NCBI GenBank assembly: GCA_015231405.1 | Contig: JADGBR010000013.1 | Location: 7,222-71,221 of the forward strand | DNA: 64,000 nt | Origin: Candidatus Omnitrophota bacterium | Lineage (GTDB): Bacteria; Omnitrophota; Gorgyraeia; Tantalellales; Tantalellaceae | Reading direction: 5' to 3' | Part shown: piece by piece, positions 1-64,000 of the stretch | Layout of the letters: each line of letters starts with the position of its first letter | Position numbering within the stretch: the stretch's first letter is position 1 | Translations under genes and position numbers: made by a program | The notes under the pieces: generated by a model | Databases searched by the model: none | Seen by the model: only the letters and a program-made list of their open reading frames with translations | Told to the model about the DNA's origin: nothing

Positions 1-756
1 CTGCTGGAGGAAAGGCTGAAGGAAGTGTTCGAGAAGAAGCTGGTGAGAGGCAAGGTCTTTGTGCGTATCACCAGGGACGGCGGGAACGAGACCGGGACGC
101 TTCGGAACATAAGCATTAACGAGAAAGTTATCAAAGACTATCTGGGACGCTTTAAGAATCTCCAGAAAAAACTGGCTATCCCGGGAAGTCTGGAGATCAG
201 GGACATCATCCATTTACCCGGCGTAATGGAGCAGACGGCCGATAAGAGGGAGGAAAAACTTTGGCCCGTGATACACGAGGCTACCGAAAAAGCCGTGGAT
301 GATCTCATGAAATTCAGGATAGCGGAAGGCGCGAACCTGGCCAAGGACCTGGTCAAAAGGCTCGTGAAGATAGAGAAGAACATCAGGGAGATAACGAAAG
401 AAGAACAGGCGAGCATAGACGAATACAGGACGAGGCTGACCGAGAAGATAACCGACGCGACGAAGACGAAGGAGATCGACAAGATCAAGCTCGAGGAGGA
501 GGTAGCCGCGTTCGCGCGGAACTGCGATATCGCGGAAGAGCTCCTCAGGCTGGGAAATCACGTGGAAGTCTCGCTTTCGGTGCTGAAGAACCCTATCTCG
601 GACGTTGGAAAAAAACTCGATTTCATAGCCCAGGAAATGCACCGGGAGATCAACACCATCGGGGCCAAGGCCGGCGGATACAGCATCTCCAACCTGGTGA
701 TAGACATAAAGAGCGAAATAGAAAAGATACGCGAACAACTGAGCAACATAGAGTGA
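1..756 (+). CDS. yicC: YicC family protein (N-terminus outside window)
   Basis: Reading frame open to base 1; C-terminal DUF1732-like motif (QEMHREINTIGAKA); typical yicC-gmk-rpoZ gene order. Confidence 0.7.
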   Translation: MLEERLKEVFEKKLVRGKVFVRITRDGGNETGTLRNISINEKVIKDYLGRFKNLQKKLAIPGSLEIRDIIHLPGVMEQTADKREEKLWPVIHEATEKAVDDLMKFRIAEGANLAKDLVKRLVKIEKNIREITKEEQASIDEYRTRLTEKITDATKTKEIDKIKLEEEVAAFARNCDIAEELLRLGNHVEVSLSVLKNPISDVGKKLDFIAQEMHREINTIGAKAGGYSISNLVIDIKSEIEKIREQLSNIE

Positions 757-1388
757 CCGGCGGACAAATGGAAATAAACGGACAAAATACCGGGATAAGC
801 GGCGAAAGGCTGGTATTGGTCGTGTCTTCCCCGAGCGGCGGGGGAAAGACGACGATCGTGAGCCGCGTTCTTTGCGAAATAGGCAGGATCGCGAGATCCG
901 TTTCCTACACTACAAGGCCGCCCAGGAAAGGCGAAGTCGACAAGGAAGATTACTATTTCATTTCCGGTGAAGCGTTCCGGAAAAGGATAGATTCCGGCGA
1001 CCTTCTGGAATGGGAAGAACTGTTCGGGCATTACTACGGCACATCGAAGGAACAGGTCGAAAAGGTGCTTATGGGCGGGGACGATATAATCCTTTCCATC
1101 GACGTCAACGGCGCGAGGTCCGTAAGGGAAAAGGTGCCCGACTGCGTGAGCGTTTTCATAATGCCGCCATCCAGGGAAACGCTCGCCAAGAGGCTTCTGT
1201 CGAGGAACACGGAAGAGAGGGAGGATCTGGCGAAGAGGCTCGCGGAATCGGAAAAGGAGATATCCTCTTCGGAGGAGTACGACTATCTCATAGTGAACGA
1301 TGACCTCGATAAGGCCGTCGTCGAGCTCAAGACCATAATCGAGACGGAAAGGAAGAACCGCAGGGGAAAGAAAAAAGGGTATCTATAG
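753..1388 (+). CDS. gmk: guanylate kinase
   Basis: P-loop SSPSGGGKTT, guanylate kinase fold motifs, ATGA overlap with yicC stop. Confidence 0.85.
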   Translation: MTGGQMEINGQNTGISGERLVLVVSSPSGGGKTTIVSRVLCEIGRIARSVSYTTRPPRKGEVDKEDYYFISGEAFRKRIDSGDLLEWEELFGHYYGTSKEQVEKVLMGGDDIILSIDVNGARSVREKVPDCVSVFIMPPSRETLAKRLLSRNTEEREDLAKRLAESEKEISSSEEYDYLIVNDDLDKAVVELKTIIETERKNRRGKKKGYL

Positions 1389-1412
1389 AGAAGGCGAAAG
1401 CCGGGGGGCAAG

Positions 1413-1625
1413 ATGAAGCCAAAAGATAATATGTCTATCGAGTATTTGCTGCAGCGGGTACCGAGCATTTTCAAACTGACGAATATGGCCTCGATGAGGG
1501 CGATGGAGCTTAATTCCGGGATGAAAAAACTTGTGGAATCGGAACCGAAGACGAAATGTACGACCATAGCCATAAAAGAGATATTGGAAGGCAAGGTCAC
1601 GCTTAAAGAGAAAAAGGATGACTAA
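1413..1625 (+). CDS. rpoZ: DNA-directed RNA polymerase subunit omega
   Basis: Small ORF after gmk; MSIEYLLQRVPSIFKL...MRAMELN omega-like sequence; alternative start at 1431. Confidence 0.7.
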   Translation: MKPKDNMSIEYLLQRVPSIFKLTNMASMRAMELNSGMKKLVESEPKTKCTTIAIKEILEGKVTLKEKKDD

Positions 1626-2157
1626 GAAAGACATGATCATTGGGGTTACGGCGAGCATCGCGGCCTACAAGGCGTGCGAACTTGTCCGTATCCTCATGAA
1701 AAAGGGGTTCAACGTACGGTGCGTCATGACGGAGGGAGCGAAGAAGTTCGTTACGACGCTTACTTTTGAGGCCCTTTCAGGAAATAAAGTAGCGAGCGAG
1801 ATGTTCCCTCACGAACGCGCGACCTCGGCGGAGCATGTATCGCTTGCGGACTCGGCCGAAATAATGCTGGTAGCTCCGGCCACGGCGGATTTTATCGCTA
1901 AAGCGGCCGCGGGAATATCGGACGACATCCTTTTATGCACGCTCGTCGCGTTCCGGAAGCCGGTCGTGATAGCTCCGGCGATGAACGACGGCATGTTCAT
2001 GAACCCGATCATCCGGGAAAAGATCGATTATCTGAGGAAAAAAGGGTACCATTTTGTCGATCCCGTGGCAGGAGAACTTGTCTGCGGGAGGGAGGGGATG
2101 GGTCACCTGGCTCCGGTGGATAAGATCGTCGAAAAGGTCCTCGAGGTGTCGGGCTGA
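1618..2157 (+). CDS. coaC: phosphopantothenoylcysteine decarboxylase (flavoprotein, CoaC domain only)
   Basis: IIGVTASIAAYKACELVRIL flavoprotein N-terminus; ends at TGA 2155-2157 exactly at CoaC/CoaB domain boundary. Confidence 0.8.
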   Translation: MTKKDMIIGVTASIAAYKACELVRILMKKGFNVRCVMTEGAKKFVTTLTFEALSGNKVASEMFPHERATSAEHVSLADSAEIMLVAPATADFIAKAAAGISDDILLCTLVAFRKPVVIAPAMNDGMFMNPIIREKIDYLRKKGYHFVDPVAGELVCGREGMGHLAPVDKIVEKVLEVSG

Positions 2158-2164
2158 AAAGCTT

Positions 2165-2818
2165 ATGAAGAACCGCAAAAAAGTCCTTATAACCGCGGGT
2201 CCGACGGTCGAAGAGTTGGATCCGGTCAGATACATATCCAACTATTCCACCGGAACGATGGGATATTCTCTGGCCAGGGAGGCCGTAAATCGGGGGTATG
2301 AAGTGGCGCTCATATCCGGCCCGGTATCGATACCGGCGCCTCATGGGGCAAAGCTGGTAAAGGTGACCACCGCAAGGGAGATGCTGGGCGCGGTAAAAAA
2401 ACATATCGGCGGAAGCTCATGTCTGGTCATGGCGGCCGCGGTGTGCGATTTCGCTCCGGCGAAAAGAAGCGCTACGAAGATAAAGAAAAGAGCGAGGCTC
2501 GTTATCCAGTTCACCCCGAACCCGGATATCCTGGGCGAGGTAAAGGATGTTCCTGGCGTTTTTAAAGTGGGGTTCGCGTTGGAGACCGGTGGGCTCTTCG
2601 GAAAGGCCCTATGCAAGCTGAAGGCCAAAGGGCTGGACCTTATCGTTGCAAATAAGGCGGGGAGAGGGAGAAAGGATGGCGGGCCATTCGGCGCGGGCAA
2701 GAAGGATTTCATGGTCATATCGAGGGATGGACGGAAAAGGACCCGGATGGGAGTGACCAAGGAAAAGATGGCCGGCTACATTTTCGATGACATCGAAAAA
2801 GCGGCGGAGGCGGCGTGA
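2165..2818 (+). CDS. coaB: phosphopantothenate--cysteine ligase (CoaB domain as separate ORF)
   Basis: ATG 7 nt after coaC stop in a different frame; KKVLITAGPTVEELDPVRYISNYSTGTMG motif of CoaB. Confidence 0.8.
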   Translation: MKNRKKVLITAGPTVEELDPVRYISNYSTGTMGYSLAREAVNRGYEVALISGPVSIPAPHGAKLVKVTTAREMLGAVKKHIGGSSCLVMAAAVCDFAPAKRSATKIKKRARLVIQFTPNPDILGEVKDVPGVFKVGFALETGGLFGKALCKLKAKGLDLIVANKAGRGRKDGGPFGAGKKDFMVISRDGRKRTRMGVTKEKMAGYIFDDIEKAAEAA

Positions 2819-3231
2819 AGGGGTTCACCGTAAAGGAGCTCCTGTTCGTCATAGTGCTGGTATTTATTGCGGCGTACCTGTCCCAGCCTGCTTTCGAGAT
2901 GGTACAGCTGAAAAAGGCCAGGACGGTATGCGCGGTGAATATCCAGAAAATAACCAAGGCACTGTATATTTACGCGAAAGAACACGGCGGGGATTTTCCG
3001 CCTGTGCTAAAAACGCTCTACGACGAGGAATATGTGTCGGACAGGGACATCTTGGATTGTCCCGGGTCAGGGCATAATGGAACGCCGGAAGAGCCGGATT
3101 ACTTTTACACGCCGGGGCTGTCTGTAGGGGCGGATTCCTCGGCGACGCTCGTCAGGGATGATAAGGACAACCATCCAGGGGGGATGAATATAGTGACGGT
3201 TAACGGGACGGTGCTATGGAAAAAAATTTGA
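2815..3231 (+). CDS. prepilin-type N-terminal cleavage/methylation domain protein (pseudopilin-like)
   Basis: N-terminus KGFTVKELLFVIVLVFIAAY matches type IV pilin class III signal; C-terminal ..NIVTVNGTV.. resembles PVC DUF1559-type tails. Confidence 0.6.
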   Translation: MKGFTVKELLFVIVLVFIAAYLSQPAFEMVQLKKARTVCAVNIQKITKALYIYAKEHGGDFPPVLKTLYDEEYVSDRDILDCPGSGHNGTPEEPDYFYTPGLSVGADSSATLVRDDKDNHPGGMNIVTVNGTVLWKKI

Positions 3232-3581
3232 TAAGAGCGTATAATATCCGGCAAACGGGAACTGTTCTGGCTTTGTTGTCGATATCTTTATTGTTTTGTG
3301 TTCCGGTCCATCCCCAGGAAAACGACCTGGAAAGCCCCGGGGCCGCGGTGGCCGGGCTGATAGATCCTGGGACGAGGGATAATTTCAGGAAGGCTTATCG
3401 CGGGAGCTACATTTTGGGCGCGGTAGACTCGGCCAGGCGCCTGGTGCCCGAAAAGATGGAGGCGCTATATCCGGGGAAAGACAGCGCCCAGATAAAAGAA
3501 GCCGTGATCGACTATCTGGACAGGAACCCCGGGGAAGCGAAAAAACCCGTGATCGAAGTTATCCTGGCCGGGGTGAGGTAA
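3216..3581 (+). CDS. hypothetical secreted protein
   Basis: ORF with N-terminal hydrophobic signal-like segment; no recognisable motifs. Confidence 0.4.
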   Translation: MEKNLIRAYNIRQTGTVLALLSISLLFCVPVHPQENDLESPGAAVAGLIDPGTRDNFRKAYRGSYILGAVDSARRLVPEKMEALYPGKDSAQIKEAVIDYLDRNPGEAKKPVIEVILAGVR

Positions 3582-3582
3582 T

Positions 3583-4116
3583 ATGAAAAAAATGGCTTTA
3601 AAGAGAATACTCTCGGCTGGCTCGGCAATGGCGTTGGCTTATGCCACATACTGCGGAGCTTATACTTTAATGGACTATAGCTGGGGGGCACCCTTCGAAA
3701 GCATTCAGAAAGAACTCGAACTCGCCGGAAAGAAAGCCGTTTTCGATGTCAAGAATTTCACTCTTGTCTATGAGGAACCCTGGTTGGAGGGAGAGTGCAA
3801 GGTCTCCCTGGTATTTACCCCTAAAACGAGGCTTCTTGCCGGTATCGCCTGCGTATGGCCATCGGAAGAGGTCATAGACAACGCCATGAAGTTTGTCAGG
3901 GATAAATACGGCGACCCGGTAGCTTTCGACAGGCCGGACCAGATGCGAAAGATCTATATCTGGTCGGACCCGACCACGAGGGACAATAAGATAATACTGA
4001 TCAAGGGCCCTTCTTCCGTGATCCTGAGCTATTACGGCGGCGAATTTTACAGGAATTACCTGGAAGAGTCCAAAGAGCTGAGGGAACGCGCCAAAGAGAA
4101 CGGCCTTCTCCAATGA
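3583..4116 (+). CDS. hypothetical secreted protein / lipoprotein
   Basis: Signal peptide MKKMALKRILSAGSAMALAYATYCGAY; good ORF length, translationally coupled. Confidence 0.45.
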   Translation: MKKMALKRILSAGSAMALAYATYCGAYTLMDYSWGAPFESIQKELELAGKKAVFDVKNFTLVYEEPWLEGECKVSLVFTPKTRLLAGIACVWPSEEVIDNAMKFVRDKYGDPVAFDRPDQMRKIYIWSDPTTRDNKIILIKGPSSVILSYYGGEFYRNYLEESKELRERAKENGLLQ

Positions 4117-5246
4117 GCTTCACAAAAACCGCTTTATTTTTCCTGTACATCCTCTTATTAGCCGCGGTCTTTTATTTCGCTTTCATATGTTACAGGGCCG
4201 CGGGGCTTTACCATTTCGTGAAGGACACGACGAAAGGGTGGGAGGGGCAGCTTCACCGGATCGACGGGATCCTTGGATACGCGCCTATACCCGGGACCGG
4301 GGGCATAGAGACGGTCCCGGGAGGGGAAAAGGTTCCCGTATGGTATAACTCCGACGGGTTCCGGACCCCGCCCGGGGATAAGGACTCCGGTTCCGGAAAA
4401 AAACCCAGGATGCTTTTCCTGGGATGTTCTTTCACCTTCGGGTCAGGGTGCCGCGCGGAGAAAACTTTTCCGTTCCTCATCGGGGAAAAAATGGACGGAT
4501 CAGTGATCAATGCCGGAGTTAACAGCTACGGGTTCTCTAATATGGTGCTCCGAGCGAGGGAGCTGGTGCCGAAATACAAGCCCGATATCGTTTTCTTCCA
4601 GGTATCGCCTTGGCTTTTCGAAAGGGCCGTAGCTATGTACAGGCCGACGCCGTACTGGACGCTGCCGATGCCGTATTATGCCATGGTGAACGGCAGGAAC
4701 GAGATACAGCCTCCTCCGTTCATGACAGGTATATTCGACGTCCCGATCGCGGGGTTTAGGAAAACGCCGGCCGGTTTATCGGATTTCCTCCAGTTCGCCG
4801 TTAAGGTGGCGGTGCCGCTTTATCTCAGGGACGACTTCTCCCGGTGCTGGACCGGGATCCGTATGGCCGTGGGACTTATTCCCCGGCCTAATACGTCGAA
4901 GAACGGCCTGATACGCGATGTCATCCTGGAAATGAACGCGATATGCAAAGAGAACGGCGCGAAACTGGCCGTTATTTTCCTGGGAGACAGGGATATCTCG
5001 AAAAAGATAAATATCAGCCATGAGAACCGGGATGTTATCATGATAGACGCGGAAAAACCGCTTTGGGACGCGCTTCAGATGAAGACCATGACCGATTACA
5101 GTATGGCTTACCAGCATATCGCAGGGGACCCACCGAAGGTCGTCGACCGTCACCCCAACGATAAAGCGCACGCTATAATAGCTGACGCCGTGTACCGGGC
5201 GCTGCAGGAATATATGTTAAAGATGAAGGCGAAGAAGCAGACTTGA
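4113..5246 (+). CDS. membrane-anchored SGNH/GDSL-like hydrolase
   Basis: N-terminal TM helix; block LFLGCSFTFGSG resembles SGNH block I; ATGA overlap with upstream stop. Confidence 0.5.
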   Translation: MSFTKTALFFLYILLLAAVFYFAFICYRAAGLYHFVKDTTKGWEGQLHRIDGILGYAPIPGTGGIETVPGGEKVPVWYNSDGFRTPPGDKDSGSGKKPRMLFLGCSFTFGSGCRAEKTFPFLIGEKMDGSVINAGVNSYGFSNMVLRARELVPKYKPDIVFFQVSPWLFERAVAMYRPTPYWTLPMPYYAMVNGRNEIQPPPFMTGIFDVPIAGFRKTPAGLSDFLQFAVKVAVPLYLRDDFSRCWTGIRMAVGLIPRPNTSKNGLIRDVILEMNAICKENGAKLAVIFLGDRDISKKINISHENRDVIMIDAEKPLWDALQMKTMTDYSMAYQHIAGDPPKVVDRHPNDKAHAIIADAVYRALQEYMLKMKAKKQT

Positions 5247-5258
5247 GAGAAAAAGAGC

Positions 5259-5352
5259 AGAATACAGAATAACGGATCCAGAATACGGGATATCAACATC
5301 CGGGGAAACAGCATTCTGGATCCTGGATCCTGAGTTCTGTATTCTGTATTCC
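5259..5352. terminator. long imperfect palindrome / terminator-like hairpin between SGNH hydrolase gene and pyk
   Basis: cagaatacagaata...ggatccagaat mirrored by attctggatcctggatcc...tattctgtattctg; no clear T-tract, so terminator function is inferred. Confidence 0.4.
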
Positions 5353-5383
5353 GAACTAAGTATACTAAAATGCAGCATTTTTT

Positions 5384-5413
5384 TGTTTATTATTACGGGT
5401 TTTGTTCTATAAT
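5384..5413 (+). promoter_or_regulatory. sigma70-like promoter candidate for pyk (TTGTTT-18-TATAAT)
   Basis: TATAAT at 5408-5413 with TTGTTT 18 nt upstream in AT-rich intergenic region. Confidence 0.3.
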
Positions 5414-5452
5414 AATTAAATTCAGCCGGCAAGGCTGAAAGCGGGATGCAGT

Positions 5453-6502
5453 ATGTATAAAACCAGGATAGTCGCTACGTTGGGTCCGGCCAGCGCGGAT
5501 TATTCCGTCATCCGGAAAATGACGCTTGCCGGCATGGATGTGGCGAGGCTTAATTTCTCGCACGGCAAAGAGATCGAACACGAGAATAAGATACGGATCA
5601 TCCGTAAGATAAATGATAAATATCGACGGCATATACGCATACTGGGTGATCTTGAAGGCTTTCGCATAAGGATAGGATATCTGAAAGAGCCCGGTTTCAG
5701 GGTTCTTAGGAGATCGGAGCGGGTAACGTTCTTTTTCGGGGAGGACAAAGGATCTCGGTGCGAAATACCGTTCGACTATGACGGGGATTTTAGGACTATT
5801 GCCGCCGGAAAAATGATATACGCGGATGACGGGAACATTGTTTTCAAGGTGCTTAAGAGTTCCGCAAAAAAAGTTATCGCGGAAACCGTAGTTGGCGGGA
5901 CGCTTAAAGAGAGAAAAGGGATCAATATCCCGGAAGCGAAGTTCCCGGGTTCCGGGGTAACGGAAAAGGACGCAAAGGATATAGAGTTCTCTCTGAGGCA
6001 CGGTGTCGATCATATAGCCCAGTCCTTCGTGAGGAGCAAAAAAGATATATTGCGTGTTAGGGAGCTTTTTGGAGGCCGCGGACCCGGTAAAGGCCTTGTG
6101 GCGAAGATAGAGACAAGAGAGGCCATCCGGGATATAGACGGGATAATCGAAGTTTCCGACGGGATAATGATAGCGCGCGGAGATATGGGCGTAGCGGTCC
6201 CGATAAGCATGGTGCCGGTGATACAAAAAGAGATCATCAGGAAATGTAATTACCGCAAGAGATATGTTATAACCGCGACCCAGATGCTGGAGAGTATGAC
6301 GGAACATAGCCGCCCAACGAGGGCCGAAGTAACGGACGTGGCGAACGCGATATTGGACGGGACCGACATGGTCATGTTGTCGGGAGAAACGGCGGTCGGG
6401 AAATACCCGGTCGAGGCGATAAGGACAATGAACGATATTATCGGCGTAGCCGAGGGATATAAAAAAAACAGGGCCGAGACGGTAAAAAGGATATTGGCCT
6501 AA
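5453..6502 (+). CDS. pyk: pyruvate kinase, short form lacking C-terminal regulatory domain
   Basis: [11 protein letters not shown]...LNFSHG start and [16 protein letters not shown] motif; only 349 aa. Confidence 0.8.
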
Positions 6503-6521
6503 AAAAAAGAGGAGAGGGGAT

Positions 6522-6959
6522 ATGATAATGAGATATTTGTTAGTCGCGGTACTTGTTCTAAGCGTTGCGGGGTGCGCCACTCCCAGGAAAAAAGAGACGC
6601 CTAAGTCGGACGTCCAGGTCCTGAAGGAAGAGGTCGGCTCGCTCAAGCAGGAAATGGCTGAAAAGGAAAAAAGGATACAGGAGCTCGAGACCACTAAAGG
6701 TGCCGGGTATTCCGATTACAGCGCCGGCTCAGAAGAGACAAGGACGAGGTCCTATGGTTCAGGTTCCAGCCAGGCTCCGCAGACTGCCAAGAACATCCAG
6801 AAAGCGCTTAAGAATGCGGGTTTTTACAGTGGCGAGATAGACGGTAAGATCGGCAAAGGGACGAGGAAAGCCGTACGGGAATTCCAGGGGTCAGAGGGAT
6901 TAAAAGTCGACGGTATCGTCGGAAAAAAGACCTGGTCCAGACTCCAGTCGTATTTATAA
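6522..6959 (+). CDS. lipoprotein with C-terminal peptidoglycan-binding domain
   Basis: Lipobox LSVAGC; coiled-coil middle; C-terminal PG_binding_1-like LKNAGFYSGEIDGKIGKGTRKAVREFQ. Confidence 0.6.
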   Translation: MIMRYLLVAVLVLSVAGCATPRKKETPKSDVQVLKEEVGSLKQEMAEKEKRIQELETTKGAGYSDYSAGSEETRTRSYGSGSSQAPQTAKNIQKALKNAGFYSGEIDGKIGKGTRKAVREFQGSEGLKVDGIVGKKTWSRLQSYL

Positions 6960-6981
6960 AGGGTCATTGCATTGATCATGA

Positions 6982-7024
6982 GGGTGGGGATGAGTTGTGG
7001 CGAACAACTCATCCCGGTCCCCAC
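6982..7024. terminator. hairpin (terminator-like) downstream of lipoprotein gene
   Basis: ggtggggatgagttg..caactcatcccggtccccac imperfect stem-loop; no U-tract. Confidence 0.35.
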
Positions 7025-7031
7025 AACATGA

Positions 7032-7661
7032 GTGGGGAATAAAATGGGAATCATATCTCTTCTTTTCCACGATCCGGCGGCGTTCCTCATACTTGTGATA
7101 CCGCTTCTGTATTCCGTGATAGCCCACGAAACGGCGCATGGATGGGCGGCGTATCTTTTCGGCGACGATACGGCGAAACGCTCCGGGAGGCTGTCGATCA
7201 ACCCTCTCAGGCACATCGATCCCGTCGGGACAATGGCGCTTGTATTCGTAGGATTCGGTTGGGCCCGCCCCGTGCCGGTCGATTACTCAAAGCTAAGGCC
7301 TTTCAGGCTGGGGCTCATCTGCGTTTCCTCGGCGGGAATATTCGCCAACATACTTATAGCTGCCGGAGCTTTGTACGTTATAAAACTCGAACCCTTGTGG
7401 ATGACGAAAACGCCGGCCGTCATTTTGTCGGTCATGGCAAGGATAAACATTGTACTTGGGGCGTTTAACCTGATACCCATACCTCCGCTCGACGGATCAA
7501 AGATCCTTTTCGGTTTTCTTCCGTCCGCGGCGCAGGATAAATTCATGAGACTGGAACGGTACGGTTTTCCGCTGCTCTTAGTCTTGCTTATCACGGGGGC
7601 TATTGAGCCCCTCATCAAAGTGATTGAGAACGTGATCCTTCATATGTTGCTCGTAAGGTAG
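7032..7661 (+). CDS. M50 family (site-2 protease-like) zinc metalloprotease
   Basis: HETAH zinc motif in TM helix, LSINPLRHIDPVGT motif, multiple TM segments. Confidence 0.7.
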   Translation: MGNKMGIISLLFHDPAAFLILVIPLLYSVIAHETAHGWAAYLFGDDTAKRSGRLSINPLRHIDPVGTMALVFVGFGWARPVPVDYSKLRPFRLGLICVSSAGIFANILIAAGALYVIKLEPLWMTKTPAVILSVMARINIVLGAFNLIPIPPLDGSKILFGFLPSAAQDKFMRLERYGFPLLLVLLITGAIEPLIKVIENVILHMLLVR

Positions 7662-7702
7662 TGCTACTCCCTTTCGGCTGTAGCCGATGACGAATACTAA
7701 AA

Positions 7703-7814
7703 GTGTCAGGCCTCCCCATTGGACATTTTGAGTTAAAGATTAACGCTAATTTGAATATCGGGGTGTAAAAGAGGGACATTAACTCTGGATTTGTCCAATG
7801 GGGAGGCCTGACAC
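7703..7814. repeat. perfect 23-bp inverted repeat with 66-nt AT-rich spacer
   Basis: gtgtcaggcctccccattggaca (7703-7725) is the exact reverse complement of 7792-7814. Confidence 0.6.
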
Positions 7815-7852
7815 CGTTGCTTCTTTTGCCCGGTATGTCTTACTACGCCGCA

Positions 7853-7963
7853 ATGACGAGCCGCCAGGCGTTGGATATCAGGACGGGGAGATCTTCGGTC
7901 AGGAGGTCCATGGCGGGTATGGCAAGCTGGGACTTAGCGCCTGTTCTGAATGAAGCAGCCTAA
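7853..7963 (-). pseudogene. orphan diverged copy of the 3' end (last ~36 codons) of the giant gene 8801-14806
   Basis: About 85% nt identity to 8815-8910; minus strand encodes AASFRTGAKSQLAIPAMDLLTEDLPVLISNAWRLVIAA* versus giant C-terminus ..RTGSKSQLALPAMALLSEDLPGLISAAWRLLISA*; in-frame TAG immediately upstream. Confidence 0.55.
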
Positions 7964-8067
7964 AATAATGGTACATGAGACGCAGCGAGGTGTGGCATAA
8001 TGTTGATCGGGTTATTTAAATGTTTATTGATACGAGATCTTCTCCCGGGAAGCAAGGAGGATGCGAT

Positions 8068-8784
8068 ATGGAATTATTTCGGAACATTTGTGGCTTAGCT
8101 ACTAAAACAATTTCTGATAGATATGATATTTCTATGTTGCAGCAGTTGGAGAAAGTACTGAATCGATCCGGTGTTAGTTTTTTCGGGTCGCGCGAATTCC
8201 TTGATTTTGGATGCGGTACGGGCAGGCTCGCGCAGCTTTTTAGCGGATATATGCCTGACGCGAAATTATACGGTTGTGACGTGAAATCATATCTTGTTAA
8301 ACGGTGCGCGCGCCTGGTCCCGAGGGGCAACTTCTTCGTTAATGGTGTCGTTCCTCCGCTCGACTTGGAGGATGGGAGTGTTGATATGGTCTTTGCGTAT
8401 AGTGTATTTACTCATTTGAAGGAAGACGCGCATATTCAATGGCTGAGGGAGTTTTCCCGAGTATTAAAAAAAGGCGGGTATGCCGTTTTAACCACTCATG
8501 GATATGAGTGTCTTAAACGCATGCGGAAATTCAGCCCCGAAAAGCTGAAGAAATATCAAATAGAGGACTTGGATAATTTCATGGTGCGCAAAGAGCAATA
8601 TTACTGGGTACAGAATCTCCGGAAGGAACCGGATTACGGTCTGGCTGTGATCACTGACAAATATATCAGAGATAATTGGATGAAAGTGTCCGGGATGGAA
8701 TTAAAGGGGTATGAACCCGCCGCGGTAGAGGCATATCCTGAGGGATGCCAGGACTTGGTGATATTGATCAAGGGCAATGGTTAA
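8068..8784 (+). CDS. class I SAM-dependent methyltransferase
   Basis: Motif I LDFGCGTGRL; AT-rich relative to flanks; RBS ggagga before ATG 8068 (ORF also open from 8020). Confidence 0.7.
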   Translation: MELFRNICGLATKTISDRYDISMLQQLEKVLNRSGVSFFGSREFLDFGCGTGRLAQLFSGYMPDAKLYGCDVKSYLVKRCARLVPRGNFFVNGVVPPLDLEDGSVDMVFAYSVFTHLKEDAHIQWLREFSRVLKKGGYAVLTTHGYECLKRMRKFSPEKLKKYQIEDLDNFMVRKEQYYWVQNLRKEPDYGLAVITDKYIRDNWMKVSGMELKGYEPAAVEAYPEGCQDLVILIKGNG

Positions 8785-8800
8785 GCGTGGCCCGGTACCA

Positions 8801-11800
8801 TTAAGCTGAGATAAGCAGGCGCCAGGCGGCGGATATCAGGCCGGGGAGGTCTTCGGATAGGAGGGCCATGGCGGGCAGGGCCAACTGGGACTTCGAGCCT
8901 GTCCGGATGTTATTCAGCCATATTTTCATGATCCCGCAAAGGGTCCACATATCGCGTCCGGGTGTCTTTTCGACCGGGACAGAAAAAGATATTTTATCGT
9001 TGGCTTCATTCCGCAAGCCGTCCCGAAGGTCCTCTGCGGCGCCCGCTTCCAGGGTATCAGTAACGACCAGCAGGTATTCGTTCATTTGCGGATCCATTCC
9101 CGCACAAGCCATCTCGCGCATTACCACCGCCCTGTGAAGTTTGTTGCCCGGGTCAAGCGTTATCCCCTGTCGAGACATGAAAGCCATGACCTCGGCTATT
9201 CTGCCATCGGTGATCGAGAGATCGATCTTTATCCCGTCAAGCCCCAAAGCAAGCCGAAGGCGGTCTTTATCGAGCGCTGTTAAGGGCAGGAGATCGTCCT
9301 CTTGGCCGACGACAAATATCTGCAGGGATATGGGGACCCGAGATCGCGCGAAATATTTTTTGACGGCGCCCAGGGCCAGGGGGATATCCGGCATGGTCTT
9401 AAAAACGGAGACAGGGAGGCATAGACGTAATTTAACCGGGTGTTTTCTTTCCAGATCTTCAGAGAAATCCTGTTTCTGTTCGATTATGGAGCTTTCCAGT
9501 TCCGTTTTACGCGCCGCTTCCGCGAAAGCGTCCGCGGCTTTACCGAAAGCATCGGTCTCGCGGGCATCGACCGTAGCGCGGAATAGCGCCGCTTCGTGAG
9601 TTCCGGACGGAGTAACAATGCCCGGGCCTGGGACTCCCGGTGTTGTGTCCGGGGGTTGTTCCGTTACCGGCCTAAGTGACCGTGTTCCCGCGTGCGGTCT
9701 TCGTGTGCCGGGGATGTCGAATTGTGTCAGGCGGGAACGCCCGGTTCTTTCTCTCTCCATTGGCGGGTTAACGCCAGCGGTTTTTTCGCTTGGAGCCTCT
9801 CCGGATAAGGCGGGTTGAGCGTCGGATATCGCCGGGGCTACTTTTTTAACTGCTTCTTCGGCGAGTTGTTCCAGTGCTTCCATGGAATCCGTGTCTAACA
9901 CCGGTTTACCGTTGACCACATGGATGGCGTACCCTTTTTCCTCGGTAAGCTGTTTTTCGAGCAATTCGTCAAGAGATGTGAACCTGGAGCGGGCGATCTC
10001 GGACAGTAAGTGGTCGACTGCAGCGGCGGATCCGCCCGGCAAAGCCGATAATATACCCTTTAGCTCGCCGGCTATTGTTCCCAGATCTTCGAAAAGTATC
10101 CCGTCCTCGCGTAGAGGATAGAGCCAGCCTTTTTCCCGCATGACGCCGTAAACCTGGCTTGGATCGAGACCGGTTCGGGCGAAAATATCCTTCGGTATGA
10201 CTTTCAGCCTCTCGGAAGACGACACAAGGGTTATGAGCTCGACGTCCCTGGTCTGGCCTATTCCTATCAGGCGGTCGGCGTCGTCAAAATTCATCCAGGG
10301 TCTCGATAGTCTTACCATTGTGGATATATGGAAATCAGCGCCCGGAGCCTGGAATAGGTTCAGCGACTGGCCGAGGAGCCATGTTGTCCCGATAAGGATC
10401 TTCGGAGACATGTCCTTGCGGAAGGCGTCTATGCCCGAGAGGCGGTCCCCTAGCGAAACAGCTTGATTGAGCCCGATAGCCGCGCTGGAACCTGATCTGT
10501 CCAGGTATTTACGATTGTACCTCTCGACGAGTATCTCTATTTCCTCGACGAAATCAACAAGCACAACGACCTTGCCGTTATCTGCGAGACGGTCCTCGAT
10601 TATTTTGTCGAGTTCAAGCACTTTCGGGCAGATTTCCTCCTCGTCCGGGGACCCGTCGGCTTTTTTCGGCAATTTCCCTTCGGGGAGGATAAGCCTTAAG
10701 TCGACGTTCGCTCGGCGCTCGAGGTCGAAACGCCTGAAAATATGAGCGGCAATTTCGGCCTTGTCTTCCCGGGCTTCGCTAGCTTTCCAGGCCGGGAAAT
10801 CGCTGCGCTGCATGGCGATAGTCCTTTCCTGGGCTCTTGACATTGATACGAAACGGGTCTCGGAGATAACGTCGGTAAGCTCCGGGAGTACCTGTTTTCG
10901 TGTCCAGCGGACCATGACGGGCTCGATCGCGAGGAAAAGACGGTCGTTATCCATGCGCTCGAGATATTCGCGCCTGACGTTGTCCGGTGGGACTGTTTCC
11001 CGGGAAGGCGACGGCCCGGCGGTTGGGTGCTCCCGGGGATCATAATCTTTCCGCATCCATAAGAGCGGCTCTATTACATCCGTAGGCCTTTTTACGACCG
11101 GACGCGCGCTGACGCCGATCCGGTATTTTGACGGGATGCCGACAATAACGGGCGCGCGGACAGTCTTATCGCCTTTACGAAGATTTTCCACTTCGTCTAT
11201 TATGTGAGCGTCCGGGGCGAATCGTTTGATGCCGTCTTCTGCGGCGACGATGGCTTCGTAATTGGCGATGAGGATGACCTTCTGGCCGGAAGCGGCAAGG
11301 TTCGCGGCGCGGGACGCCTGCTCGGCGATATTCCCCAGGGAGCTGTCTATAACGTATATTTGATATCCGAGAGCAGGGTCCAGCCTGTCCGCCAGCTCGT
11401 TCGCCCATTCGTATTTGGCCTGGTTCGGCACGGTGACCAGAAGACGGCTGACGTCGTAGGCGCCGTCTTCGGATCTTACATTGAGGGCGGAGAGAGCCGC
11501 GGTTATGGTCTTTCCGGTACGGGCGTCGCTCGCGAACCAGGCGCATCGTTCTTTGGGATCTTCCAGTGTATTTACCGCCTGGGCGACGCTGTAGCGTTGG
11601 TAGGGCATTAGCGGTGCGACTTTGCCGTTATAGCCGCGCGGAACAAAGCCGTGCCATAGCTCGAATTCTTTAAGGATCTCATCCAGTATCTTTTTGGTGA
11701 GCGAGTTCCTGCCGGCAGAGACGGACTCGCGGCTTAACGGCGATAAAGCAGTATTTGCGGAACTGGTCCCGGCTTTCAGCAGAGCGCCGTAGAAGAGGCC

Positions 11801-14800
11801 CCGCCAAAACCGTTTAAGCGCTTTTTCCTTCCGGAGGGCGCTGGAGAGGCCCAGCTCTTCCACTATCCCGGCAAGCATTTTTGATAGGCTGCCGGAAAAT
11901 TCGTCGGACGATATCACCGGGCTTGTAATTTTAGCCTGGTCGGCGATTTCGCGGTAACTGACGGTGAGGATATCGTTAATAGCCTTCTTAGTGAAACGGT
12001 CCCCGAAAAAATAGATGAGCATTTCTCCGAGGGTGCCCTTATCGCACGCGGTCATTTTAATGAAGTCGATGAGGCCGACGCGGCGCATGATCCTGCCAAG
12101 TTCGCCTTCCGCGGCGACGGCCCTGAGGCGGTCTTTTATGACGTTGTCCGGAGCGAGGCTCGAGAAGACCCCGAGAGTGAACCACATCCTCAGTTTTGAA
12201 AGCAGCTTTTTCCGCGCGGTCGATACCGTTTTTAACCGCTCTTCCCAGAGCACGCGGACCGGTTTGTCGGCGTCCGGACCGGGGGCGGACGACTCGTAAT
12301 AAGAGCCGGTGATACCAGCTACATCTTTACCGTTAAGCACATCGGAGAGGATAGCCCTTTGCATGGGATCCTTGAGCCTTATCGCCAGCCATGAATCCAG
12401 CTTAAGGTCTATGACCCGTTCGGGCCTCGGATGGGAACGCCCCGGCCTGTAAGGTTCCGGCAAAAGATCGCTCGTGGATCTGCCCGTGGTAGCAGGGGAT
12501 AATTCCTCTGCGAGGCTGTCCTTATCGGGAAACCCCGCCGTCCTCCGTATTCTTTGCTTAAGTTCCGGGGCTCCGTTCGGTATCGCTTTAAAAAACTCAA
12601 CTGCCTTTATAAGAGCGGTTCGCTCAAGCTTCAGGACATCATCTTCGGGGATCATTAGTAGAGAGCTTATCTCGCCGGACGTCATGAAAGACATATAACT
12701 TCCGGTCTCGATAGGGCCGTATCTAAGGAAAAGTACGCGGGCTTCGGCCGCGGTGAGTTCACGGCATAGACGAGTGAGTTCAAGAGATGTTGCTCTGCTC
12801 GTTACAACGTTTGACGGTATGGGCGCCGAGTCGAGTTCCTGAAGGTCCGCAAAGAGTTCCGCTAAAGCGGCCTCGTTGTGGGGCTTTCTGAGTGCCGCTT
12901 CGGCCTTGAGCTTTATCTGGCTGACACGGGTGGCGGATACGTCTTTGGCAAACTTTTTGCCGATGGTGTCCTGGGGCAACACCTCGAAAGCATCCAGCCC
13001 ATAAGAATGCCGTATCGTTACCCGCTGCTGATAGGTCAATGTTTTGAGGAGCGAGGAGATGCGGGCCGATGTCTTTTCCAGGAGCTTGTCGCGTTCCAGG
13101 GATGCTTGTATGTTATGACCCGAAAGGGAAGCGAGATCCGGGTCGTTCGCGAAGGCATCTTCCAAAGATCCGGCCGAGCGATCAAGGATAATATTTACGA
13201 CAGCCAAAATCTCGGGCGTGGTTTTTAGGAGAGTTTCCCGAATGGCTTCTTCGGGGATTTTGTCGCTTTCGGATAGTTTCAGAGCGATAGGGCCTTCGTA
13301 ATAATCGCCGGGTTCCCTTGTGAGCCTGAGGATCGATGCGAGGATCGTCCCCCAGAGCCTCCCCGAGATATCGCGGGAGCCATCGTCGGCTAAATGATGC
13401 GGGAAGCTTGCCCATTTGGAGGCGATAAGCTTTTCTATGAGTCCGCTCCAAATTTTTCCGTTGTAATACTGGCCGAATGACTTAGGGTTTGGGTCTTTCG
13501 GGTCCGTAATCATCGCATCAAGAGTCCGATATCCTTCAAGGATAGCCTCATCGCGGAAATCGTCTATCGAGTGGTCGGTGTATTTTATCCCGACAAAGGT
13601 ATTGAAAAAATACCGGACCGCGTAGTATGCATCCTCTCCGATCCGAGTGAACGCGGGGGCCGATCTTTCCCCGAGGACCTTAATGGCCTTTTTCCTTATG
13701 ATGACGTGGGAGGAGCGGACAAGCTTAAGGAGGGCCTGATGGCTGAGCCTGCTAAAGTCCTTTTCAAGGAGGCGTTCGCTCTTTCCGGCTTCGACCAGGC
13801 GCGGCGAGTGTTTGATAAGCCGCCGCTGAATGGCATCCACGGTTTTTCTGCGCGCGATGTCCTCGAAGAAAGACCTGCCGAAATAACTGTTAGAACTTTT
13901 GGAGGAGTGCGGCCGGGTTATCATGTAAGTGACGGAGAGGAACCTTTGCTCGGCCGGGCGCAAATTCCGCGCTGAGACGTATTTCCGGTCGACCAGATAT
14001 TTAAGGGTGAACGCCGTCGCGGCTATTTTTCTTACCAGGAGTTTTTCTGCTTCACCGCCGGCTTTAAGCCCGAAAAATTTATCTTGCGGAGCCATGTCCT
14101 CTCCGGGGAATTTGATATTCCCGGCGAGGCCCGATCTTATCTTTTCGTCTTCCGTAAGGTCCGCGAGGAGAGTCGAGGCCGCGCCGCTATTATTATAGGC
14201 GCCACGCGCTATCAAGAGGTCCTTGTATGCCCGGAGCATCCAGGGGATCAGGATACGTTTACTGAGCCTGACGTAATTAGTCCCGTTCTTTTCTTCCATC
14301 CCAATGAGAAGCGTTACAAAATCCGCATAGGTTACTTCACTGACAAGGCCTAAAGGATCGAGGTCGAGATCGGGCACGGTTATGTATTCCGGGGTGTCTT
14401 TACCGGGAACGATAAAGACCTTGACGCCGTTCTTTACCATAAATTCATGATATAAGCCCAGAGGGTTGGCATAGCTGACATGTTTTCTGAGCATGGAATA
14501 GCGAAGGTCCAGATCACGCCCCGGATCATCGATACCCGACCAGACTGCCAAAGTAGCATTATTCGCAGTTTGAGCCAGCCCGGGACCTCCGGAAAACCCA
14601 TCCAAAATATAAACCGCGGCAATGATCGTAGGAAGGAGCCTTCTAAATAACATCGTGGTCTGAAAAAACATAAGCGGTATTGTATCAGAAAGCAGGGATA
14701 AACCAAACTTTATTACGCTTAACGTATTGACTACGCCGAGAATCAGCAGTAGCCTGCGACAGCGCAGAGAGTACGGCAGAATGATCGCGGGGAAAATATT

Positions 14801-14806
14801 TATCAA
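8801..14806 (-). CDS. giant multidomain protein: SNF2-family (SF2) ATPase core preceded by two sigma-70 region-4-like HTH modules
   Basis: 2001-codon ORF. SNF2 motifs LMPYQRY..ASDARTGKTITAALSAL (I), HIIDEVENLRKG (II), GVSARPVVKRPTDVIEPL (III), ..LGQSLNLFQA..GIGQTRDVELITL (V/VI). Sigma r4-like LTYQQRVTIRHSYGLD...ATRVSQIKLKAEAALRK and LTAAEARVLFLRYGP...LKLERTALIKAV. Start uncertain (TTG at 14806; ATGs at codons 46 and 52). Confidence 0.75.
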   Translation of the reverse strand: MINIFPAIILPYSLRCRRLLLILGVVNTLSVIKFGLSLLSDTIPLMFFQTTMLFRRLLPTIIAAVYILDGFSGGPGLAQTANNATLAVWSGIDDPGRDLDLRYSMLRKHVSYANPLGLYHEFMVKNGVKVFIVPGKDTPEYITVPDLDLDPLGLVSEVTYADFVTLLIGMEEKNGTNYVRLSKRILIPWMLRAYKDLLIARGAYNNSGAASTLLADLTEDEKIRSGLAGNIKFPGEDMAPQDKFFGLKAGGEAEKLLVRKIAATAFTLKYLVDRKYVSARNLRPAEQRFLSVTYMITRPHSSKSSNSYFGRSFFEDIARRKTVDAIQRRLIKHSPRLVEAGKSERLLEKDFSRLSHQALLKLVRSSHVIIRKKAIKVLGERSAPAFTRIGEDAYYAVRYFFNTFVGIKYTDHSIDDFRDEAILEGYRTLDAMITDPKDPNPKSFGQYYNGKIWSGLIEKLIASKWASFPHHLADDGSRDISGRLWGTILASILRLTREPGDYYEGPIALKLSESDKIPEEAIRETLLKTTPEILAVVNIILDRSAGSLEDAFANDPDLASLSGHNIQASLERDKLLEKTSARISSLLKTLTYQQRVTIRHSYGLDAFEVLPQDTIGKKFAKDVSATRVSQIKLKAEAALRKPHNEAALAELFADLQELDSAPIPSNVVTSRATSLELTRLCRELTAAEARVLFLRYGPIETGSYMSFMTSGEISSLLMIPEDDVLKLERTALIKAVEFFKAIPNGAPELKQRIRRTAGFPDKDSLAEELSPATTGRSTSDLLPEPYRPGRSHPRPERVIDLKLDSWLAIRLKDPMQRAILSDVLNGKDVAGITGSYYESSAPGPDADKPVRVLWEERLKTVSTARKKLLSKLRMWFTLGVFSSLAPDNVIKDRLRAVAAEGELGRIMRRVGLIDFIKMTACDKGTLGEMLIYFFGDRFTKKAINDILTVSYREIADQAKITSPVISSDEFSGSLSKMLAGIVEELGLSSALRKEKALKRFWRGLFYGALLKAGTSSANTALSPLSRESVSAGRNSLTKKILDEILKEFELWHGFVPRGYNGKVAPLMPYQRYSVAQAVNTLEDPKERCAWFASDARTGKTITAALSALNVRSEDGAYDVSRLLVTVPNQAKYEWANELADRLDPALGYQIYVIDSSLGNIAEQASRAANLAASGQKVILIANYEAIVAAEDGIKRFAPDAHIIDEVENLRKGDKTVRAPVIVGIPSKYRIGVSARPVVKRPTDVIEPLLWMRKDYDPREHPTAGPSPSRETVPPDNVRREYLERMDNDRLFLAIEPVMVRWTRKQVLPELTDVISETRFVSMSRAQERTIAMQRSDFPAWKASEAREDKAEIAAHIFRRFDLERRANVDLRLILPEGKLPKKADGSPDEEEICPKVLELDKIIEDRLADNGKVVVLVDFVEEIEILVERYNRKYLDRSGSSAAIGLNQAVSLGDRLSGIDAFRKDMSPKILIGTTWLLGQSLNLFQAPGADFHISTMVRLSRPWMNFDDADRLIGIGQTRDVELITLVSSSERLKVIPKDIFARTGLDPSQVYGVMREKGWLYPLREDGILFEDLGTIAGELKGILSALPGGSAAAVDHLLSEIARSRFTSLDELLEKQLTEEKGYAIHVVNGKPVLDTDSMEALEQLAEEAVKKVAPAISDAQPALSGEAPSEKTAGVNPPMERERTGRSRLTQFDIPGTRRPHAGTRSLRPVTEQPPDTTPGVPGPGIVTPSGTHEAALFRATVDARETDAFGKAADAFAEAARKTELESSIIEQKQDFSEDLERKHPVKLRLCLPVSVFKTMPDIPLALGAVKKYFARSRVPISLQIFVVGQEDDLLPLTALDKDRLRLALGLDGIKIDLSITDGRIAEVMAFMSRQGITLDPGNKLHRAVVMREMACAGMDPQMNEYLLVVTDTLEAGAAEDLRDGLRNEANDKISFSVPVEKTPGRDMWTLCGIMKIWLNNIRTGSKSQLALPAMALLSEDLPGLISAAWRLLISA

Positions 14807-14937
14807 TTCACTGATTTTTTATGTTGAAGAGTGTCCCTTTTGGGACTGTCCCCTTGGCACCTTCAAGAAACGGTAACAGGTTGCGGCATCGGCGCAAGGC
14901 GTACGGTAAATGAGTATGGCAGTATTCCTGTATTAAG

Positions 14938-14966
14938 TTGACAAACCAGCCGAGTGCATGCATACT
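14938..14966 (+). promoter_or_regulatory. sigma70-like promoter candidate (TTGACA-17-CATACT) for the PC4-like gene, divergent from giant gene
   Basis: TTGACA at 14938-14943, CATACT 17 nt downstream, strong RBS aaggagga before ATG 15012. Confidence 0.35.
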
Positions 14967-15011
14967 TTGAGAGTGAAACTGGAGGGTAAATACTAACTTT
15001 AAGGAGGAGAA

Positions 15012-15245
15012 ATGCCTTACAATGCGGAACTTGATGAAAACATGTTCTCAAAAAGCTGGGAATCGGAAACCGACAGACTGACTGTCAGTATCTACTCATA
15101 CAATCACGGCCAGAAAAAACTTCAGATATCCCGGGAAAGCAAATCCCCTCAGGGCGACCTCAAATTCGCCAAGCTCGGAAGGATGACGAAGGATGAGATA
15201 ACAGCGATCATTCCACTCATACAGGAAGCGATCGGTAATATGTGA
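15012..15245 (+). CDS. PC4-like / YdbC-like ssDNA-binding small protein
   Basis: 77 aa; SKSWESETDRLTVSIYSYNHGQKKLQISRE...LKFAKLGRMTKDE resembles bacterial PC4 (transcriptional coactivator p15) fold family; strong RBS. Confidence 0.45.
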   Translation: MPYNAELDENMFSKSWESETDRLTVSIYSYNHGQKKLQISRESKSPQGDLKFAKLGRMTKDEITAIIPLIQEAIGNM

Positions 15246-15259
15246 GACGCGCTGACAAA

Positions 15260-15988
15260 ATGAGTTCCGTCGCGGACGAAGTCAGGGGAGAATTAAGACT
15301 CCACGCCAGCGAGGAAAAAGCGACGTTGCTCGGAAGGTTCTTCAAAACTGGTCCGGGCGATTACGGTGAGGGGGACGTTTTCATAGGCGTTAAAGTCCCC
15401 GAAACAAGGCGGATAGCCAAGAGATATTTTAAGGCGATCAGGCAGGGCGGGGTCCGGGCGCTCCTCGCCTCGCGCATCCACGAAGAGAGGCTTGCGGCCC
15501 TTATCATGATGGTCCTGCAATTCGAGAAGGGAAGCCCCGAGGGAAAAGAGGATATATACCGTCTATACCTGGCAAGTACCCGCCGCATAAACAATTGGGA
15601 CCTGGTCGACATTTCAGCGGGACAGATCGTCGGGGGATATCTGTTCGACAGGGATCGGGAGATCCTTTATAGATTGGCCTCCTCGGATAATTTATGGGAG
15701 CGCAGAATAGCGGTCATCGCCACTTTTTACTTTATCAGGAAGGGTCAGTACGGCGATACGCTTGGGATATCCGAAAAGCTTCTCGGCGACAGAGAGGACC
15801 TGATACACAAAGCCACCGGGTGGATGCTTCGCGAAACCGGCAAAAGGGATAAGGGAACCCTCGTAAAGTTCATCAAAAAAAACTATAAACAAATGCCGCG
15901 AACAATGCTAAGATATGCGATAGAACTGTTCCCGGAGAAAGAACGACAGATGTATCTTCGCGGGAGATTTGGACCTAAAGGATCATAA
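15260..15988 (+). CDS. DNA alkylation repair protein (AlkD-like HEAT-repeat glycosylase family)
   Basis: FGVKVPETRRIAKRYF...NNWDLVDIS..WMLRE pattern typical of pfam DNA_alkylation; alternative GTG start 15242. Confidence 0.7.
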   Translation: MSSVADEVRGELRLHASEEKATLLGRFFKTGPGDYGEGDVFIGVKVPETRRIAKRYFKAIRQGGVRALLASRIHEERLAALIMMVLQFEKGSPEGKEDIYRLYLASTRRINNWDLVDISAGQIVGGYLFDRDREILYRLASSDNLWERRIAVIATFYFIRKGQYGDTLGISEKLLGDREDLIHKATGWMLRETGKRDKGTLVKFIKKNYKQMPRTMLRYAIELFPEKERQMYLRGRFGPKGS

Positions 15989-16004
15989 ACCCAGGAGAAG
16001 AATC

Positions 16005-16388
16005 GTGAAAAAGCTCATATTTTGTTTTTTTCTTTGTTTTGCGGGGTTCGTCCCGAACGCGATGCCGGAGATGCTTAGCCAGGGAATGAGCCAGGCTGCC
16101 GTCAATGAGATGAGGACCAAGGCTACTGACAATCTGACCCTGGCCAGGGAGTTCACCGGCCGCGGACAGGAGTTATTAAAGACAGGATTGACCAGGGACA
16201 ACCTCAAGATAGCGGGGTATCTCTATATGGAAGCCGGTAAGTTGTACGAACAGTCGAACTTCATATACCAGAAAGTACTCGATAAGGGCTCAGCGCAGAT
16301 GTGCGAGAGCTCCCTGAAGACATGCATAGACGTCGTAAGGCAGTGCAAGCAGAAAGAGATGGAGCTGACGCAGAAAAAACGGCAATGA
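16005..16388 (+). CDS. hypothetical secreted protein
   Basis: GTG start giving signal peptide VKKLIFCFFLCFAGFVPNA; ORF open from 15969. Confidence 0.4.
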   Translation: MKKLIFCFFLCFAGFVPNAMPEMLSQGMSQAAVNEMRTKATDNLTLAREFTGRGQELLKTGLTRDNLKIAGYLYMEAGKLYEQSNFIYQKVLDKGSAQMCESSLKTCIDVVRQCKQKEMELTQKKRQ

Positions 16389-16481
16389 ACGGGGCAGTGA
16401 CAGACCGAATACTCCCATGGCAAATGCCCTGATCTTATTCGTAGCCGGCCTCGCGGCGGGGAAAGAAAGCGAAGGTGAAAG

Positions 16482-17486
16482 ATGAAGCTGGATGTCGGCA
16501 GGGATATCGACAAAGAGATAAAGGAATTCCTCGGGGAGATCAGGGAAAACCCTTACCGCGTCTTCAATGTAGCTTTTTTTCTCATAGGGATCGTTCCTTT
16601 TTCGGTGCTGGTCTTTTTTTTCGCGCGAAACGTGCTCGCCACAGGCGATCTTCCCAAAGGAACGGCTCTTGCCGTCGGCCTTGCCATGATCCTGATGCTC
16701 GCGGGCTATCACACGGGCTATTCGATGCTCCGGAGGATGCTCGCCAAGATAATAGCTTATGGCCTCGTGACTACGAGGAGAGAGAAACAGAAGGCACTGG
16801 CTATACTCGCGGCCTCCCACGAGCTGGGCAACCCGCTTACCAGCATACGGCTCAGCCTCGCGAACATCCTTGACGGTCTTGTCGGCAAGGTGTCCGAGGA
16901 GCAGAAGAATGTCATTTCCATGTGCCACAACGCCGCGGAGAGGATGACGCGGATAACAAAGGTTCTTCTGGATATCATCAAGATAGAGGCCGGGATCATG
17001 GCCCCCGATAGGGGGGCGATAGATATCGCCGGCATAATGAGACAGCAGGCGGTGGAATTCGCAGGCCTTATTGACGGGAAGAAGATCGTTTTTTCGGCGA
17101 ATATACCCGCGGAAGCGTGTACTCTCTGGGCCGACCGCGATATGATAACGCAGGTCGTAAATAACCTTTTCAGCAACGCCGTGAAGTTCACGCCTGAGCG
17201 CGGTCGAATAGACGTGTCCCTGACCCGGAACGAAAAAATGGCCAGGATAGAGGTTGCCGATACCGGTCCGGGCATAGCGCCCGATAAAATGGAGAACATC
17301 TTCGACAAATTCGTTCGGCTGGATAAAACAATACCGGGGAGCGGGCTCGGGCTCGCCATCACCAAGGATATCATAGATCTTCATAAAGGCAAGATAGTCG
17401 TCGTGAGCGAGCCGGGGAAGGGCAGCAGGTTCATTGTTTGTCTGCCGGTGGATATTCGGGATGCAGGCAAGGCGCATGGAGCATAG
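16482..17486 (+). CDS. sensor histidine kinase (2 TM, HisKA + HATPase_c)
   Basis: H-box ASHELGNPLTSI, N/G1/G2 boxes NLFSNAVKFT..DTGPGI..GSGLGLAI; no adjacent response regulator. Confidence 0.8.
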   Translation: MKLDVGRDIDKEIKEFLGEIRENPYRVFNVAFFLIGIVPFSVLVFFFARNVLATGDLPKGTALAVGLAMILMLAGYHTGYSMLRRMLAKIIAYGLVTTRREKQKALAILAASHELGNPLTSIRLSLANILDGLVGKVSEEQKNVISMCHNAAERMTRITKVLLDIIKIEAGIMAPDRGAIDIAGIMRQQAVEFAGLIDGKKIVFSANIPAEACTLWADRDMITQVVNNLFSNAVKFTPERGRIDVSLTRNEKMARIEVADTGPGIAPDKMENIFDKFVRLDKTIPGSGLGLAITKDIIDLHKGKIVVVSEPGKGSRFIVCLPVDIRDAGKAHGA

Positions 17487-17536
17487 AGCACGGAAATAAA
17501 AATTTTATCAGGGATACAGGTCTGCTCCTTGCCAGG

Positions 17537-19075
17537 TTATTTATTGACCGGAGTGATACCCCTCTGTAGAAGCTCTATTATCTTCCCTCTCACGTCACCC
17601 CTGTCGTTAGGGTCCGGCGCCTGGACGTTCGATAGGAAAACACCATAAGCAGATAAAGTGTCGTGATCTAGCTCAGCGGCTTTAGTGTAGTCTGCCATGG
17701 AATTTACGTAGTCCCCGGCCAGGTATCGCGCGAGGCCCCGGGTATAATAAGGTGTGGCTTTCGCGGGATCCAACTCTATGGCTTTATCCGAGTCCGCGAT
17801 GGAATTCTTGAGATCCCCTTTCAGGAAATACGCCCATGCCCTGAAAGCATGAGCTTCCGAGGTGGCCGGGTCTTTCGATATGAGGATATCGTAGTCCGAT
17901 AAAGCCTCGCTAGTCCGGCCCATCGATAAAGATATTTCCGCCCTATATCGGTACGCGGGAACATAATCCGGGTAGAACGATATCGCCTTGCCGCAATAAT
18001 CCAGGGCTTTTTCCATAAGTCCGGCCTCGGTGTATATGTACGCCAGTTTCATATAAACAACGTGGGAGAAAATGAAATTCGGGTCGATTTCAACGGCTCT
18101 TTCGAGATCCTTAATGGCTTTGTCGGTCTCGTTCATGTGGAGATAGGTGACGGCGCGCCCCATATGGTACATCGGGTCGTTCGGGGAGAGCTCTAAGGCT
18201 TTATCAAGATCAGATAAAGCTTTATCGTAAAGCTCAAGCCCGTTAAGAACTGTTCCGCGGGCATAGTAGGATTCGGCCATTAAGGGGTTTTCCGTAACGG
18301 CTCCGGTATACACCTCGACCGCCGAAACGGTATCGCCTTCGCGCTCGAGGATATTGCCAATGGAATAAAGGAAATCGGCCTTTCTGGTCGGGTTCAGGAT
18401 AAGCGCCTTTTTAAGGTCGGCTTTAGCGCTGTCGTATTTTTCTAGTTCGGCTCGGGCCATGGCCCTTTGCCCGAAGAGCTCGAATGAATAAGGATTTTTT
18501 CCTAGGCCGTCCGAAAATTCGCTTTCAGCTAACCCGTACTCTCCGCGTGAGAGAAAGATCCCGCCGCGACCGAGGTATATCTCTTTGTCGATGGATCCGA
18601 GTTCAAGTGCTTTACGGTAATCCTCAAGCGCGGCGTCAAAGTTCAAGAGGCGGGAGTAAGAATAGGCGCGAGAAATGAATGTGGAGGGGTTCCTTGCGTC
18701 CTTGGCGATAGAAAAAGAAAGCTCGTCTATAGCGTTAACATGGTCCCCGGTGATACCGAGTATCTCCCCTATCATTTTGTGGACTCGAGCGTTGTTAGGC
18801 GCGAGGTCCAGGTATCGTTTGAGATCCCGGAGGGCGTTTTGGTACTGGCCGGTCACGCTGTAAGCCGTTCCTCTGAGAAAAAAGGCCCGGGCGTTATTCG
18901 GATCCTTTTCGAGCGCTTTCGATAATATCTTAATGGCCGGTGTCTTGTAGCGGGTGAATTTGGTCAAAATAAAGCCTTCCGCTGTAAGGAAAGGAGAATA
19001 GGCCAGGGAAGCGTATAGGAATAGGCAGGCGAGCAGTATAGAAGCAATAGTGGCGGCGCTCTTCTTGGTTACCAT
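17537..19075 (-). CDS. tetratricopeptide-repeat protein with N-terminal signal/anchor
   Basis: Multiple TPR units (AxxYxxLGxxyxxxGxxxxAIxxyxKALELDP pattern repeated >8 times). Confidence 0.8.
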   Translation of the reverse strand: MVTKKSAATIASILLACLFLYASLAYSPFLTAEGFILTKFTRYKTPAIKILSKALEKDPNNARAFFLRGTAYSVTGQYQNALRDLKRYLDLAPNNARVHKMIGEILGITGDHVNAIDELSFSIAKDARNPSTFISRAYSYSRLLNFDAALEDYRKALELGSIDKEIYLGRGGIFLSRGEYGLAESEFSDGLGKNPYSFELFGQRAMARAELEKYDSAKADLKKALILNPTRKADFLYSIGNILEREGDTVSAVEVYTGAVTENPLMAESYYARGTVLNGLELYDKALSDLDKALELSPNDPMYHMGRAVTYLHMNETDKAIKDLERAVEIDPNFIFSHVVYMKLAYIYTEAGLMEKALDYCGKAISFYPDYVPAYRYRAEISLSMGRTSEALSDYDILISKDPATSEAHAFRAWAYFLKGDLKNSIADSDKAIELDPAKATPYYTRGLARYLAGDYVNSMADYTKAAELDHDTLSAYGVFLSNVQAPDPNDRGDVRGKIIELLQRGITPVNK

Positions 19076-19377
19076 GATAGTAATATAGCACGAAAAAAGC
19101 GACCTGGCAGATAAAATATTGTTTTATTGGATGTCTTTTATCCAGACCTCAAGGACAAAGGGAAGCCTTCTTACCGAATGAAGTTCTTAGAGATAATGGA
19201 ACAGCTCTAGGACGGTAAGCCCGTCGAGACGGCCGACCTCGAGGCGGTGTACGCGTCGTTGCGGGGAAGCTACGCTTTTCAATGGATAAAATAATTACAA
19301 TTTATTAGGCCATTGAGCATAGCCGATCGCAGGATCGTTTGATCTATATTGACGGATAAATTCCGATCACGATTATG

Positions 19378-20787
19378 TTATTCAACGTCCTTGAACTTAA
19401 CGGATCCGATCATGTCAACAGCAAGCTTTTCCTCTTCGGCCAAATTGCCTTTGGGCACTTCCGGATCCGGCGTCTCTCCAATGGGAAAAGTATAACCGAA
19501 ATCCGCAATCAACATTTTATCCTTAACCGGGGTGTAATAAATTTTCCACACGTAACCTTCATTTTTGACAGATGATACCGGATCACTCGCGACAAGAACA
19601 CACTCACCCCATGAATGATCTCTTAAGTTTACGACCTTGATCGATCTTGTCTCAAAAACGCCGTGTTCTTGTTCCAATGACTTCCTGATCAATTCGTTTT
19701 TTTCAAGATTCTCATAACGAATTTTCTTGCCGATATTCTGGTCTGATAGATCTACAGCGCTGAGCTCAAGGCCCAGATCTTTTAGGGGGTGTGAATACAA
19801 TCTCACGGCTATAGTCTGCCCTTTTTGCCTTTTAAAATGAACTAGCGTGTACTCTAATCGCGGAGTTGTTTGCTTGAGCACCCATCTTCCGCTAGGCCTA
19901 TCAAGAGTCACTCCTTCAGGAAAAACTATGGGCGGGCTTATCGTTGCCAGTACCTTTTGGGCAAAAGAATATCCTGTTTTGGAATAAATAAATCTGCCGA
20001 TCTGCGAGATCCAAATACCGCTTAGGGCAATAATCGCTATTATCAAGGCCGCTGCTAATAAGCACCCGGAACGGGATCTGTTGATCGCTTCCGGATCATT
20101 ACCTGGTTCTGTTGCTTTGATCTCCTTTAGCTTGTGATACAACAACACTTGTCCCGCAATTAAAAATGGCATAACAAGCGCCTGAAAGACATTGACTAAA
20201 AATCCGGCTAACTTAGGATGTGTCTTGGTTAATGCTAAAGCTGGAATTGGCGGCAGGAGAAAAGGGAACGAAATGATGGCAAGAAAGCAGCACGTTTTCC
20301 AGAAAAAACCCTTTATGAGTTGACTGCTCATTTTTAATGAGCCGTTCCCTTTACGCCCCTCGATAATTACCGCCAAATCCGACAAACAAAAGATTATTCC
20401 CCAATAAATGCCGGGGATAACAAAAAGCAGCAGACCTGCCAACGATATAAGAAAACAGATAGAAACTACCCCGATCACTCGCCAATATTTCCCCTTAGTT
20501 GCCGTAAAACAATCGGCTACAGCTGTCTCTTCGTTGCGGTATCTCTTTGATGCCGCAATAACCAAAGCGATATAAGCCCATATTCCGATAAAAAGGCTTG
20601 CAGAAGATAAAATAACGCTCAAACTATTGGGAGAGATAGTTTCAAGTAATGCAGGTATTACACCGAGAAGGGAGATCCCAAGAAAAAGACGAAGGTTATT
20701 CCTGAATAGCGTGATCGTTCCTATCAAAAAAACTCTTACATTAAATTTCTGATCGGCCGGCTGACGAGGACCAATGTCTGTATTCAT
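19378..20787 (-). CDS. hypothetical polytopic membrane protein with C-terminal soluble domain (AT-rich gene)
   Basis: About 8 predicted TM helices; GC clearly below flanks; no recognisable catalytic motif. Confidence 0.5.
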   Translation of the reverse strand: MNTDIGPRQPADQKFNVRVFLIGTITLFRNNLRLFLGISLLGVIPALLETISPNSLSVILSSASLFIGIWAYIALVIAASKRYRNEETAVADCFTATKGKYWRVIGVVSICFLISLAGLLLFVIPGIYWGIIFCLSDLAVIIEGRKGNGSLKMSSQLIKGFFWKTCCFLAIISFPFLLPPIPALALTKTHPKLAGFLVNVFQALVMPFLIAGQVLLYHKLKEIKATEPGNDPEAINRSRSGCLLAAALIIAIIALSGIWISQIGRFIYSKTGYSFAQKVLATISPPIVFPEGVTLDRPSGRWVLKQTTPRLEYTLVHFKRQKGQTIAVRLYSHPLKDLGLELSAVDLSDQNIGKKIRYENLEKNELIRKSLEQEHGVFETRSIKVVNLRDHSWGECVLVASDPVSSVKNEGYVWKIYYTPVKDKMLIADFGYTFPIGETPDPEVPKGNLAEEEKLAVDMIGSVKFKDVE

Positions 20788-20833
20788 TCCGTAACCTTTC
20801 CAGGGTTCGCGTCCACAATTAGGGTGGGTAATG

Positions 20834-21019
20834 TTAGATGGAACGCTTTTTTAAAAATGCGAAGCCCGATCCTGATTTTAGGTATATCTCAAATTCAACA
20901 CCCTTATTCTTTTGATCGAAAGTAATGTATGCCGCTGATTCCCAAGGTCCATATTTACGGCTATACGATGACTTGTCGGCATTATTTTCATCTACCGGAC
21001 GGGAAATATCCTCTGTCAA
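20834..21019 (-). CDS. small hypothetical ORF
   Basis: 61-aa ORF in AT-rich segment; weak support. Confidence 0.2.
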   Translation of the reverse strand: MTEDISRPVDENNADKSSYSRKYGPWESAAYITFDQKNKGVEFEIYLKSGSGFAFLKKRSI

Positions 21020-21218
21020 TCCGATATATATTCTATCGGGTAATTTTTTGCTGATAAGGATGTGAACTATTATCGTATTTGTTATGGTCCTCCTTCGCCA
21101 AATTATTTCATATCACTTGGCTACGGAGGACAACCTTCCGCCTTTTCTAGATTAATATTTGGCTTGTAACGTCGAAGCCAACCGAAGCCAAATAATACAT
21201 AAATAGTTTGGCGAAGGT

Positions 21219-21308
<90 letters not shown>

Positions 21309-21465
21309 CGCGGGGTATTCTATCAAAAAACCGGATGGATTACCAGACGCGTTTAAAGGGTTGTCGAAAAACGCAGACTATGAGTGCATATAACGCGTTC
21401 GTTGTTGCTGTGGATGTTCAGGTTGCGGCTTGATTTTGGAGAAACACCCGCACCATGAATTTTCA

Positions 21466-21493
21466 TTGATTATTACTCACCACGTGATAAGAT
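21466..21493 (+). promoter_or_regulatory. promoter candidate (TTGATT-16-TAAGAT) at head of glycan locus
   Basis: Hexamers in AT-rich region upstream of first locus gene. Confidence 0.3.
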
Positions 21494-22556
21494 GCTACAT
21501 ATCATGTTTTACCCGTTAAACCAAGGACATACCGTGTCTGGCGGGGGACGGTTTCAGCAGAAAAAGGAGAATATATTGAAGATATTCATAACAGGAGTGG
21601 CGGGTTTCGTCGGGTCGCATTTAGCCGACTATTTTCTGACCAGGGGGCATGAGGTCATCGGCCTTGACATGGTCGATTCGACAAGGACCATGAACATAAG
21701 ACACATACTTGATAACCCGCGGTTCAATTACATACATGATACTATTTTGAGCAACAATACCGTTAAAGGCCTGGTCGAACAAGCTGATGTCATATACCAT
21801 CTGGCCGCGGCTGTCGGCGTGGAGAACGTTCTGGGTGATATCCTCAACGTTATACGGGTAAATGTCATGGGGACAGAGATGATATTTCGCTTCGCCGCCG
21901 ATTTTAAGAAAAAGGTGATCTTCACCTCTACTTCAGAAATATACGGTAAAAGCTCGAAAGTGCCGTTCGCGGAGGACGATGACAGCCTTTTCGGGCCTAC
22001 CAGCGTTGACAGGTGGGTTTATGCCTATTCCAAAGCCCTGGGCGAATATATTTCGTTCGGTTATTGGAAAGAAGGGATGCCAAGCAGTGTAATAAGGATA
22101 TTCAACGCGTACGGCCCGCGGCTTGACGTGGAAGGGAGCGGCAGGGTGCTTTCACGTTTTATAAAGCAGCTTATCAACGATGAGCCGATCACGATAGTAG
22201 GGGATGGTACGCAGACCAGATGTTTTACATACATCGACGATATAATCAAAGGGCTCGTTCTGGCCGGCGAAAATGAGAAAGCGCTCGGTAATGTGTTCAA
22301 TATCGGGAATCCCGTTGAAATAGATATCAGGAAATTGGCAGATATGCTCATAGATATCTCTGGCAAAAAAGCGAAGATAGTTCATATCGATCCAAAAGTG
22401 CTTTACGGCCAGGGGTATGAAGATATACCCAGGAGGGCGCCTGATGTCAGGAAAGCGAAAAGGGTCCTGGGCTATGAAGCAACGACGCCGCTCCGGGACG
22501 GGATGGAACGGACGTACAAGTGGTTTTTGTCCCAGACGAACGGAGGCGGTGCTTGA
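21492..22556 (+). CDS. NAD-dependent epimerase/dehydratase (extended SDR; UDP-glucuronate decarboxylase/ArnA-C-like)
   Basis: KIFITGVAGFVGSHL Rossmann motif, YHLAAAVGV, YAYSKALGE (YxxxK); true start probably TTG about 21576. Confidence 0.75.
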   Translation: MLHIMFYPLNQGHTVSGGGRFQQKKENILKIFITGVAGFVGSHLADYFLTRGHEVIGLDMVDSTRTMNIRHILDNPRFNYIHDTILSNNTVKGLVEQADVIYHLAAAVGVENVLGDILNVIRVNVMGTEMIFRFAADFKKKVIFTSTSEIYGKSSKVPFAEDDDSLFGPTSVDRWVYAYSKALGEYISFGYWKEGMPSSVIRIFNAYGPRLDVEGSGRVLSRFIKQLINDEPITIVGDGTQTRCFTYIDDIIKGLVLAGENEKALGNVFNIGNPVEIDIRKLADMLIDISGKKAKIVHIDPKVLYGQGYEDIPRRAPDVRKAKRVLGYEATTPLRDGMERTYKWFLSQTNGGGA

Positions 22557-23521
22557 AGAGGACGGGCTGTATCGGTAAAGGGTTCACTGAGGGAAAAGCT
22601 TTTCGGGATTTTATTAACGCTCTCTTGAAGGCCCGGTACGCCGGAACGAAGGGGCTCCTCCGCAAGAACGAGCCGGAGATCATCGCAGGAAATATAACCG
22701 CGCTAATGGAAGACAAGGATAATTTCGGGTTTTTTACCAGTAACGGTAAAGGCCGGATCGACGGGGTCATTGTTGTGTCGGTCCTGAAATGGGATAACGC
22801 GATCCTCGGAAGGGTCATGGCCAAGGCGGTCCTGTGGGGCGATATTTCCGCGGGCGGGAACAAAGCCGCTAGCCTTCTTTCACTGGCTGAGGAAGAGGCC
22901 GGGAGAAGGGGTGTCGGGTATTTTTCCCTGGACGCGTACGCGACGGAAGGGTATGCCCTGGGCGCTTTAGCCCGGAGGGGATATATCCTGGAAGAAAGCA
23001 AATGGAAGATGACGCGCGATATGGCGGCATATAAGACTAACGGACGCGTTCCGGGGGTGAGGGAGTATGCTCCGGGCGACAAGAAAAGCGTGGCGAAGAT
23101 CGCGTATTCGGACTATTCCAACCGGTATCTGGACAATCCGTTCCTCGAAAGCGGAAAGGTGCGGACATTGTATGCCGAATGGGCCGGCAACTGCTGTTCC
23201 GGAAGGTCCGATAAGGTTTTTGTCTCAAGTTCGGGGGGCGGTATCACAGGATTTATCGCGTGCAATCTGGATAAGAGGGGTAGCCGGGCGCCGGGAGAAA
23301 GGACCGGGATTATCGACCTTATCGTTTTGGACAGGTGTTCCCGGGGAAAAAAGACAGGGCAGGCGCTTATTAAGAAGGGGCTTGACTGGTTCAAGGAAAA
23401 CGCTGATATCGTGAAACTTGAAGTTGCTGTCAATAAGTTTCCCGCGGCGGCAATCTACATCAAGCACGGGTTCCGTCCGCAGGCCTTATTTCACGTGTTT
23501 TCCAGGCGGGTAAGACGATAA
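22552..23521 (+). CDS. GNAT family N-acetyltransferase (tandem GNAT-like, sugar N-acetyltransferase candidate)
   Basis: GNAT motif A-like RGVGYFSLDA and GKKTGQALIKKGLDWF..; TTG start overlapping upstream stop. Confidence 0.6.
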
Positions 23522-23569
23522 GGGGAAGATATCGTTCTAAGGCTTTTAGGATACGCCGGTCCGCGGCTA

Positions 23570-25006
23570 ATGGGAGACGGAAGGATGGGAATAGCAGATA
23601 TAGCGGTTCTTGCGGCCATAGCCGCCGGGAACTGGTTCTTGAAGACATTACCCAGGCGGGGGATCCCTCTATACGGCGCGGATAGCTGGATAATGCTGTG
23701 CTGGGCCCGCAAATTCAGGGAGAAAGCGCCTAAGAGCGAGTTCTCTGACCATTTGGTCCATAACGAACGGCATGATTATCCGGACCTCTTCCCCAAAATG
23801 CTCTCTTTTCTTGATGATAAAGCCGCGCTTAAATTCAATAGTATCATACCGGTTTTTTTTGACTTATGTAATCTCCTGATAGTTTTTGGCATTAGCTATT
23901 ATGTTTTCCGAGAAACCTTTCCCGCGGCCGTCTCGGGGGTCGTTTACTCGCTTTTCCCGCCGTTATTGACACAGCACGCTTGTTTGAACTCAAGGTTCCC
24001 GGGATATCTGTTCGTCAATCTCAGCATCGGCTTATTGATCATAGGCAGGGCCGAGGGGGTATTGCCCGCGACGATCGCCGGGATAGCCGCGGGGGGGTTA
24101 GTGCTCAACACCCACAGGTTCTCGGCACAGGCTTTTTTCGCGGCGCTGGCGGGGATGTCTGTTTTTGAGGGGACATGGTATTACGCTCTGGCGCTCGCAG
24201 GGTCGATATTAGCGGCGATCGCTTTTTCGGGGGGATTTTACCTCATTGTCTTGTCGGGACACGCCAAGATCATCCGGCTCCATTATACCAAGTTCAGGAC
24301 AACGCCGTACGAAAAGATCCGGTTCAAAGGATCTATGCTGAAAACGGTCCTGTGGGGATCGATGCTCCTCATTGGAGTATTTGGCGCCGATATGGCAGGT
24401 GCTCATATCCCCGGGATGTATGTCTCCACCGTCAACTGGGCGGTATCCCTGTTCGCGGCTTTTATCCTCACGACTTTCATTATATACCTCCATCCGTTCG
24501 GGCAGGGATACAGATATCTCGAATATTGCATCATGCCTCTTTCCGTGCTGTTCGGGAGCGCCGTCGCGATCCGAGGTCCCTTATGGCCTGTTGCCGCCGG
24601 CCTGTTCGCAGTGTACGCGGCGGTTTCGGCGCGGAAAATATCGGTCCATGCCCGCGAGATCCGGGCAGATTATGAGAACATAGTGGATAAGGACAGGCTG
24701 AGGATATTCGAGATCATAAAAAAGTCCGGCATACGGAATATTCTTTGCGTGCCTAACGCGCTCGCGCAGTCGGCGGCGTATTTCACAGGTAAAAAGGTAT
24801 TGTGGACCTATAACGCGTGGGAAAGGTATCCCTGGATGTTCCCGAAGATAACCATGCCCCTAAAGTTCGAACTCGCGGAGGTCATCAAGGAGCATGATAT
24901 AGACGCCGTGCTGCTTCACGAAAAGTTCGCTGCCCGGGGCGACCTTAAAGCTCGGACAGAGTTGATAGCCGCTGAAGGCCGGTATTTACTGCTGAGGTTG
25001 ATATGA
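23570..25006 (+). CDS. polytopic membrane protein (possible glycan polymerase/GT-C-like)
   Basis: About 10 TM helices and C-terminal cytoplasmic domain; no firm family assignment. Confidence 0.5.
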   Translation: MGDGRMGIADIAVLAAIAAGNWFLKTLPRRGIPLYGADSWIMLCWARKFREKAPKSEFSDHLVHNERHDYPDLFPKMLSFLDDKAALKFNSIIPVFFDLCNLLIVFGISYYVFRETFPAAVSGVVYSLFPPLLTQHACLNSRFPGYLFVNLSIGLLIIGRAEGVLPATIAGIAAGGLVLNTHRFSAQAFFAALAGMSVFEGTWYYALALAGSILAAIAFSGGFYLIVLSGHAKIIRLHYTKFRTTPYEKIRFKGSMLKTVLWGSMLLIGVFGADMAGAHIPGMYVSTVNWAVSLFAAFILTTFIIYLHPFGQGYRYLEYCIMPLSVLFGSAVAIRGPLWPVAAGLFAVYAAVSARKISVHAREIRADYENIVDKDRLRIFEIIKKSGIRNILCVPNALAQSAAYFTGKKVLWTYNAWERYPWMFPKITMPLKFELAEVIKEHDIDAVLLHEKFAARGDLKARTELIAAEGRYLLLRLI

Positions 25007-26040
25007 CGATGCTGAGGCGAACAACGAAAGCGGCTAAACTTCTGGTTATCCGTCCAAGGGGGTGGAAGAGCGCTATTACCAACCAGCTCGCGGCTTATAT
25101 GGGAAGGACCCGGGCGCCGTTCGCGCCTACCCTTGCCGTTATAGAGGTATCGGCCTTATGTTCGCTCGCATGCCCCGTTTGCGAGACCGGGGCCGGGAAA
25201 CTGGGCAGAGAGCAATCTCTTATGTCGCTAGAGGTTTTCCGTACGGTCATAGACAGGATATCGCGGCATATCAACACAGTCTTTTTATACTGGATGGGGG
25301 AACCTTTTCTGAACCCTGAGATATACGGTATGATATCTTACGCCAGGAGTAAGAACATATACGTGGCGGTATGTACGAACGGGGAACAGATGGATACGGA
25401 AGCTCTTTTGGAAGCCGGGCCCGATGAGGTCCAGTTCCAGGTGGCGGGGACAAGCCAAAAGGCCCATGAGAGATACAGGGTCGGGAGCACCCTCCGTAAC
25501 GTCGAGACCAATATCGGTCGCCTGGCCGGAGGTAAAAAAGAACATGGCAAAAAACGCCCCAGGATACTGGCCGGCCTCATAGTCACAAAGTACAGCGAAA
25601 AAGAAGCGCACGCTTTCGACGGCTGGGCGAGAGCCCTCGGCGCGGACGGCAGCATGCTTATAGATCTCTGGGTGCGAGACTATGATCAGGCCGTTGAGTT
25701 TTTACCCGAAGACAGGAAATACTGGCTTTATGATCCCCTGGCGTTCGAGGCGAAAGAGCTGAAGCTGAAGGACGGGACGGGAGGGAAGTGTTATTCAGTA
25801 TGGCACATGGTGACCGTTAACTGGAAAGGCGAAGTCTTTCCATGCTGCAGGGATACGGCTAACCGATACCGGATGGGAGATCTTCTGAAAGACCCGCTGG
25901 AAAAGATATGGAACAGCCGTGAATATATGGAGTTCAGGAGGAAAGTATTGCCTGGCCATTTTGGGCCCGATCTTTGCCGGCTTTGCCCCAGTTTCGGTGT
26001 TCCGAACCTGGGGAGTGTCGATACGGGAGACGGGAAATGA
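25003..26040 (+). CDS. radical SAM/SPASM domain protein
   Basis: CSLACPVC (Cx3Cx2C) and C-terminal Cys-rich SPASM region ..FPCCRD..CRLCPS; ATGA coupling. Confidence 0.75.
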   Translation: MTMLRRTTKAAKLLVIRPRGWKSAITNQLAAYMGRTRAPFAPTLAVIEVSALCSLACPVCETGAGKLGREQSLMSLEVFRTVIDRISRHINTVFLYWMGEPFLNPEIYGMISYARSKNIYVAVCTNGEQMDTEALLEAGPDEVQFQVAGTSQKAHERYRVGSTLRNVETNIGRLAGGKKEHGKKRPRILAGLIVTKYSEKEAHAFDGWARALGADGSMLIDLWVRDYDQAVEFLPEDRKYWLYDPLAFEAKELKLKDGTGGKCYSVWHMVTVNWKGEVFPCCRDTANRYRMGDLLKDPLEKIWNSREYMEFRRKVLPGHFGPDLCRLCPSFGVPNLGSVDTGDGK

Positions 26041-27227
26041 GTAAAATATTATTCCTTTGCTCGTTCTCGCTTGAGGCTGCCCGGAAGAAAGGCATGCCGA
26101 CGGAAGGTATCGCAGCTGAAAGGGATTATACGGGGTATTTCGAGCATGTGCATACGGTCCATTTCCCCGTCGAACCGGAAATGTCCGTAATGATAGGGCC
26201 CAGGCACACGGTGCATGAATTTTCGAAGGGAAGGTTCGGTCCGTTTGCCGGGGTAAAGCTTGTCAATAATTTCTTAAGCGTGGCGGTATTCCTTTTTAAA
26301 GTGCGTCGGCTCCTGATCCGTGAGAGGATAGACATTATTAGGGCCATAGACCCCGGAGAGCAGGGGGCGTACGCTTATATCCTTTCAAAATTGACGGGGG
26401 TCCCCTGGTGCGTTTCCGTCCACGCGGACAGGGACCTTTATCACGATATGGCGGGGACTTTCCTGCTTTTCGGGTCGCGGAAAATATCAAGGGCGGTAGA
26501 GAAGTTCGTGCTCAGAAGAGCGCCGCTGGTGCTGGCGATCAGCAGGTACATAGCGGATTGGGTTATCTCCATGGGCGCGGACCCCGACAGGGTAAGGATC
26601 ATTTACCACGGGATAGACGTTTCCGGGGACGAAGGGCCCGGGGCCGATCCAGGCGTAGGTTTTAAAGTCCCGGAAGGGAAAAAGGTCGTTTCGTTCGTCG
26701 GCCGGCTCAGCAGGGAGAAATACGTTCACGATGTCGTGCTGATAGCGGAAGAACTTTCAAAGAAAAGGAAAGATGCTGTCTTTCTTATCGTGGGAGAAGG
26801 TCCCGAGAAAGAAGATCTTAAAAATATGATATCTGCGCGCGGTCTGGCTGGGACAGTGATCCTTCTTGGCGCGAGGCCCAACGCCGAAGTTAACCGGATA
26901 CGGAAGATATCGGATGTCAATTTCTGCCCTCTTTCGGGGTTCAGCCTTCTCGAAGCCGCGCTTTCAGGTAAACCTGTTGTAGCTTATGACGTGGAATGGC
27001 ACAAGGAGCTGATAGAGAACGGCAAGACAGGCATGCTGGTACCGAAGGGGGATACGGCCGCGGCTGTCGCTGCGATGGACAAACTGCTGAGCGATCCCGC
27101 GCTGGGAGCGGAACTCGGGAAAAATGCCAGAGATACCGTTAAAAACCGACATTCCTTGGAAAAGGTATCGCGCGCCAAATTGGATTGTTATCGGGAATTG
27201 TTAGGTATAAATTCGCGTCGTCTCTAG
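26037..27227 (+). CDS. glycosyltransferase family 4
   Basis: GT4 C-terminal domain FVGRLSREK...LEAALSGKPVVAYDV..ELIENGKTG (EX7E-type). Confidence 0.8.
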   Translation: MSKILFLCSFSLEAARKKGMPTEGIAAERDYTGYFEHVHTVHFPVEPEMSVMIGPRHTVHEFSKGRFGPFAGVKLVNNFLSVAVFLFKVRRLLIRERIDIIRAIDPGEQGAYAYILSKLTGVPWCVSVHADRDLYHDMAGTFLLFGSRKISRAVEKFVLRRAPLVLAISRYIADWVISMGADPDRVRIIYHGIDVSGDEGPGADPGVGFKVPEGKKVVSFVGRLSREKYVHDVVLIAEELSKKRKDAVFLIVGEGPEKEDLKNMISARGLAGTVILLGARPNAEVNRIRKISDVNFCPLSGFSLLEAALSGKPVVAYDVEWHKELIENGKTGMLVPKGDTAAAVAAMDKLLSDPALGAELGKNARDTVKNRHSLEKVSRAKLDCYRELLGINSRRL

Positions 27228-27373
27228 CGGGATGACATAGGATCATGGTATTGGTTTTGCCAAATGGAGACGTTAGACCTTGTTTATCAGGGAGTCCTGA
27301 CAACTTGAGAAAGTATGGATACGATATCGATGATGTGTGTTGTTTTGCGAGCGAGCAATATGGGGGGGTATTT

Positions 27374-27970
27374 ATGGATGCCGTTAATAAAATGGGAATG
27401 AAATATTTTGTCCACCATACAGCCGTCATAGACGATGAAGTCGTGATAGGAGACGGCACTAAAATATGGTTTTTTTCGCATATACTAAAAGGTTCGAGGA
27501 TAGGGGAAAACTGTATTCTTGGTCAGAACGTCGCGATAGGGCCTAATGTAACGGTTGGCTCAGGATGCAAGATCCAGAATAACGTTTCGCTTTATCCGGG
27601 AACGGTCTTGGAAGATAACGTTTTCATCGGGCCTTCGGCGGTATTTACGAACGTGCTGACCCCGAGGGCGTTCATCGAACGGAAAGACGAGTTCAAGCAA
27701 ACGATAGTTAAACAGGGTGCCGCGATAGGGGCCAATGCTACGATAGTATGCGGTGTGACGATAGGTGAATATGCCTTTGTCGGTGCGGGTGCGGTGGTCA
27801 CAAAAGATGTCGCTCCATACGCTTTGGTAGTCGGCGTGCCTGCGAGACAAAAAGGGTGGGCTTGCAAATGCGGAGTTCCGCTGGAAGAGGAAGATGATCG
27901 TTGCGCTTGTCGACGCTGCGGTGCCGAATATGTCATCGAGGCCTCAGCGTTGAAAGTAAAATCTGTTTAA
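27374..27970 (+). CDS. hexapeptide-repeat sugar N-acetyltransferase (WbpD/PglD-like)
   Basis: Left-handed beta-helix repeats IGDGTKIWFFSHI..IGENCILGQNVAIGPNV..; ORF open from 27245 but homology begins near ATG 27374. Confidence 0.7.
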   Translation: MDAVNKMGMKYFVHHTAVIDDEVVIGDGTKIWFFSHILKGSRIGENCILGQNVAIGPNVTVGSGCKIQNNVSLYPGTVLEDNVFIGPSAVFTNVLTPRAFIERKDEFKQTIVKQGAAIGANATIVCGVTIGEYAFVGAGAVVTKDVAPYALVVGVPARQKGWACKCGVPLEEEDDRCACRRCGAEYVIEASALKVKSV

Positions 27971-28000
27971 TTTGCGACAAATAGTACAAGGGGATAATAT

Positions 28001-29060
28001 GGGCAGCAGAATAAAAAGATTCGCCCTTATCGGGTGCGGCCGGATAGCTAAAAAGCACGCCGAAGTCATAAAACATCTTCAGGGGGCTTCTCTGGCCGCC
28101 GTAGCTGATATCGTTCCCGGGAAAGCGGAACATTTCGGGAAGACGTACGGCGTCAAGTGGTATACGGATTATATGAAGATGTTGGAAAGCGAGGATATCG
28201 ATATCGTGAACATCCTAACCCCGTCCGGGGCGCATATTTCGGTCGGAATGGATGTAGTAAAAAAGAAAAAGCACATTATTATCGAGAAACCCCTGTCCCT
28301 GAACGTCAAGGACGCCGATAAGATCATACACCTGGCAAGGGAGAACAACGTAAGCCTCTTTGTAGTCAAGCAGAACAGGTACAACCTTCCGGTGGTCAAG
28401 CTCAAGGAAGCGCTGGACGCCGGACGGTTCGGCAAACTGGTCTTGGGCGCCGTCAGGGTCAGGTGGTGCAGGAAACAGGATTATTACGACCTGGATCCGT
28501 GGCGAGGGACGAAGGCGATGGACGGGGGAGTGTTGACCAACCAGGCAAGCCATCACATAGATCTTTTACAGTGGTTATTGGGACCGGTCGACAGCGTTAT
28601 CGCTAAAACGGCTACGATGCTCGCCCGGATCGAAACGGAAGATACGGGGGTGGTGATCGTAAAGTTCAGGAATGGAGCCTTGGGAGTGATCGAGGCGACA
28701 ACCTGCGCTAGGCCGGTAGACCTGGAAGGGTCGATAAGTGTTCTCGGTGAAAAAGGTTCAGTGGAGATCGGAGGGTTCGCCGTGAACGAGATGAAAACAT
28801 GGATATTCGATAAATTCATCCCCGGAGACGACGATATGGGGAAATATTCACAGAACCCGCCCAATGTTTACGGGTTCGGGCATTACAGGTTCATGGAGGA
28901 AGCCCTCGAGTGTATCAATACCGGCAGAAAATTTTTGGTCGACGGGATAGAGGGGAAGAAAAGCGTCGAGCTTATCAACGCTATTTACAAGTCGGCCGAG
29001 ACGGGGAAAGAAGTTTTTATTGGAAAGAAAGGACATTTTATGGAAGAGGAGATCTGTTAA
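28001..29060 (+). CDS. Gfo/Idh/MocA family sugar dehydrogenase (WbpB-like)
   Basis: FALIGCGRIAKKH Rossmann N-terminus, EKPLSLNVKDADKII motif. Confidence 0.75.
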
Positions 29061-29061
29061 G

Positions 29062-30438
29062 GTGAAAGAACATCCGACGCATAAAGTGCTGCTCTCGGCT
29101 CGCGGCTTCCTCGCGACCAATTCCAGCGAGGATCTGGTGATGTGCATATACCGGTTCGCGAGGGCCAGGATCAGCGGCGAATACCGGGTAGTTGTAGAAG
29201 AAGAAAGGCTGGAACGGTTCGCGCGGTTCATTACAGGCCTTGACGATGTTAAATATGCCGCATCAGGCGGGATAGAGGCGATGCTGAAAAAAGATAAGTT
29301 CGATACGGTAATATCGGCCGTTCCCGTGACACTCAGGCAAGCTCTTATCAATTGTTCGGTTTTTATCGCGAAGGGTAAAGCGCGGTTCTTAAGGGCCGAT
29401 CTTGAAAAACGGCTCATAAGCGAAACGGGTTTCGCGGATATAGTGAGGGACATCGCGAAGAACATGTTCTCACGCCCGGCGCTGAATTCGGTGCTTGCCG
29501 CTCTGTCCCGCCGTCTGAGGCTCGAGAAACCTTTGGGCACGCCTCGGTCGTTGATCATCGAAACCGTGAACATGTGCAACCTTAAGTGCCCGTTGTGCCC
29601 TACCGGTACCGGGTCGCTTGGAAGGACCGGAGCTCGGATGGAGCTCTCTGTATTCAAAAAACTCGTTGATTCCAATCTCGGGGTTTTTTTGAATACAGAG
29701 AGCATTTACATGGATTTTTACGGCGACCCCCTGATGAACAGGGATATTTTCGGCATGATAAAATATCTTAAGGATAAAGGCGCCGGGCACGTCGAAATAA
29801 GTACTAACGCCAGTTTCCCGTTGGACGAGCGGAAGGCGCGGGAGATCGTTATGTCAGGTGTGGACCTGATCCTTTTCGCCGTTGACGGGGCCGACCAGGA
29901 AACGTACTCCAGATACAGGAAAGGAGGGGATCTTTCCGCCGTAAAGGAGTTCATCAAAGGTCTGGTCCGGATGAAAAAAATCCTTGGCGCGGTCAAACCG
30001 TATCTTGTCCTGCAGTTCATACTCATGAAACATAACGCGCATCAGCTGCAGGCGGCCAAAGAGATGGCCGTTGTGCTTGGGGCCGACAGTTTCAAAATAA
30101 AATTTCTTGACGTTTTCCGTTCAGACGGAGGCGATGTCGAAGAGTTCATACCCGACGATCCAGGGAGCGCGCAGTACGTTAAAAAGGCGGATGGGTACGA
30201 ACACAAGAGATCCACAGGGAACAATACGTGCGGGTTGCTATGGTCTTCGGCGGTTATCATGGTCGACGGCTCGGTCGTCCCGTGCTGTACCGACGCCAGA
30301 GGCAGGGTGGTATTGGGCAACGTTTTCAAGCGCGGTATCGAACATATCTGGAAAGGGGAAAAGTACAGGGATCTCAGGCGCGAGATCCACAGGGATAAAA
30401 AAGCGATACCGCTTTGCCGGGATTGCCCGAGCCAATGA
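29062..30438 (+). CDS. radical SAM/SPASM domain protein with ~180-aa N-terminal extension of unknown function
   Basis: CNLKCPLC cluster and C-terminal SPASM cysteines (VVPCCTD...PLCRDCPS); GTG start after upstream stop. Confidence 0.7.
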   Translation: MKEHPTHKVLLSARGFLATNSSEDLVMCIYRFARARISGEYRVVVEEERLERFARFITGLDDVKYAASGGIEAMLKKDKFDTVISAVPVTLRQALINCSVFIAKGKARFLRADLEKRLISETGFADIVRDIAKNMFSRPALNSVLAALSRRLRLEKPLGTPRSLIIETVNMCNLKCPLCPTGTGSLGRTGARMELSVFKKLVDSNLGVFLNTESIYMDFYGDPLMNRDIFGMIKYLKDKGAGHVEISTNASFPLDERKAREIVMSGVDLILFAVDGADQETYSRYRKGGDLSAVKEFIKGLVRMKKILGAVKPYLVLQFILMKHNAHQLQAAKEMAVVLGADSFKIKFLDVFRSDGGDVEEFIPDDPGSAQYVKKADGYEHKRSTGNNTCGLLWSSAVIMVDGSVVPCCTDARGRVVLGNVFKRGIEHIWKGEKYRDLRREIHRDKKAIPLCRDCPSQ

Positions 30439-31187
30439 TTATGGAACTACTGAAAAAAATATTATCCAGGATAAACCCTTTTGGCTTGTATGAAACATAT
30501 CGGGGCGAAAGGTATAAGGAGATGGCCGCTACGGACCCCAAGGGCCCTGAATGGCTGTACAGGGCGTTCTTTCCAGGGGATATCATCCCGGGCCGGGAGG
30601 CGCATATCCTGGATATCGGGTGCGCCGGGGGTCGAATCACCGCTTTTTTCGCCCAGGACCGGCCGAATGTCATAGGAATGGACCTGAAACCGGACGTTGG
30701 GTGGAAAAGGGCGGCTAAAGCGCGTTTTATCCTGGCCGATTCCGAAGCAATACCGTTCGGGAACTGCACTTTTGACATATGTTCCTTGATACAGGTATTG
30801 GAGTATGTGGACGGCGACAGGGCGGCGCTCTCCGAAATTTACAGGGTACTTAAACCCGGCGGCAGGCTGGTGCTGCAAGCCGCAAACAGGGACGGCATAT
30901 ATTCGCTCATCACGGGAAAAAAGATAGATGCAAGGCACAGGCATTGGTACACAAGAGACGGTATAACCACGATACTTATTGAGGCGGGGTTCAGGGTGCT
31001 GTCGGTCAAAGGGTTCGGCGCGAGGATACCGGTCATCTCGAGGCTTATCTTCATGGCGAGGCCGTACCCTTATCCCGAACTTTATCCTGACCTTTTTCTC
31101 TCGAAGCTGGTCCCGGAGAAGAACAGGCCGTTCTTCAATATTGTCTGCGAAAAATTGTCCGGTACGCGTTCCGGGAGGCAGGCATGA
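30435..31187 (+). CDS. class I SAM-dependent methyltransferase
   Basis: ILDIGCAGGRITAFF motif I; VLKPGGRLVL post II. Confidence 0.75.
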   Translation: MIMELLKKILSRINPFGLYETYRGERYKEMAATDPKGPEWLYRAFFPGDIIPGREAHILDIGCAGGRITAFFAQDRPNVIGMDLKPDVGWKRAAKARFILADSEAIPFGNCTFDICSLIQVLEYVDGDRAALSEIYRVLKPGGRLVLQAANRDGIYSLITGKKIDARHRHWYTRDGITTILIEAGFRVLSVKGFGARIPVISRLIFMARPYPYPELYPDLFLSKLVPEKNRPFFNIVCEKLSGTRSGRQA

Positions 31188-32179
31188 ACGACATGAGAGG
31201 GATGATCTGCCTCGATTGCGGAGGTGCGCTGCAACCCGGCGGGAAGGACAGCGGGGTCATATGCGCTTCATGCGGCAAAAATTATCAAGTCCGGGAAGGG
31301 ATCCCGTTCATCCCGGGAAAGAAAGATCTTTCGGGATATGATACCGGGATCGCCGGCGAGAATGCCCGCATCTATGATTCGTTGGCCGACCTCGGAACTC
31401 AGGTAAAAGGCGTCAACCTGCTTTTATCGGAATACTATACCGACAGGATCAGGGATATACATATCGAACTTCTATCGCCGTCGCTTTCACCTTCGGCGAA
31501 AGTGCTGGAGGCCGGATGCGGGCTGGGAAAGATTTCCAGGGCGCTCACCGGCATCACGGCCGGGTACCACGGGTTCGACATCTCTTACGCCAGCGTGAAA
31601 AAAGCCAGGGACATATGCATGCCGGGAAACTCCAGGTTCTTTGTTGGCAATGTCCTGGCGATACCGTTCCCCGAGGGGTATTTCGACGCCGTGGTCAGCT
31701 CCGAGATGCTGGAGCATGTCCCCGCCGATAAAGCGGCCATCGCCGAGATGAAAAGGGTGCTGAAGCCGAAAGGCCTTTTGAGCGTTTCCGTGCCGAATTC
31801 CATGATGGCTTTTTATCCGCTGGAATTCTTTTCCATGGTTAGGCATTACGGCCTTAAAAAATTCCGAAACCTTATCAGAAGGGAACTTGACTGGGCCGCG
31901 GACGAGGCATATGACAGGCCTTATATGCCGGGGCAGTTCAGAAAGCTATTCACCGAAGAGGGCTTGTCGATAGCGGCTCACAGGACGGCGCTGTGTTATC
32001 TGTGGCGAAGGCCTTATTCCGACGTTATCGAATGGCTTGAAAAAAAGAAGTGGTTCGACCCCGCGGGGTTCGTCGAAAGGTATTTTCGAGTTGACTCTTT
32101 CATGACAGGAAACAGGCTGCCGGTTTTGGGAATGATGGGGACCAGACAGTTCATACTCGCTCGTAAGGATAGATCATGA
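31184..32179 (+). CDS. class I SAM-dependent methyltransferase with N-terminal Trm112-like zinc ribbon
   Basis: CLDCGG...CASCG Cys4 ribbon then VLEAGCGLGKISRAL and VLKPKGLLSVSVPN. Confidence 0.7.
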   Translation: MNDMRGMICLDCGGALQPGGKDSGVICASCGKNYQVREGIPFIPGKKDLSGYDTGIAGENARIYDSLADLGTQVKGVNLLLSEYYTDRIRDIHIELLSPSLSPSAKVLEAGCGLGKISRALTGITAGYHGFDISYASVKKARDICMPGNSRFFVGNVLAIPFPEGYFDAVVSSEMLEHVPADKAAIAEMKRVLKPKGLLSVSVPNSMMAFYPLEFFSMVRHYGLKKFRNLIRRELDWAADEAYDRPYMPGQFRKLFTEEGLSIAAHRTALCYLWRRPYSDVIEWLEKKKWFDPAGFVERYFRVDSFMTGNRLPVLGMMGTRQFILARKDRS

Positions 32180-34143
32180 GGCTGACGGTTAAATCGGCAG
32201 CGCTGGCTTCATTCGCGGCCGTATCCTCCGCCGGGGGATATTTCCTGGTTACCGGCAAATACGGGGCCGGGGGCATATTGTTCATTGCCGGGGTATATTT
32301 TTTCTTTCTCTGCTTTCCGTTGTCCATACGGATGCAACAGGATAAGGGCAGCGGGAAGGCATTATTCAGGGACGCCGATTCGGATTATCTGGTTGTGGTC
32401 GATCCCGAGAAAATAGCCGCGGACGCCGCGCTCAACGATTTTTCGGGGAATGACTGGAGTTATGCCTGGTGCAACACCCTCATGCAGGAAACGGGATGGT
32501 TTGCGGTATGCCGCGCAAAAGAGGTCTCGAGGTGTATCCCGAAGAGGAGAGCTATCATCGTGACGAAAAGCGCCGCCGGGACAATGCCGGGCGGAACCGA
32601 ACAGGAACTGTCGGATTTCGTGTCGTCCGGAGGTGTTCTGGTCCTGGAAGACCCGGATAATTCGTGGCGCGGTCTGACAGGCTTGACTTTGGGCGACGGT
32701 AAGGTAAGCCCCACTCGGGTATCGTATGTGGACGGCGATATCGCGGCAAAACCATACGATGAAATTATAATGGGGTTACCGCTTAACACGGACATGAGAA
32801 CCGTTTCCTGCGTCGAAGGGGATACGCGCGTTGTCATGAAAATGGACGATATCCCGGCGGTTTGCCTGAGGGAATACGGGAAAGGCGGGGTAGTGACCGT
32901 CAATTTCAATTACGGCCTTGAGCTGGTGTCGCTTCAGCAGGGTATCCCGTCCACTTCCGATTACGCGGTCAAAGGCAAGATCGGGCAGCCGCAGGACATG
33001 ATTTCGTTTGAAAAGATGATCGATAATAGTGTACCATATGCGGATATCCTCGAACGGATAATCGCCGGGGCGGTCAACAAGCTTTCCCCCATACCGTCCT
33101 GGTGGTATTTTCCAGCGGAATACAAAGGGGTGAACCTTGTCACGCATGACTGCGAAATGATGGGCGACGACCTGATCGATACGGCGCTCACCGAAGATCG
33201 GATGGGGGTAAAAAGCACATTTTTCATTATCTGGAACAGTCCCGTCGGCCTTGAGACACTGTCCCGGATAGGCAGGCTCGGGACGGATATAGAATTGCAC
33301 TGGGACAGGGCGTATTTACGCAGGCTTGGGGTCAATGTCCTGGGTTTCATGAAAAAAGCCCCGGGTAATATCAAACAATGGTTTTATCGTCTCGGCGACA
33401 GGTGCCGCGCGGTACCGGCGGCGTCCGAGGTCGGGTTGTCTGAGCAAAAAGGGTCTCTCCGGGATAAATGCGGAACGGATATATCCCTTAACAGGCTCCA
33501 TGGACTTCGCTGGGGGAGGCACTATACGGAACCTTTTGGGATAATGGAAAGGGCGGGTATAACCGCGGATTCAAGTTTCGGTCCGAACGACAACGCCAAG
33601 GGATATCTTTTCGGGACGGCTCTCCCGTTCCATCCCATAGACGTGAACGGGTACCCTTTCGAGATACTTGAACTCCCGTTCCAGACGCTTGAAGCCCGCA
33701 GGGGCGCCGATATAGGGTTCATACGCAAGCTTTTCGAGGAAAGCGGGGACCTGTATAATCAGGCTATAGTGACCAATTACCATCCGGACAGGAGTTTCAA
33801 AGGGAGCGATATAGAACGGCAGTGGAAAGAGACATTTGAGGAAGCCGCGAGGAACGGGCATTGGACGACAACGATGAAAGAATATATCGGATTTTTTTCA
33901 GGGCGTTCCTCGAGCCCGATATGTTCCGGGCTGAAAGGCGGAAAGATCGATATTCAGGCGGAATCCCGGGTGCCCGGGATGTGCCTCAGGTTCCCCGCAG
34001 ATATCCTCGAGGAAGGGTCGGGGATCTTTTTAGACGGCGCTGAGGTAAAGCCTGTCTTTGCCCGCGACCTCGGGATAAGGACGGTCCTCGTCGGCATACC
34101 CGAAGGCAGGCACCGCGTAGAACTGACGATAAAGGCAAGATGA
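32176..34143 (+). CDS. large membrane-anchored hypothetical protein (possible carbohydrate esterase/deacetylase-like domain)
   Basis: N-terminal TM pair; 655 aa; weak NodB-like hints only. Confidence 0.45.
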   Translation: MRLTVKSAALASFAAVSSAGGYFLVTGKYGAGGILFIAGVYFFFLCFPLSIRMQQDKGSGKALFRDADSDYLVVVDPEKIAADAALNDFSGNDWSYAWCNTLMQETGWFAVCRAKEVSRCIPKRRAIIVTKSAAGTMPGGTEQELSDFVSSGGVLVLEDPDNSWRGLTGLTLGDGKVSPTRVSYVDGDIAAKPYDEIIMGLPLNTDMRTVSCVEGDTRVVMKMDDIPAVCLREYGKGGVVTVNFNYGLELVSLQQGIPSTSDYAVKGKIGQPQDMISFEKMIDNSVPYADILERIIAGAVNKLSPIPSWWYFPAEYKGVNLVTHDCEMMGDDLIDTALTEDRMGVKSTFFIIWNSPVGLETLSRIGRLGTDIELHWDRAYLRRLGVNVLGFMKKAPGNIKQWFYRLGDRCRAVPAASEVGLSEQKGSLRDKCGTDISLNRLHGLRWGRHYTEPFGIMERAGITADSSFGPNDNAKGYLFGTALPFHPIDVNGYPFEILELPFQTLEARRGADIGFIRKLFEESGDLYNQAIVTNYHPDRSFKGSDIERQWKETFEEAARNGHWTTTMKEYIGFFSGRSSSPICSGLKGGKIDIQAESRVPGMCLRFPADILEEGSGIFLDGAEVKPVFARDLGIRTVLVGIPEGRHRVELTIKAR

Positions 34144-35630
34144 TAAAGGACGTAAAAGATTTTTTCTGCAATTACATGTTCCAGATCGCCGGGTTCGCCG
34201 CGCGGGTGATCATCGGCGCGGCCACGTTATGGCTCCTGACGAATGTTCTGGGCCCCGGTGGATACGGAACTTATACCGTTTTCCTTATGGTCGTTTCGGT
34301 CGGGCTCGCTTTCACGTCTAACTTTACTCACGCCGCGGTAGATATTACCGGCAGGGACGAATATATACGGGCGGGGCATATACGCGGGACATTCTGGGCG
34401 GAATCCGCGCTTTTAGGGGTACTTCTCACCGGGATATGCATAGCGGGGTATTTTTACAGGGATGTTCTATCCGGGTACATAGGTATCGTGCCTGGCATGT
34501 GCGGTCTGGTCCTTTTGTACCTTATCGTTTCGGCGCTTGCCCAGTTCCTTCAGGATTGTTTCCAGATAACGAGCAGGATGAGGAAATTCGCGCTCGTGCC
34601 TCTTTCCGTGCCGGCGGTCTTTGCGGCGCTCCTGGCATGGTCATATCTTTCGGGACGGGGATTGAACGTGGAACTGGCGATAACTTTCGGGGTGATAGCG
34701 GCGGTGGCAGGGATGGCCGCCGGGCTCCTGTTCCTTGACAAGGAACTGATATGGCCGGCTGTTTTCGATCCCGGGAAGGCGGGGGAGCTGATCCTTTTAT
34801 CCCTGCCGTTCGTTTTTTCCGGGGTGGCGGGCTATGTGTTTGATTGGGTGGACCTTGTGGTGATAAAACGGTTCCTGACAAGCGCGGATGTCGGTATATA
34901 CGCCCTCGCTTACCAGATGACGGCTTTCCTGATAATTTTCACTAGGCTCACCACGAACCTCAATGTTTCGATAATAACGAACTGGAAGATACAAGGCAGG
35001 GACGATCTCGTCAGGTTCTTTGTGGAAAGGACGGTGCCGCAGGTAACGTTCGTTTTTTCGCTTGTTCTGGTCGTGTGCATGACGCTGGCGGGTGCCATCT
35101 TTAAGATATTCAGGCCGGAGTATTTGCCGGGCGTTCCGGTATTCGTTATCCTTATTTCCAGCGTATGCTTCAGGAACCTGCACGCGTTACAGGCTCCGGT
35201 GCTGACCGCGTACAGGATAATAGTACCGTGCTCGGTGGTGAGCGTTTTAGCGGTCCTCGTCAATTTCGCAGCGGATATGGCGATGGTCCCGGTGATCGGA
35301 ATAATCGGTCCGGCCATAGCGACGTTCCTGGCGGTGCTTTTTTCCGCCCTTTTCCAGACATTGTTCATAGACCGTCGTTTGGGGACGAATTCGGCGTCGC
35401 ATTACTTATGTTCGGCCCCGGCGCTGGCCGCTTTGCCGGTATGCTTTTTCCCGGGCATTCCCCAGGCTGTCAGGCTTGTTCTGGGGGCGCTGATAATAGT
35501 TATATCCGTTATGGCCGCGAGGCGGGCCGCTCTTCTGAAGAGTTCAGATATGGAACTGTATAATTCTATGGACCTCCCCGGGTTCATATCCTCGGGGTTG
35601 GGTAAGATAAGCAGGGTGTTGATAGCATGA
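34140..35630 (+). CDS. wzx: Wzx-type oligosaccharide flippase (MOP superfamily)
   Basis: 12-14 TM helices, N-terminal LLTNVLGPGGYGTYTVFLMV signature of polysaccharide biosynthesis flippases. Confidence 0.7.
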   Translation: MIKDVKDFFCNYMFQIAGFAARVIIGAATLWLLTNVLGPGGYGTYTVFLMVVSVGLAFTSNFTHAAVDITGRDEYIRAGHIRGTFWAESALLGVLLTGICIAGYFYRDVLSGYIGIVPGMCGLVLLYLIVSALAQFLQDCFQITSRMRKFALVPLSVPAVFAALLAWSYLSGRGLNVELAITFGVIAAVAGMAAGLLFLDKELIWPAVFDPGKAGELILLSLPFVFSGVAGYVFDWVDLVVIKRFLTSADVGIYALAYQMTAFLIIFTRLTTNLNVSIITNWKIQGRDDLVRFFVERTVPQVTFVFSLVLVVCMTLAGAIFKIFRPEYLPGVPVFVILISSVCFRNLHALQAPVLTAYRIIVPCSVVSVLAVLVNFAADMAMVPVIGIIGPAIATFLAVLFSALFQTLFIDRRLGTNSASHYLCSAPALAALPVCFFPGIPQAVRLVLGALIIVISVMAARRAALLKSSDMELYNSMDLPGFISSGLGKISRVLIA

Positions 35631-37198
35631 TCACTAAAAGGTCCGGCAGGAAAAAAGTCATTCTCGTAAAACCACATTACGCGCATAAATGGGATTACAG
35701 GGACAGGGACCCTGACGTCCAGGTTCCCACGGGGCTCCTGTACGTCGGAACGACGCTTAAGGCCAACGGGTACGATGTGAAGATAATCGACGCTACGGCA
35801 GATAAAGACTATAAGCGGACGGCGGTCGCAAATCTCGACGGCGCGGTCTATGTGGGTATAACCGCGATGACCGCGCAGCTTGCATCGGCTATAGATATCG
35901 CCGGCGAGATAAGGAAAGCGGATCCCGAAGTCCCTCTGGTGTGGGGCGGTAACCACCCGTCGCTTTATCCCGAACAGACATGCCTCGACGAACTCTGCGA
36001 CATAGCGGTAATTGGCGAGGGGGACATGACAGCCGTCGAGCTGGCGGGCGCTTTAGAGGCTGACGGGGATCCCCGGGGCGTGAAAGGGATCTGTTTCCGG
36101 AGGGGAGGGGAAGTGGTCACTACCGGCGGGAGGGGGCTGGTGGATGTCGAAGCCCTTCCGGAACCGGATTACGGCCTTCTCGGCGATGTCGAGAAATACA
36201 TATGGGGGTATTTCCCGGCGTACAGCGATAAACCTTACAGGTTCCTGCCGGTACACGCCGGCAGGGGATGTTTTTACAGATGCAGTTTCTGCATGGAGAA
36301 CGTCGAGAAAAAACACAGGTCCCGGACCGCGAGGCAGATAGCCGATCAGATAAAACGTCTAATGGAGAAATACCGGATAGAGGCCATAACTACGATAGAC
36401 TCCGATTTCTACGCGGACAAAAAACGGGTCAAGGAATTCGTCGACATCGTAATTAACGAGCGTATCGGGATCAAGTGGATGGGGAACTCGCGCGCTAATT
36501 ATTTCAGGGATGATTATATCGACCGGGAATTCGCCGAAAAACTAGAGATCTCGGGCTGTTTCAGGGCCGGACTGGGTGTCGAGACGGGGTCGACAAGGAT
36601 CCTGGAGTATATCCGTAAGGACATAACCCATGATCAGGTCAGGCGTGCGGTAGATGTCCTGAACACCACGGGAATAATCGTCGCCTGTTCGTTCATGATA
36701 GGGATCCCGGGTGAGACCAAGGATGATATGGTTGCGACTTTCAGGTTCATACGCGAACTCTACAAGAAGGCAAAAAAGATCTATATCATCGGCCCGGCCG
36801 AATACAGGCCTTATCCGGGATGCGACCTTTTCGAGGAAGCGACAAAACAGGGGCTTCTTGTTCCGGACAGCCTCAGGGGATGGGGCGAAGCCATGAATTC
36901 GTTCTGGGGCTATCTCGGTTCCGAGAGGTTCCCGTGGGTGGAAGACCACAGGTTCATCAAGTATGCGACAACGGTGATCCCGTTCCTCTACACCACAAAT
37001 TGTGTGCCTAAGCGCCGGGCCGTATGGCCGCTGTATCTCATTGTCCGAGCCATCGTAGAGGTCCGGGTCAGGTTCGACCTCTGGGGCATACTTTTTGAGG
37101 ACAGGCTGATACTGAAAGCGGCCTCTATCTGGCAGGCGGCGAAGCCTGTTCCCGGTAAGATAAAGGAGATCATATGGAAGAGACCTTTTTGTCGATAG
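35627..37198 (+). CDS. B12-binding domain radical SAM protein
   Basis: N-terminal cobalamin-binding Rossmann-like region, CFYRCSFC radical SAM cluster. Confidence 0.75.
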   Translation: MITKRSGRKKVILVKPHYAHKWDYRDRDPDVQVPTGLLYVGTTLKANGYDVKIIDATADKDYKRTAVANLDGAVYVGITAMTAQLASAIDIAGEIRKADPEVPLVWGGNHPSLYPEQTCLDELCDIAVIGEGDMTAVELAGALEADGDPRGVKGICFRRGGEVVTTGGRGLVDVEALPEPDYGLLGDVEKYIWGYFPAYSDKPYRFLPVHAGRGCFYRCSFCMENVEKKHRSRTARQIADQIKRLMEKYRIEAITTIDSDFYADKKRVKEFVDIVINERIGIKWMGNSRANYFRDDYIDREFAEKLEISGCFRAGLGVETGSTRILEYIRKDITHDQVRRAVDVLNTTGIIVACSFMIGIPGETKDDMVATFRFIRELYKKAKKIYIIGPAEYRPYPGCDLFEEATKQGLLVPDSLRGWGEAMNSFWGYLGSERFPWVEDHRFIKYATTVIPFLYTTNCVPKRRAVWPLYLIVRAIVEVRVRFDLWGILFEDRLILKAASIWQAAKPVPGKIKEIIWKRPFCR

Positions 37199-37905
37199 TG
37201 ATACCGGCGTACAACGAGTCTCACAGGATAGCAAAAAGCCTGGAGGAGATAATCGAATACCTCGAAAAGAAGATATTCTCCAGCGAGATAATAGTCGTTG
37301 ACGACGGCAGTACCGACGATACCGTGAGGATCGTAGAGGAAAAGTTCCGGGGGAACAACGTGAGGGTCATCCGGAACGGACGGAACCGAGGCAAAGGCTA
37401 TACTGTGAGGAACGGGATGCTGGCGGCAAAGGGTAAGTATATACTCTTCGCGGACGCGGATAACGCCACCCCCATAAATGAGCTTAACAGGCTTCTCCGG
37501 GAGCTTGAAGAGGAAGACATCGATTTCGTCTATGGCATAAGGCTTATACGCCGCGAAGGCGGGTTCTTGAAGAACCTGATCCGGAAATTTATCGGCAGAG
37601 GTTTTCTGTTCCTTGCGCATGCGATAGTTCTCAGGGAGTTCGTTTATGACACGCAGTGCGGGTTCAAATGTTTCAGGCGGGAAGCCGCCCGGAAAATATT
37701 CGAAAGGGCTCTCATAGAAAGCGGGGTGTTCGACGTGGAGATATTCTTTCTGGCCGAGAAACTCGCTCTAAAAGGGACGCCTGTCCCGGTGCACTGGAGG
37801 CATATGCCGGGATCAACAATAAACATCTACAAATGTATTATCGGCGACCCGTTCTCCATGATGCGGATCAAAATGAACGATATGACGGGGAAATATGAAA
37901 GGTAA
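37174..37905 (+). CDS. GT2 polyprenyl-phosphate glycosyltransferase (ArnC/Dpm1-like)
   Basis: LSIVIPAYNES..IIVVDDGSTDDT, DAD motif FADADNATP. Confidence 0.75.
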   Translation: MEETFLSIVIPAYNESHRIAKSLEEIIEYLEKKIFSSEIIVVDDGSTDDTVRIVEEKFRGNNVRVIRNGRNRGKGYTVRNGMLAAKGKYILFADADNATPINELNRLLRELEEEDIDFVYGIRLIRREGGFLKNLIRKFIGRGFLFLAHAIVLREFVYDTQCGFKCFRREAARKIFERALIESGVFDVEIFFLAEKLALKGTPVPVHWRHMPGSTINIYKCIIGDPFSMMRIKMNDMTGKYER

Positions 37906-38980
37906 AGTTTATTCGATAGGCATGATAGGGTGCGGCGTTCACGCTCGCACGCGGCTTTTACCGGCGCTTAAATATTGCCGTAAAGCCAGGATCGCGGCCC
38001 TTGCCGACCCGGCGAGGGACCTTTCGGCAGAAAGGGCTGTCTGGGGCGGTCCGAAGACATACTCGGATCACAGGGCTATGCTCGATGACAGGTCTATTTC
38101 GCTGGACGCGGTGATCGTAGCCACTCCTCCGGATTCGCACAGGGAGATAGCGACCTTCTGCATGGGGAAAGGCAAACATGTCCTTCTAGAGAAACCTGTG
38201 GCGCTTACGCTCCGGGACGCGCGGGCGCTGGTCGAGGCCAGGGACCGTACGGGGGTAAAGGTGATGGTGGGCCACCAGAGAAGGTTCAGCCCCATGGATA
38301 ACAGCGTCAGGGACCTTTACGGGAAAGGGCTGATAGGCAAGACCGTCGCGATAAACGCGGTACATGAGTTCTCTTCGGATTCAAGAGGGGCGGCGACGGG
38401 ATACCTGAAAAAGAGGGAGCTCTCCGGAGGCGTGATCATGGAATATGCCTGCCACGACATCGATTTCTTCAGGTATCTTCTCGGGGCCGAGGCGGTCGAG
38501 GTGTACGCGAGGGTGAGCTCGACGCATGCGGACGACGACACCGCGGCCCTGGTCGTTACCTTTTCGAACGGGGTCATAGCGAATCTGACGCTTTCGAGCT
38601 GTACGGTGGACGAGGAACATCTCGAGATCTTCGGGACCGAAGGAATAATAAGGAGCGACAGGTACAGGACCGTAAAGGCGGAAATAGACCTTATTAAAGG
38701 GCTTAAGGACAGGAAAATGCGCGCGTTAAAGACTTTCGCGAGGGGTTTCAAAAGCCTTATGCTCTTGAAATACGCCTTCAAGCGGAATATCCTGGCCGCG
38801 TATATTTCCGAGATAGGCCATTTTATCGATTCGATCGAGGAAGGGAAAGACCCGGTCCCCGGGCTCGAGGACGGCATAAAGGCCATGGAAGCGGCTGACG
38901 CGGCGATAAGGTCCGGAATATCGGGAAAACCCGTCAGGGTATGCGGACCGGAAGAGTGTAAGGGGGGGGCGAATGACTGA
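37895..38980 (+). CDS. Gfo/Idh/MocA family oxidoreductase
   Basis: IGMIGCGVHARTRLLPAL, EKPVALTLRDA. Confidence 0.75.
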   Translation: MKGKVYSIGMIGCGVHARTRLLPALKYCRKARIAALADPARDLSAERAVWGGPKTYSDHRAMLDDRSISLDAVIVATPPDSHREIATFCMGKGKHVLLEKPVALTLRDARALVEARDRTGVKVMVGHQRRFSPMDNSVRDLYGKGLIGKTVAINAVHEFSSDSRGAATGYLKKRELSGGVIMEYACHDIDFFRYLLGAEAVEVYARVSSTHADDDTAALVVTFSNGVIANLTLSSCTVDEEHLEIFGTEGIIRSDRYRTVKAEIDLIKGLKDRKMRALKTFARGFKSLMLLKYAFKRNILAAYISEIGHFIDSIEEGKDPVPGLEDGIKAMEAADAAIRSGISGKPVRVCGPEECKGGAND

Positions 38981-39668
38981 ATGGGAAGATCTGCATAACG
39001 CGAATTCGTCCTGGAGGAAAACCCTCGTGGGCCAGATATCGGATCTATATACCGTTCCGAAATATCTGGGACTGTTCAGGGAATATTTCGGCAGGGAAAA
39101 AGGCCTTGATACGCTGGAGCTGGGCGCCGGCAACGGCGACCTCAGCATGCGGCTTGTTTCGGAGAACAAAGGAGGTATTATAGGCAGTTATACGGTGTCC
39201 GAGAATTATGAGGAAGGGGTCAGGAACCTCAGGGCCCGGGGGATGGAGGCGAAACTTATCAACGCGGAAAATACGGGTCTCGGGCCAGGCTCTTACGACC
39301 TCGTGTGCGCGTTTGACATAATGCACCATGTGAAAGACCCTCGCGCGATGGCTCGGGAAATGGCGAGGATCAGCAGGAAATACATTTTCCTCACCGAGGC
39401 TAATGGTCTCAGCCTCGGGAGAAAGCTCTTTGAGCGTAAAAAGATGTACCGGGACGCCGGCGAAAGGTCGTACCTGCCGCGGGTGTACAGGTCGTTCTTC
39501 GACGCCGGGGTTTTCAAGGAACTCGGGATCGAGCCGTTCCTTTTCGTATTCAAGACGCCTGAAAGGTTCATAAAACACGTCATAGCGTTCAGCGAAGCGA
39601 TCGAGAAGATACCGGTCCTCCGATGGCAGTGCGCGTCGCTGGTGATCTTCGGGGAGAAAAGAACATGA
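38973..39668 (+). CDS. class I SAM-dependent methyltransferase
   Basis: LELGAGNGDLSMRL motif I; type-11-like. Confidence 0.7.
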   Translation: MTEWEDLHNANSSWRKTLVGQISDLYTVPKYLGLFREYFGREKGLDTLELGAGNGDLSMRLVSENKGGIIGSYTVSENYEEGVRNLRARGMEAKLINAENTGLGPGSYDLVCAFDIMHHVKDPRAMAREMARISRKYIFLTEANGLSLGRKLFERKKMYRDAGERSYLPRVYRSFFDAGVFKELGIEPFLFVFKTPERFIKHVIAFSEAIEKIPVLRWQCASLVIFGEKRT

Positions 39669-40390
39669 AAGCGGTCATACTTGCCGCGGGAAAGGGAGTC
39701 AGGTTGGGAGAGCTGGTGAAGGATAGGCCTAAACCCATGCTGGAGGTGGGAGGTGAACCGGTGTTAAAATATTCCATTGAGGCGCTGGCGGCCCAGGGCA
39801 TACGGGAAATATATATTAACCTGTTCTATCTTGGCGAAGTGATCAGGGACTATTTCGGGGACGGCTCCGGGCTGGGCGTTAAGATCGAATACTCTTCGGA
39901 GAAAACGCTTCTCGGGACCGCGGGCGGCGTAAAAAAGATAGCCGGAGGGTTTAAAGAGCCGTTCATTGTTCTTTACGGGGATTCTTTCCGGACGGTTGAC
40001 CATAAAAAAATGGAGGCTTTACACCGGAAGACGGCGAGCATGGCGACGATAGCGGTATACAGGACGCCGACGCTGGAAAGATGCGGGATCGTGGAATTCG
40101 GGGACGATATGAGGATAACGGGTTTTTTGGAAAAACCGCTGAACTATGCGGGAAAGAGCGGGTATGCTAATGCCGGGGCGTATTGCCTAGACCCGCGGGC
40201 GCTTGAGCTGATCCCTGACGGCGTGGAGTACGATTTTGCCTCCCAGCTTTTTCCGTGTATCCTGTCAAGAGGCGGTAAGCTGTCGGCATTTATACTTGAA
40301 GAGCCGGTGTACGACATAGGAGTGCCTGAAGACCTGGAGAAGATAAGGAGCATGATGGGATCCGTTGGAAAGAAAGGATCTTTGAGATGA
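39665..40390 (+). CDS. sugar-1-phosphate nucleotidyltransferase (HddC-like heptose-1-P guanylyltransferase candidate)
   Basis: MKAVILAAGKGVRLGELVKDRPKPML NTP_transferase signature; context with GmhA/GmhB/GHMP kinase. Confidence 0.75.
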   Translation: MKAVILAAGKGVRLGELVKDRPKPMLEVGGEPVLKYSIEALAAQGIREIYINLFYLGEVIRDYFGDGSGLGVKIEYSSEKTLLGTAGGVKKIAGGFKEPFIVLYGDSFRTVDHKKMEALHRKTASMATIAVYRTPTLERCGIVEFGDDMRITGFLEKPLNYAGKSGYANAGAYCLDPRALELIPDGVEYDFASQLFPCILSRGGKLSAFILEEPVYDIGVPEDLEKIRSMMGSVGKKGSLR

Positions 40391-40995
40391 TAAAAGGATT
40401 TATTTCCCGGCTGGGGGACCATCCCCTGTGGAACTACTACATGCAGATCGCGGCGCATATGGGGGATTTCACATATTCCGACAGGATAAAAACGGCCCTC
40501 GCCCCCGAAAAGGGGGATAAGGTCCTGGACGCGGGTTGCGGGCTGGGGCTGTACAATATGCTTGCCGATTTTTACGTGGGGGTCGACAGCAACAAAGACC
40601 ATCTTGCCTGGGCGCGGAAACGGTTCGTGAAAGGAGAGAATAAATATTTTGTGGCGGGCGACCTCACGGAGGTCGAGTTCTCGTTCAAGGCTTTCGACAG
40701 GGCCATATGCAGCCGGGTGCTGCATCACCTGAGCGACGCGGGATCGGCGGCGCTCATAAAAAAACTGGCCAGGCTGACAAAAAAACGCGTCCTGTTCGTG
40801 GACCGCATACCCCCGGGCGAAAAAGCGACTGCCGGGGAAAAGTTTTTTTTAAAGCTCGAGAAAGGTCATTTCGTTAGGCCGCTCGAGGATACCATCAGGC
40901 TCATAGAGGAAGATTTTATTATAGAGAACGTAAGCAGGTTCATGAACAGGACAAGGACGGGTGAATGCGCCGTTATCCCGGCCGCGCCCAGATAG
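40387..40995 (+). CDS. class I SAM-dependent methyltransferase
   Basis: VLDAGCGLGLY motif I. Confidence 0.7.
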   Translation: MIKGFISRLGDHPLWNYYMQIAAHMGDFTYSDRIKTALAPEKGDKVLDAGCGLGLYNMLADFYVGVDSNKDHLAWARKRFVKGENKYFVAGDLTEVEFSFKAFDRAICSRVLHHLSDAGSAALIKKLARLTKKRVLFVDRIPPGEKATAGEKFFLKLEKGHFVRPLEDTIRLIEEDFIIENVSRFMNRTRTGECAVIPAAPR

Positions 40996-41003
40996 GAGAG
41001 AAA

Positions 41004-41993
41004 ATGATAATAACGCAGACCCCTTTCAGGATAACCCTTGGCGGAGGCGGGACAGATCTCCCGGCTTTTTATTCGAAGCACGGCGGTTTCCTGGTGACAT
41101 CCGCCATCAATAAATACGTTTACATAACAATAAACAGGCGGACCATAGACGATACTATATGGCTCTCATACTCGAAGATAGAGAAAAGGAAAAAGGTCGA
41201 CTCAATAAAACACGAGCTCATCCGCGAGGCCTTGAAAATGACAGGCATAAAGAACGGGATAGAGATACATTCAGTGACGGAGCTTTCCAGCGGGACGGGG
41301 CTCGGCTCATCGGGAAGTTTTACCGTGGGGCTTCTGAACGCTCTTCACACGTTCAAGAGGGAATACGCCCCGCACGCCCAGCTCGCGGAAGAGGCCTCAG
41401 GGATCGAGATAGGCACGCTGGGTAAACCCGTCGGCAAACAGGACCAGTATATCGCGGCGTTCGGAGGCATAATTTCGTTGGAGATTGACCGTAAAGGGGC
41501 CGTGACCGTAAAACCGCTGAATATCCAAGAGGCTGTGATAGAAGAGCTCGAGCGGCGGGTCATGCTGTTCTATACAGGAGTCACAAGGGAGTCCGCCTAT
41601 GTCCTTGCGGACCAGACGAAAGCCTGCGAAAGGGACGACAAAAAAGTGGTCGCTAACATGCGGAGGATCAAAGAGATAGGGTTGCTTTCGAAAAAGGCCC
41701 TGGAGGACGGAGACCTGGACGGGTTTGGCGCGTTATTACACGAGCATTGGGAGGTTAAAAAAGGCATATCGAACAAGGTGAGCTTTACCAAAGCCGACGA
41801 ACTTTACGAGTCTGCCAGGAAGAAAGGCGCTCTCGGCGGCAAGGTGATCGGCGCAGGCGGCGGGGGCTTCCTCATGGTCTTTTCCGGGGATAACCCGGCG
41901 GGATTGAGAGAAAGCCTCAAGACCATGGGGCTTAAAGAGATGAGGTTCCGATTTGATTTCGGCGGGACGAAAGTTATAGCCAATTTCTTTTGA
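41004..41993 (+). CDS. GHMP kinase (HddA-like D-glycero-D-manno-heptose 7-phosphate kinase candidate)
   Basis: TPFRITLGGGGTDLP and SGTGLGSSGSFTVGLL GHMP motifs. Confidence 0.75.
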   Translation: MIITQTPFRITLGGGGTDLPAFYSKHGGFLVTSAINKYVYITINRRTIDDTIWLSYSKIEKRKKVDSIKHELIREALKMTGIKNGIEIHSVTELSSGTGLGSSGSFTVGLLNALHTFKREYAPHAQLAEEASGIEIGTLGKPVGKQDQYIAAFGGIISLEIDRKGAVTVKPLNIQEAVIEELERRVMLFYTGVTRESAYVLADQTKACERDDKKVVANMRRIKEIGLLSKKALEDGDLDGFGALLHEHWEVKKGISNKVSFTKADELYESARKKGALGGKVIGAGGGGFLMVFSGDNPAGLRESLKTMGLKEMRFRFDFGGTKVIANFF

Positions 41994-42020
41994 AGGTCTT
42001 TTACCGGGCAAGGGGGGAAC

Positions 42021-42620
42021 GTGGACAATAAGGCGTACATCGACAACTATTTCGACGAAATGAAAGAGATCATAGAGAGGATCTCTCGGGAGGATATCGC
42101 GAGGTGCATCGAACTTCTCTTTAAGGCATGGTCCGATGGCCGGACAGTTTTCATAATGGGTAACGGCGGGTCGGCTTCCACGGCGACCCACTTCGTTTGC
42201 GACCTTGCGAAATGCACGGCAGTTGAGGGGAAAAAGAGGTTCAGGGTTATAGGGCTTACGGACAACATACCATGGGTGAGCGCTTTAACGAACGATAACG
42301 GGTTCGGGTCGATCTTCGAAGAGCAGCTGAAGAACCTCATGAATGACGGGGATGTGCTTATTGGAATAAGCGTTCACGGCGGAAGCGGTTCGGACAAGGC
42401 CGGGCTCTGGTCGCAGAATCTCATAAGGGCAATGCGCTACGTTAAGTCCCGCGGCGGCGTGAATATAGGTTTCAGCGGGTTCGACGGCGGGGCCATGAAA
42501 CAGGAGGCGGACCTTTCGCTGGTGGTCCCCTTTAATTCCACGCCTCAGGTGGAATCGTTCCACGTGGCGCTCGAGCATCTTATCTGTAACCGCTTGCGCG
42601 AAAGGATACAGGCGTCATGA
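42021..42620 (+). CDS. gmhA: phosphoheptose isomerase (SIS domain)
   Basis: GRTVFIMGNGGSASTATHFVCDL SIS motif; GTG start with RBS aagggggg. Confidence 0.8.
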   Translation: MDNKAYIDNYFDEMKEIIERISREDIARCIELLFKAWSDGRTVFIMGNGGSASTATHFVCDLAKCTAVEGKKRFRVIGLTDNIPWVSALTNDNGFGSIFEEQLKNLMNDGDVLIGISVHGGSGSDKAGLWSQNLIRAMRYVKSRGGVNIGFSGFDGGAMKQEADLSLVVPFNSTPQVESFHVALEHLICNRLRERIQAS

Positions 42621-43204
42621 ATAGAGCCGTATTTCTCGACAGGGACGGGGTGGTCAACCGGCTTGTGTACGACAGGGAACTGATGGATTATGACAGCCCG
42701 GTCAACGCGAGCCAGTTCCGGATCATATCGGGTGTCCCCGAAGCGGTAAAAAAGCTGAATGACGCCGGTTACAAGGTCATAATCGTTTCGAACCAGCCGG
42801 TGATAGCCAAAAGGAAAGCGACCCTGAAAGACCTCGATGGGATCAACGCGCGGATGGAAAGGGAGTTGCGGCGGAAACGCGCATTTTTGGACGATATCCG
42901 GTATTGCTATCATCACCCGGATATGGGAGCCAGGCCTTACAGGAGGAAATGCCGCTGCAGAAAACCCGCGCCGGGCCTAATTACGGGCGCCATGAAGGAA
43001 CACGGGATCGCTAAAAAAGGGTCTTTTCTGGTGGGCGACAATCTTACGGATATACTCGCCGGGAAAAGGGCCGGCGTTGAGACTATACTCATTACCGCGA
43101 TGAAATGCGAGCTGTGCGCTTTGATGGAGAAAATGGGCGCGAGGCCGGGCCATATAGTCAGTGACCTGGGTGAGGCGGTCAGGGTTATATTGAGGGGGGC
43201 ATAG
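42617..43204 (+). CDS. gmhB: D,D-heptose 1,7-bisphosphate phosphatase (HAD-IIIA)
   Basis: FLDRDGVVN HAD motif I, SNQP motif, Cys-rich zinc loop CYHHPD...CRCRKP. Confidence 0.75.
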   Translation: MNRAVFLDRDGVVNRLVYDRELMDYDSPVNASQFRIISGVPEAVKKLNDAGYKVIIVSNQPVIAKRKATLKDLDGINARMERELRRKRAFLDDIRYCYHHPDMGARPYRRKCRCRKPAPGLITGAMKEHGIAKKGSFLVGDNLTDILAGKRAGVETILITAMKCELCALMEKMGARPGHIVSDLGEAVRVILRGA

Positions 43205-43210
43205 GGCAGA

Positions 43211-43273
43211 GCGCATGGCGCATGGGGCATGGTGTAAGTTGTATTACCATGCTCCATGCGCCATGCTCCATGC
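43211..43273. terminator. strong hairpin (21-bp stem, 12-nt loop) after gmhB, built from GCATGG repeats
   Basis: gcgcatggcgcatggggcatggt / accatgctccatgcgccatgc; no U-tract so terminator role is inferred. Confidence 0.4.
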
Positions 43274-43303
43274 CGGAATCTAACAGAGAAGGAGAAGTGA
43301 CGG

Positions 43304-43984
43304 ATGAGCATGTTTATTGATACAGTTGATGTGAACGAGGTTGAGGAAATATCCGGGTGGGGGGTAGTATCGGGGTGCACGACCAATCCGCTCATTGTCG
43401 CGAACAATGCCTCGATCGGAGGGAAGCTGGACCTCAAAAAGCGTGTCATGTCCATCGTCGACGCTCTTAAAAAACCTGTCAGCGTCGAGCTCCTCTCCGA
43501 GAAGGCCGGCGAGATGGTAGAAGAGGCCAGGAAATACCATTCGTGGAACAGGGAATACATCAATATAAAGGTCCCGTTCAGCGCCGACGGGCTCAAGGTC
43601 ATAAATGTTCTGGAGCGGAAGGAAAATATCAGGACGAACGCCACGTGTATAATGTCTTTCAACCAGGCTCTTTTAGCGGCGCTCGCCGGGGCCACGTATG
43701 TCAGCATATTCGCGGGAAGGATCAGGGATATGGGATATGACCCGGCGCCCGTCATAAGCGATACGGCGGAGTTCATCTCATCGAGAGGGCTTTCGTCGAG
43801 CATTATCGTCGGCAGCGTCAGGCATATCATGGACGTGAACGATGCGTTCAAGGCAGGCGCTCACATAGTCACGGTAACGCCCGATATCCTCAGGAAGATG
43901 CTCCGTAACCCGAGGACGGAAGAGACCATAAAGGAATTCAACGATAAGTTCCATAGCGCGAGAGAAAAAGGCATGATAAGCTGA
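43304..43984 (+). CDS. transaldolase/fructose-6-phosphate aldolase family protein
   Basis: FIDTVDVNEVEE..GCTTNPLIV N-terminus typical of Tal/FSA subfamily. Confidence 0.7.
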   Translation: MSMFIDTVDVNEVEEISGWGVVSGCTTNPLIVANNASIGGKLDLKKRVMSIVDALKKPVSVELLSEKAGEMVEEARKYHSWNREYINIKVPFSADGLKVINVLERKENIRTNATCIMSFNQALLAALAGATYVSIFAGRIRDMGYDPAPVISDTAEFISSRGLSSSIIVGSVRHIMDVNDAFKAGAHIVTVTPDILRKMLRNPRTEETIKEFNDKFHSAREKGMIS

Positions 43985-43985
43985 T

Positions 43986-45245
43986 ATGACAAAGAGAACC
44001 ACTCTCATCATTTCGATGATGCTGGGCGCGTTCCTCATGGGAACGGTGTTCATTTTCGCGGTCAAGCCCTATCCGGGAGCGGATTTCGCCGTATACCAGA
44101 GGCTGGGGCATAATATCGCCGCCGGGCGGGGATATTCCCAGGAGATATCGGCGCCTTTCATCCCCGACGGCATGAGGGAGCCGCTTTACCCCATGTTCCT
44201 CGCGGTCGTCTACCGCCTGTTCGGCTTTAATGACGTCGCTGTGTATCTCATTCAGGCTCTTCTATATTCGCTCAGCGCGTTCATCCTTTACCGCGCTTCT
44301 TTGGAGATCGCGGACGAAAGGACATCTATCCTTGCCGGGTTCATATTCGCGCTTTGCCCTTTCACGGCGTATTATTGCGGCATGATATACGCCGAGATAC
44401 TCGCTACCTTTCTACTCGTAACGGTAACGTATCTTCTCACGCGTTATGTAAGAACGGGAGGGGTTTTAGCCCTCGTTATCGCGGGGCTGCTTACGGGATG
44501 TCTCATCCTGACTAAAAGGATGTATGTGTTCTACCCTTTCGCCGTAGCCGGTGCTCTTTTTCTGAGGAGGAGGCCGAATATCCGGCGTAAGGCCCTCGAG
44601 ATCATCGTTATTATTTTCACTATGGCAGCGGTTATGGCCCCATGGGCAATGAGGAATTACGCCACTTTCGGGAGGTTCATCCCGCTTGTCAACGGGTATG
44701 GGCCAGGGGTGTTTTTTTACATATCGACGGTACAGTTCAAGGGAAACCTGACCGGGGTGGGCTATGAAAATAATCCTCTTGTCCTGGAACAGTTCGAGCA
44801 GATGTTCCAGGAAGGAGGGTTCTCCCCTGCCGAAAAAGAGAGTTTCCCTTTTGTGCCGGGCTCGAGCGCCATATGTTTCAAATACGCCATTAAGAACATA
44901 CAGGACGACCCGGCGGATTATGTAGCGGGGCTTATAAAGAAGATCCCGAGGCTTTTTGTGCACGTTTATTCTCCGGGGCATGAACAGGGCCCGGTCTATA
45001 TTACCTCCGCCATCGCCCTCGCGATCTATGCGATAGGCTTATACGGCATTTGGGTTGCAAGGGCCAGTTGGAGAAAAATGGCGTTCTTTCTGCTGCCCAT
45101 AGTGTATCTGTCACTTACGGCCTTATTGACGGTCATGACCTCGAGGTACACCGTTCCGGCCAGGCCTCATCTCATGTTCTTCGCGGCCGCGGCGCTGATG
45201 TCGGCGTTAAACAGGAGGCGTGGTCCTTTTGAAAAAAAACTCTGA
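43986..45245 (+). CDS. GT-C fold membrane glycosyltransferase (ArnT/PMT_2-like)
   Basis: Multi-TM, N-terminal periplasmic-loop pattern ..GRGYS...REPLYPMFLAVVY..LLYSLSAFILY typical of family 39/83. Confidence 0.6.
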   Translation: MTKRTTLIISMMLGAFLMGTVFIFAVKPYPGADFAVYQRLGHNIAAGRGYSQEISAPFIPDGMREPLYPMFLAVVYRLFGFNDVAVYLIQALLYSLSAFILYRASLEIADERTSILAGFIFALCPFTAYYCGMIYAEILATFLLVTVTYLLTRYVRTGGVLALVIAGLLTGCLILTKRMYVFYPFAVAGALFLRRRPNIRRKALEIIVIIFTMAAVMAPWAMRNYATFGRFIPLVNGYGPGVFFYISTVQFKGNLTGVGYENNPLVLEQFEQMFQEGGFSPAEKESFPFVPGSSAICFKYAIKNIQDDPADYVAGLIKKIPRLFVHVYSPGHEQGPVYITSAIALAIYAIGLYGIWVARASWRKMAFFLLPIVYLSLTALLTVMTSRYTVPARPHLMFFAAAALMSALNRRRGPFEKKL

Positions 45246-46575
45246 AACGGGCCTTACGGTGTTTGTCGCCTCCGGGTGCCTCATCGGCGCGCTTTACTTC
45301 AGGTCGCCCGTAACGTTCGCCATGGCGCTCGTAACGGGCATAATATCGTGGGCGATAACGAAGTTGCCGTATGAACCGCGCGAAAAAACTTTTCTTGTGA
45401 GGATCTTCGCAGTTTCGGTACTGTCGAGGCTGGCAATATGTCTTTTAATATATTTCGAGTCGATACTCCGGGGCGGCGAGGGGAGTGTGTTCGACGATGA
45501 CGTCCTGTGGCCGCGCGCGGCGTGGATACTCTTCCGGTCATGGACCGGAGGACAGGCTTTCGCCGCCTGGAACGCCGGGAACGACCCCGCCCTTAATTCC
45601 GGCGAGTATTACTTAAGGTGTATCGCCGCACTTTATTCCGTTTTCGGATATTACTCTCCGCTTATCGCCAAATATTTCAATATAATCCAGGGATCGCTGG
45701 TCGCTCTCATGGTTTACGGCATAGCAAGGACGGTTTCAGGCCGTCCCGTAGCGCGGCTCAGCGCCGTTCTTACGGCGTTCCACCCGTCCCTGGTACTCTG
45801 GTCGGTCGTATCGCTCAAGGATATGAGCTGTATTTTTCTTTTGCTCCTTTCGGTATGGCTGTTCTACCGGTATCTTAACGGCGGGAAGAGATGGTCCGTC
45901 GCTTTTCCGCTCATACCGTTAGCCGCGCTTTTTACCGTAAGGCCGTTCATTGCCGTTATCGGCGCGTCGGCTTTAGCGACGGCTTATCTCGTTTCCCTGG
46001 AACGTCCGGTTAAGATCGCCGCGGCCGTTCTGGGAGGATACATTGTTCTTTTACTGGCATTAATGCCGGGGCCCGGAGTTAAAACGGCCGTGGAACGGGG
46101 TATGCAGGATGTAAATATGTCGAAGCTGCTCAGATATCATCGGGAGTATGTAAGGACGGGAGGAAATATTTACAGGATATTGCCCGCCGGATCATATCGC
46201 GTCAACACAGTTGAGTTCGGGTTCCCGGAGATCCTGATCGTTGAGGCAAAAGGGGTCTTTTATCTCCTCTCCGTGCCTTTCCCCTGGGCAGCCATGAACT
46301 GGTTCCAGCTGATCTCATCGCCACAGATGTTATGGTGGTACCTGGTCCTTTTCTTCTCAATAGCCGGTGTTTGTTCGATATCCGGGGATAGGTTCAGGCT
46401 GTTCTCCCCGATAATATTGGTTGGCGCCTCTCTTATTCTCGCGATGGCCATTTTCGAGGGGAATATCGGAACTGCCGCCAGGCACAGGGACGTGATAACG
46501 CCTTACGTTATTTTATTCGCTTCAATAGGCATGGTGAATTTTTTATACGGTCATGGGAAAAATATTACGGGATAA
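45220..46575 (+). CDS. polytopic membrane protein, tandem paralog A (GT-C/polymerase candidate)
   Basis: Shares GGEGSVFDDDV.WPR..W, ..SLKD.SCIF.. and EGNIGT..RHRD..TPY blocks with next ORF. Confidence 0.5.
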   Translation: MVLLKKNSETGLTVFVASGCLIGALYFRSPVTFAMALVTGIISWAITKLPYEPREKTFLVRIFAVSVLSRLAICLLIYFESILRGGEGSVFDDDVLWPRAAWILFRSWTGGQAFAAWNAGNDPALNSGEYYLRCIAALYSVFGYYSPLIAKYFNIIQGSLVALMVYGIARTVSGRPVARLSAVLTAFHPSLVLWSVVSLKDMSCIFLLLLSVWLFYRYLNGGKRWSVAFPLIPLAALFTVRPFIAVIGASALATAYLVSLERPVKIAAAVLGGYIVLLLALMPGPGVKTAVERGMQDVNMSKLLRYHREYVRTGGNIYRILPAGSYRVNTVEFGFPEILIVEAKGVFYLLSVPFPWAAMNWFQLISSPQMLWWYLVLFFSIAGVCSISGDRFRLFSPIILVGASLILAMAIFEGNIGTAARHRDVITPYVILFASIGMVNFLYGHGKNITG

Positions 46576-47902
46576 CACATTAAAAGTACCGGTAATGGCC
46601 GGGATGCTGGCGGGGTTATTGCTCTTTTTCTCGCCGTCCGCGTTCCTTTTACTTTCGGCCGCGGCTGTCGCGCTTGTAATTTTGGCAAGGATGGACATCC
46701 CTTTAAAGGAAAAACAATTCGTTACATATCTATTTCTGGCCGTATTGTTCATAAGGATGTTCTTGTCGGCTTCGGTCTACTCATTCATGCTGACCAAAGG
46801 AGGGGAAGGCAGCGTTTTCGACGACGATGTGGGATGGCCGCGTCTCGGGTGGGCGCTCTACGGGACTGTGACCGGGGAAGTGGATTATACGAAGCTCAAG
46901 AACTGCGAAATGCTCTCGGTCAACGAGCAGCGGCTTAAAGAAGGGTACCTTATCCTCATCGCTTCAGCTTACGGCGTCATAAGAAGTTATTCCCCGCTTT
47001 CGGCGAAATACATCAATGTCTTTCTTGGCGCGCTCAGCGTGGTCTTTTTATATGGCCTTGCGAGGAGGATGCTCGGCGAGAGAACGGCAAAATATACCGC
47101 GGTATGCGCGGCGTTTTTTCCGTCCATGACATTCTGGTCAATTGTGTCGCTCAAGGACACTTCATGCATTTTCGCGATCGTTCTTTTGTTCTGGTGCGTC
47201 GACAGGTACGCCAGGGAAAAGGTCTGGAAAGCGTTCTTTATCGCTCCTCTTCCGCTCATATTCCTCTTTACCATAAGGAAACAGCTGATGTATCTGGTTT
47301 TGTTTTCCGTGCTGACATCATGTTTTGTGAACCTGAGAATGAGATATAAAGTTGCCTGGCTTATCGCAGGACTCGTGGCGGCGGTCCTCTTTCTGCCGGC
47401 ACCCGTCAAGGCCAAAGCCTGGGGGTTCATTGAGGGGCAGATATCGCCCCGGGCTTGTTGGGTCGCGCAGAAAGGTTTTGTCGATTCCGGAGGCAATACG
47501 TACCGGATATTTCCGGATAAGTATTATGAATTCCTTTACCCGGGACCTATCGAGACCCTGGAAACGGCAAAAGCTTTATTCAAAGGCCTTTGGTACTTCC
47601 TGCTGGCGCCTTTCCCATGGGCGGTATGCAATAAGAGCCAGCTGGCAATAATGCCGCAGATGATGTTATGGTACCTCATGCTTCCCCTTGCGCTAAAGGG
47701 CATCATATTCGTGATGAGGACAAGGTTCAAAAGAAGCGTGATTGTTATATCTTTTGTCGGGGCAATGACGCTGTTCCTCGCCATGAGGGAAGGCAATATC
47801 GGGACGCTCGTCCGGCACAGGGACCAGATGACGCCGTATATTATAATGTTCGCCGCGGCAGGGTTCATAAAGCTCGGCACACGTTCCGGTGACGAGCTAT
47901 GA
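46553..47902 (+). CDS. polytopic membrane protein, tandem paralog B
   Basis: Paralog of 45220-46575 (same conserved blocks, same length). Confidence 0.5.
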   Translation: MGKILRDNTLKVPVMAGMLAGLLLFFSPSAFLLLSAAAVALVILARMDIPLKEKQFVTYLFLAVLFIRMFLSASVYSFMLTKGGEGSVFDDDVGWPRLGWALYGTVTGEVDYTKLKNCEMLSVNEQRLKEGYLILIASAYGVIRSYSPLSAKYINVFLGALSVVFLYGLARRMLGERTAKYTAVCAAFFPSMTFWSIVSLKDTSCIFAIVLLFWCVDRYAREKVWKAFFIAPLPLIFLFTIRKQLMYLVLFSVLTSCFVNLRMRYKVAWLIAGLVAAVLFLPAPVKAKAWGFIEGQISPRACWVAQKGFVDSGGNTYRIFPDKYYEFLYPGPIETLETAKALFKGLWYFLLAPFPWAVCNKSQLAIMPQMMLWYLMLPLALKGIIFVMRTRFKRSVIVISFVGAMTLFLAMREGNIGTLVRHRDQMTPYIIMFAAAGFIKLGTRSGDEL

Positions 47903-47933
47903 CCGGCTCGGCCGGAGGGAGAAGCAGGCAATA

Positions 47934-49175
47934 ATGCGGTTCAATAAACTATTACAGGTAAACCCAAGGGACCATTTTTATCGTGACGGGGCCGATAACG
48001 GGAAAAAGATCCGGGTGTGCCTGATAATGTCAACTTATTTGCCGGTATGGGGCGGTGTGCAGAGGCAGCTCGCCAGGCTAGCCGGATATTTCCCGCGTGA
48101 CAGGTTCGAGCTGGTATTATTAACGCGGAGTGTCCCCGGGGCGGCATCTTGCGAATTTTCAGACAATATGAAAATAATCAGGCTATTTGTGACTAACCGG
48201 ATAAAAGCTCTGGATCCGCTGTTATTCACTGCTTTTTCGCTTTGGTGGCTGATATGCAACAGATCGAAATTCGACGTGCTCCACTGTTTTCAGATCTATT
48301 CCCCGGCCATGATAGGCGTCATCGCCAGGAAGATACTCCGGGATAAGAAGGTCCTGGTCAAGGTCACGGCGTCCTGTGAGTTCGGCGAAGCAAGGGAGAT
48401 TAAAAGACTTCCTCTTTCCGGTTTAAGGATCAGGCTCCTTAAAGAGGTTGACTTGTTCGCTGTCATGAGCGGTAAGATGGCCGATGAGATCGCGGAACTT
48501 GGTATAGACCGTTCGAAGATAAAATACATCCCGAACGGCGTTATTTGCCCGGGAGAAAGCGCGTTCGACGCCGTTGTCAAAGAGAAGCGAAGAGCCATTC
48601 TCGGGATCAAAGGGGACGTGGTCGGCATATTCACCGGGAGGCTTTCGGCTGAAAAAAATATCGATAAATTGCTTTTTGCCTGGGATAAGGTAAGGGAGGA
48701 AAGAGAAGGCGCGGTACTTCTCATTCTTGGCGAAGGCGGGAATTACCGGAACGTAGAGAAGGAACTTTTAAAGATAAGCGGCGATCTCGGGCTGGGTGAC
48801 AGCGTCCTATTCCTGGGGCGGGTGGACAATGTGTACGACCACCTTCTCGCCTCCGATATATTTTTCCTGCCGTCGGTCTCCGAAGGGATGAGTAATTCTC
48901 TTCTTGAGGCCATGGCATGCGGCCTTGGCGTGATAGCCGGGGACAATGACGGGAACAGGACCCTTATCCGCGACGGGGTGAACGGGCTTATCGTCAACGG
49001 TAATGACGCCTGTGAAATAGCCGGCGCCGCGAAAAGGCTTATCGGGGACGCGAGCTTGAGGATATCGCTCGGGAAAGCGGCGAAACAAACCGTGATCGAA
49101 GCTTTTTCTATGCAAAAAGTCGCCGAAAGTTATGAAAACATTTACCGCGGGATGACGGCGAGGGCTGTCAGATGA
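47934..49175 (+). CDS. glycosyltransferase family 4
   Basis: GIFTGRLSAEKN...LEAMACGLGVIAGDNDG..LIRDGVNG; start uncertain (ORF open from 47889). Confidence 0.75.
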   Translation: MRFNKLLQVNPRDHFYRDGADNGKKIRVCLIMSTYLPVWGGVQRQLARLAGYFPRDRFELVLLTRSVPGAASCEFSDNMKIIRLFVTNRIKALDPLLFTAFSLWWLICNRSKFDVLHCFQIYSPAMIGVIARKILRDKKVLVKVTASCEFGEAREIKRLPLSGLRIRLLKEVDLFAVMSGKMADEIAELGIDRSKIKYIPNGVICPGESAFDAVVKEKRRAILGIKGDVVGIFTGRLSAEKNIDKLLFAWDKVREEREGAVLLILGEGGNYRNVEKELLKISGDLGLGDSVLFLGRVDNVYDHLLASDIFFLPSVSEGMSNSLLEAMACGLGVIAGDNDGNRTLIRDGVNGLIVNGNDACEIAGAAKRLIGDASLRISLGKAAKQTVIEAFSMQKVAESYENIYRGMTARAVR

Positions 49176-50302
49176 CGAACATACTCCATATTACGACAGA
49201 TTCGGCTATAGGCGGCGCCGAGAACCTGCTCCTCGGGATAGCCAGGGGCTATGACAGGTCAAAGTTCCGCCATTTTTTCGCGACGCTGAAACCGGAAGGA
49301 AGGTTCCACAAATGCCTGAGACAAGAGAACGCGGAGGCGTTCGCTCTCGGTTGCGTGCGCGTCACCGATATACCGCGGGCGTTCGTCCGGCTAGCTTCTC
49401 TTATCCGGGAGAAAAACGTCCACATATTGCATACTCATCTTTTCCATGCGGGTGTGCTGGGACTTATAACTAAAAAGTTCATGCCGGGTGTGAATGTCGT
49501 ACTGACAAGACATTATTCGGACCTCATTTATATTTACGGCAGCCTTGCGGAAAAAATAGCCGACAGGGCCGTATCGAGGGACTTGGAGGCCATAATAGCG
49601 GTATCCGAAGCCGTTAAACGCGTTATGGTGGAGTACGACAAAATAGATCCCTTCAAGATAACCGTGATACATAACGGCGTCGATCCGGCCGCTCTGTCCA
49701 TGATCGATATGTCCAGGGTGAAAGAAGTCCGGGATGAATGCGGTCTCGGCAATTCGGTAGTCGTAGGTACGGTCGGGAGTTTGCACCCACGGAAAGGACA
49801 CAGGTATTTCCTTGAAGCCGCTTCCATGATAGCGCGTTCGGACGACAGGGTCAAATTTCTTATCGTCGGCGGAGGTGAGCTCGGGCGTGAGCTTCAGGAA
49901 CTCGCCTCGGGTCTGGGGATAGGGGACCGTGTGTTCTTTGCCGGATATCGCTCCAGGGTCAACGAATATGTCGCGAATATGGATGTTTTCGTCCAGCCTT
50001 CGGTAGAGGAGGGGTTCGGTATAACCATACTCGAAGCCATGGCGATGGGTAAACCCGTTATCGGTACCAGGATCGGCGGTATACCTGAGATAATAAAGGA
50101 CGGGACCAGCGGGATACTCGTTACTCCGAAAGATCCCGTGGCTATGAGTGAAGCGGTGCTATCGATGCTCGGGGATCCCGCCACGGCCGTAAGGATGGGC
50201 GAATCCGGGAGGGAACGAGTGAAGAAAGAATTCACTCTGGCCGGTATGATAAAGAAATACGAAAGATTCTACGATGGGATAAGCGGGAGGGTGAAAGGAT
50301 AG
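49172..50302 (+). CDS. glycosyltransferase family 4
   Basis: ILHITTDSAIGGAE N-terminus; TVGSLHPRKG...ILEAMAMGKPVIGTRIGGIPEII. Confidence 0.8.
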   Translation: MTNILHITTDSAIGGAENLLLGIARGYDRSKFRHFFATLKPEGRFHKCLRQENAEAFALGCVRVTDIPRAFVRLASLIREKNVHILHTHLFHAGVLGLITKKFMPGVNVVLTRHYSDLIYIYGSLAEKIADRAVSRDLEAIIAVSEAVKRVMVEYDKIDPFKITVIHNGVDPAALSMIDMSRVKEVRDECGLGNSVVVGTVGSLHPRKGHRYFLEAASMIARSDDRVKFLIVGGGELGRELQELASGLGIGDRVFFAGYRSRVNEYVANMDVFVQPSVEEGFGITILEAMAMGKPVIGTRIGGIPEIIKDGTSGILVTPKDPVAMSEAVLSMLGDPATAVRMGESGRERVKKEFTLAGMIKKYERFYDGISGRVKG

Positions 50303-50305
50303 AAT

Positions 50306-52204
50306 ATGTGCGGTATATGCGGGTTCGTACTAGGGCGCTTCGGAGCTTACGACACTAAGGTCCTCGAGGCCATGTGCGATAATATGCGGCATCGCGGACC
50401 GGACGATGCGGGCTACTTCCTTTCGAAAGGGCGGGTACTGGCAGGTCTCGGTCACAGGAGGCTTAGCATAATAGACCTGTCGGAATCCGCCAGGCAGCCT
50501 ATGGGCAACGAGGACGGGACTGTTATGTCGGTAGTGAACGGCGAAATATACAACTACACCGATCTTAGGAGGATATTGACGGAGAAAGGGCATTTCTTTC
50601 GATCGGGATCGGACAGCGAAGTGATACCTCATCTTTATGAGGAATACGGCGACTCTTTCGCTACGCATCTTCGGGGGATGTTCGCGGCGGCGGTGTGGGA
50701 CGTTAAAGAGGATAAGCTCGTTCTTGTACGCGACAGGATGGGGAAAAAACCTCTTGTTTATGCGGTGTTCGAAGGGAATATTGTTTTCGCTTCGGAGTTC
50801 AGAGCGCTTCTCGCTTTTCCCGGCATAGAGCGGTCGGTCGATAGAGACGCTATAGCGTGGTATCTTAGATATGGCTATATCCCTTCCCCGATGACGGCTT
50901 TCAGGGGCTTAAAGAAGCTGGAACATGCCAGTTATCTCGTATATAGGCGCGGGCAGATCGCGATAAATAAATACTGGAAAAGGGATCTCTCGGTACAGAG
51001 GAAGATAGGGTTAGACGAGGCGGCGGAAGAGCTATATGAAAAGCTTAACGATTCCGTCAGGGTAAGGATGATGAGCGACGTCCCTCTCGGGGCTTTCTTA
51101 AGCGGAGGCGTGGATTCAAGCGCGGTAGTTGCTATGATGGCCCGCAACTCGCAAGGGAAGGTAAGGACTTTCTCGATTGGGTTCAGGGAAAACGCGTATA
51201 ACGAGCTGGGATATGCCCGGGCGGTTTCCGAATACGTGGGCACGGAGCATAGCGAGTTCATAGTCGAAGAGGACGCCGCGTCTATCCTCCCGGCCCTTGT
51301 CGAAGCTTACGGCGAACCTTTCGCCGATTCGTCGTCCGTTCCGACTTTCTACGTGGCGAAAATGACGGCAAAAAGCGTCAAAGTGGCTCTTTCCGGCGAC
51401 GGAGGGGACGAGAATTTCGCCGGATATGACAGGATATTCGCGAACCGGTGGGCCGAGATCTACCGATCTTTCCCCGGCCCGTTTAAAGCCTTGGCCGAAG
51501 CTTGTCTGGGAAAAGCCGCAGCGAGGCACGCCGATATTAAAAACAAGGCCGAAAGGGTTCGGAGATTCCTTCGTGCTTCGGGCCTGCCCATAGCTGAAAG
51601 ATACGAATACTGGCTCAGCATCGCTGACCGCTCGTTTGAGAGAGAACTTTACACGCCTGATTTTTTACGGGCGGCTTCCGGTATTGATACGGCTTCTCTT
51701 ATGCGCGCGGCTTTTCTCGCTTCGGGGACACGGGATATAGTGAACGCCTCTCTTTATGCCGAACAGGAACTGACGCTCCCTAACGATTATCTCGTCAAAG
51801 TGGACATAGCGAGCATGCTGAATTCCCTGGAGGTGAGGAGCCCGTTCCTTGACCAGGCGATGATAGAGTTCTCTTCCGGGCTTCCTTCATCGCTCAAGCA
51901 GAGGGGAACGACCGGCAAGATCGTCCTTAAGCACATGATAAGGAAATATCGTCTCCTGCCGGAGTGTGTTCTAACTAGGGGCAAGATGGGTTTCGCCATA
52001 CCCGTGTCGAAATGGTTAAGGGAAGGACTTTCGGGCCTTTTATCGGACGCTCTCCTTTCGACGGAAAGCCTCCGGAGGGGATATTTTGCAGCTTCTAAGC
52101 TTAAAGAGATGCTGAGCGCGCACATGAGCGGAAAAAAAGATTATGGCCCGCAGCTATGGGCCTTACTTGTCCTTGAGCTCTGGCACAGGAGGTACATTGA
52201 CTAA
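50306..52204 (+). CDS. asnB: asparagine synthase (glutamine-hydrolysing) family amidotransferase
   Basis: MCGICGF N-terminal nucleophile, SGGVDSS PP-loop. Confidence 0.85.
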   Translation: MCGICGFVLGRFGAYDTKVLEAMCDNMRHRGPDDAGYFLSKGRVLAGLGHRRLSIIDLSESARQPMGNEDGTVMSVVNGEIYNYTDLRRILTEKGHFFRSGSDSEVIPHLYEEYGDSFATHLRGMFAAAVWDVKEDKLVLVRDRMGKKPLVYAVFEGNIVFASEFRALLAFPGIERSVDRDAIAWYLRYGYIPSPMTAFRGLKKLEHASYLVYRRGQIAINKYWKRDLSVQRKIGLDEAAEELYEKLNDSVRVRMMSDVPLGAFLSGGVDSSAVVAMMARNSQGKVRTFSIGFRENAYNELGYARAVSEYVGTEHSEFIVEEDAASILPALVEAYGEPFADSSSVPTFYVAKMTAKSVKVALSGDGGDENFAGYDRIFANRWAEIYRSFPGPFKALAEACLGKAAARHADIKNKAERVRRFLRASGLPIAERYEYWLSIADRSFERELYTPDFLRAASGIDTASLMRAAFLASGTRDIVNASLYAEQELTLPNDYLVKVDIASMLNSLEVRSPFLDQAMIEFSSGLPSSLKQRGTTGKIVLKHMIRKYRLLPECVLTRGKMGFAIPVSKWLREGLSGLLSDALLSTESLRRGYFAASKLKEMLSAHMSGKKDYGPQLWALLVLELWHRRYID

Positions 52205-52937
52205 CCTGTCATGGAAGAAAACCTGGAAAGCCTTATTTATTGGGGCGGCCGCGGCAGTTGTCATAATGGCATTTAACGCGAAAGTCGGCACTAAGCAGGG
52301 GATAGATTTCAAGGTCACGGAAAAGAAGATACCGCTTTATCTGAAAACCCTGGATTTTATCGACCGGCACTATAATTATTCGAACCTCGTTAGCGGGATA
52401 ACGAAGCCGGGCGGGACGGTCGACGAAAAGGTCATGGATATTTTTAAATGGACTTTCGTTAATATACGCAGGCAGCCGACTTCGCTTCCGACCGTCGATG
52501 ACCATCCCTGGCATATTATAGTAAGAGGGTATGGGGCGGGTGAGCAGTATTCCGATGTCTTTACTACACTATGTACATATGCAGGGGCGCCGGCTTATTT
52601 CATTCTCGTGAAGAGCCGTGACGGTTCAAGGAGATATCCTTTTTCGGTTGTCAGGATGAACGGCAGGGAAAGGGTATTCGACCCGTATAACGGAGTTTAT
52701 TTCGTTTCAGGGAACGGCGAACAAGCCGGTATAGAAGATGTGGCGGCTATGCGGGCACAAAAAATATGCCTCTCCGGCGAACCGGACGTAGATTACGGCG
52801 AGTACCTGCCGGATCTGATGTCTCCGAAAAACACCGTAATAAGAAGAGCCTCGGCCCAGGACCCGCTGGGGAGGATGAAAGCGGCAATAGCCGGCGCCGT
52901 TAAAATGTCGGGCCTTTGGGGTGGAAAGAAAAAATGA
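52143..52937 (+). CDS. hypothetical membrane-anchored protein (weak transglutaminase-like hints)
   Basis: ORF overlapping asnB 3' end by 62 nt; signal/anchor KKTWKALFIGAAAAVVIMAF; start ambiguous. Confidence 0.4.
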   Translation: MARSYGPYLSLSSGTGGTLTNLSWKKTWKALFIGAAAAVVIMAFNAKVGTKQGIDFKVTEKKIPLYLKTLDFIDRHYNYSNLVSGITKPGGTVDEKVMDIFKWTFVNIRRQPTSLPTVDDHPWHIIVRGYGAGEQYSDVFTTLCTYAGAPAYFILVKSRDGSRRYPFSVVRMNGRERVFDPYNGVYFVSGNGEQAGIEDVAAMRAQKICLSGEPDVDYGEYLPDLMSPKNTVIRRASAQDPLGRMKAAIAGAVKMSGLWGGKKK

Positions 52938-54787
52938 TCAAGAACGGTAACGTGATCTGCATATCTTCGATAGACTGGGATTTCGTCTGGCAGGGGCATC
53001 AGGAAATAATGTCGATACTCGCCGCAAACGGCAATAAGGTCCTTTTTATCGAGAACACAGGTGTCAGGATACCCAACCTCAGGGATATCGGCAGGCTTAA
53101 AAAACGGCTTAAGAACTGGTATTCCGGTATATTAGGCATCAGGAAGGAAAAAGATAACCTTTATATCTACTCGCCCCTGATCCTTCCATTTCCGCATCTT
53201 GGCCTGGCGCGGTGGCTCAATAAATACATAGCGCTTTTCAGCATAAAACAATGGATGAGGATCATGGATTTCAGCGATCCGGTCATATGGACGTTCCTGC
53301 CGACGGGGTTCACTCTGGACCTGGCCGATAAGATACCGCATAAGGCGCTGATCTATTACTGCATAGATAATTTTCTCGCCAGTTCCCCCCAGGCTTCGGG
53401 TGTACGGGATACGGAAATAGAGCTTTTTAAACGCGCTGATCTCGTATTCGTTACGGCCATGGAGCTTTACGTCTACTCGAAAAAGTACCGCGACGAAGTG
53501 AGCATATTCCCCTTCGGCGTTAATTTGGACAAGTTCGAGCGATACCGGGAAAGAAAAGAACGGGTTGTTCCGGAAGACATGCTAGGACTACCGCGCCCCA
53601 TTATCGGATACCAGGGAGGTATACATAAATGGGTCGACCTGGAACTTGTAGGGAAAATGGCCGGGATATTTCCCGCGTGGTCATTCGTCATGGTTGGGCC
53701 CAGGCAGGTAGACGTATCCGGGCTGTTAAACATTGGGAATGTCCATTTTCTCGGGAAGAAATCGCATGACGAACTGGTCGGATACATAGATAATTTCGAC
53801 GTCTGTACGATACCGTATCTGATCACGGATTATACCAGGAACGTTTATCCTACTAAACTCAACGAATATCTGGCCCTGGGGAAGACGATCGTCTCTACCG
53901 CACTTCCCGAGGTCCTCTCTTTCAATGATAAATACCACGGGTTAGTGCGTGTCGCCGATGACCATGCGGGATTCGCCGCGCATCTCATGGAGGCAGTTTC
54001 ACGGCCTGAGGCCCCTCCAGCAGCCCTGGCTGAAAGATACAGCGCAGCGGGCGACAACTCATGGCAGAAAAGGGTCGAGGAGATGAGCGTTCTTATTGAA
54101 AAGGCCATGGAAAAGAAAAAAACGGATATCGACACGCGCTGGAACCAGAGCCTGAAAAAAATTTACCGCTCCGCTTCGCGGAAAACACTTATTTTAGCGG
54201 CTGCGGTGTTTTTCTCGTATTTTGCGATATTTAAAACTCCGCTTATATGGTTCCTCGCGGAACCTCTCAGGGTATCGGATGAGCCCCGTAAAGCCGACGT
54301 GATCGTCGTTTTCGGCGGAGGGGTCGGCGAGACCGGCGAGGCAGGGCAGGGATACGAGGAAAGGGTGCTTAAAGCCGTTAACCTCTACAGGAAAGGGTAT
54401 GCCGGGAAGATCATATTTTCAACGGGTTATGTTTATGCCATTAATGAGGCCGATATCATGTGGGCGCTGGCGGTGTCGTTCGGCGTTCCGCCCGAAGATA
54501 TAATACTCGAGAAAAAAGCCGCGACGACATACCAGAATGTAATATTCACGTCACGTATCATCGAGGAAAAAAACTGGAGAACGGCACTTATAGTCACCTC
54601 GCCTTATCATATGAGACGCGTCAGGATGGTCTATGCCACGAATTTTCCGGATATAAATGCGATATCGACGCCGGTCGAGCCATGCAGCTTTTTCGGGAAT
54701 AAGAAAGAGATCAGCTTGCGCCAGATAAGGGCGCTTATCCATGAAATAGCCGCTATCGCGGATTACAAATACAAAGGGTACATTTGA
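52934..54787 (+). CDS. fusion protein: glycosyltransferase-like N-domain + C-terminal DUF218 (YdcF/ElyC-like) domain
   Basis: N-domain ICISSIDWDFVWQGHQEI..; C-domain ADVIVVFGGG...YQNVIFTSRI..ALIVTSPYHMRR. Confidence 0.6.
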   Translation: MIKNGNVICISSIDWDFVWQGHQEIMSILAANGNKVLFIENTGVRIPNLRDIGRLKKRLKNWYSGILGIRKEKDNLYIYSPLILPFPHLGLARWLNKYIALFSIKQWMRIMDFSDPVIWTFLPTGFTLDLADKIPHKALIYYCIDNFLASSPQASGVRDTEIELFKRADLVFVTAMELYVYSKKYRDEVSIFPFGVNLDKFERYRERKERVVPEDMLGLPRPIIGYQGGIHKWVDLELVGKMAGIFPAWSFVMVGPRQVDVSGLLNIGNVHFLGKKSHDELVGYIDNFDVCTIPYLITDYTRNVYPTKLNEYLALGKTIVSTALPEVLSFNDKYHGLVRVADDHAGFAAHLMEAVSRPEAPPAALAERYSAAGDNSWQKRVEEMSVLIEKAMEKKKTDIDTRWNQSLKKIYRSASRKTLILAAAVFFSYFAIFKTPLIWFLAEPLRVSDEPRKADVIVVFGGGVGETGEAGQGYEERVLKAVNLYRKGYAGKIIFSTGYVYAINEADIMWALAVSFGVPPEDIILEKKAATTYQNVIFTSRIIEEKNWRTALIVTSPYHMRRVRMVYATNFPDINAISTPVEPCSFFGNKKEISLRQIRALIHEIAAIADYKYKGYI

Positions 54788-54896
54788 CGTCCAGACTGTG
54801 CCATAATGCGTTATAGCAGGACACAATCCTACTTGTACCAAGCTGAAGTATTACGCCTAATTTGAAGATCGTTCGGGTGAGTCTTCTTTAATCCCC

Positions 54897-54925
54897 TTTT
54901 TAATGTCTGAATTATGTGGTAAAAT
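54897..54925 (+). promoter_or_regulatory. extended -10 promoter candidate (TGgTAAAAT) with RBS aggagggggg
   Basis: TGn-TAAAAT at 54917-54925 in AT-rich gap; ATG 54951 26 nt downstream. Confidence 0.4.
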
Positions 54926-54950
54926 CATAGTCTAGCCAAGGAGGGGGGAA

Positions 54951-55526
54951 ATGCAGTTTATTGACGAAAAAGGAAGAATTTTTGGCAAGATAAATATTAT
55001 CGATCTAATGGTTTTGACAGCTTTTCTGGTGGTCATGCCTATGGCATATGTCAGCTATAATATTACTGTTAAAAAACCCGAACAGTTCGTAAATTTAACA
55101 AATAAGACGAAATTACTGGTACGTATTAAATTTGACGGGGTACCTACGGAGATCGCGGATCAGGTCAAAGAGGGAGATTCAAATTATACCGCGCCTTTTG
55201 GTATGAAACCAAGCCAGCTTGAGCCTGAACCGAGGAGAATTACGGCTGTAGTTAAAAAGATCGTTTACAGGGAGAATGTTAAAACCACAGCGATAGAAAA
55301 AACGGGCCCGTCTTCCCAGATGGAAAAGGCCGTTAATGTCAATGAATGTCTCGGAGAAAAATGCGTTGTAATCGACCTTGAGCTTTCCTGCGATTATGAC
55401 CCAGTGGAGGGATGTTATTCGTATAACGGCGATAAGATCAAGGCGGGTCTCAATTTTAGCTTATTTACATCGTCGTATTACCTCAGGGGTATGATCCTCA
55501 GTTTTAAGCCTGCCGCCGGGGAATGA
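54951..55526 (+). CDS. DUF4330-like membrane-anchored hypothetical protein (very AT-rich gene)
   Basis: N-terminus MQFIDEKGRIFGKINIIDLMVLTAFLVV matches DUF4330-type starts; GC far below flanks. Confidence 0.45.
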   Translation: MQFIDEKGRIFGKINIIDLMVLTAFLVVMPMAYVSYNITVKKPEQFVNLTNKTKLLVRIKFDGVPTEIADQVKEGDSNYTAPFGMKPSQLEPEPRRITAVVKKIVYRENVKTTAIEKTGPSSQMEKAVNVNECLGEKCVVIDLELSCDYDPVEGCYSYNGDKIKAGLNFSLFTSSYYLRGMILSFKPAAGE

Positions 55527-56098
55527 CCATGAGAATGCCGAACATATTTTCAGGGTCGAATACAGTAAGGGCTATAAACTCAGCCAGGCGTTTTTGGGGG
55601 TCTTTTGCGGAGGCTGCCGTTAACTATGCCCGTTCGAGTTATATAAATTCCTTGACCGGAAGGATAGTTCTGGTTTTCCGGACGGCATGGGAGAATAGTT
55701 CTATTGTCAGATCTCTGGACCTTGACGGGCGGGGTATGACCATGGCTGAAAACTCAGTTTTTATAAGGGCAGTTTTAGCGGCATGGGACCGGACCCTAAG
55801 AACGATGAAAGCTGCCAGCGAATGGAGCGTAACCGTCAGGGTTTCTCAAGGTGCCGCTAAAGATATCGGAGACCGTTTTTTACGTAAGATCGGGATAGTG
55901 GTCGTTATCGCCGTTACGACCGAATCGATCCTTATCTTACTTTGCAACAGGGAGATGGATGTCCCAGGATGGTGTATAAGGGCGGCTTTTTTTGCGGAAG
56001 GTATCCTCGCCATACTATGCGGGGCGGACCTGGAACAGGTGAAAGAGGGCAGTTTTGTCCTTCGAAAACTCAGATTGTTTGGAATGAATGAACGGTAA
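55523..56098 (+). CDS. hypothetical protein with C-terminal TM helices
   Basis: ATGA-coupled ORF; no recognisable motifs. Confidence 0.35.
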   Translation: MTMRMPNIFSGSNTVRAINSARRFWGSFAEAAVNYARSSYINSLTGRIVLVFRTAWENSSIVRSLDLDGRGMTMAENSVFIRAVLAAWDRTLRTMKAASEWSVTVRVSQGAAKDIGDRFLRKIGIVVVIAVTTESILILLCNREMDVPGWCIRAAFFAEGILAILCGADLEQVKEGSFVLRKLRLFGMNER

Positions 56099-57242
56099 AA
56101 AAAAAATAATGAGGATCATTACAAGGCTTAATATCGGCGGGCCGGCCATACACGCGGTATTACTTGCTTCCGGCCTCGAGAGGGAAAGGTTCGAGACGGT
56201 GCTGGTCTCCGGGAGTATAGGCCATGGCGAAGGCGATATGGCCTATTTTGCCCGCAATAATGGCGTTAAACCCGTGATAATACCGGAGATGAAAAGGGAA
56301 ATTGACCCGCTGGGCGACATCGCGGCTTTTTTTAAGATCCTCCGTTTGATGTTCGTCGAAAGGCCAATGGTCATCCATACCCATACTGCCAAAGCGGGGA
56401 CCCTGGGGCGGCTCGCGAGTATCGTTTTCAAGGTCGTCGCTTTCGGCCGGGGAGTGAGGATCTACCACACTTTTCACGGGCATGTGTTCCACAGTTATTT
56501 CGGGACTTTTTCGACGCGGTTCTATATAGCGGTTGAAAGGTTCCTGGCATTCTTTACGACCGGGATAATCGCGATCAGCCGGAAACAGCGAGATGAGCTT
56601 GTCAAACTCGGTATAGCCCCGCGCGGCAGGATAGGTATCATACCGCTCGGGCTAGACCTGGAAATGTGCCTGGACTTAGGGATCAGGAAAGGTTCCGACT
56701 CGGACATTGTCACCGTGGGCATAGTCGGCAGGCTCGTTCCCGTGAAGAACCACAGGATGTTCCTCAATGTGGTCAAAAGGATAAGCGGCGGGAGCGCGGT
56801 ACGTCCCGGGATAAGGTTCCGCGTGATCGGTGACGGGCCGATGAGAGAGGAACTCGAGGGATATGCCGGAGAACTCGGTGTGAAAGATATGGTGTCCTTT
56901 GAAGGATGGCTTAAGGATCCCGTCCGGATCTACGGGGAACTCGATATAGTCGCGCTGACGTCGCTGAACGAGGGTACGCCCGTAGCCGTTATCGAGGCGC
57001 TGGCTTCGGGACGGCCATGTGTAGCGACCGATGTCGGCGGGGTAAGCGACGTAATAGAGAACGGGAGGAGCGGGTATCTTATCCCCTCGTTCGACGAGGA
57101 CGCGTTCGCGAAAGCCATCCTGGACCTGATCTCGGACGCCGGGAAGAGGGAGAGTTTCGGTTCATACGGACGACATTCTGTGAGAAGCAGGTTCTCGCAT
57201 AAAAGACTGATCCGGGATATTGAAAAACTTTATACAAGTTGA
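56088..57242 (+). CDS. glycosyltransferase family 4
   Basis: RIITRLNIGGPAIH N-terminus; GRLVPVKNH..LNEGTPVAVIEALASGRPCVATDVGG; start may be ATG 56109. Confidence 0.8.
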   Translation: MNGKKKIMRIITRLNIGGPAIHAVLLASGLERERFETVLVSGSIGHGEGDMAYFARNNGVKPVIIPEMKREIDPLGDIAAFFKILRLMFVERPMVIHTHTAKAGTLGRLASIVFKVVAFGRGVRIYHTFHGHVFHSYFGTFSTRFYIAVERFLAFFTTGIIAISRKQRDELVKLGIAPRGRIGIIPLGLDLEMCLDLGIRKGSDSDIVTVGIVGRLVPVKNHRMFLNVVKRISGGSAVRPGIRFRVIGDGPMREELEGYAGELGVKDMVSFEGWLKDPVRIYGELDIVALTSLNEGTPVAVIEALASGRPCVATDVGGVSDVIENGRSGYLIPSFDEDAFAKAILDLISDAGKRESFGSYGRHSVRSRFSHKRLIRDIEKLYTS

Positions 57243-57251
57243 GGGGGAAAG

Positions 57252-58211
57252 ATGAAGTATCTGATAACCGGCGGGGCGGGGTTCATAGGCTCGCACCTTG
57301 CGGAAAAACTGCTTGGGTCAGGGCACGATGTTAACATCATAGACGACCTTTCCACCGGAAGCCTTGAGAATATAAGCGGTATACGGAACAGCAAAAAGTT
57401 CCATTGTACGATCAACTCTATAATGAACCCCGACGTAATGGAAGACCTGGTCGCGAAGACGGACTATGTAGTGCATCTCGCCGCGGCCGTAGGCGTGAAG
57501 TATGTAATAGATAATCCGCTCCTTGCGCTCGAGACCAATATCAACGGGACGGGCTTGGTCCTCTCGATATGCAATAAATTCAAAAAACCGGTCTTTATCG
57601 CCTCTACGTCCGAGGTATACGGCAAGAACGATAAGGACGCCCTGAAGGAAGACGACGACAGGCTCCTCGGATCGACCCATATCTCCAGGTGGGGATATGC
57701 CGCCAGCAAAGCCGTCGACGAATTCCTGGGTCTCGCTTATTTCAGGGAGAAGAAACTTGATGTCACCATCGGCCGGTTTTTCAATATCGTCGGGCCGAGA
57801 CAGTCCGCAAGGTACGGTATGGTAATACCGCGAATGGTAAAACAGGCTCTTTTGGGGAACCCTATCACCGTTTACGGCGACGGGAAACAGAAAAGATGTT
57901 TTACATACATAGACGACGCGCTTGAAGGTGTGGTAGGGCTCATGAACTCTGAAACAGCCCCGGGAGAGATATTCAATATCGGGAATACCGCGGAAGTGAC
58001 CATCGAAGAGCTCGCCGGGAGGATAAAGAAACTGGCCAATTCCCGGTCGAAAATAGTCTATGTACCCTACGAGAAAGCCTATGAAAAAGGTTTTGAGGAT
58101 ATGAAACGCAGGAAACCGGATCTCGGCAAGATAAAAAAGTTCACAGGGTATCATCCGAAACATGGATTGAACGATATATTGACGAAGACTATAGAGTATT
58201 TCGAGGCGTAA
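57252..58211 (+). CDS. NAD-dependent epimerase/dehydratase (paralog of 21492-22556)
   Basis: KYLITGGAGFIGSHL, VHLAAAVGV, YAASKAVDE (YxxxK). Confidence 0.8.
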   Translation: MKYLITGGAGFIGSHLAEKLLGSGHDVNIIDDLSTGSLENISGIRNSKKFHCTINSIMNPDVMEDLVAKTDYVVHLAAAVGVKYVIDNPLLALETNINGTGLVLSICNKFKKPVFIASTSEVYGKNDKDALKEDDDRLLGSTHISRWGYAASKAVDEFLGLAYFREKKLDVTIGRFFNIVGPRQSARYGMVIPRMVKQALLGNPITVYGDGKQKRCFTYIDDALEGVVGLMNSETAPGEIFNIGNTAEVTIEELAGRIKKLANSRSKIVYVPYEKAYEKGFEDMKRRKPDLGKIKKFTGYHPKHGLNDILTKTIEYFEA

Positions 58212-58244
58212 AGTGGCGGACGGCTGAGAGATAAAGGTTAAAAA

Positions 58245-59438
58245 ATGGGGATGAACAGAGATAAGGCATTGGCCTGGCTTGATACGATAACCGAAGCGGG
58301 TATCTGGATGTTCTTTTTCGGATTGCCTTTTTCCAAATCATGCGTCGAGATATCGTTCGGCGTGATAATGATACCGTGGCTCATCCGTAGAATTATCATA
58401 TACGGGGTCAAAAACCCGCTTTGCGTCATGAGGACGGTCTCTACGGGGTTGAACCCGGCCATAGCCTGTTATGCCGCCGCATGCGCGCTGTCTCTCCTGG
58501 GTACAGCATCCGTCAAACTGACGGCCGTCGGCCTGTTATGCAAACTGTTCCAACAGGTCTACACCTTTTTTATAATAGCTGAAAGGGTGAACACCCGGGA
58601 CAAGCTTCTCCGCGTAACAGGCGTGCTATTCCTATCCATGGCGCTCATTTCGGCTGACGCCATATTCCAGAAGATCACCGGACGGGATTTTATCAGGGGA
58701 TACGGGCTTTTCGGCGACGAGGGGAGCGTCCAGGCTTCGTTCGGAAATCCCAACAGCCTTGGGAGCTGGATCTCCATGGTATTCCCCCTAGCGGCCTGTT
58801 TCGCTTTTTTCCCGTGGCCGGACCACGCATTACTGTCCCGGATATCCGGCCGGATTAGGGTGTTCGGCAAGGTGCTATTATGTGTCCTGACGGTCGCGCT
58901 TTTTGTGTCACTTCTCTTTACGGCGTCCAGAGGCGCCTGGGCGGCGGTCTTCATAGCTATTCTCATCATCGCGTCAAAAATAAGCAAAGCCCCGTTACTG
59001 TGCGCCAGATCCTTTACGGCTTCAAGGAAGCCGTTCTCGGGCTCTCTGATACCTGCCGGTTCCATAATGACACAGGCTATCTCCCCCTTATTCTCCCGGA
59101 ATATCTTTTCAAGTGTTTCGACCCTGTTGTACTCGAAAGGGATCGTCAGTTCCCTTACCGCCTTCGGCACGCCGTCGTTCCTCGCGGTAGTCCCTATGAA
59201 CCAGTCCTGCCAGCCGTGGTATCCCGAACAGGCTATCTTGTCCTTCCCCGTGTACGCCCTGGCGGCGCGGACGGCGCCGGATGTGGCATCCGACCCGTTC
59301 TTGCCGAACCTGACCATCTCAGCGGACGGGACCGTTTCCGAGATCAGCCCGGCGAGCTCGCCTTCAAGCCTGTGCGGCAAAGTAAAAGTCGTCCCTTTTC
59401 TGATCGTCTCTATCACGCTGTTCTCGACGGCGGGATAA
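58245..59438 (+). CDS. O-antigen ligase/Wzy_C family membrane protein, apparently truncated (homology ends near 59000)
   Basis: Multi-TM with TASRGAWAAV motif; after about codon 252 the frame becomes S/P/T-rich and is antisense to the convergent gene. Confidence 0.5.
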   Translation: MGMNRDKALAWLDTITEAGIWMFFFGLPFSKSCVEISFGVIMIPWLIRRIIIYGVKNPLCVMRTVSTGLNPAIACYAAACALSLLGTASVKLTAVGLLCKLFQQVYTFFIIAERVNTRDKLLRVTGVLFLSMALISADAIFQKITGRDFIRGYGLFGDEGSVQASFGNPNSLGSWISMVFPLAACFAFFPWPDHALLSRISGRIRVFGKVLLCVLTVALFVSLLFTASRGAWAAVFIAILIIASKISKAPLLCARSFTASRKPFSGSLIPAGSIMTQAISPLFSRNIFSSVSTLLYSKGIVSSLTAFGTPSFLAVVPMNQSCQPWYPEQAILSFPVYALAARTAPDVASDPFLPNLTISADGTVSEISPASSPSSLCGKVKVVPFLIVSITLFSTAG

Positions 59439-60418
59439 GCATGCCCCAGTATAACGGCTCCCAGGGCCATGGAGTAATCTATAAATTCGTTATTATCGAC
59501 GTCCCATATCCTGCACCCGCTGGCCTTTTCGGCAAAAACCGGGGCTACGCCCTGGACGAATTGCGTCGGCCCTTTACTGAAAGTCTGGCTCATCCCAGGT
59601 ATGAGTCCGGCGACCTTGCCGGCGAGTTTTTGTGACACGCTTATATCTATCCTTCGCGGCTCAACGTCTCCTGAATCGATAAAACTTTTATAATACCCTT
59701 CGTTTATCACGGGGGGATCCGTTTTGACCGATATACCGGGTTTTTCCCTTAGAAGATCGAGAACATCGTCCGCCGTGAACACCTCTCCCGCGGCATAAAG
59801 GCGTTTATAAACTCCCCGCACAAAAATAAGATCGTCCATGGTATCCACGGACCATTTGTGCTTATTCACGTCCACGGGTATATCGCTTTGTACGTTCTTT
59901 ATCCTGAATTTCCGCTCATCCCTTAAATAAGGCGTAACATGTTCCCTGAAATATTTTTCCTTTGTTACCTTCCAGGCCTCCTCCAGCGCGCCAAAAGAGA
60001 ACACTTCCACATCAGTGCCTTCCGGGTATGAATAGACCAGGGTATTGGCGGTATAATCGTAGCCGCCTTCGAGATGGACCTTCATGACCTTTTCAATTAT
60101 GTCCGGCGAGCACAAAGGGCAGTCTGAAGTGACCCTGACCACGGTATCGGCTTTATTTTCAAGCGCCGCCGTGTAAAACCGGTCTAGGACGTCGTCCGCG
60201 TCACCCCTAAAGAACACTATCCCGTTCTCCAGAGCGAACCGGACTATGACCGAGTCCTCGTCTTTCACCGTGGTGGCTATTACCACTCTGTCTATGGACC
60301 TGACCCGTCTCAGCCTGTCCACCACATGCCACAGCATGGGTTTCCCCTCTATTTCCATGAGAGTCTTCCCGGGGAACCGGGAAGATCCCATCCGGGCCTG
60401 GACTATTCCCACTATCAT
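58559..60418 (-). CDS. fusion: acylneuraminate/sugar cytidylyltransferase (SpsF/NeuA-like) + class III aminotransferase (GSA-aminomutase-like), 3' end apparently degenerate
   Basis: IVQARMGSSRFPGKTL (CTP-transferase); MVRFGKNGSDATSGAVRAARAYTGKDKI...ALLIFDAMM aligns to HemL-type up to the LxFDEVMTGFR block, then homology is lost for the last ~134 codons. Confidence 0.6.
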   Translation of the reverse strand: MIVGIVQARMGSSRFPGKTLMEIEGKPMLWHVVDRLRRVRSIDRVVIATTVKDEDSVIVRFALENGIVFFRGDADDVLDRFYTAALENKADTVVRVTSDCPLCSPDIIEKVMKVHLEGGYDYTANTLVYSYPEGTDVEVFSFGALEEAWKVTKEKYFREHVTPYLRDERKFRIKNVQSDIPVDVNKHKWSVDTMDDLIFVRGVYKRLYAAGEVFTADDVLDLLREKPGISVKTDPPVINEGYYKSFIDSGDVEPRRIDISVSQKLAGKVAGLIPGMSQTFSKGPTQFVQGVAPVFAEKASGCRIWDVDNNEFIDYSMALGAVILGHAYPAVENSVIETIRKGTTFTLPHRLEGELAGLISETVPSAEMVRFGKNGSDATSGAVRAARAYTGKDKIACSGYHGWQDWFIGTTARNDGVPKAVRELTIPFEYNRVETLEKIFRENKGEIACVIMEPAGIREPENGFLEAVKDLAHSNGALLIFDAMMRIAMKTAAQAPLDAVKRSDTKSATVRTHNSTLPNTLIRPDIRDSNAWSGHGKKAKQAARGNTMEIQLPRLLGFPNEAWTLPSSPKSPYPLIKSRPVIFWNMASAEMSAMDRNSTPVTRRSLSRVFTLSAIIKKV

Positions 60419-61401
60419 ACTTTCACCGTCTTCCCTATGGAGGCGGACTTATGGCACGCCATGACCACCTTCAAGACACCTTGAGCTTCACCGATATCAT
60501 TCACGGTCTTTTTCCGGGTTTTAACGCATTCAATAAAGTGCGTGGCCTGATCGATGAACATCTGTTCCCTTTCGGTATTGATATTCTCCTCGAACACGGT
60601 ACTTTTTCGGGCATCCACGCCGAACAGTTCAACTTTTTGCGAAATGTAATCCCATGTCACGACCCCTTTATCCCCGATGAACTTGCAATGCCTCCTGTAG
60701 GTCCTTTGCAAATAATCCAGGTGCACCTGGGCGACTGTACCCTTTCTGAATACAAGCAGTATTTCCGCGAGATCCTCGGTGGAAATGTCAAGGCCGCTCA
60801 CTTTCCCGCAATAACAGAAAACCCGGTCAACTTTCCCGAACAGGCGGCACAAAAAATCTATTTCGTGGATTATATCAAGGATAACCCCGCCACCCAGCTC
60901 TTTCCGGGCGCTATACGCCGCCCGGTAATCGGTCCCCGGGCGCCAGTATGGCAGATAAAACCCCGCTTCGGCGCGCGCCGACAGCACCTTGCCTATTTTG
61001 CCGTTTTCTATGATGCTCGCGGCTTTTATGAAGCTCGGGAAAAACCTTGTATTGCACGCTACCATAGTTACGAGCTTGTGCCTGGCGACGGCCGCCTTTA
61101 GCCTGTCTATCCCGGAAAGGTCGTTCGAAAGCGGTTTCTCTATGAACAGATCGATCCCTTTCTCCGCGAATGCCAGGGCTGTTTTCACATGAGTCACCGT
61201 CGGCGTACAGATGAACGCCCCGTCATAGTTTTTTTTCATGGCCTCCGGCAGTGTGCCGTATACGTCTATCCCGAACGACCTCACGATATTGGCGCGGGCA
61301 CGTCTCGCCGGGTCTACCCCCGAGATCTCGTGACCCATGCGCAAAAGATTCCTGATATGCCTCTCGCCTATCGACCCGAGTCCCGCCACTAAAAATCGCA
61401 T
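60415..61401 (-). CDS. Gfo/Idh/MocA family oxidoreductase
   Basis: MRFLVAGLGSIGERHIRNL; EKPLSNDLSG. Confidence 0.75.
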   Translation of the reverse strand: MRFLVAGLGSIGERHIRNLLRMGHEISGVDPARRARANIVRSFGIDVYGTLPEAMKKNYDGAFICTPTVTHVKTALAFAEKGIDLFIEKPLSNDLSGIDRLKAAVARHKLVTMVACNTRFFPSFIKAASIIENGKIGKVLSARAEAGFYLPYWRPGTDYRAAYSARKELGGGVILDIIHEIDFLCRLFGKVDRVFCYCGKVSGLDISTEDLAEILLVFRKGTVAQVHLDYLQRTYRRHCKFIGDKGVVTWDYISQKVELFGVDARKSTVFEENINTEREQMFIDQATHFIECVKTRKKTVNDIGEAQGVLKVVMACHKSASIGKTVKV

Positions 61402-61413
61402 ATCGTCATCCCT

Positions 61414-62790
61414 TTAGTTGTGTTTCACCTTATTCCACGCGTTAAGCTCTTCCGCCATCTCTTTCTGCTTTTTCATAAGTGTCTCGTCCGAAAAACCTGT
61501 AAAATTGACGACTATCTTCTCTCCCTGTTCTCCGAGGCCCATGATATACCTTTCTTCGTCGCCTATAAGCCCGCGCTCCACGGCCATCTTGTAAAGTTCG
61601 GTCCCGGGATAAGGCGTCATGAAAAAAATCACCTCCGGAGCCAGCCCGAGTTCTTTACAGAAATCGGCTGTTTCGCTCAGCGACTCTTCATCTTCACCCG
61701 GATAACCTATCATGAAAGAACAGGCCGCCGATCCCAGATATTTCTGGGTCAACCTCACCGCCTCCTTAGCCTGTTCGACCGTGACGCCTTTCTTGATCAG
61801 GTCGAGCATCCTCTGGCTGCCGGACTCTATCCCGTAACCGATCCAAACACATCCCGAACCGGCCATCTTCCTTATCAGTTCTTCGGTCATCAGATTAGCC
61901 CTGCCTGAACATCCCCAGGTGATATTTTCGCCGACGCTTTTCGAGAAACGGGTTATCTCTTCGCAAAACCCGTGAACCTGCTCCCTGCTGACCACAAATT
62001 CGTCGTCAAAAAAATGAAAATATTTCACGCCGTATCTCTCGTAAAGGGCCTTGATCTCCCCGACTATGTTCCCGGGCGTCCTCATCCGGTATTTCTGGCC
62101 CATAAAATCGTGGTAACAATAAATGCAGGAATACGGACAGCCCCTCGACGCGAGCAGGTTCATGGACAAATTATTTTTCCCTTCGGCAGCTCCGTCCAGC
62201 CATTTGTTCTTATTCGGCGCCCCGACCGGATTAGACAGGTATATTTCCATGGGGAACAGGTCCCACGCGGGAAAAGGCTGCGCATCCAGGTCCGCTATCG
62301 GCGGGCGCGGCCCGGTACTAACTATACTCCCGCCGTCGTCCTTAAAACATATCCCTTTGACATCCCTTAGGGATATCCCTTTTCCCAGCGCGTCAAGCAG
62401 TTCGGCGATGGTCTCTTCCCCTTCCGACAGGCACACGATATCCACGGGATTATTCCGTAACATCAATTCGGGAACGGAAGTGCCCACGCTGCCGCCTATG
62501 ATTAGCGGTTTAAGCGGATGGTGCTTTTTGATCACCCCGGACAGCCACTTGATGTACTTATACGTCGTGATTATCCCGCCTATCCCGACAACGTCGAACT
62601 CGGCGTCTTTTACGCGCTGTTCGACGGATATTCTATCGGCCCTCAGCGCATTGATGTCATAAACCTCCGCGGTCCTCCCGGTCTGGCGGATAACCGCCGC
62701 TATCAAACCCAGTCCCAGAGGAAAACAATTCGGTTTTGACCACTCCCTGATCGGAGGATTGATCAACAATACTTTCTCAATGGACACCAA
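61414..62790 (-). CDS. B12-binding domain radical SAM protein
   Basis: N-terminal B12-binding-like region; CPYSCIYC cluster. Confidence 0.75.
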   Translation of the reverse strand: MVSIEKVLLINPPIREWSKPNCFPLGLGLIAAVIRQTGRTAEVYDINALRADRISVEQRVKDAEFDVVGIGGIITTYKYIKWLSGVIKKHHPLKPLIIGGSVGTSVPELMLRNNPVDIVCLSEGEETIAELLDALGKGISLRDVKGICFKDDGGSIVSTGPRPPIADLDAQPFPAWDLFPMEIYLSNPVGAPNKNKWLDGAAEGKNNLSMNLLASRGCPYSCIYCYHDFMGQKYRMRTPGNIVGEIKALYERYGVKYFHFFDDEFVVSREQVHGFCEEITRFSKSVGENITWGCSGRANLMTEELIRKMAGSGCVWIGYGIESGSQRMLDLIKKGVTVEQAKEAVRLTQKYLGSAACSFMIGYPGEDEESLSETADFCKELGLAPEVIFFMTPYPGTELYKMAVERGLIGDEERYIMGLGEQGEKIVVNFTGFSDETLMKKQKEMAEELNAWNKVKHN

Positions 62791-63913
62791 GCGCCCCCTT
62801 TAAGGCCTTAACAACGTATTTGATCTCCTTTTCCTTCATTTCGGGAAAAATAGGCAAAGTTATCGCCTGGCTGTAATACTTCTCGGCGACTGGACATGAG
62901 ACGTTCTTATATCCGGCGGACCTGTAGAACGGCTGAGTGTATACCGGGATGTAGTGTACGTTCACATTTATGCCTGCCCCGCGTAATCTGTCAAAGACAT
63001 TTTTCCGTCCAGTTCGCACCCTTATAACGTAAATGTGCCAGGCCGACTTCCCCAGCTCTCCGGCCCCGGGCAGTTTAAGACCGTCTATACCCGATAATTC
63101 TCGGGTATAGGTTTCGGCTATCTTCTCTCTTCTTTTAATGAAACCATCCAGCCTTCTCAGCTGGGAGAGCCCAAGCGCACACTGTATATCGGTTATCCTG
63201 TAGTTATACCCCAGCTCCCTCATCTCGTACTGCCATTCACCCTCCGGATGGGCGATATCCCGGGTTATCCCGTGATTTCTCAACAAAAGCAACCTCTTAT
63301 ACAACTCCTTGCTGTTAGTAGTCACCGCCCCGCCCTCACCGGTAGTGATGGATTTTACCGGATGAAAACTGAAGATCGTCATATCGGAATGCTCGCAGCA
63401 GCCTATCCTGCGCCCCTTATACTCGGCGCCGAGAGCGTGCGCCGCGTCTTCGATCACGATAAGCTTATTCCTCCGGGCTATTCTCCGGATATGTTCAAGG
63501 TCCGCCGGCCGGCCGGCGAAATGCACGGGGATCAGGGCACATGTCTTCTTCCTGATCTTTTTTTCCATGTCGGCGGGGTCGATATTCACGCTGTCTTCCA
63601 GGACGTCCGCGAAAACGGGTTTCCCGCCCGCGTACAGGACACAGTTCGCTGAAGCGACGAACGTTATCGCCGATGTTATCGCTTCTCTCCCGGGCTTTAT
63701 CCCGGCTGCTATCGCGGCTATGTGCAGCGCCGCCGTACCGCTTGAAACAACTACGGCGTATTTCGCCCCGGTATATGCCTGGAGGGCGTCCTCGAATTCT
63801 TTCACTTTAGGCCCTTGCGTTATGAAAGGTCCTTCTATAGCCCTCCTTACGGCTTCAATATCGGCCCGGGATATCGATTGTTTCCCATAGGGTATTACCA
63901 TTTTCCCGGGCAT
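62777..63913 (-). CDS. DegT/DnrJ/EryC1/StrS family PLP-dependent sugar aminotransferase
   Basis: ITQGPKVKEFE..YAVVVSSGTAALHIA..FSFHPVKSITTGEGG. Confidence 0.8.
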   Translation of the reverse strand: MPGKMVIPYGKQSISRADIEAVRRAIEGPFITQGPKVKEFEDALQAYTGAKYAVVVSSGTAALHIAAIAAGIKPGREAITSAITFVASANCVLYAGGKPVFADVLEDSVNIDPADMEKKIRKKTCALIPVHFAGRPADLEHIRRIARRNKLIVIEDAAHALGAEYKGRRIGCCEHSDMTIFSFHPVKSITTGEGGAVTTNSKELYKRLLLLRNHGITRDIAHPEGEWQYEMRELGYNYRITDIQCALGLSQLRRLDGFIKRREKIAETYTRELSGIDGLKLPGAGELGKSAWHIYVIRVRTGRKNVFDRLRGAGINVNVHYIPVYTQPFYRSAGYKNVSCPVAEKYYSQAITLPIFPEMKEKEIKYVVKALKGALGVH

Positions 63914-63917
63914 CTCA

Positions 63918-64000
63918 GGATCCTCCGTTTATGGTTCTACGCAATTCCCGTACGGTCAGGAATTCCGGGTTGTCCTGGCTTGTGTACCTGAAGCCGTCCT
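63918..64000 (-). CDS. 3' end of upstream gene (partial, function unknown)
   Basis: Open frame ..DGFRYTSQDNPEFLTVRELRRTINGGS* ending 4 nt before DegT start. Confidence 0.3.

Follow-up and report, generated by a model that had tools for sequence, protein, structure and literature searches.

Four radical SAM enzyme genes in surface-glycan clusters of an uncultured Omnitrophica bacterium, with a putative role in carbohydrate tailoring

An uncultured Omnitrophica bacterium carries four intact radical SAM (rSAM) genes within clusters of surface-sugar genes, in the 64,000-nucleotide stretch of DNA analysed here (the window; Table 1). The ORF check and Pfam agree with the four rSAM reading frames listed in a first-pass annotation, and their rSAM motifs passed HMM verification: all domain scores of S1, S2, B1 and B2 exceed the Pfam gathering scores, and a motif scan found exactly one CxxxCxxC in each protein, at the expected place. 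None of the four reaches the cut-off of an NCBIfam equivalog.

Table 1. The rSAM genes and their neighbours in the window.
Feature	Coordinates	Strand	Length	Product or position	Evidence
Membrane protein	23570..25006	+		Polytopic, without family; translationally coupled to S1	Six hydrophobic segments
S1	25003..26040	+	345 aa	Twitch-type (BtrN-like) rSAM	Pfam Radical_SAM 44.6 bits, SPASM 55.5 bits
GT4 glycosyltransferase, hexapeptide N-acyltransferase, GFO/IDH/MocA sugar dehydrogenase	25974..29060	+		Between S1 and S2	Pfam
S2	29062..30438	+	458 aa	Twitch-type rSAM	Pfam Radical_SAM 49 bits, SPASM 63.6 bits
Two class I SAM methyltransferases	30414..32179	+		Directly 3' of S2	Pfam
Wzx-like flippase	34140..35630	+			Pfam Polysacc_synt 39.7 bits; ~12 predicted TM segments
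B1	35627..37198	+	523 aa	B12-binding-domain rSAM between Wzx flippase and GT2	Pfam B12-binding 67.8 bits, Radical_SAM 81.5 bits
GT2 glycosyltransferase	37174..37905	+	243 aa	Soluble; overlaps B1 end	Pfam Glycos_transf_2 117.6 bits
NTP-transferase	39623-40390	+			Pfam
Methyltransferase	40387-40995	+			Pfam
GHMP kinase	40965-41993	+			Pfam
SIS isomerase	42021-42620	+			Pfam
Three tandem PMT_2 glycosyltransferases	43986..47902	+		Membrane enzymes, GT-C fold, ArnT-like	Pfam PMT_2; 8-12 TM segments each
CTP_transf_3::class-III aminotransferase fusion	58559-60418	-		Downstream of B2	Pfam
GFO oxidoreductase	60415-61401	-		Downstream of B2	Pfam
B2	61414..62790	-	458 aa	B12-binding-domain rSAM, conserved extra gene of Pse-type nonulosonic acid operon	Pfam B12-binding 50.2 bits, Radical_SAM 86.9 bits
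PseC-type aminotransferase	62777..63913	-		Upstream of B2, overlapping	NCBIfam TIGR03588 PseC 489.8 bits (cut-off 423.5)

Between positions 21492 and 42620 the largest gap is ≤48 nt and the majority of neighbouring genes overlap by 4-46 nt. The start of S1 overlaps the stop of the preceding gene by 4 nt, as B1 does with that of Wzx; S2 begins 1 nt past the GFO-family gene, and the overlap between B2 and PseC is 14 nt. This packing and the start/stop overlaps bear out the translational coupling of rSAM and glycan genes noticed at first reading. They also argue against an incidental co-location, that is, generic rSAM genes of unrelated function placed by chance in a large glycan island. Anaerobes have many rSAM genes and NCBIfam assigns no function to any of the four, but adjacency and domain fusions recur in several phyla and in both prokaryotic domains; chance placement is disfavoured to the point of being hardly credible. 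The four genes represent three families and two pathways. All stand amid glycan genes, as annotated, but they do not build a single glycan locus, B2 being in a separate convergent operon devoted to a different sugar pathway. The Twitch pair, B1 and B2 are thus not one system: B1 goes with a Wzx-exported glycan and B2 with a pseudaminic-acid-type nonulosonic acid operon.

S1 and S2 are paralogs (31% identity, E 1e-46). The S1 CxxxCxxC motif is found at residues 53-60, and further cysteines are C263, C281/282, C325 and C328. The carboxyl-terminal domains of S1 and S2 have just four family-conserved cysteines (pattern C-x17-C-x43-C-x2-C), against the seven of a full SPASM domain. The two proteins are therefore Twitch-type, and the SPASM-type label initially given to the genes at 25003 and 29062 has to be abandoned despite the Pfam SPASM matches. 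Each is predicted to bind a single auxiliary [4Fe-4S] cluster besides its radical SAM cluster. S2, identical to NCBI protein P0001 including its start, carries a unique amino-terminal extension, first put at about 180 aa. The family alignment, which S2 joins from residue ~135 onward, and the AF2 model shorten it to ~130 aa (29062 to about 29460), followed by a catalytic core from about 29465 to 30438. The core is modelled with pLDDT >85 and the extension, predicted helical, with pLDDT 35-55. The extension matched no Pfam family at E<=5, and no similarity to GT2 and methyltransferase (MT) domains was found.

Across 155 aligned members of the S1/S2 family, seven cysteines (3 + 4) are essentially invariant, and the four carboxyl-terminal ones coincide with the ligands of the auxiliary cluster in BtrN. 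BtrN (PDB 4M7S/4M7T), the founding Twitch-domain rSAM enzyme, serves butirosin biosynthesis as 2-deoxy-scyllo-inosamine dehydrogenase. It is the best PDB match of S1 in the sequence search, of S2 (E 3e-12) and of the family profile (2e-28), and ranks top in Foldseek with the AF2 model. GDGT-MAS (2e-15), BlsE (8e-15) and PqqE (2e-13) follow in the profile search, where RiPP maturases and anSME (5e-6) are far weaker than BtrN. BtrN shares with S1 and S2 a partial TIM-barrel rSAM core and a carboxyl-terminal four-Cys domain, and it acts on a small, carbohydrate-like molecule and not on a peptide. It differs in that S1 and S2 are about 16-19% identical to it and 75-190 aa longer, and in their genes being part of Wzx-type surface-glycan loci while BtrN belongs to aminoglycoside antibiotic synthesis. 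In addition, fusions with GT2 or MT domains are common in the S1/S2 family, and in 81% of its members the second ligand is flanked by an extra cysteine ('CC'), at a position that is Phe in BtrN. HygY and NeoN are Twitch/SPASM sugar epimerases with a reported Cys-dependent hydrogen return; the frequent extra family cysteine would be compatible with such a step. Like BlsE and DesII, which are among the PDB fold/sequence matches of the family, they abstract hydrogen by radical chemistry at a sugar carbon, leading to epimerisation, oxidation, decarboxylation or deamination. These four enzymes act, however, on soluble antibiotic intermediates.

The family of S1 and S2 is uncharacterised and very large, with 10,216 clusters of 50% identity at E<=1e-30, and has GT2 glycosyltransferases and class I methyltransferases as working partners. 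Fusions with GT2 take the forms GT2-rSAM, GT2-GT2-rSAM, GT2-rSAM-cupin, cupin-rSAM-GT2 and rSAM-GT2, and those with methyltransferase rSAM-MT and MT-rSAM; methyltransferases next to, or fused with, Twitch rSAMs recur among relatives. A GT2 gene is found ≤5 kb from the S1/S2 relative in 60 of 80 related loci, which are phylogenetically non-independent and include many near-identical Latescibacterota arrangements. In half of them (40/80) it directly adjoins the relative on the same strand (DPANN archaea, Latescibacterota/Gemmatimonadota, Planctomycetota, Marinimicrobia). About 25 Cloacimonadota loci have no recognisable glycosyltransferase adjoining the homolog. The closest homologs, from DPANN archaea (40% identity), have the operon order GT2->Twitch->PMT_2, with the PMT_2 gene immediately 3' of the rSAM. 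The SDR-SIS-GHMP-NTP genes beside them are 36-42% identical to those of the window, the SIS/GHMP/NTP-transferase trio being common to the window and the closest DPANN homologs of S2. Wzx, Wzy, GT4 and pyruvyl transferase genes occupy further homolog neighbourhoods.

The Pfam SPASM matches of S1 and S2, weak sub-threshold NCBIfam matches to PqqE, MftC and sactipeptide maturases, and GT2 neighbours that in some relatives score weakly against MftF would suit RiPP maturases. Their precursor would be encoded elsewhere or missed, and the glycosyltransferases and methyltransferases would decorate the peptide in a glycocin- or mycofactocin-like manner. The first-pass annotation had seen no short precursor-like ORF, and this absence holds in the window and in the 80 homologous loci. 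A search for intergenic small ORFs in the operon around S1, S2 and B1, which leaves no intergenic room, found none, and the 80 loci have neither a conserved intergenic small ORF nor a conserved small peptide gene beside the homologs. Pfam gave no match to an RRE/PqqD peptide-recognition domain, and the family amino terminus ahead of the cluster motif has only about 40-60 aa. Since neither a conserved small ORF nor a domain for peptide recognition was found in the 80 related loci, a RiPP role is unlikely. The single auxiliary cluster, the closeness to BtrN and the polysaccharide-assembly character of the loci (Wzx, Wzy, NDP-sugar genes, GT-C enzymes) leave it a very small probability.

S1 and S2 might instead be anSME-like protein or cofactor maturases that activate a locus partner (GT2, alkaline-phosphatase-type enzyme or metalloenzyme) and not a sugar, a role of low probability. 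Their best NCBIfam matches are the putative metalloenzyme maturases TIGR04317 and TIGR04311; the top models, 'tungsten cofactor oxidoreductase rSAM maturase' and 'putative metalloenzyme maturase', score 95-115 bits, far below the cut-offs of 380-400. The rSAMs of one homologous locus come together with alkaline-phosphatase-superfamily proteins, a hint that they could be maturases there: in L004/L005, Phosphodiest (AlkP-superfamily) genes and rSAM paralogs, two of each, take turns. The homolog in L002 has an AFOR gene nearby. Near S1 and S2 in the window, however, sulfatase, AlkP and AFOR genes are absent. Moreover, anSME has two auxiliary clusters and its PDB match is much inferior to that of BtrN, and the methyltransferase and cupin fusions are better suited to small-molecule tailoring.

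A lipid target (polyprenyl carrier or membrane lipids, as for Tes/GDGT-MAS and the hopanoid enzymes HpnP and HpnR) is similarly improbable. GDGT-MAS is the second-best PDB match of the family profile, but the match spans the rSAM core only. HpnJ and HpnR figure among the sub-threshold NCBIfam matches of B1 and B2, some adjoining GT2s resemble HpnI/HpnB-type lipid glycosyltransferases, and the DPANN and Omnitrophota hosts have unusual envelopes. Against this, Pfam detected no lipid-synthesis genes in the window's operon, the rSAMs are linked most strongly to NDP-sugar synthesis, Wzx and glycosyltransferases, and B2 is within a soluble nucleotide-sugar pathway.

Family placement and the genomic and fusion linkage point to sugars as the substrate class. 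The radical chemistry on sugars suggested at first reading is kept in its general part, sugar-directed enzymes and not RiPP maturases, on account of the BtrN likeness, the GT2/MT fusions and the shared SIS/GHMP/NTP-transferase trio; the particular reactions named there (C-methylation, epimerisation, C-C or ether bond formation) are guesses, and the exact reactions are speculative. The membrane protein coupled to S1 matched no Pfam or NCBIfam family. For the genes between S1 and S2, NCBIfam matched the NeuD/PglB/VioB family as well as a UDP-GlcNAc 3-dehydrogenase-like model. The genes at 39623..42620 plausibly code for a heptose-like NDP-sugar module, with GmhA and HddA as top and HddC as fourth NCBIfam match. 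All are below cut-off and NCBIfam identified no GmhB in the window, so the heptose-based glycan of the earlier annotation is no more than plausible.

B1 homologs adjoin Wzx/GT4 genes, and fusions with an MT or GT2 domain occur among them. The GT2 following B1, for which TM prediction gave no segment, has AglJ, ArnC, PpgS and Dol-P-hexose transferase among its best NCBIfam matches, all below cut-off, and may be a polyprenyl-P-sugar synthase or a glycan glycosyltransferase. B1 is most likely a sugar C-methyltransferase acting on the same Wzx-exported glycan as the Twitch pair, its exact reaction being speculative.

B2 has >2000 homologs at E<=1e-40, the best 120 clusters listed being 60-66% identical to it. 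The gene order DegT->B12-rSAM->CTP_transf_3...NeuB is kept in three phyla (Margulisbacteria, Thermodesulfovibrionales, Elusimicrobiota), and in locus L090 the B2 ortholog is followed by the same GFO oxidoreductase and CTP_transf_3::class-III aminotransferase genes. B2 is a highly conserved additional step of the pseudaminic-acid-type nonulosonic acid pathway. Its putative substrate is probably a PseB/PseC-made 4-amino-4,6-dideoxy-hexose or nonulosonate intermediate, and the reaction most likely a methylation, although its exact nature is speculative.

The best PDB matches of B2 are QCMT (9CCB, 8e-28), a B12-dependent C-methyltransferase, and then AprD4 (1e-23). B1 and B2 share the amino-terminal Rossmann-like B12-binding domain and rSAM core of class B (cobalamin-dependent) rSAMs (QCMT, GenK/Fom3-type C-methyltransferases, HpnJ, BchE) and of the B12-independent look-alike AprD4. 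For both, BchE and HpnJ head the NCBIfam matches, all scores falling short of the equivalog cut-offs by a factor of 3 to 5, and the placement of B1 beside Wzx and of B2 inside a Pse-type operon differs from the contexts of characterised members. C-methylation of sugars is established class B chemistry in GenK and relatives, while AprD4 has a B12-binding-like domain without binding B12 (PMC12931638), so that this domain does not prove cobalamin use by B1 and B2.

It is fairly probable, taking all together, that the four genes code for functional rSAMs that tailor carbohydrates in surface-glycan biosynthesis and are not peptide maturases. The Twitch pair would oxidise or epimerise sugars and the B12 pair would probably C-methylate them. 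In S1 and S2 the 5'-deoxyadenosyl radical would most likely take hydrogen from a sugar carbinol carbon of an NDP-sugar, a polyprenyl-phosphate-linked sugar or a nascent repeat unit, possibly the heptose-like sugar from the SIS/GHMP/NTP-transferase module. The auxiliary cluster would then accept an electron to give a keto-sugar, as in BtrN, or hydrogen would be given back on the opposite face to give an epimer. Either product would be a handle for neighbouring methyltransferases, aminotransferases or acyltransferases under anoxic conditions.

A published precedent for rSAMs embedded in a glycan locus is the rSAM gene block of the 36-kb plasmid of Brachyspira hyodysenteriae, tied to colonisation or virulence (La et al. 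2014, PMC4267127). The Twitch Cys pattern recurs in six rSAMs of this plasmid, whose matches to S1/S2 have E values of 1e-13 to 1e-30 and whose genes are interleaved with rfbABCD, glycosyltransferase and epimerase genes. Identity to S1/S2 is only 20-28%, the context is rhamnose/LOS as opposed to heptose-like/Wzx in the Omnitrophica window, and the plasmid block has no B12-type rSAM. If the proposed role is correct, radical enzymes would tailor surface sugars through so far uncharacterised chemistry.

The products of S1, S2, B1 and B2, which the first-pass annotation had presented as four radical SAM (rSAM) enzymes, all score above the gathering cut-off of PF04055 (44.6, 49, 81.5 and 86.9 bits, respectively; cut-off 29.5), so that their rSAM motifs pass the HMM check. 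Each protein has a single CxxxCxxC motif, at residues 53-60 in S1, 172-179 in S2, 215-222 in B1 and 218-225 in B2. This motif binds the [4Fe-4S] cluster that cleaves SAM. None of the four reaches the cut-off of an NCBIfam equivalog and they are therefore functionally unassigned. B1 and B2 have the class B architecture, with an N-terminal Rossmann-like B12-binding domain (PF02310: 67.8 and 50.2 bits, cut-off 32.1) followed by the rSAM core, while they share only 30% identity. Their assignment to the named equivalogs BchE, HpnJ, QCMT, PhpK or GenK-like was rejected, the best scores being 138-163 bits against NCBIfam cut-offs of 360-750.

S1 and S2, paralogs with 31% identity (E 1e-46), were previously described as SPASM-type, a label that has to be abandoned. 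The full SPASM domain features a seven- or eight-cysteine C-terminal motif, CX9-15GX4C ... CX2CX5CX3C ... C, and two auxiliary clusters. The motif is absent in S1 and S2, whose rSAM core is followed by the pattern C-x17-C(C)-x42/43-C-x2-C, and just four C-terminal cysteines are conserved among the 155 members of the family alignment. Together with the three of the rSAM motif they make up seven essentially invariant cysteines; the second cysteine of the CC pair, C409 in S2, is found in 126 of the 155 members and is a glutamate in 22. The Pfam SPASM HMM matches both proteins by way of the shared half-domain, which the model covers. Among solved structures, S1 and S2 each have BtrN as their best relative, with the four auxiliary-cluster cysteines in register (HMMER against 4M7S/4M7T). 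The profile of the S1/S2 family retrieves from the PDB BtrN (2e-28), GDGT-MAS (2e-15), BlsE (8e-15) and PqqE (2e-13), while RiPP maturases and anSME score more weakly than PqqE. BtrN is also the first Foldseek hit in the PDB of the S2 AF2 model, which is confident over residues about 140-458 (target-normalised TM-score 0.69-0.75). Sequence and model thus place S1 and S2 in the Twitch subclass, as BtrN-like proteins with one predicted auxiliary cluster. Orthology to BtrN, a DOIA dehydrogenase, was discarded: identity is just 16-19%, and the genes lie in a Wzx/glycosyltransferase glycan locus instead of among 2-DOS pathway genes.

S2 does carry the N-terminal extension noted in the first pass, but it is about 130 rather than about 180 amino acids long. 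It is unique to S2, as homologs cover at most 73% of the query, and is predicted to be all-helical with low AF2 confidence. No Pfam family matches it at E<=5. Glycosyltransferase class GT2 and class I methyltransferase domains hold the same position in fused relatives and were tested for that reason; a degenerate version of either found no support (hhalign probabilities below 2%, no BLAST matches, low AF2 confidence). The extension is probably translated, since an ORF this long would rarely arise by chance and the operon is packed without gaps elsewhere. With the shorter extension, Twitch in place of SPASM, and three enzyme families in two pathways, the main thrust of the earlier interpretation, sugar chemistry by rSAM enzymes of a glycan locus, is retained.

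S1, S2 and B1 belong to one operon, delimited with a mechanical gene map and Pfam scans (see the table). Its genes code, in order, for an ArnA/UXS-like SDR, a GNAT protein, a family-less polytopic membrane protein, S1, a GT4, a hexapeptide acyltransferase, a GFO-type dehydrogenase, S2, two methyltransferases, a second family-less protein, the flippase Wzx, B1, a GT2, another GFO-type dehydrogenase, a methyltransferase, an NTP-transferase, a methyltransferase, a GHMP kinase and an SIS isomerase. The two family-less products match no Pfam or NCBIfam model, even at relaxed thresholds. A second plus-strand block on the 3' side of the operon encodes three PMT_2 glycosyltransferases (GT-C class), several GT4s, AsnB, a transglutaminase-like protein, a GT::DUF218 fusion and an SDR. 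Convergent to these genes runs a minus-strand operon with the order PseC, B2, GFO and CTP_transf_3::aminotransferase. Within the window, GC content is at its lowest over the 20-22 kb stretch (0.44 versus about 0.52 elsewhere), which, with the tRNA gene upstream of the glycan operon, could be an island boundary. The Rfam scan of the whole window returned tRNA alone, and no cobalamin riboswitch.

Features of the window and of homologous loci (L-numbers) discussed in the text; positions are those of the sequence named in the second column
Feature	Sequence	Position	Strand	Description
Large ORF	window	8801-14806	-	2001 aa; upstream of the glycan region
tRNA-Ser(cga)	window	21219-21308	-	in the 704-nt gap directly upstream of the glycan operon
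Glycan operon	window	21492-42620	+	21 kb
Polytopic membrane protein	window	23570-25006	+	478 aa; translationally coupled to S1
S1	window	25003-26040	+	345 aa; Twitch rSAM
S2	window	29062-30438	+	458 aa; Twitch rSAM
Family-less protein	window	32176-34143	+	655 aa; single N-terminal TM segment, large soluble domain
B1	window	35627-37198	+	523 aa; B12-binding rSAM
GT2	window	37174	+	small, soluble
Gene set shared with DPANN loci	window	35627-47902		SIS, GHMP, NTP-transferase, GT2, Twitch rSAM, B12 rSAM, PMT_2
PMT_2 trio	window	43986-47902	+	tandem overlapping ArnT-like GT-C paralogs; 8-12 TM segments each
AsnB, transglutaminase-like, GT::DUF218	window	50306-54787	+	
CTP_transf_3::aminotransferase	window	58559-60418	-	cytidylyltransferase fused to glutamate-1-semialdehyde-aminomutase-like class III aminotransferase
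B2	window	61414-62790	-	458 aa; B12-binding rSAM
rSAM/Phosphodiest genes	L004	3481-9062		two Twitch/SPASM rSAM paralogs alternating with two Phosphodiest genes
rSAM/Phosphodiest genes	L005	2412-7993		same arrangement as L004
B12-binding rSAM::GT2 fusion	L086	14867-15548		732 aa; gene runs past locus end
AsnB, transglutaminase-like, GT::DUF218	L087	3319-7008, 14757-16292		order as in the window
rSAM block of pBHWA1	L089	7270-20028		seven rSAM genes; five head-to-tail at 10855-16105

S1 and S2 would be RiPP maturases if they acted on peptides, and the precursor peptide that the earlier claim says is missing was looked for. Gaps within the operon are all of 48 nt or less and most neighbouring genes overlap, leaving no intergenic small ORF and no space for a peptide gene. 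A first pass over 80 homologous loci yielded just shadow frames, all within the GT2 genes of Latescibacterota loci that are nearly identical to one another; once only intergenic ORFs were retained, no small ORF was conserved across taxa in the 80 loci, so that the homologs have no conserved small peptide gene beside them. Neither S1 nor S2 has a detectable PqqD/RRE Pfam domain (E<=0.001), which also speaks against RiPP maturation. Maturation of a protein is a different proposal. The best NCBIfam matches of S1 and S2, all below threshold, are putative metalloenzyme maturases, and in one locus the paralogs alternate with genes of the alkaline phosphatase superfamily. Such alternation is seen in L004 and L005, whose neighbours include Wzx, Wzy and a DltB/DltA-like pair of an MBOAT protein and an AMP-ligase; a maturase-type use of the S1/S2 family is possible there. 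For S1 and S2 themselves a protein maturase role is improbable, and it is likely that the substrates of the rSAM enzymes are carbohydrates.

The surroundings of the S1/S2 family bear on this carbohydrate assignment. An exhaustive profile search gathered 10,216 clusters (50% identity) at E<=1e-30, and a survey that took one genome from each species turned up at least 594 relatives. The 80 loci are those of the best of these relatives, from DPANN archaea, Planctomycetota, Cloacimonadota, Latescibacterota, Gemmatimonadota, Calditrichia and Marinimicrobia; neighbours were counted with HMMs built from the window's own proteins and confirmed with Pfam. A GT2 gene lies within 5 kb of the rSAM gene in 60 of the 80 loci and immediately adjoins it on the same strand in 40, many of the loci being near-identical Latescibacterota arrangements. 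A PMT_2 gene is found directly 3' of the relative in eight, while about 25 Cloacimonadota loci have no recognisable glycosyltransferase neighbour. The association can be physical: in a check of ten long family members, five are fused to a GT2 domain (two of these with a cupin domain in addition), two to a class I methyltransferase, one to an AAA_17 domain and two to further rSAM domains. A further GT2::rSAM fusion, the relative P0003, is flanked by methyltransferases, surroundings that mirror the window, where S2 is followed by two methyltransferases and S1 by a GT4.

The six closest homologs, about 40% identical, come from DPANN archaea and lie in GT2->Twitch->PMT_2 operons, which diverge from SDR-SIS-GHMP-(GHMP::HAD)-NTP-transferase genes and have B12-rSAM/GT2 pairs in their company. 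The SIS, GHMP and NTP-transferase proteins are 36-42% identical to those of the window. The gene set in the table recurs in the DPANN loci L006, L009, L010, L011 and L015, which suggests that a surface-glycan module has passed between ultra-small organisms of different domains. Having a whole gene set in common, the Omnitrophica window and the DPANN loci link the Twitch enzyme to the sugar product of the SIS/GHMP/NTP-transferase module, whichever sugar that is. The reference here is the GDP-D-glycero-alpha-D-manno-heptose pathway of GmhA, HddA, GmhB and HddC. GmhA is the top NCBIfam match of the SIS protein (93 bits, cut-off 209) and HddA that of the GHMP protein (160 bits, cut-off 600), HddC ranking fourth for the NTP-transferase (109 bits, cut-off 300). 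Pfam and NCBIfam searches found no GmhB/HAD phosphatase in the window; DPANN counterpart loci code for a GHMP::HAD fusion. From the trio and this fusion an NDP-heptose-like pathway is plausible but unproven.

The PMT_2 trio of the window implies polyprenyl-phosphate-sugar donors used outside the membrane, and the small soluble GT2 following B1 is a candidate donor synthase for these enzymes. DPANN GT2s likewise have no TM helices. When the GT2 partners were compared to the PDB, chondroitin synthase scored higher than the polyprenyl-phosphate synthases considered (Dpm1/GtrB/ArnC-type), whose models match below cut-off. By analogy with ArnD, NaxD and DprE1/E2, the DPANN order GT2->rSAM->GT-C suggests that a polyprenyl-phosphate sugar may be modified between its synthesis and its transfer.

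B1 has one close homolog (87% identity), all others being at most 40% identical; the latter include an Omnitrophota B12-rSAM::methyltransferase fusion. In the three loci examined the B1 homolog comes directly after a GT4 gene, and is followed by Polysacc_synt (Wzx) in two and by an unannotated 495-aa gene in the third. One of these loci also has two Twitch rSAMs and a B12-rSAM::GT2 fusion, and another shows synteny with the AsnB-transglutaminase-GT::DUF218 block of the window. These contexts make B1 a recurrent component of this kind of Wzx-dependent locus. The fusion protein of L086 shows that B12-type rSAMs, like the Twitch type, can be joined physically to a glycosyltransferase. The Omnitrophota contig L087, which repeats the order of the AsnB block, also has B12-rSAM genes adjoining Wzx.

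A search with B2 gave more than 2000 homologs at E<=1e-40. Identity is 60-66% in the 120 top clusters listed, with hosts in Omnitrophota, Margulisbacteria, Elusimicrobiota, Thermodesulfovibrionales and Actinobacteria. The order (PseB-like SDR)->DegT->B12-rSAM->(GFO)->CTP_transf_3 is found in three phyla, with NeuB a few genes off. The PseC of the window scores 489.8 against an equivalog cut-off of 423.5. The B2 operon starts at or beyond position 64000. NeuB does not occur in the window; it is present in three orthologous loci. From the gene order kept in three phyla and a PseC above its cut-off, B2 is predicted to catalyse an additional step, conserved and so far uncharacterised, in a nonulosonic acid pathway of the pseudaminic acid type. 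The nearest solved relative of B2 is the B12-dependent C-methyltransferase QCMT (9CCB), then AprD4, in which the domain is present with no B12 bound. In the Margulisbacteria ortholog locus L090, the cytidylyltransferase and the aminotransferase that are fused in the window are separate neighbouring genes.

What is observed is intact motifs, the one-auxiliary-cluster architecture and an association, genomic as well as physical, with genes for glycosyltransferases, methyltransferases and NDP-sugar synthesis; the substrates would be sugars that are nucleotide-linked, lipid-linked or part of the nascent repeat unit. The specific chemistry of the four enzymes is a tentative matter. S1 and S2 might abstract a carbinol hydrogen to give either an epimer or, like BtrN, a keto-sugar, with the frequent extra cysteine of their family as candidate hydrogen donor and possible counterpart of the catalytic cysteine of HygY, while B1 and B2 might methylate unactivated sugar carbons. 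Modification of lipid-linked sugars has analogues in ArnD, NaxD and DprE1/E2. The GT2-coupled Twitch enzymes could hold a similar position, acting just before or after sugar transfer, possibly on a sugar carried by polyprenyl phosphate, after a GT2 synthase and before a GT-C transferase, but with an oxygen-independent radical chemistry of oxidation or epimerisation.

To our knowledge, rSAM sugar tailoring is known almost entirely from antibiotic pathways (BtrN, HygY, GenK, AprD4). No paper giving a chemistry to rSAMs in polysaccharide loci was found in the open-access literature, so that such genes have been noticed in annotation and never explained. The finding is best rated as carbohydrate-tailoring rSAMs, a known kind of enzyme, deployed in surface-glycan assembly. 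Members of the S1/S2 family from cultured bacteria were found by tblastn on plasmids, in particular the 36-kb plasmid pBHWA1 of Brachyspira hyodysenteriae, where rSAM genes lie among rfbABCD, glycosyltransferase and epimerase genes. Six of its seven rSAMs have the same Twitch cysteine pattern, with E-values of 1e-13 to 1e-30 against S1/S2. A block of these plasmid genes is missing from strains of reduced pathogenic potential, and the plasmid rSAMs were given no function (La et al. 2014, PMC4267127). They are a possible culturable model for the S1/S2 family.

The window and hundreds of related loci show that three rSAM families, all uncharacterised, are built firmly into the assembly of cell-surface glycans, by operon coupling, fusion to GT2 or methyltransferase domains and insertion into a nonulosonic acid operon. 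Their hosts are chiefly uncultured anaerobes and DPANN archaea, and also a pig pathogen whose plasmid rSAM block correlates with virulence. What is vaguely annotated in polysaccharide loci as 'radical SAM protein' becomes directly testable. If the proposed role holds, the genes are markers of surface sugars that present pathway knowledge cannot predict (C-methylated, epimerised, keto/amino), and both the B2 family, with its high conservation, and natural GT2::rSAM fusions such as P0003 and P0125 are candidates for enzymology. A bolder proposal, less likely than not, is that GT2-coupled Twitch rSAMs are a widespread unrecognised class of glycan-tailoring enzymes and that B2 defines a new C-alkylated nonulosonic acid. 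If true, anaerobes and the ultra-small cells of DPANN and Omnitrophota would gain a distinct route to unusual surface sugars.

Follow-up and report, generated by a model that had tools for sequence, protein, structure and literature searches.

A tandem pair of GT-C-fold membrane proteins from a distinct environmental subfamily in a probable surface-glycan operon of Omnitrophota

The window, i.e. the whole 64-kb stretch of Omnitrophota DNA that was analysed, carries the following genes.

34140-35630, + strand: MOP-superfamily (Wzx-like) flippase (Pfam Polysacc_synt 39.7 bits, weak NCBIfam WZX_like match)
37174-37905, + strand: GT2 (GT-A fold), 243 aa, without TM helix (Pfam Glycos_transf_2 6.9e-34)
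37895-38980, + strand: Gfo/Idh/MocA-type sugar oxidoreductase (NCBIfam inositol 2-dehydrogenase and UDP-GlcNAc 3-dehydrogenase, both below cut-off)
38973-39668, + strand: methyltransferase-looking ORF with a LELGAGNGD-type SAM-binding motif in its translation
39623-40390, + strand: sugar-1-phosphate nucleotidylyltransferase, HddC/mannose-1-phosphate guanylyltransferase-like (NCBIfam 109 and 130 bits, respectively, both below cut-off)
40387-40995, + strand: SAM-dependent methyltransferase (NCBIfam methyltransferase matches)
40965-41993, + strand: GHMP kinase, HddA-like (D-glycero-D-manno-heptose 7-phosphate kinase; HddA is the top NCBIfam match, 160 bits against a cut-off of 600)
42021-42620, + strand: GmhA-like sedoheptulose-7-phosphate isomerase (NCBIfam gmhA 93 bits)
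42617-43204, + strand: GmhB-like heptose 1,7-bisphosphate phosphatase (NCBIfam PRK08942 129 bits, HAD-IIIA domain above cut-off)
43304-43984, + strand: transaldolase/fructose-6-phosphate aldolase family protein (NCBIfam fsa_talC_mipB 180 bits)
43986-45245, + strand: first GT-C, an ArnT-like PMT_2 membrane glycosyltransferase, 419 aa
45229-46575, + strand: paralog A, alternative start GTG 45220 (Pfam PMT_2 30.4 bits, cut-off 26.1)
46553-47902, + strand: paralog B, 449 aa (Pfam PMT_2 33.6 bits)
47889-49175, + strand: GT4 (GT-B fold), directly 3' of the paralog pair (Pfam Glycos_transf_1 and Glyco_transf_4)
49172-50302, + strand: second GT4 of a conserved module (Pfam, synteny)

A first-pass annotation of this DNA had named four ORFs, a GT2 (37174-37905), an ArnT/PMT-like protein (43986-45245) and two membrane proteins (45220-46575 and 46553-47902), and all four were found at these coordinates on the plus strand. 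The genes at 43986-45245, 45220-46575, 46553-47902 and 47889-49175 overlap by 14-26 nt, as one operon would show. The flippase has about 12 TM helices, judged from its approximately 12 hydrophobic segments, and is a candidate translocase for a lipid-linked glycan or a lipid-phosphate sugar. A search of NCBIfam with the ORF at 38973-39668 returned zero matches; its motif suggests a SAM-dependent methyltransferase. The transaldolase-family protein could be a source of sedoheptulose-7-phosphate. Taken as a whole, the span is best read, with some caution, as the central part of a glycan assembly line that works in two compartments, within an Omnitrophota surface-glycan operon of more than 40 kb.

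The two membrane proteins had been described as paralogs of 450 aa, and BLASTP agrees, aligning them end to end with 35% identity, 51% positives and an E-value of 3e-74, far beyond chance. The start of paralog A is more likely 45229, which gives 448 aa, than 45220, since a Shine-Dalgarno sequence, AGGAGG, lies at 45214-45219, 9 nt 5' of TTG 45229, and the identical NCBI protein MBF0216700.1, from a Candidatus Omnitrophica MAG, starts at the same TTG. The three motif blocks quoted in the first-pass annotation do occupy aligned positions in both proteins: GGEGSVFDDDV[LG]WPR (residues 85-99 in A, 83-97 in B), SLKD[MT]SCIF (198-206 in A, 199-207 in B) and EGNIGT..RHRD..TPY (413-429 in both). In paralog B they are located as follows.

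46799-46843, + strand: GGEGSVFDDDVGWPR, in the first periplasmic loop, holding D91
47147-47173, + strand: SLKDTSCIF, with [KR]201-[DE]202 where a TM helix ends on the periplasmic side
47789-47839, + strand: EGNIGTLVRHRDQMTPY, in the last periplasmic loop

The blocks had been called unusual. Family-wide, only the middle Asp of the first, the K-D of the second and N-G-T-R-H-R of the third are kept, while GGEGS..WPR belongs to a small subclade.

Several lines of evidence support a GT-C fold for all three polytopic proteins, as had been proposed, and the tandem pair as true paralogs. The protein at 43986-45245 passes Pfam PMT_2 (56.5 bits; gathering cut-off 26.1), in agreement with its earlier designation as ArnT/PMT-like. 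It carries the motifs D33-x3-Y, REPLYP, PW-x2-RNY and, near the C-terminus, R-Y, aligns with 11 syntenic homologs, and matches the NCBIfam LA_3751/LA_3752 family weakly. Both paralogs also exceed the PMT_2 gathering score, and NCBI labels paralog A a "glycosyltransferase family 39 protein". The statement that the pair matches no nameable family therefore fails at the family level and holds for the subfamily, which is undescribed. The AlphaFold model of paralog B (pLDDT 87.9, pTM 0.88) retrieved only GT-C(A) enzymes as top Foldseek matches, namely STT3, PglB, AglB, ArnT, Emb, ALG9/12, DPY19 and Pmt4. Profile comparison with GT-C, PMT and Wzy families had been suggested as a check; with hhalign, the paralog subfamily matched the adjacent ArnT-like family with 99.5% probability (E 2.5e-22, 357 columns), and the Escherichia coli O104 Wzy (GT122/EpsG) with 0.7%. 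In the former alignment D91 falls on D33, the loop-1 Asp of the ArnT-like family, and [DE]202 on the Glu of its L-T-E; the same residue aligns with E169 in the D-N-E motif of STT3A. The loop-1 Asp is catalytic in GT-C enzymes, and D91 is the putative catalytic Asp of the paralogs.

By sequence, the paralogs appear as members of a distinct, large, environmental GT-C subfamily, which counts 1,400 or more clusters at E<1e-30 and has a signature of its own: D91, P-S-x3-W-S-x4-[KR]-[DE], PFPW and N-x-G-T-x2-R-H-R. PMT_2 was passed by 47 of 52 members, and no NCBIfam model reached its cut-off. Our searches turned up neither a curated model nor a solved structure nor a characterised member of the subfamily. 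Among 214 members, D91 is conserved in 100%, a basic residue occupies position 201 in all and an acidic one position 202 in 99%; in the last loop, N415, G417, R421 and [RK]423 reach 100%, T418 93% and H422 81%. Every family-invariant residue lies in a loop on the periplasmic side, as judged from the positive-inside rule and the AlphaFold helix map. With ArnT-like/PMT_2 proteins (Pfam PF13231; CAZy GT83- and GT39-type GT-C(A)) the paralogs share the fold and its layout, in which a catalytic Asp of the first periplasmic loop is followed by an acidic residue past TM3/4 and, close to the C-terminal periplasmic loop, a basic one. They differ in an additional N-terminal helical hairpin and in the last three signature motifs, and lack the C-terminal periplasmic domain of ArnT and the MIR domain of PMT. 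At the sequence level, zero PDB chains of ArnT or Pmt matched them at E<=10. The best Foldseek matches were STT3/PglB/AglB (GT66; E 3.5e-6 to 1e-2, query-normalised TM about 0.47-0.50), and STT3A was the sole PDB sequence match of the subfamily profile, a weak one (E 3.3e-4). In comparison with these enzymes the paralogs are about 250 residues shorter, without the C-terminal periplasmic domain and the WWDYG peptide-binding motif, and in place of the STT3 D-x-E the first Asp is missing and the middle residue is Lys/Arg.

GT-C enzymes often act as dimers of paralogs. One copy could be degenerate and serve as a structural, non-catalytic heterodimer partner, as in Pmt1-Pmt2 or EmbA-EmbB with one dead subunit; both pairs are in the Foldseek match list, and identity between the copies has fallen to 35%. 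We regard this as very improbable: A and B each keep all residues that are invariant or nearly so in the 214 members, and most related loci are single-copy. We infer that both paralogs are active and that they differ in linkage or acceptor specificity.

The GT2 had been described as Dpm1/ArnC-like. Its top full-length NCBIfam matches are indeed polyprenyl-phosphate sugar synthases and their like (AglJ, ArnC, PpgS, PgfS, Dol-P hexose transferase), with none of the scores near its cut-off, and its PDB relatives include GtrB, DPMS and ArnC. Among the GT2s of related loci it is nearest to AglJ/DPMS-like enzymes with four TM helices that are syntenic with the GT-Cs (phmmer 1e-23 to 1e-19), and it ranks the NCBIfam models in the same order as they do. 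However, it lacks their four C-terminal TM helices and has PGST where they carry GESK, which weakens the case for a lipid-sugar synthase. It is therefore a candidate polyprenyl-phosphate sugar synthase, and given its low scores, may instead be an ordinary nucleotide-sugar GT2.

A module of AglJ/DPMS-like GT2, ArnT-like GT-C, subfamily gene, GT4 and GT4 recurs across metagenomes, and the window is a variant of it in which the subfamily gene is duplicated. In 15 of 53 loci the subfamily gene directly follows the ArnT-like gene, and in 26 of 53 it is immediately followed by a GT4. Considering only loci with the ArnT-like gene directly upstream and at least 5 kb of upstream sequence, six of nine encode a GT2 that has the GESK motif and, at its C-terminus, four TM helices, and is best matched by AglJ (138-169 bits), Dol-P hexose transferase, PpgS and ArnC.

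The reading that we cautiously favour is that, at the periplasmic face, polyprenyl-phosphate sugars serve as donors for transfer to a lipid-linked glycan that has been flipped. An oligosaccharide would be built on a polyprenyl carrier by the cytoplasmic GT4 enzymes, moved to the periplasmic face by the MOP/Wzx-like flippase, and extended or branched there by the three homologous GT-C(A)-fold enzymes (43986-45245, 45229-46575 and 46553-47902). We infer donor type, sugar and acceptor: each GT-C would use a polyprenyl-monophosphate sugar, which the AglJ/DPM1-like GT2 would synthesise on the cytoplasmic side. The invariant loop-1 Asp (D91) would be the catalytic residue, and K/R201, D/E202 and the N-x-G-T-x2-R-H-R loop would hold the donor phosphate. 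The sugar possibly derives from a GDP-heptose-type nucleotide sugar, the pathway for which would be encoded between the GT2 and the GT-Cs. GT66 apart, the CAZy families of GT-C(A) enzymes all use lipid-P-monosaccharides as donors (PMC10920833, Table 1).

Some observations count against periplasmic transfer from monophosphate-linked sugars by the paralogs and point to a tentative alternative, in which they and their subfamily act on polyprenyl-diphosphate-linked oligosaccharides, as Wzy-like polymerases or as en-bloc ligases/oligosaccharyltransferases. Their substrate would be the Wzx-flipped unit, and the GT2's monophosphate-linked sugar would serve the ArnT-like neighbour alone. STT3/PglB donors are diphosphate-linked oligosaccharides, and these enzymes are the closest matches in structure and sequence, by small margins over ArnT. 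The AglJ/DPMS-like GT2 goes with the ArnT-like gene and not with the subfamily: it was present in 0 of 21 subfamily-only loci with at least 5 kb of upstream sequence, and the most conserved neighbour is the GT4, not a lipid-sugar synthase. In many loci (L002, L041, L066, L001) the subfamily gene encodes the sole polytopic protein besides a Wzx-like flippase, flanked by GT4s and without a Pfam-recognisable Wzy. The all-membrane build without a soluble acceptor-binding domain fits two lipid-linked substrates. An all-membrane build is also found in Wzy clan GT-C3 (GT122-124; Pfam EpsG), whose members have about 370-450 aa, occur in Wzx-containing glycan clusters and resemble the paralogs in a long N-terminal-side periplasmic loop and a conserved outer-face set of one Asp, two Arg and a His (PMC10920833). 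Homology to that clan was nevertheless undetectable, both with hhalign (above) and in that 0 of 52 members matched Pfam EpsG, O-ag_pol_Wzy or the NCBIfam polymerase models at E<0.01; Wzy_C was matched by a single member (0.0064). Furthermore, a separate Wzy_C+TPR protein adjoins the subfamily gene in one subgroup of loci, a tandem polymerase pair in a single operon would be unusual, and Wzz/Wzc/Wza were not found within the window.

No GtrA-type flippase for a lipid-phosphate sugar was found in the window either. This, too, counts against monophosphate-linked donors and would suit paralogs that are not glycosyltransferases at all, acting instead as GT-C-fold translocases of lipid-linked sugars or as accessory subunits. 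The archaeal, PMT_2-like Agl23 has been reported to flip hexose-P-dolichol and M5GN2-PP-dolichol (PMC11182771), and its model, TIGR03663, gave weak matches in 16 of 52 members (26 bits for paralog A) over the PMT_2 core. Such a role is improbable: these scores are far below the cut-off of 126 bits, Agl23 is archaeal and differs in gene context, the operon already encodes a MOP flippase, and 100% of members keep the loop-1 Asp, which is catalytic in GT-C enzymes, and 99% an acidic residue at the position that aligns with the STT3 D-x-E.

For periplasmic transfer from lipid-phosphate sugars, we propose a logic as in eukaryotic ALG3/9/12 with DPM1, mycobacterial PimE/Mpt with Ppm1, or Gtr-type three-component systems. 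Three-component and multi-component frameworks of periplasmic glycosylation have been published (PMC11127046, PMC13390465). Compared with GtrA/GtrB/GtrC, Citrobacter ORF12/14/15 (GT136), Ppm1 with PimE/Mpt and DPM1 with ALG3/9/12 (PMC11127046), the window likewise combines a synthase-like GT2, a membrane flippase, at least one GT-C per locus and GT4 enzymes for the cytoplasmic phase. In contrast to those systems, its GT2 has no membrane helices, its flippase is of the MOP/Wzx type, and none of its three GT-Cs has a carbohydrate-binding domain. Side-chain or elongating GT-Cs are known to occur as several paralogs within one locus (PMC11127046).

The tandem membrane proteins at 45220-46575 (paralog A) and 46553-47902 (paralog B) are, judging from their sequences, probably GT-C(A) glycosyltransferases that act on lipid-linked sugars, a kind of enzyme already known at the family level. 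What is new is the large, almost wholly environmental subfamily to which they belong, with its own active-site signature, D...[KR][DE]...PFPW...NxGTxxRHR. The first-pass annotation had proposed a GT2 and three GT-C-type polytopic proteins in this region, and all four open reading frames are real. They are part of one long forward-strand operon, spanning roughly 21.5-58 kb, in which gene ends overlap or abut all along, and eight genes separate the GT2 from the first GT-C.

Main features of the operon around the GT-C genes
Upstream of the GT2: SPASM- and B12-type radical-SAM proteins, methyltransferases, and a 655-aa protein without assigned function
34140-35630, upstream of the GT2: MOP/Wzx-like flippase
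37174-37905 (+): GT2, 243 aa; Pfam Glycos_transf_2, 6.9e-34
Between the GT2 and the ArnT-like GT-C: Gfo/Idh/MocA oxidoreductase; methyltransferase; HddC-like nucleotidyltransferase; HddA-like GHMP kinase; GmhA; GmhB; transaldolase/F6P-aldolase
38973-39668, also between the GT2 and the ArnT-like GT-C: ORF with a SAM-binding motif, without database match
43986-45245 (+): ArnT-like GT-C, 419 aa, polytopic; Pfam PMT_2, 56.5 bits (cut-off 26.1)
45220-46575 (+): paralog A, 451 aa, polytopic
46553-47902 (+): paralog B, 449 aa, polytopic
Downstream of the paralogs: two GT4s, AsnB-type amidotransferase, transglutaminase-like protein, GT1-DUF218 fusion
Further downstream: DUF4330 protein, another GT4, epimerase/dehydratase

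From its fourth codon onward, paralog A is identical to MBF0216700.1, from a Candidatus Omnitrophica MAG. Its real start is more likely the TTG at 45229, in view of the AGGAGG box at 45214-45219.

The two paralogs align end to end (35% identity, E 3e-74) and both pass Pfam PMT_2 (PF13231; 30.4 bits for A and 33.6 for B, gathering score 26.1), which supports their reading as GT-C proteins. The three conserved blocks quoted earlier occupy equivalent positions in both copies, although the GGEGS...WPR block is confined to a small subclade (A, B, and the family members P0037, P0045 and P0072). The earlier view that the family could not be named holds only in part. The proteins fall within PMT_2 and carry pipeline labels, but for the subfamily itself no curated model, structure or characterised member was found. 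Literature searches found no paper on it either, and a plasmid search gave no match for a family member.

Word-indexed searches, which returned six to eight relatives at about 25% identity, had suggested a very rare family. This was an artefact of sensitivity, as the exhaustive profile search retrieved 15,131 representatives (of clusters at 50% identity) at E<=1e-3, of which 6,086 reached E<=1e-10 and 1,427 reached E<=1e-30, nearly all of them full-length proteins of 430-470 aa. Members are almost all metagenomic, and the further representatives looked up were unnamed metagenomic proteins. Elsewhere the source names are "glycosyltransferase family 39 protein", "ArnT-like glycosyltransferase" or "hypothetical protein". 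PMT_2 is matched by 47 of 52 scanned members and PMT by ten, and the NCBIfam matches of the same 52 (Agl23, archaeal-STT3, LA_3751, Pmt) are all weak and far below cut-off.

The label "GT39/ArnT-like" given by pipelines is too specific for the pair. For CAZy GT39, the NCBI label of paralog A, the Pfam scan revealed no MIR domain in these all-membrane proteins (449 aa in paralog B), the family profile matched no Pmt chain at E<=10, and PrMnsylTfPmt was matched by one of the 52 members (0.0024). For GT83, no ArnT chain was matched by the family profile at E<=10, the Foldseek match to 5f15 reached only E 1.4e-2 (TM 0.47), and there is no C-terminal soluble domain. As to GT66 (STT3/PglB/AglB), the protein stops after the last transmembrane helix, without the C-terminal periplasmic domain bearing WWDYG, and the D-x-D/E metal site is reduced to the second acidic residue of D-x-E. 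In the Wzy clan GT-C3 (GT122-124), neither EpsG (E<0.01) nor O-ag_pol_Wzy was matched by any of the 52 members, and hhalign against the O104 Wzy (EpsG, 150 bits) gave a probability of 0.7%, a comparison of limited power because it involves one Wzy (GT122) sequence only. Wzy_C, standing for the Wzy_C/WaaL/SEDS group (GT-C(B), clan GT-C1), was matched by one of the 52 (0.0064). Agl23 (TIGR03663, cut-off 126.25 bits) gave 26.2 bits with paralog A and no match with paralog B.

An AlphaFold model of paralog B, built on a 52-sequence alignment (pLDDT 87.9, pTM 0.88), has the predicted GT-C(A) fold, with multiple transmembrane helices and a long first periplasmic loop carrying juxtamembrane helices. 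The Foldseek ranking against the PDB comprises STT3A/B, yeast Stt3, PglB, AglB, ArnT, EmbA/B/C, ALG9/12, DPY19 and Pmt4, with E from 3.5e-6 upward and TM of about 0.45-0.50 on the query. The top 30 matches consist of 29 GT-C enzymes and the GT-C-related GPI-transamidase subunit 8imx_U; WaaL and RodA are absent from the top 50, and unrelated transporters do not come up before E near 1. At the sequence level, a shallow profile found nothing meaningful in the PDB. The family profile gave STT3A (E 3.3e-4) and STT3B (E 6.7e-3) as the only meaningful matches, the other listed one, FlhA (E 0.4), not being significant. In the STT3A alignment, the [KR]-[DE] pair of the family falls on the D-N-E motif.

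A further link is to the ArnT-like proteins whose genes immediately precede family genes (hhalign probability 99.5%, E 2.5e-22, 357 columns). Here D91 corresponds to the loop-1 Asp, [DE]202 to the Glu of L-T-E, and R-H-R to the C-terminal R-Y. This profile-profile match indicates that the window holds three consecutive, homologous GT-C genes, one of the ArnT-like branch and two of a sister branch.

Conservation was counted in 214 non-identical members (residue numbers are those of paralog B). D91, [KR]201, P353, N415, G417, R421 and [RK]423 are present in 100% of them, P190 and [DE]202 in 99%, W195 and W356 in 98%, P355 in 97%, [EQ]369 in 96%, G383 in 95%, R68 and T418 in 93%, S191, S196 and F354 in 90%, and H422 in 81%, counts that are partly circular for the 80 metagenome loci, as these were selected on the EGN.GT..RH motif, and not for the 150 profile-search representatives, which were chosen otherwise. 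Topology was derived from the helix map of the model and the positive-inside rule, which assigns the basic clusters at residues 46-52, 174-178, 219-224, 261-266 and 389-395 to cytoplasmic loops. The predicted architecture has an extra N-terminal helical hairpin and about ten core transmembrane helices, without a soluble domain. Two periplasmic loops are predicted, at 82-147 and 281-366. All invariant residues would thereby lie in periplasmic loops or at periplasmic helix ends, except R68, which is placed inside the first core transmembrane helix.

Within the sampled family, no other member is closer to either paralog than its partner (38% identity on trimmed columns), and the two belong to a clade of six, which points to a duplication that is lineage-restricted but old. 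An independent tandem pair occurs in locus L003, the Planctomycetia MAG contig CAYJUA010000001.1 (8200-9675 and 10700-12094), where the sister copies share 50% identity; that pair adjoins a methyltransferase-GT2 fusion resembling the window GT2. All other loci examined have a single copy. Two functions without sugar transfer by one or both copies can be imagined, a flippase-like role such as that reported for Agl23 (PMC11182771), and a heterodimer in which one paralog is dead. Both are unlikely; the two copies retain the putative catalytic Asp and every other invariant residue.

The genes between the GT2 and the trio indicate what sugar may be involved. Positions 39623-43984 hold a complete-looking gene set for GDP-D-glycero-alpha-D-manno-heptose (HddC-like, HddA-like, GmhA, GmhB), interleaved with the Gfo/Idh/MocA oxidoreductase and one or two methyltransferases. 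The heptose identity is suggested rather than established by these matches, since all pathway scores lie below the equivalog cut-offs. The transaldolase/FSA could supply sedoheptulose-7-P for the route, and tailoring would fall to the oxidoreductase and methyltransferase(s).

The GT2 itself is a candidate lipid-sugar synthase. It carries a D-A-D motif, and its best full-length NCBIfam matches are AglJ (65.5 bits), PgfS (58), ArnC (54) and PpgS (51), against cut-offs of 325-529. Its PDB matches include GtrB, DPMS and ArnC, but chondroitin synthase too. No hydrophobic segment that could serve as a membrane anchor was found in it; PGST stands at the GESK site of its relatives, and the protein ends where their four transmembrane helices start. 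Polyprenyl-phosphate glycosyltransferases without transmembrane helices are known, such as human DPM1 and PpgS, so the missing anchor is compatible with a synthase role.

To place this arrangement, 89 related loci and the window were annotated with our own HMMs, and adjacency was counted over the 53 loci with enough flank. In 26 of them the family gene is followed directly by a GT4, and in 15 an ArnT-like PMT_2 gene directly precedes it. The fuller module runs GT2 (375-395 aa), GT4, ArnT-like GT-C, family GT-C, GT4 (about 400 aa) and GT4 (about 355 aa), and is present in L018, L022, L030, L037, L079 and L080. L027, a shorter contig, has a partial version (GT2, ArnT-like gene, family gene), and L005/6, L008, L016 and L071 have the GT-C pair and a GT4 without the module GT2. 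L005/6 and L008 also encode a Wzx-like flippase, radical-SAM proteins and methyltransferases, like the window. Two apparent resemblances did not hold: BLASTP ruled out the upstream PMT-like gene of L005 as a close relative of the window ArnT-like gene, and the 429-aa gene that follows the closest homolog in L004 is neither a paralog nor the GT4.

The module GT2s have a GESK motif followed by four transmembrane helices. Their NCBIfam matches (AglJ at 138-169 bits over full length, Dol-P hexose transferase, PpgS, ArnC) point to polyprenyl-phosphate sugar synthases. The window GT2 is nearest to these proteins (phmmer 1e-23 to 1e-19, most other GT2s of the related loci scoring 1e-13 or weaker) and shares their NCBIfam ranking. 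The window thus is a variant of the conserved module, with a truncated synthase-like GT2, an inserted heptose pathway and two copies of the family GT-C. An AglJ/DPMS-like GT2 was found in six of the nine loci pairing the ArnT-like and family genes, versus none of the 21 family-only loci (at least 5 kb upstream).

The context is different for a subgroup of shorter members (about 400 aa; L042, L049, L051, L053, L057, L069, L070 and L074), which lies outside the ArnT-like/GT4 module. There, a polytopic gene of 576-624 aa adjoins on the opposite strand or further downstream, and its product is a Wzy_C plus TPR protein in all three loci scanned (L042, L053, L070). A WecA-type phosphoglycosyltransferase is present at least in L053.

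We lean towards a scheme in which the GT-Cs add sugars from a polyprenyl-phosphate sugar to a flipped lipid-linked glycan at the periplasmic face. Cytoplasmic GT4s would assemble the lipid-linked oligosaccharide, the MOP protein would flip it, and the three GT-Cs would extend it, using as donor the polyprenyl-P-sugar made by the GT2. Catalysis is putatively ascribed to D91, and binding of the donor phosphate would fall to the K/R-D/E pair together with the N-G-T-R-H-R loop. Such a scheme mirrors DPM1 with ALG3/9/12, Ppm1 with PimE/Mpt, and the Gtr-type or pentofuranose three-component systems (PMC11127046). The putative polyprenyl-phosphate linkage of the donor is supported by the synteny with the AglJ/DPMS-like GT2, and fits the donor rule that GT-C(A) families, oligosaccharyltransferases excepted, all use monophosphate-linked monosaccharides (Table 1, PMC10920833). 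No GtrA-like ORF was found in the locus, and the sole MOP-superfamily flippase could equally serve as Wzx for a diphosphate-linked unit.

The same GT2 distribution also enters into the main rival reading. As the AglJ/DPMS-like GT2 tracks the ArnT-like gene, and several loci have the family gene as their sole polytopic protein besides Wzx, the duplicated family might polymerise or ligate diphosphate-linked oligosaccharides. STT3 and PglB, the nearest solved relatives, also point this way, as does the set of one Asp, one His and two Arg that, together with a loop close to the N-terminus, recalls the Wzy clan GT-C3 (PMC10920833). We nevertheless regard such a role as rather unlikely: homology to EpsG/GT122 is not detectable, one subgroup of loci has a separate Wzy_C-TPR protein, a tandem pair of polymerases would be odd, and chain-length and export genes are not in view. 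The scanned ORFs of the window include no initiating phosphoglycosyltransferase, Wzz/Wzc or Wza. It is rather improbable, in our judgement, that the family forms an unrecognised GT-C(A) class of polymerases or en-bloc transferases for polyprenyl-PP-oligosaccharides, related to ArnT and STT3 and not to the known Wzy or WaaL families. The Omnitrophota tandem pair would then be two enzymes of different linkage specificity, and the family the "missing Wzy" of the many environmental Wzx-type clusters that encode no further polytopic membrane protein.

With the favoured monophosphate-linked donor, these proteins would represent, outside Actinobacteria, a bacterial counterpart to the two-compartment pathways of the ALG/PIM type; with a diphosphate-linked one, the family would supply the function for which many clusters lack a recognisable polymerase. 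Either outcome would be incremental for glycobiology and no surprise. The recurring module, often with Wzx-like flippase, radical-SAM and methyltransferase genes, is a compact and testable unit, and offers a way into surface-glycan building in uncultured diderm lineages such as Omnitrophota.

Radical-SAM genes are unusually dense in the glycan cluster (25003-26040, 29020-30438, 35627-37198 and 61414-62790 on the reverse strand; two SPASM-type and two B12-binding), together with at least four methyltransferases (30414, 31184, 38973, 40387). The recurrence of this combination in L005 and L008 suggests heavily (C-)methylated sugars. The 478-aa membrane protein at 23570-25006 has an N-terminus (YGADSW...) that aligns weakly to the ArnT-like loop-1 Asp region. 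It has no Pfam match and an hhalign probability of only 1.6% against the ArnT-like family, and could be a very divergent fourth GT-C, a Wzy-like protein or unrelated. The 655-aa protein (32176-34143) has one N-terminal transmembrane helix and a large soluble part, with no Pfam or NCBIfam matches, and is unrelated to the 657-aa protein beside a B12 radical-SAM gene in L001.

The DUF4330 protein of the cluster lies at 54951-55526. In L009, the gene directly preceding that of the 647-aa family member P0008 encodes a 528-aa membrane protein containing DUF4330 (8412-9998). A recurrent association of the two is possible. The AsnB-type amidotransferase (50306-52204) reaches 578 bits with the amidotransferase model of the XrtA/PEP-CTERM system (cut-off 817), and an Asn-synthase gene lies near the family member of L007; the window showed no exosortase.

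Outside the main operon, the reverse-strand ORF at 8801-14806 encodes 2001 aa, the only recognised domain being an SNF2-related helicase (residues 1090-1347). The convergent reverse-strand block at 58559-63913 comprises a CTP_transf_3-aminotransferase fusion, a Gfo/Idh/MocA oxidoreductase, a B12 radical-SAM protein and a DegT-type aminotransferase. The sign of the GC skew changes there, and the block looks like a second sugar-modification operon opposing the main one. Finally, antisense ORFs of 200-300 aa lie over forward-strand genes at 42937-43851, 28848-29705, 36542-37234 and 36988-37620 (all reverse strand). Their translations are low-complexity and rich in Ser, Arg and Leu, and they are almost certainly not genes. 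Naive longest-ORF calling prefers the one at 42937-43851 to GmhB and the transaldolase.

Follow-up and report, generated by a model that had tools for sequence, protein, structure and literature searches.

A transaldolase-linked cassette, probably a paralogue of the GDP-heptose pathway, in an Omnitrophota polysaccharide locus

We analysed a 64,000-nucleotide stretch of a Candidatus Omnitrophota MAG (the window) and find a gene cassette that likely represents a transaldolase-linked and widespread paralogue of the GDP-heptose pathway. It is predicted to make a methylated NDP-heptose or NDP-octose. The existence of the genes, their family assignments, the operon structure and the conservation of the gene set are established here.

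Gene content and operon structure

Six ORFs (38973-43204) had been described as a GDP-heptose pathway interleaved with methyltransferases. All six are real, lie at the coordinates given in that preliminary description and match family HMMs with E-values of 1e-11 to 1e-47, which excludes chance. These ORFs, the flanking genes and the intergenic hairpin described below are on the + strand. Neighbouring genes overlap by 4 or 8 nt (ATGA type) or are separated by short spacers that carry Shine-Dalgarno sequences, and the six ORFs therefore form a single translationally coupled operon. The GC content of the cassette equals that of its flanks.

Absent from the preliminary description were a transaldolase, a Gfo/Idh/MocA (GFO) oxidoreductase, a small GT2 and three GT-C genes. 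The transaldolase downstream, the GFO oxidoreductase and GT2 upstream and the six ORFs together likely constitute one functional module. Around it in the window, about 38 kb encode glycosyltransferases, a Wzx-like flippase and GT-C enzymes.

Core sugar-nucleotide enzymes

The four enzyme classes of the proposed GDP-heptose pathway are present. Their textbook identity is unlikely, given sub-cut-off scores, an altered SIS isomerase and the added transaldolase.

The kinase (41004-41993, 329 aa) is a HddA/WcbL-like GHMP anomeric sugar-phosphate kinase with GHMP_kinases_N and _C domains. HddA is its best NCBIfam model, at 160 bits against a cut-off of 600. In the PDB it matches WcbL (148 bits) and proteins of C. 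jejuni (4n3o, 138 bits) and B. thetaiotaomicron (3k85, 137 bits), compared with 55 bits for fucokinase and 45 bits for galactokinase. It groups with HddA/WcbL heptose-7-P kinases and not with galactokinase or fucokinase, in agreement with its earlier placement. An Omnitrophica protein of 329 aa that NCBI names 'galactokinase' is 100% identical to it.

The isomerase (42021-42620, 199 aa, GTG start, SIS_2) is a variant SIS-domain ketose/aldose phosphate isomerase whose homologues are likewise 199 aa long. It scores 93 bits against the gmhA model (cut-off 209), and in the PDB it is most similar to GmhAs (88 bits). At the four GmhA catalytic/metal positions, two residues are substituted (E. coli Glu65 to Asp, Gln172 to Glu), both His are kept, and the phosphate loop carries a 9-aa insertion. 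Every aligned cassette SIS protein, drawn from 55 SIS-bearing loci, has the Asp/Glu signature, and all but those of L088 and L090 have the insertion. The protein thus appears to be a GmhA-like, yet non-canonical variant.

The phosphatase (42617-43204, 195 aa) is a GmhB-like HAD-IIIA sugar-bisphosphate phosphatase that reaches 129 bits with the PRK08942 GmhB model (cut-off 178) and 82 bits with E. coli GmhB (3l8e). It also exceeds the cut-off of a histidinol-phosphatase domain model. The DRDG sequence of motif I and a C-x-H...C-x-C zinc loop are present.

The fourth core enzyme is a sugar-1-phosphate nucleotidyltransferase (NTase; 39665-40390, 241 aa, NTP_transferase, E 3e-34). A good Shine-Dalgarno sequence precedes its ATG start at 39665, and in the longer ORF from 39623 the Pfam match does not begin until residue 16. 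The highest NCBIfam scores are all below cut-off: Arch_glmU 131, Man-1-P guanylyltransferase 130, MurU 118 and HddC 109 bits (cut-off of the last, 300). All four core proteins are therefore far under their equivalog cut-offs. The best PDB match is UDP-glucose pyrophosphorylase (8x7s, 126 bits), and Yersinia HddC (5xhw) reaches only 80 bits. Of the earlier HddC-like designation, the enzyme class stands and the HddC specificity is not supported. With the HddC model ranked fourth and UDP-glucose pyrophosphorylase as the best PDB match, GDP is a putative nucleotide, which we assume purely by analogy with HddC and LmbO.

A transaldolase as the proposed first enzyme

Downstream of the phosphatase gene lies a gene for a short-type transaldolase (TAL; 43304-43984, 226 aa, NCBI start 43310, TAL_FSA, E 4e-41). 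The protein scores 180 bits against TIGR00875 (cut-off 246) and 144 bits against B. subtilis Tal (3r8r). It retains Asp, TTNP, Glu, the Schiff-base Lys, N-x-T, Phe-x-Gly-Arg and S-x-R and is therefore a transaldolase; this residue set rules out FSA identity. We propose from its sequence and setting that it may act as the first enzyme of the cassette.

The window transaldolase belongs to a subfamily with a distinct fixed signature, whose members are 55-67% identical to it. A search anchored on the transaldolase found the subfamily next to HAD, GFO, GT2, methyltransferase and PMT_2 genes in three of four long contigs, with no pentose-phosphate genes beside it in any of the four. One of the loci recovered, L086, holds the full cassette set. 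Overall, the cassette TALs fall into two ordinary short-TAL families, and one of these passes the TIGR02134 equivalog cut-off. This origin fits a generic role in supplying sedoheptulose-7-P (S7P) and counts against the explanation preferred here.

The phosphatase and transaldolase genes are 99 nt apart, and the gap contains a very strong hairpin of GCATGGN heptads (43213-43272). It has an uninterrupted 22-bp stem (-52.8 kcal/mol, z = -7.2) and no U tract. Because of this gap and hairpin, co-transcription of the two genes is not certain. The window is enriched in the GCATGGN motif, which also occurs as a half copy at 17467-17493.

Conservation across related loci

The gene set was counted in 49 genome loci whose kinase is flanked by at least 6 kb on either side. 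Near the kinase, the NTase is found in 44 loci, the SIS protein in 41, the HAD protein in 35 and, within 10 kb, the TAL in 31. These 31 loci span many phyla, and TAL-linked loci are scattered across the entire kinase tree. By our estimate, a gene present in one or two copies would fall within 10 kb of the kinase by chance in less than about 1-2% of cases. Unbiased ORF clustering of 83 loci gave kinase 83, NTase 72, SIS 55, SDR 53, TAL 48 and HAD 41, followed by GT2, methyltransferases and GFO.

NTase, kinase, SIS, HAD and TAL occur together in the closest relatives, L001 and L002, and in the Dehalococcoidia locus L003. Next to the cassette isomerase and kinase, which score 80 and 160 bits, L003 also encodes a GmhA of canonical type (206 bits) and a kinase closer to HddA (251 bits). 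The coexistence of both sets argues for a paralogous, non-redundant pathway. In one Acidobacteria clade, seven loci retain NTase, SIS and HAD but lack a TAL within 10 kb; no conserved substitute was found in these loci. The isomerase might therefore act on a central metabolite such as S7P.

Tailoring genes

The GFO gene (37895-38980) encodes an NAD(P) oxidoreductase with N- and C-terminal GFO_IDH_MocA domains, and its 3' end overlaps the first methyltransferase gene by 8 nt. PDB relatives of the protein are generic only. A GFO gene adjoins the kinase in 17 related loci and on a Lawsonia plasmid. It is a candidate sugar-nucleotide tailoring enzyme in the role class of LmbZ/CcbZ.

The cassette encodes two class I SAM methyltransferases. 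MT_a (38973-39668, 231 aa) matches Methyltransf_11/23/25 at 31-33 bits, has no NCBIfam match and only marginal PDB matches (UbiG, EvdMO1), and has no clear orthologue in any related locus. MT_b (40387-40995, 202 aa; Methyltransf_25, 48 bits; generic PDB matches only) shares 32-33% identity with the methyltransferase encoded after the NTase in L001 and L002. Class I methyltransferases recur across related cassettes, which makes methylation of the cassette sugar plausible. Two further methyltransferases reported earlier at 30435 and 31184 are real (ORFs 30414/30435-31187 and 31184-32179).

A B12-binding radical SAM enzyme (35627-37198; B12-binding and Radical_SAM domains) is closest in NCBIfam to BchE, HpnJ and PhpK-type methyltransferases, all below cut-off. 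B12-radical SAM genes lie within or beside the cassette in L001, L002, L086 and L087, and their products are only 24-29% identical to that of the window. The enzyme could possibly tailor the cassette sugar.

A resemblance to the modified heptoses of Campylobacter capsules had also been suggested. In C. jejuni, the enzymes that modify GDP-heptose are a C4-dehydrogenase, a 4,6-dehydratase, C3/C5 epimerases and C4 reductases (PMC10680097). The analogy is not supported here: no such epimerase appeared when the large ORFs of the cluster were scanned with Pfam, the sole two SDRs lie 16-17 kb and 14 kb away from the cassette, and AsnB is closest to an XrtA/PEP-CTERM amidotransferase.

Glycosyltransferases and predicted delivery

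The GT2 (37174-37905, 243 aa; Glycos_transf_2, E 7e-34) is small and soluble, with no TM segment. In NCBIfam it comes nearest to AglJ, ArnC, PpgS and Dol-P-hexose transferases, with every score far under the cut-off. It shares 50% identity with the GT2 of L004, and 11 related loci have small GT2s of a similar kind. We regard it as a candidate polyprenyl-phosphate sugar synthase. Three GT-C glycosyltransferases with PMT_2 matches lie downstream of the transaldolase: 43986-45245 (~8 TM, E 5e-15), 45220-46575 (~9 TM, E 6e-07) and 46553-47902 (~10 TM, E 6e-08). The first begins 1 nt past the transaldolase stop codon. Both GT2 and PMT_2 genes border the cassette in L001, L002, L084, L086 and L087.

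The combination of a small GT2 and a polytopic PMT_2 GT-C near sugar-nucleotide genes is reminiscent of ArnC/ArnT, PpgS/Rv3779, DPM1/PMT and GtrB/GtrV, and related cassettes carry the same pairing of a small GT2 with PMT_2 genes. The window differs from ArnC/ArnT-type systems in its far sub-cut-off GT2, its three tandem GT-C paralogues and the lack of an identified small flippase for this route. Loading of polyprenyl phosphate by the GT2 followed by GT-C transfer outside the membrane is, on balance, the route we favour.

Relation to known pathways and alternative explanations

The cassette shares with the GDP-heptose pathway a SIS isomerase, a GHMP anomeric kinase, a HAD-IIIA phosphatase and an NTP_transferase, in equal logical order. 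The preliminary description could thus be exactly right, with a textbook heptose as product and the transaldolase a housekeeping or bystander gene functionally outside the cassette. We consider this unlikely. In its favour, the best named matches of kinase, SIS and HAD are heptose enzymes, heptokinases are the best solved relatives of the kinase, whose homologues carry the name hddA in JGI annotation, and the phosphatase keeps the GmhB zinc loop. Furthermore, one related clade has no linked transaldolase, the transaldolase has every catalytic residue of ordinary transaldolases, and a strong hairpin lies between its gene and that of the phosphatase. Against it stand the linkage of TAL in 31/49 loci of many phyla, beyond what chance would give, and the recovery of the same cassette by the transaldolase-anchored search. 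The four proteins are far sub-equivalog, the NTase is not specifically HddC-like, and the SIS protein has Asp/Glu for Glu/Gln and the loop insertion. The conserved partners are transaldolase, GFO, methyltransferases, small GT2 and GT-C, and L003 has canonical-type genes alongside the cassette. The heptose loci of B. pseudomallei, Y. pseudotuberculosis and A. thermoaerophilus are not known to carry a transaldolase. A review of C. jejuni heptoses nowhere mentions one (PMC10680097).

The sole characterised pathway with the full enzyme set of the cassette, including transaldolase and a Gfo/Idh/MocA-type oxidoreductase, is that of the lincosamides. There, GDP-octose is made by the LmbR transaldolase, LmbN isomerase, LmbP kinase, LmbK phosphatase, LmbO guanylyltransferase and LmbZ oxidoreductase. 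The window proteins are similar in length to CcbR (222 aa), CcbN (202), CcbP (323), CcbK (185) and CcbO (232) (PMC4351081). As of 2015, the Ccb enzymes had their closest homologues outside the lincosamide pathways in Solibacter, Sorangium and Acidobacteria (PMC4351081 and its S1 document), all of them cassette-bearing lineages. Plasmid 3 of Lawsonia intracellularis encodes SIS, HAD, TAL, a nucleotide-sugar dehydrogenase, SDR, GFO, kinase and NTase, and its stretch from dehydrogenase to NTase follows the lmb order L-M-Z-P-O. The putative placement of the Lmb/Ccb proteins within the cassette family is drawn from the 2015 best-hit table and gene order. In contrast to the lincosamide module, that of the window sits in a polysaccharide locus, has no carrier-protein fusion and has no adjoining LmbL-, LmbM- or LmbS-like genes.

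The antibiotic precedent, together with distant relatives in natural-product-like clusters on Streptomyces plasmids, could suggest that the module is real and makes the sugar of a small secreted metabolite (lincosamide or aminoglycoside-like) and not a surface-glycan block. This is highly improbable given the glycosyltransferase, flippase and GT-C surroundings; no NRPS, PKS, resistance or regulator genes characteristic of antibiotic clusters were seen.

We likewise give very little credence to an ordinary, mutase-independent NDP-hexose route (fructose-6-P to hexose-6-P, hexose-1,6-bisphosphate and hexose-1-P, with transaldolase supplying fructose-6-P): its chemistry is formally identical to the heptose pathway and the NTase is equally close to Man-1-P guanylyltransferases and UDP-glucose pyrophosphorylase as to HddC, but kinase, SIS and HAD group with heptose and not hexose enzymes, and the path would be a roundabout one, without rationale, to a common sugar from fructose-6-P, which is never limiting.

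Proposed pathway and product

In the transaldolase-primed module that we prefer, the transaldolase would move a dihydroxyacetone unit from fructose-6-P (or S7P) to an aldose phosphate, giving a C7 or C8 ketose omega-phosphate. The variant SIS isomerase may convert this to the aldose omega-phosphate, the HddA-like kinase would phosphorylate O-1 to an alpha-1,omega-bisphosphate, and the GmhB-like phosphatase would remove the omega-phosphate. The NTase is then predicted to form the NDP-sugar, with GDP as the assumed nucleotide on the model of HddC and LmbO.

The carbon number of the product would be set by the transaldolase acceptor: erythrose-4-P would lead via S7P to a heptose, and ribose-5-P via octulose-8-P to an octose, as with LmbR. 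An octose is a tentative assignment, somewhat short of an even chance; a heptose, canonical or epimeric, is a comparable or slightly weaker one. That all best named matches are heptose enzymes counts against our explanation. By its description, HygP of hygromycin B biosynthesis, a variant S7P isomerase, offers a precedent for a GmhA-family enzyme yielding a non-manno heptose; unlike the window, its pathway uses HldE (beta anomer, ADP) and no transaldolase.

Tailoring of the sugar could fall to the GFO oxidoreductase and both class I methyltransferases; the soluble GT2 would then load it on polyprenyl phosphate for transfer by the three GT-C enzymes to an acceptor beyond the membrane. We conclude from the encoded proteins that the module quite likely makes a methylated NDP-heptose or NDP-octose, probably delivered via polyprenyl phosphate to the GT-C transferases.

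A transaldolase-linked glycan operon

The window encodes a single long glycan locus on the + strand between ~21.5 kb and 58.2 kb. Profile searches identify, all on this strand, a class I methyltransferase (38973-39668), a nucleotidyltransferase with an NTP_transferase domain (NTase, 39665-40390), a second class I methyltransferase (40387-40995), a GHMP kinase (41004-41993), a SIS_2 isomerase with a GTG start (42021-42620) and a HAD-IIIA hydrolase (42617-43204). All six ORFs named in a preliminary description lie where it had placed them, and the four enzyme classes that it assigned to a GDP-heptose pathway (SIS isomerase, GHMP kinase, HAD-IIIA phosphatase and NTP transferase) are encoded together at 39665-43204 with 4-nt overlaps. 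The cassette is a real operon and its enzyme classes had been rightly recognized. The description omitted the gene directly downstream (43304-43984, + strand), which encodes a transaldolase of the short type (TAL_FSA, E 4e-41; 144 bits to Bacillus subtilis Tal). Three PMT_2 (GT-C) genes follow on the same strand (43986-47902), each with 8-10 TM segments, the first beginning one nucleotide past the transaldolase gene. Upstream on the + strand, a Gfo/Idh/MocA oxidoreductase gene (GFO, 37895-38980) overlaps that of the first methyltransferase by 8 nt and is preceded by the gene for a small soluble GT2 (37174-37905). The GT2 domain itself is clear, and the nearest NCBIfam models, the Dol-P/Und-P sugar synthases AglJ, ArnC and PpgS, score far below cut-off (46-66 bits; cut-offs 325-529).

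Adjacent cassette genes either overlap by 4 or 8 nt or are separated by a short spacer that carries a Shine-Dalgarno sequence. The GC content of the cassette is that of its flanks, and a recent horizontal transfer is ruled out by this uniform composition. The kinase and transaldolase are 100% identical to Candidatus Omnitrophica MAG proteins that NCBI names 'galactokinase' and 'transaldolase'.

A 99-nt spacer between the phosphatase and transaldolase genes carries a hairpin (43213-43272) with a 22-bp uninterrupted stem, tandem GCATGGN heptads (-52.8 kcal/mol, z = -7.2) and no U tract. Another intergenic region carries a one-armed half copy of the heptads (17467-17493). The hairpin may be a REP-like or an RNA-processing/stability element. 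Unlike in the window, the two genes overlap in L001 and L002, the closest related loci.

Other features of the window

The glycan locus also encodes two proteins that match neither Pfam nor NCBIfam, one of 478 aa with ~5 TM segments (23570-25006) and one of 655 aa with a single TM segment (32176-34143). The latter proved unrelated to a similarly placed 658-aa protein of L001. Farther along (50306-52204 and 56088-57242), an AsnB homolog is nearest to the amidotransferase of the XrtA/PEP-CTERM system (578 bits, cut-off 817), and a GT4 is similar to TIGR03088, a glycosyltransferase of the PEP-CTERM system. By these likenesses, the distal part of the locus resembles exosortase-type EPS loci.

A convergent operon on the minus strand (58559-63913) encodes a 619-aa fusion of a CMP-type cytidylyltransferase and a class III aminotransferase, a GFO, a B12-binding radical SAM enzyme and a DegT-family aminotransferase. 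This gene set suggests an independent route to a CMP-activated amino sugar. An overlapping ORF on the + strand (58245-59438) has no Pfam match and is probably spurious. A 2001-aa ORF, also on the minus strand (8801-14806), has as its sole recognizable part an SNF2-related helicase domain at about residues 1091-1348.

Kinase, phosphatase and nucleotidyltransferase

The canonical GDP-heptose pathway comprises four enzymes acting from sedoheptulose-7-P. The preliminary description had read the cassette as this pathway, which stands for the enzyme classes and fails for their equivalog status: none of the four proteins meets its NCBIfam cut-off (93 vs 209 bits for gmhA, 160 vs 600 for HddA, 129 vs 178 for GmhB (PRK08942) and 109 vs 300 for HddC).

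The kinase is HddA/WcbL-like by both PDB and NCBIfam comparison, and its placement among heptose kinases holds. HddA is its top NCBIfam model, and the heptose-7-P kinases WcbL, Campylobacter jejuni 4n3o and Bacteroides thetaiotaomicron 3k85 score 148, 138 and 137 bits. Other GHMP kinases in PDB reach at most 55 bits (fucokinase 55, galactokinase 45, mevalonate kinase also no higher than 55). The HAD protein has GmhB as its top match, and its motif I (FLDRDGVV) and Cys/His zinc loop (YCYHH...KCRCRKP), hallmarks of GmhB, align with the Escherichia coli enzyme.

The NTase, which had been described as HddC-like, is not specifically an HddC. HddC ranks fourth among its NCBIfam models (109 bits), after Arch_glmU (131), Man-1-P guanylyltransferase (130) and MurU (118), and in PDB the best match is UDP-glucose pyrophosphorylase (126 bits vs 80 for Yersinia HddC). 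Nor is it an RmlA. The NTases of other cassettes show the same score pattern, and GDP use is therefore unproven.

A variant SIS isomerase

The closest relatives of the SIS protein are GmhAs (88 bits in PDB). In the alignment it lacks the GmhA tetrad and the short S-T-S-G-x-S phosphate loop. The tetrad is His-Asp-Glu-His in place of the His-Glu-Gln-His of GmhA (H61, E65, Q172 and H180 in E. coli), residues with catalytic or metal roles in GmhA structures. The phosphate loop reads SVHGGSGSDKAGLWSQN, and its GmhA counterpart STSGK-SPN. Every aligned cassette SIS protein replaces E65 by Asp and Q172 by Glu and retains both His residues. The phosphate-loop insertion spans 6-10 residues in the aligned proteins; those of two loci (L088 and L090) keep the Asp/Glu signature without it. 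A second type of cassette SIS reaches no more than 42 bits with any GmhA of known structure. Judged by alignment, the cassette isomerase is not a canonical GmhA.

A Dehalococcoidia locus (L003) carries two isomerases and two kinases. Its cassette SIS protein scores 80 bits against the gmhA models, compared with 206 and 190 bits for canonical-type GmhA, and its cassette kinase scores 160 bits against the HddA model, compared with 251 bits for the second kinase. A gene for an Fcl-like SDR adjoins the isomerase and kinase genes. The presence of both sets in one locus argues that the cassette would be distinct from the canonical heptose pathway and not redundant with it. The genes of both pathways span 6579-13753 of this locus (GCA_030649945.1) and include a single phosphatase and a single NTase, which suggests that the final two steps are common to two sugar phosphates.

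The transaldolase

The window transaldolase aligns with those of B. subtilis and Thermotoga maritima over the motifs FIDTV, TTNP, SVELLS, INIKVP, TNAT, SIFAGR and GSVRH. It has the Schiff-base Lys, the catalytic Asp and Glu, and Phe in F-x-G-R, where fructose-6-phosphate aldolase (FSA) has Tyr. Since it carries the Glu and Phe of transaldolases at positions where FSA has Gln and Tyr, we reject a fructose-6-phosphate aldolase reading. The protein misses the TIGR00875 equivalog cut-off (180 vs 246 bits). Members of its subfamily are 55-67% identical to it and differ from B. subtilis and T. maritima Tal by a constant signature, in which NVT-L-I-F becomes N.T-C-.-M and AAS.RH becomes.GS.RH. Members from Polyangiaceae bear the NCBI label 'transaldolase family protein'.

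The Asp, Glu, Lys and Phe that mark true transaldolases are present in all those of the cassettes. The cassette enzymes form two families, the window type, which is TIGR00875-like and below cut-off, and a TIGR02134 type that is above its cut-off.

We also anchored the analysis on the transaldolase and inspected the contexts of four window-subfamily members on long contigs (L084-L087). The Aureabacteria locus (L086) holds the full set, in the order GT2, SDR, NTase, kinase, adh_short, GFO, SIS, HAD, transaldolase, PMT, PMT_2, B12-radical SAM and GT87. Two others (L084 and L087) encode GT2, methyltransferase, adh_short, GFO, HAD, transaldolase, GT2 and PMT_2, and in L085 the transaldolase is followed by a methyltransferase-GT2 fusion. 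Pentose-phosphate genes lie beside the transaldolase in 0/4 of these contigs.

Distribution and conservation of the cassette

L001, L002 and L003, the last from a Dehalococcoidia MAG, each carry NTase, kinase, SIS, HAD and transaldolase genes, and the kinases of the first two are 60-62% identical to that of the window. A genome scan recovered 80 loci that encode relatives of the kinase, at 44-60% identity. The carriers are Acidobacteriota, Actinomycetota, Chloroflexota, Dormibacterota, Polyangiaceae, Spirochaetales, CPR bacteria and a Woesearchaeote. Counts were taken over the 49 loci that extend at least 6 kb to either side of the kinase: the NTase occurs in 44, SIS in 41, HAD in 35 and the transaldolase in 31, and 25/49 have all five genes. 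A transaldolase would lie near the kinase by chance in an estimated ~1% of cases if the gene occurs once or twice per genome. Transaldolase-linked loci are distributed over the entire kinase tree, where the otherwise full-set loci that lack the gene form one Acidobacteria clade. No conserved replacement gene was found in that clade, and in L071 the two ORFs that come after the phosphatase gene match no Pfam family and are unrelated to the ORFs of all other loci.

When all ORFs within 8 kb of the kinase were clustered without bias, the kinase (83), NTase (72), SIS (55), an SDR epimerase (53), transaldolase (48) and HAD (41) ranked highest. Lower ranks include GT2s, GFO (17), nucleotide-sugar dehydrogenase (7) and two families of class I methyltransferases, one in 19 loci and the other in 16. 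Because these two families recur near the kinase, the interleaved methyltransferases pointed out in the preliminary description are a trait of the cassette family. Neither transketolase nor ribose-5-P isomerase is among the recurrent neighbors in this 8-kb clustering.

Some loci carry fused or possibly fused genes. L067 encodes a 391-aa SIS-HAD fusion protein (11688-12863). In the high-GC locus L013, SDR and HAD share a reading frame (6917-8512), as do the transaldolase and a methyltransferase (8472-10004); these are candidate fusions or overlapping genes.

A plasmid search identified a complete cassette on plasmid 3 of Lawsonia intracellularis (NC_008014.1; L089, 2334-10685). Its gene order is SIS, HAD-IIIA, transaldolase, membrane protein, nucleotide-sugar dehydrogenase, SDR, Gfo/Idh/MocA, 'galactokinase' and nucleotidyltransferase, and the 'galactokinase' is 46% identical to the window kinase. 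Two Streptomyces plasmid matches, considered as lincosamide clusters, turned out on inspection not to be such clusters.

Tailoring and delivery genes

The two cassette methyltransferases of the window have only generic class I matches in NCBIfam and PDB. The first has no ortholog in the related loci and the second has one in L001 and L002 only. The window GFO is a candidate for the role that LmbZ/CcbZ has in the lincosamide pathway, and GFO proteins of related cassettes are 23-39% identical to it.

Three radical SAM genes occur in the + strand locus of the window and B12-radical SAM genes occur inside related cassettes, which suggests that the sugar is further tailored by such enzymes. The radical SAM proteins are 24-29% identical between loci. 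Two of the window enzymes are of the radical SAM/SPASM type (25003-26040 and 29020-30438), and their nearest models, far below cut-off, are tungsten-cofactor and 'metalloenzyme' maturases. L001 (8548-13005) and L002 (8569-13006) encode a radical SAM protein directly 5' of the kinase, and a B12-radical SAM protein between SIS and HAD; upstream, their NTase gene is preceded by genes for an epimerase and a DegT aminotransferase. Such an arrangement suggests that their sugar is aminated and possibly C-methylated.

Comparison with characterized pathways

Tailoring of GDP-heptose in C. jejuni involves a C4-dehydrogenase, a 4,6-dehydratase, C3/C5 epimerases and C4 reductases, and a review of these heptoses across 23 serotypes makes no mention of a transaldolase (PMC10680097). 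When the large + strand ORFs of the window cluster were scanned with Pfam, none matched the C3/C5 epimerase family, and the only two SDRs (at 21492 and 57252) lay a long way from the cassette. The analogy to Campylobacter capsules that had been drawn for this locus fails because an epimerase of the C. jejuni type is absent from these scans. Literature searches for a link between transaldolase and hddA, gmhA or octose within polysaccharide gene clusters returned nothing relevant.

The only characterized pathway with the same set, transaldolase included, is the GDP-octose module of lincosamide biosynthesis, formed by LmbR, LmbN, LmbP, LmbK and LmbO together with LmbZ. We judged this likeness by gene content and order and by a published best-hit table (PMC4351081 S1). 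Like the lincosamide module, the window and the related loci combine the transaldolase with an isomerase, a GHMP kinase, a HAD phosphatase and an NTase. Unlike it, the window has no counterpart of the LmbL dehydrogenase, LmbM epimerase or LmbS aminotransferase adjacent to the cassette in profile searches. Relatives come nearer to lmb, with an epimerase and DegT protein in L001 and L002 and a dehydrogenase and SDR in Lawsonia, where the last five genes (dehydrogenase, SDR, GFO, kinase and NTase) are arranged in the L-M-Z-P-O order of lmb.

The closest non-lincosamide homologs of the Ccb enzymes are from Solibacter usitatus for the phosphatase CcbK (49% identity), Sorangium cellulosum for the isomerase CcbN (39%, 'sugar phosphatase'), Sorangium for the kinase CcbP (37%), Acidobacterium capsulatum for the guanylyltransferase CcbO (38%), uncultured Acidobacteria for the oxidoreductase CcbZ (40%) and Cellulomonas for the transaldolase CcbR (47%, a short transaldolase) (PMC4351081 S1). 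These are cassette-bearing lineages, and the label of the CcbN homolog fits the SIS-HAD fusion of L067.

Proposed pathway and product

The cassette is better described as a transaldolase-linked paralog of the GDP-heptose pathway whose closest characterized counterpart is the lincosamide octose module. Its gene content, order and conservation were observed directly, whereas we infer every substrate. In the mechanism that we consider likely for the module as a whole, the transaldolase would form a ketose omega-phosphate, which the SIS isomerase would convert to the aldose omega-phosphate. The GHMP kinase would then yield the alpha-1,omega-bisphosphate, the HAD phosphatase the aldose-1-P and the NTase the NDP-sugar. 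The GFO and the two methyltransferases would tailor the sugar, the GT2 would load it on polyprenyl phosphate, and the three GT-C enzymes would move it to the outside of the membrane.

An octose is a real possibility for the product, short of a probable one. The transaldolase is conserved in lineages that generally have a normal pentose-phosphate pathway, the variant isomerase coexists with canonical genes, and the lincosamide pathway, in which gene order is shared, sets a direct precedent. LmbL and CcbZ reportedly perform the 6,8-dehydration of GDP-octose (Wang and colleagues, PNAS 2020). Such chemistry requires a three-carbon exocyclic chain. Tentatively, the lincosamide module could have its polysaccharide-side counterpart in the cassette and might even have evolved from it. 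The transaldolase would join a C3 unit to ribose-5-P, and the resulting octulose-8-P would be converted by the variant isomerase, kinase, phosphatase and NTase to an NDP-alpha-octose, methylated and delivered to the GT-C enzymes via polyprenyl phosphate.

A heptose, canonical or epimeric, is a credible if somewhat doubtful product. The best named matches are all heptose enzymes, one related clade dispenses with the transaldolase, and the families to which this enzyme belongs are ordinary. HygP provides a precedent for a GmhA-family isomerase that gives a non-manno heptose (PMC10948575). A strictly canonical heptose pathway with the transaldolase as a bystander is unlikely.

Automated labels such as 'galactokinase', 'hddA', 'SIS domain protein' and 'transaldolase' place these genes under the GDP-heptose or pentose-phosphate pathway. 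The comparisons show instead that they make up a coherent module. It is conserved in many phyla, includes a transaldolase of its own as well as a variant isomerase, and is a paralog of the textbook heptose pathway. To our knowledge, eight-carbon aldoses have so far been found only in lincosamides. If the octose reading is true, they would be a widespread, overlooked component of the cell envelope, carried by Acidobacteriota, Actinomycetota, Chloroflexota, Myxococcota, Omnitrophota, CPR bacteria, DPANN archaea and L. intracellularis. Either an octose or a non-manno heptose would represent a new class of envelope sugar in mostly uncultured lineages and make the origin of the lincosamide sugar pathway testable. 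If the product is ordinary GDP-heptose, the recurrent transaldolase paralog would be explained as a dedicated precursor supply. L. intracellularis, a pathogen of pigs that grows in cell culture, offers a practical host with a complete cassette on its plasmid 3.
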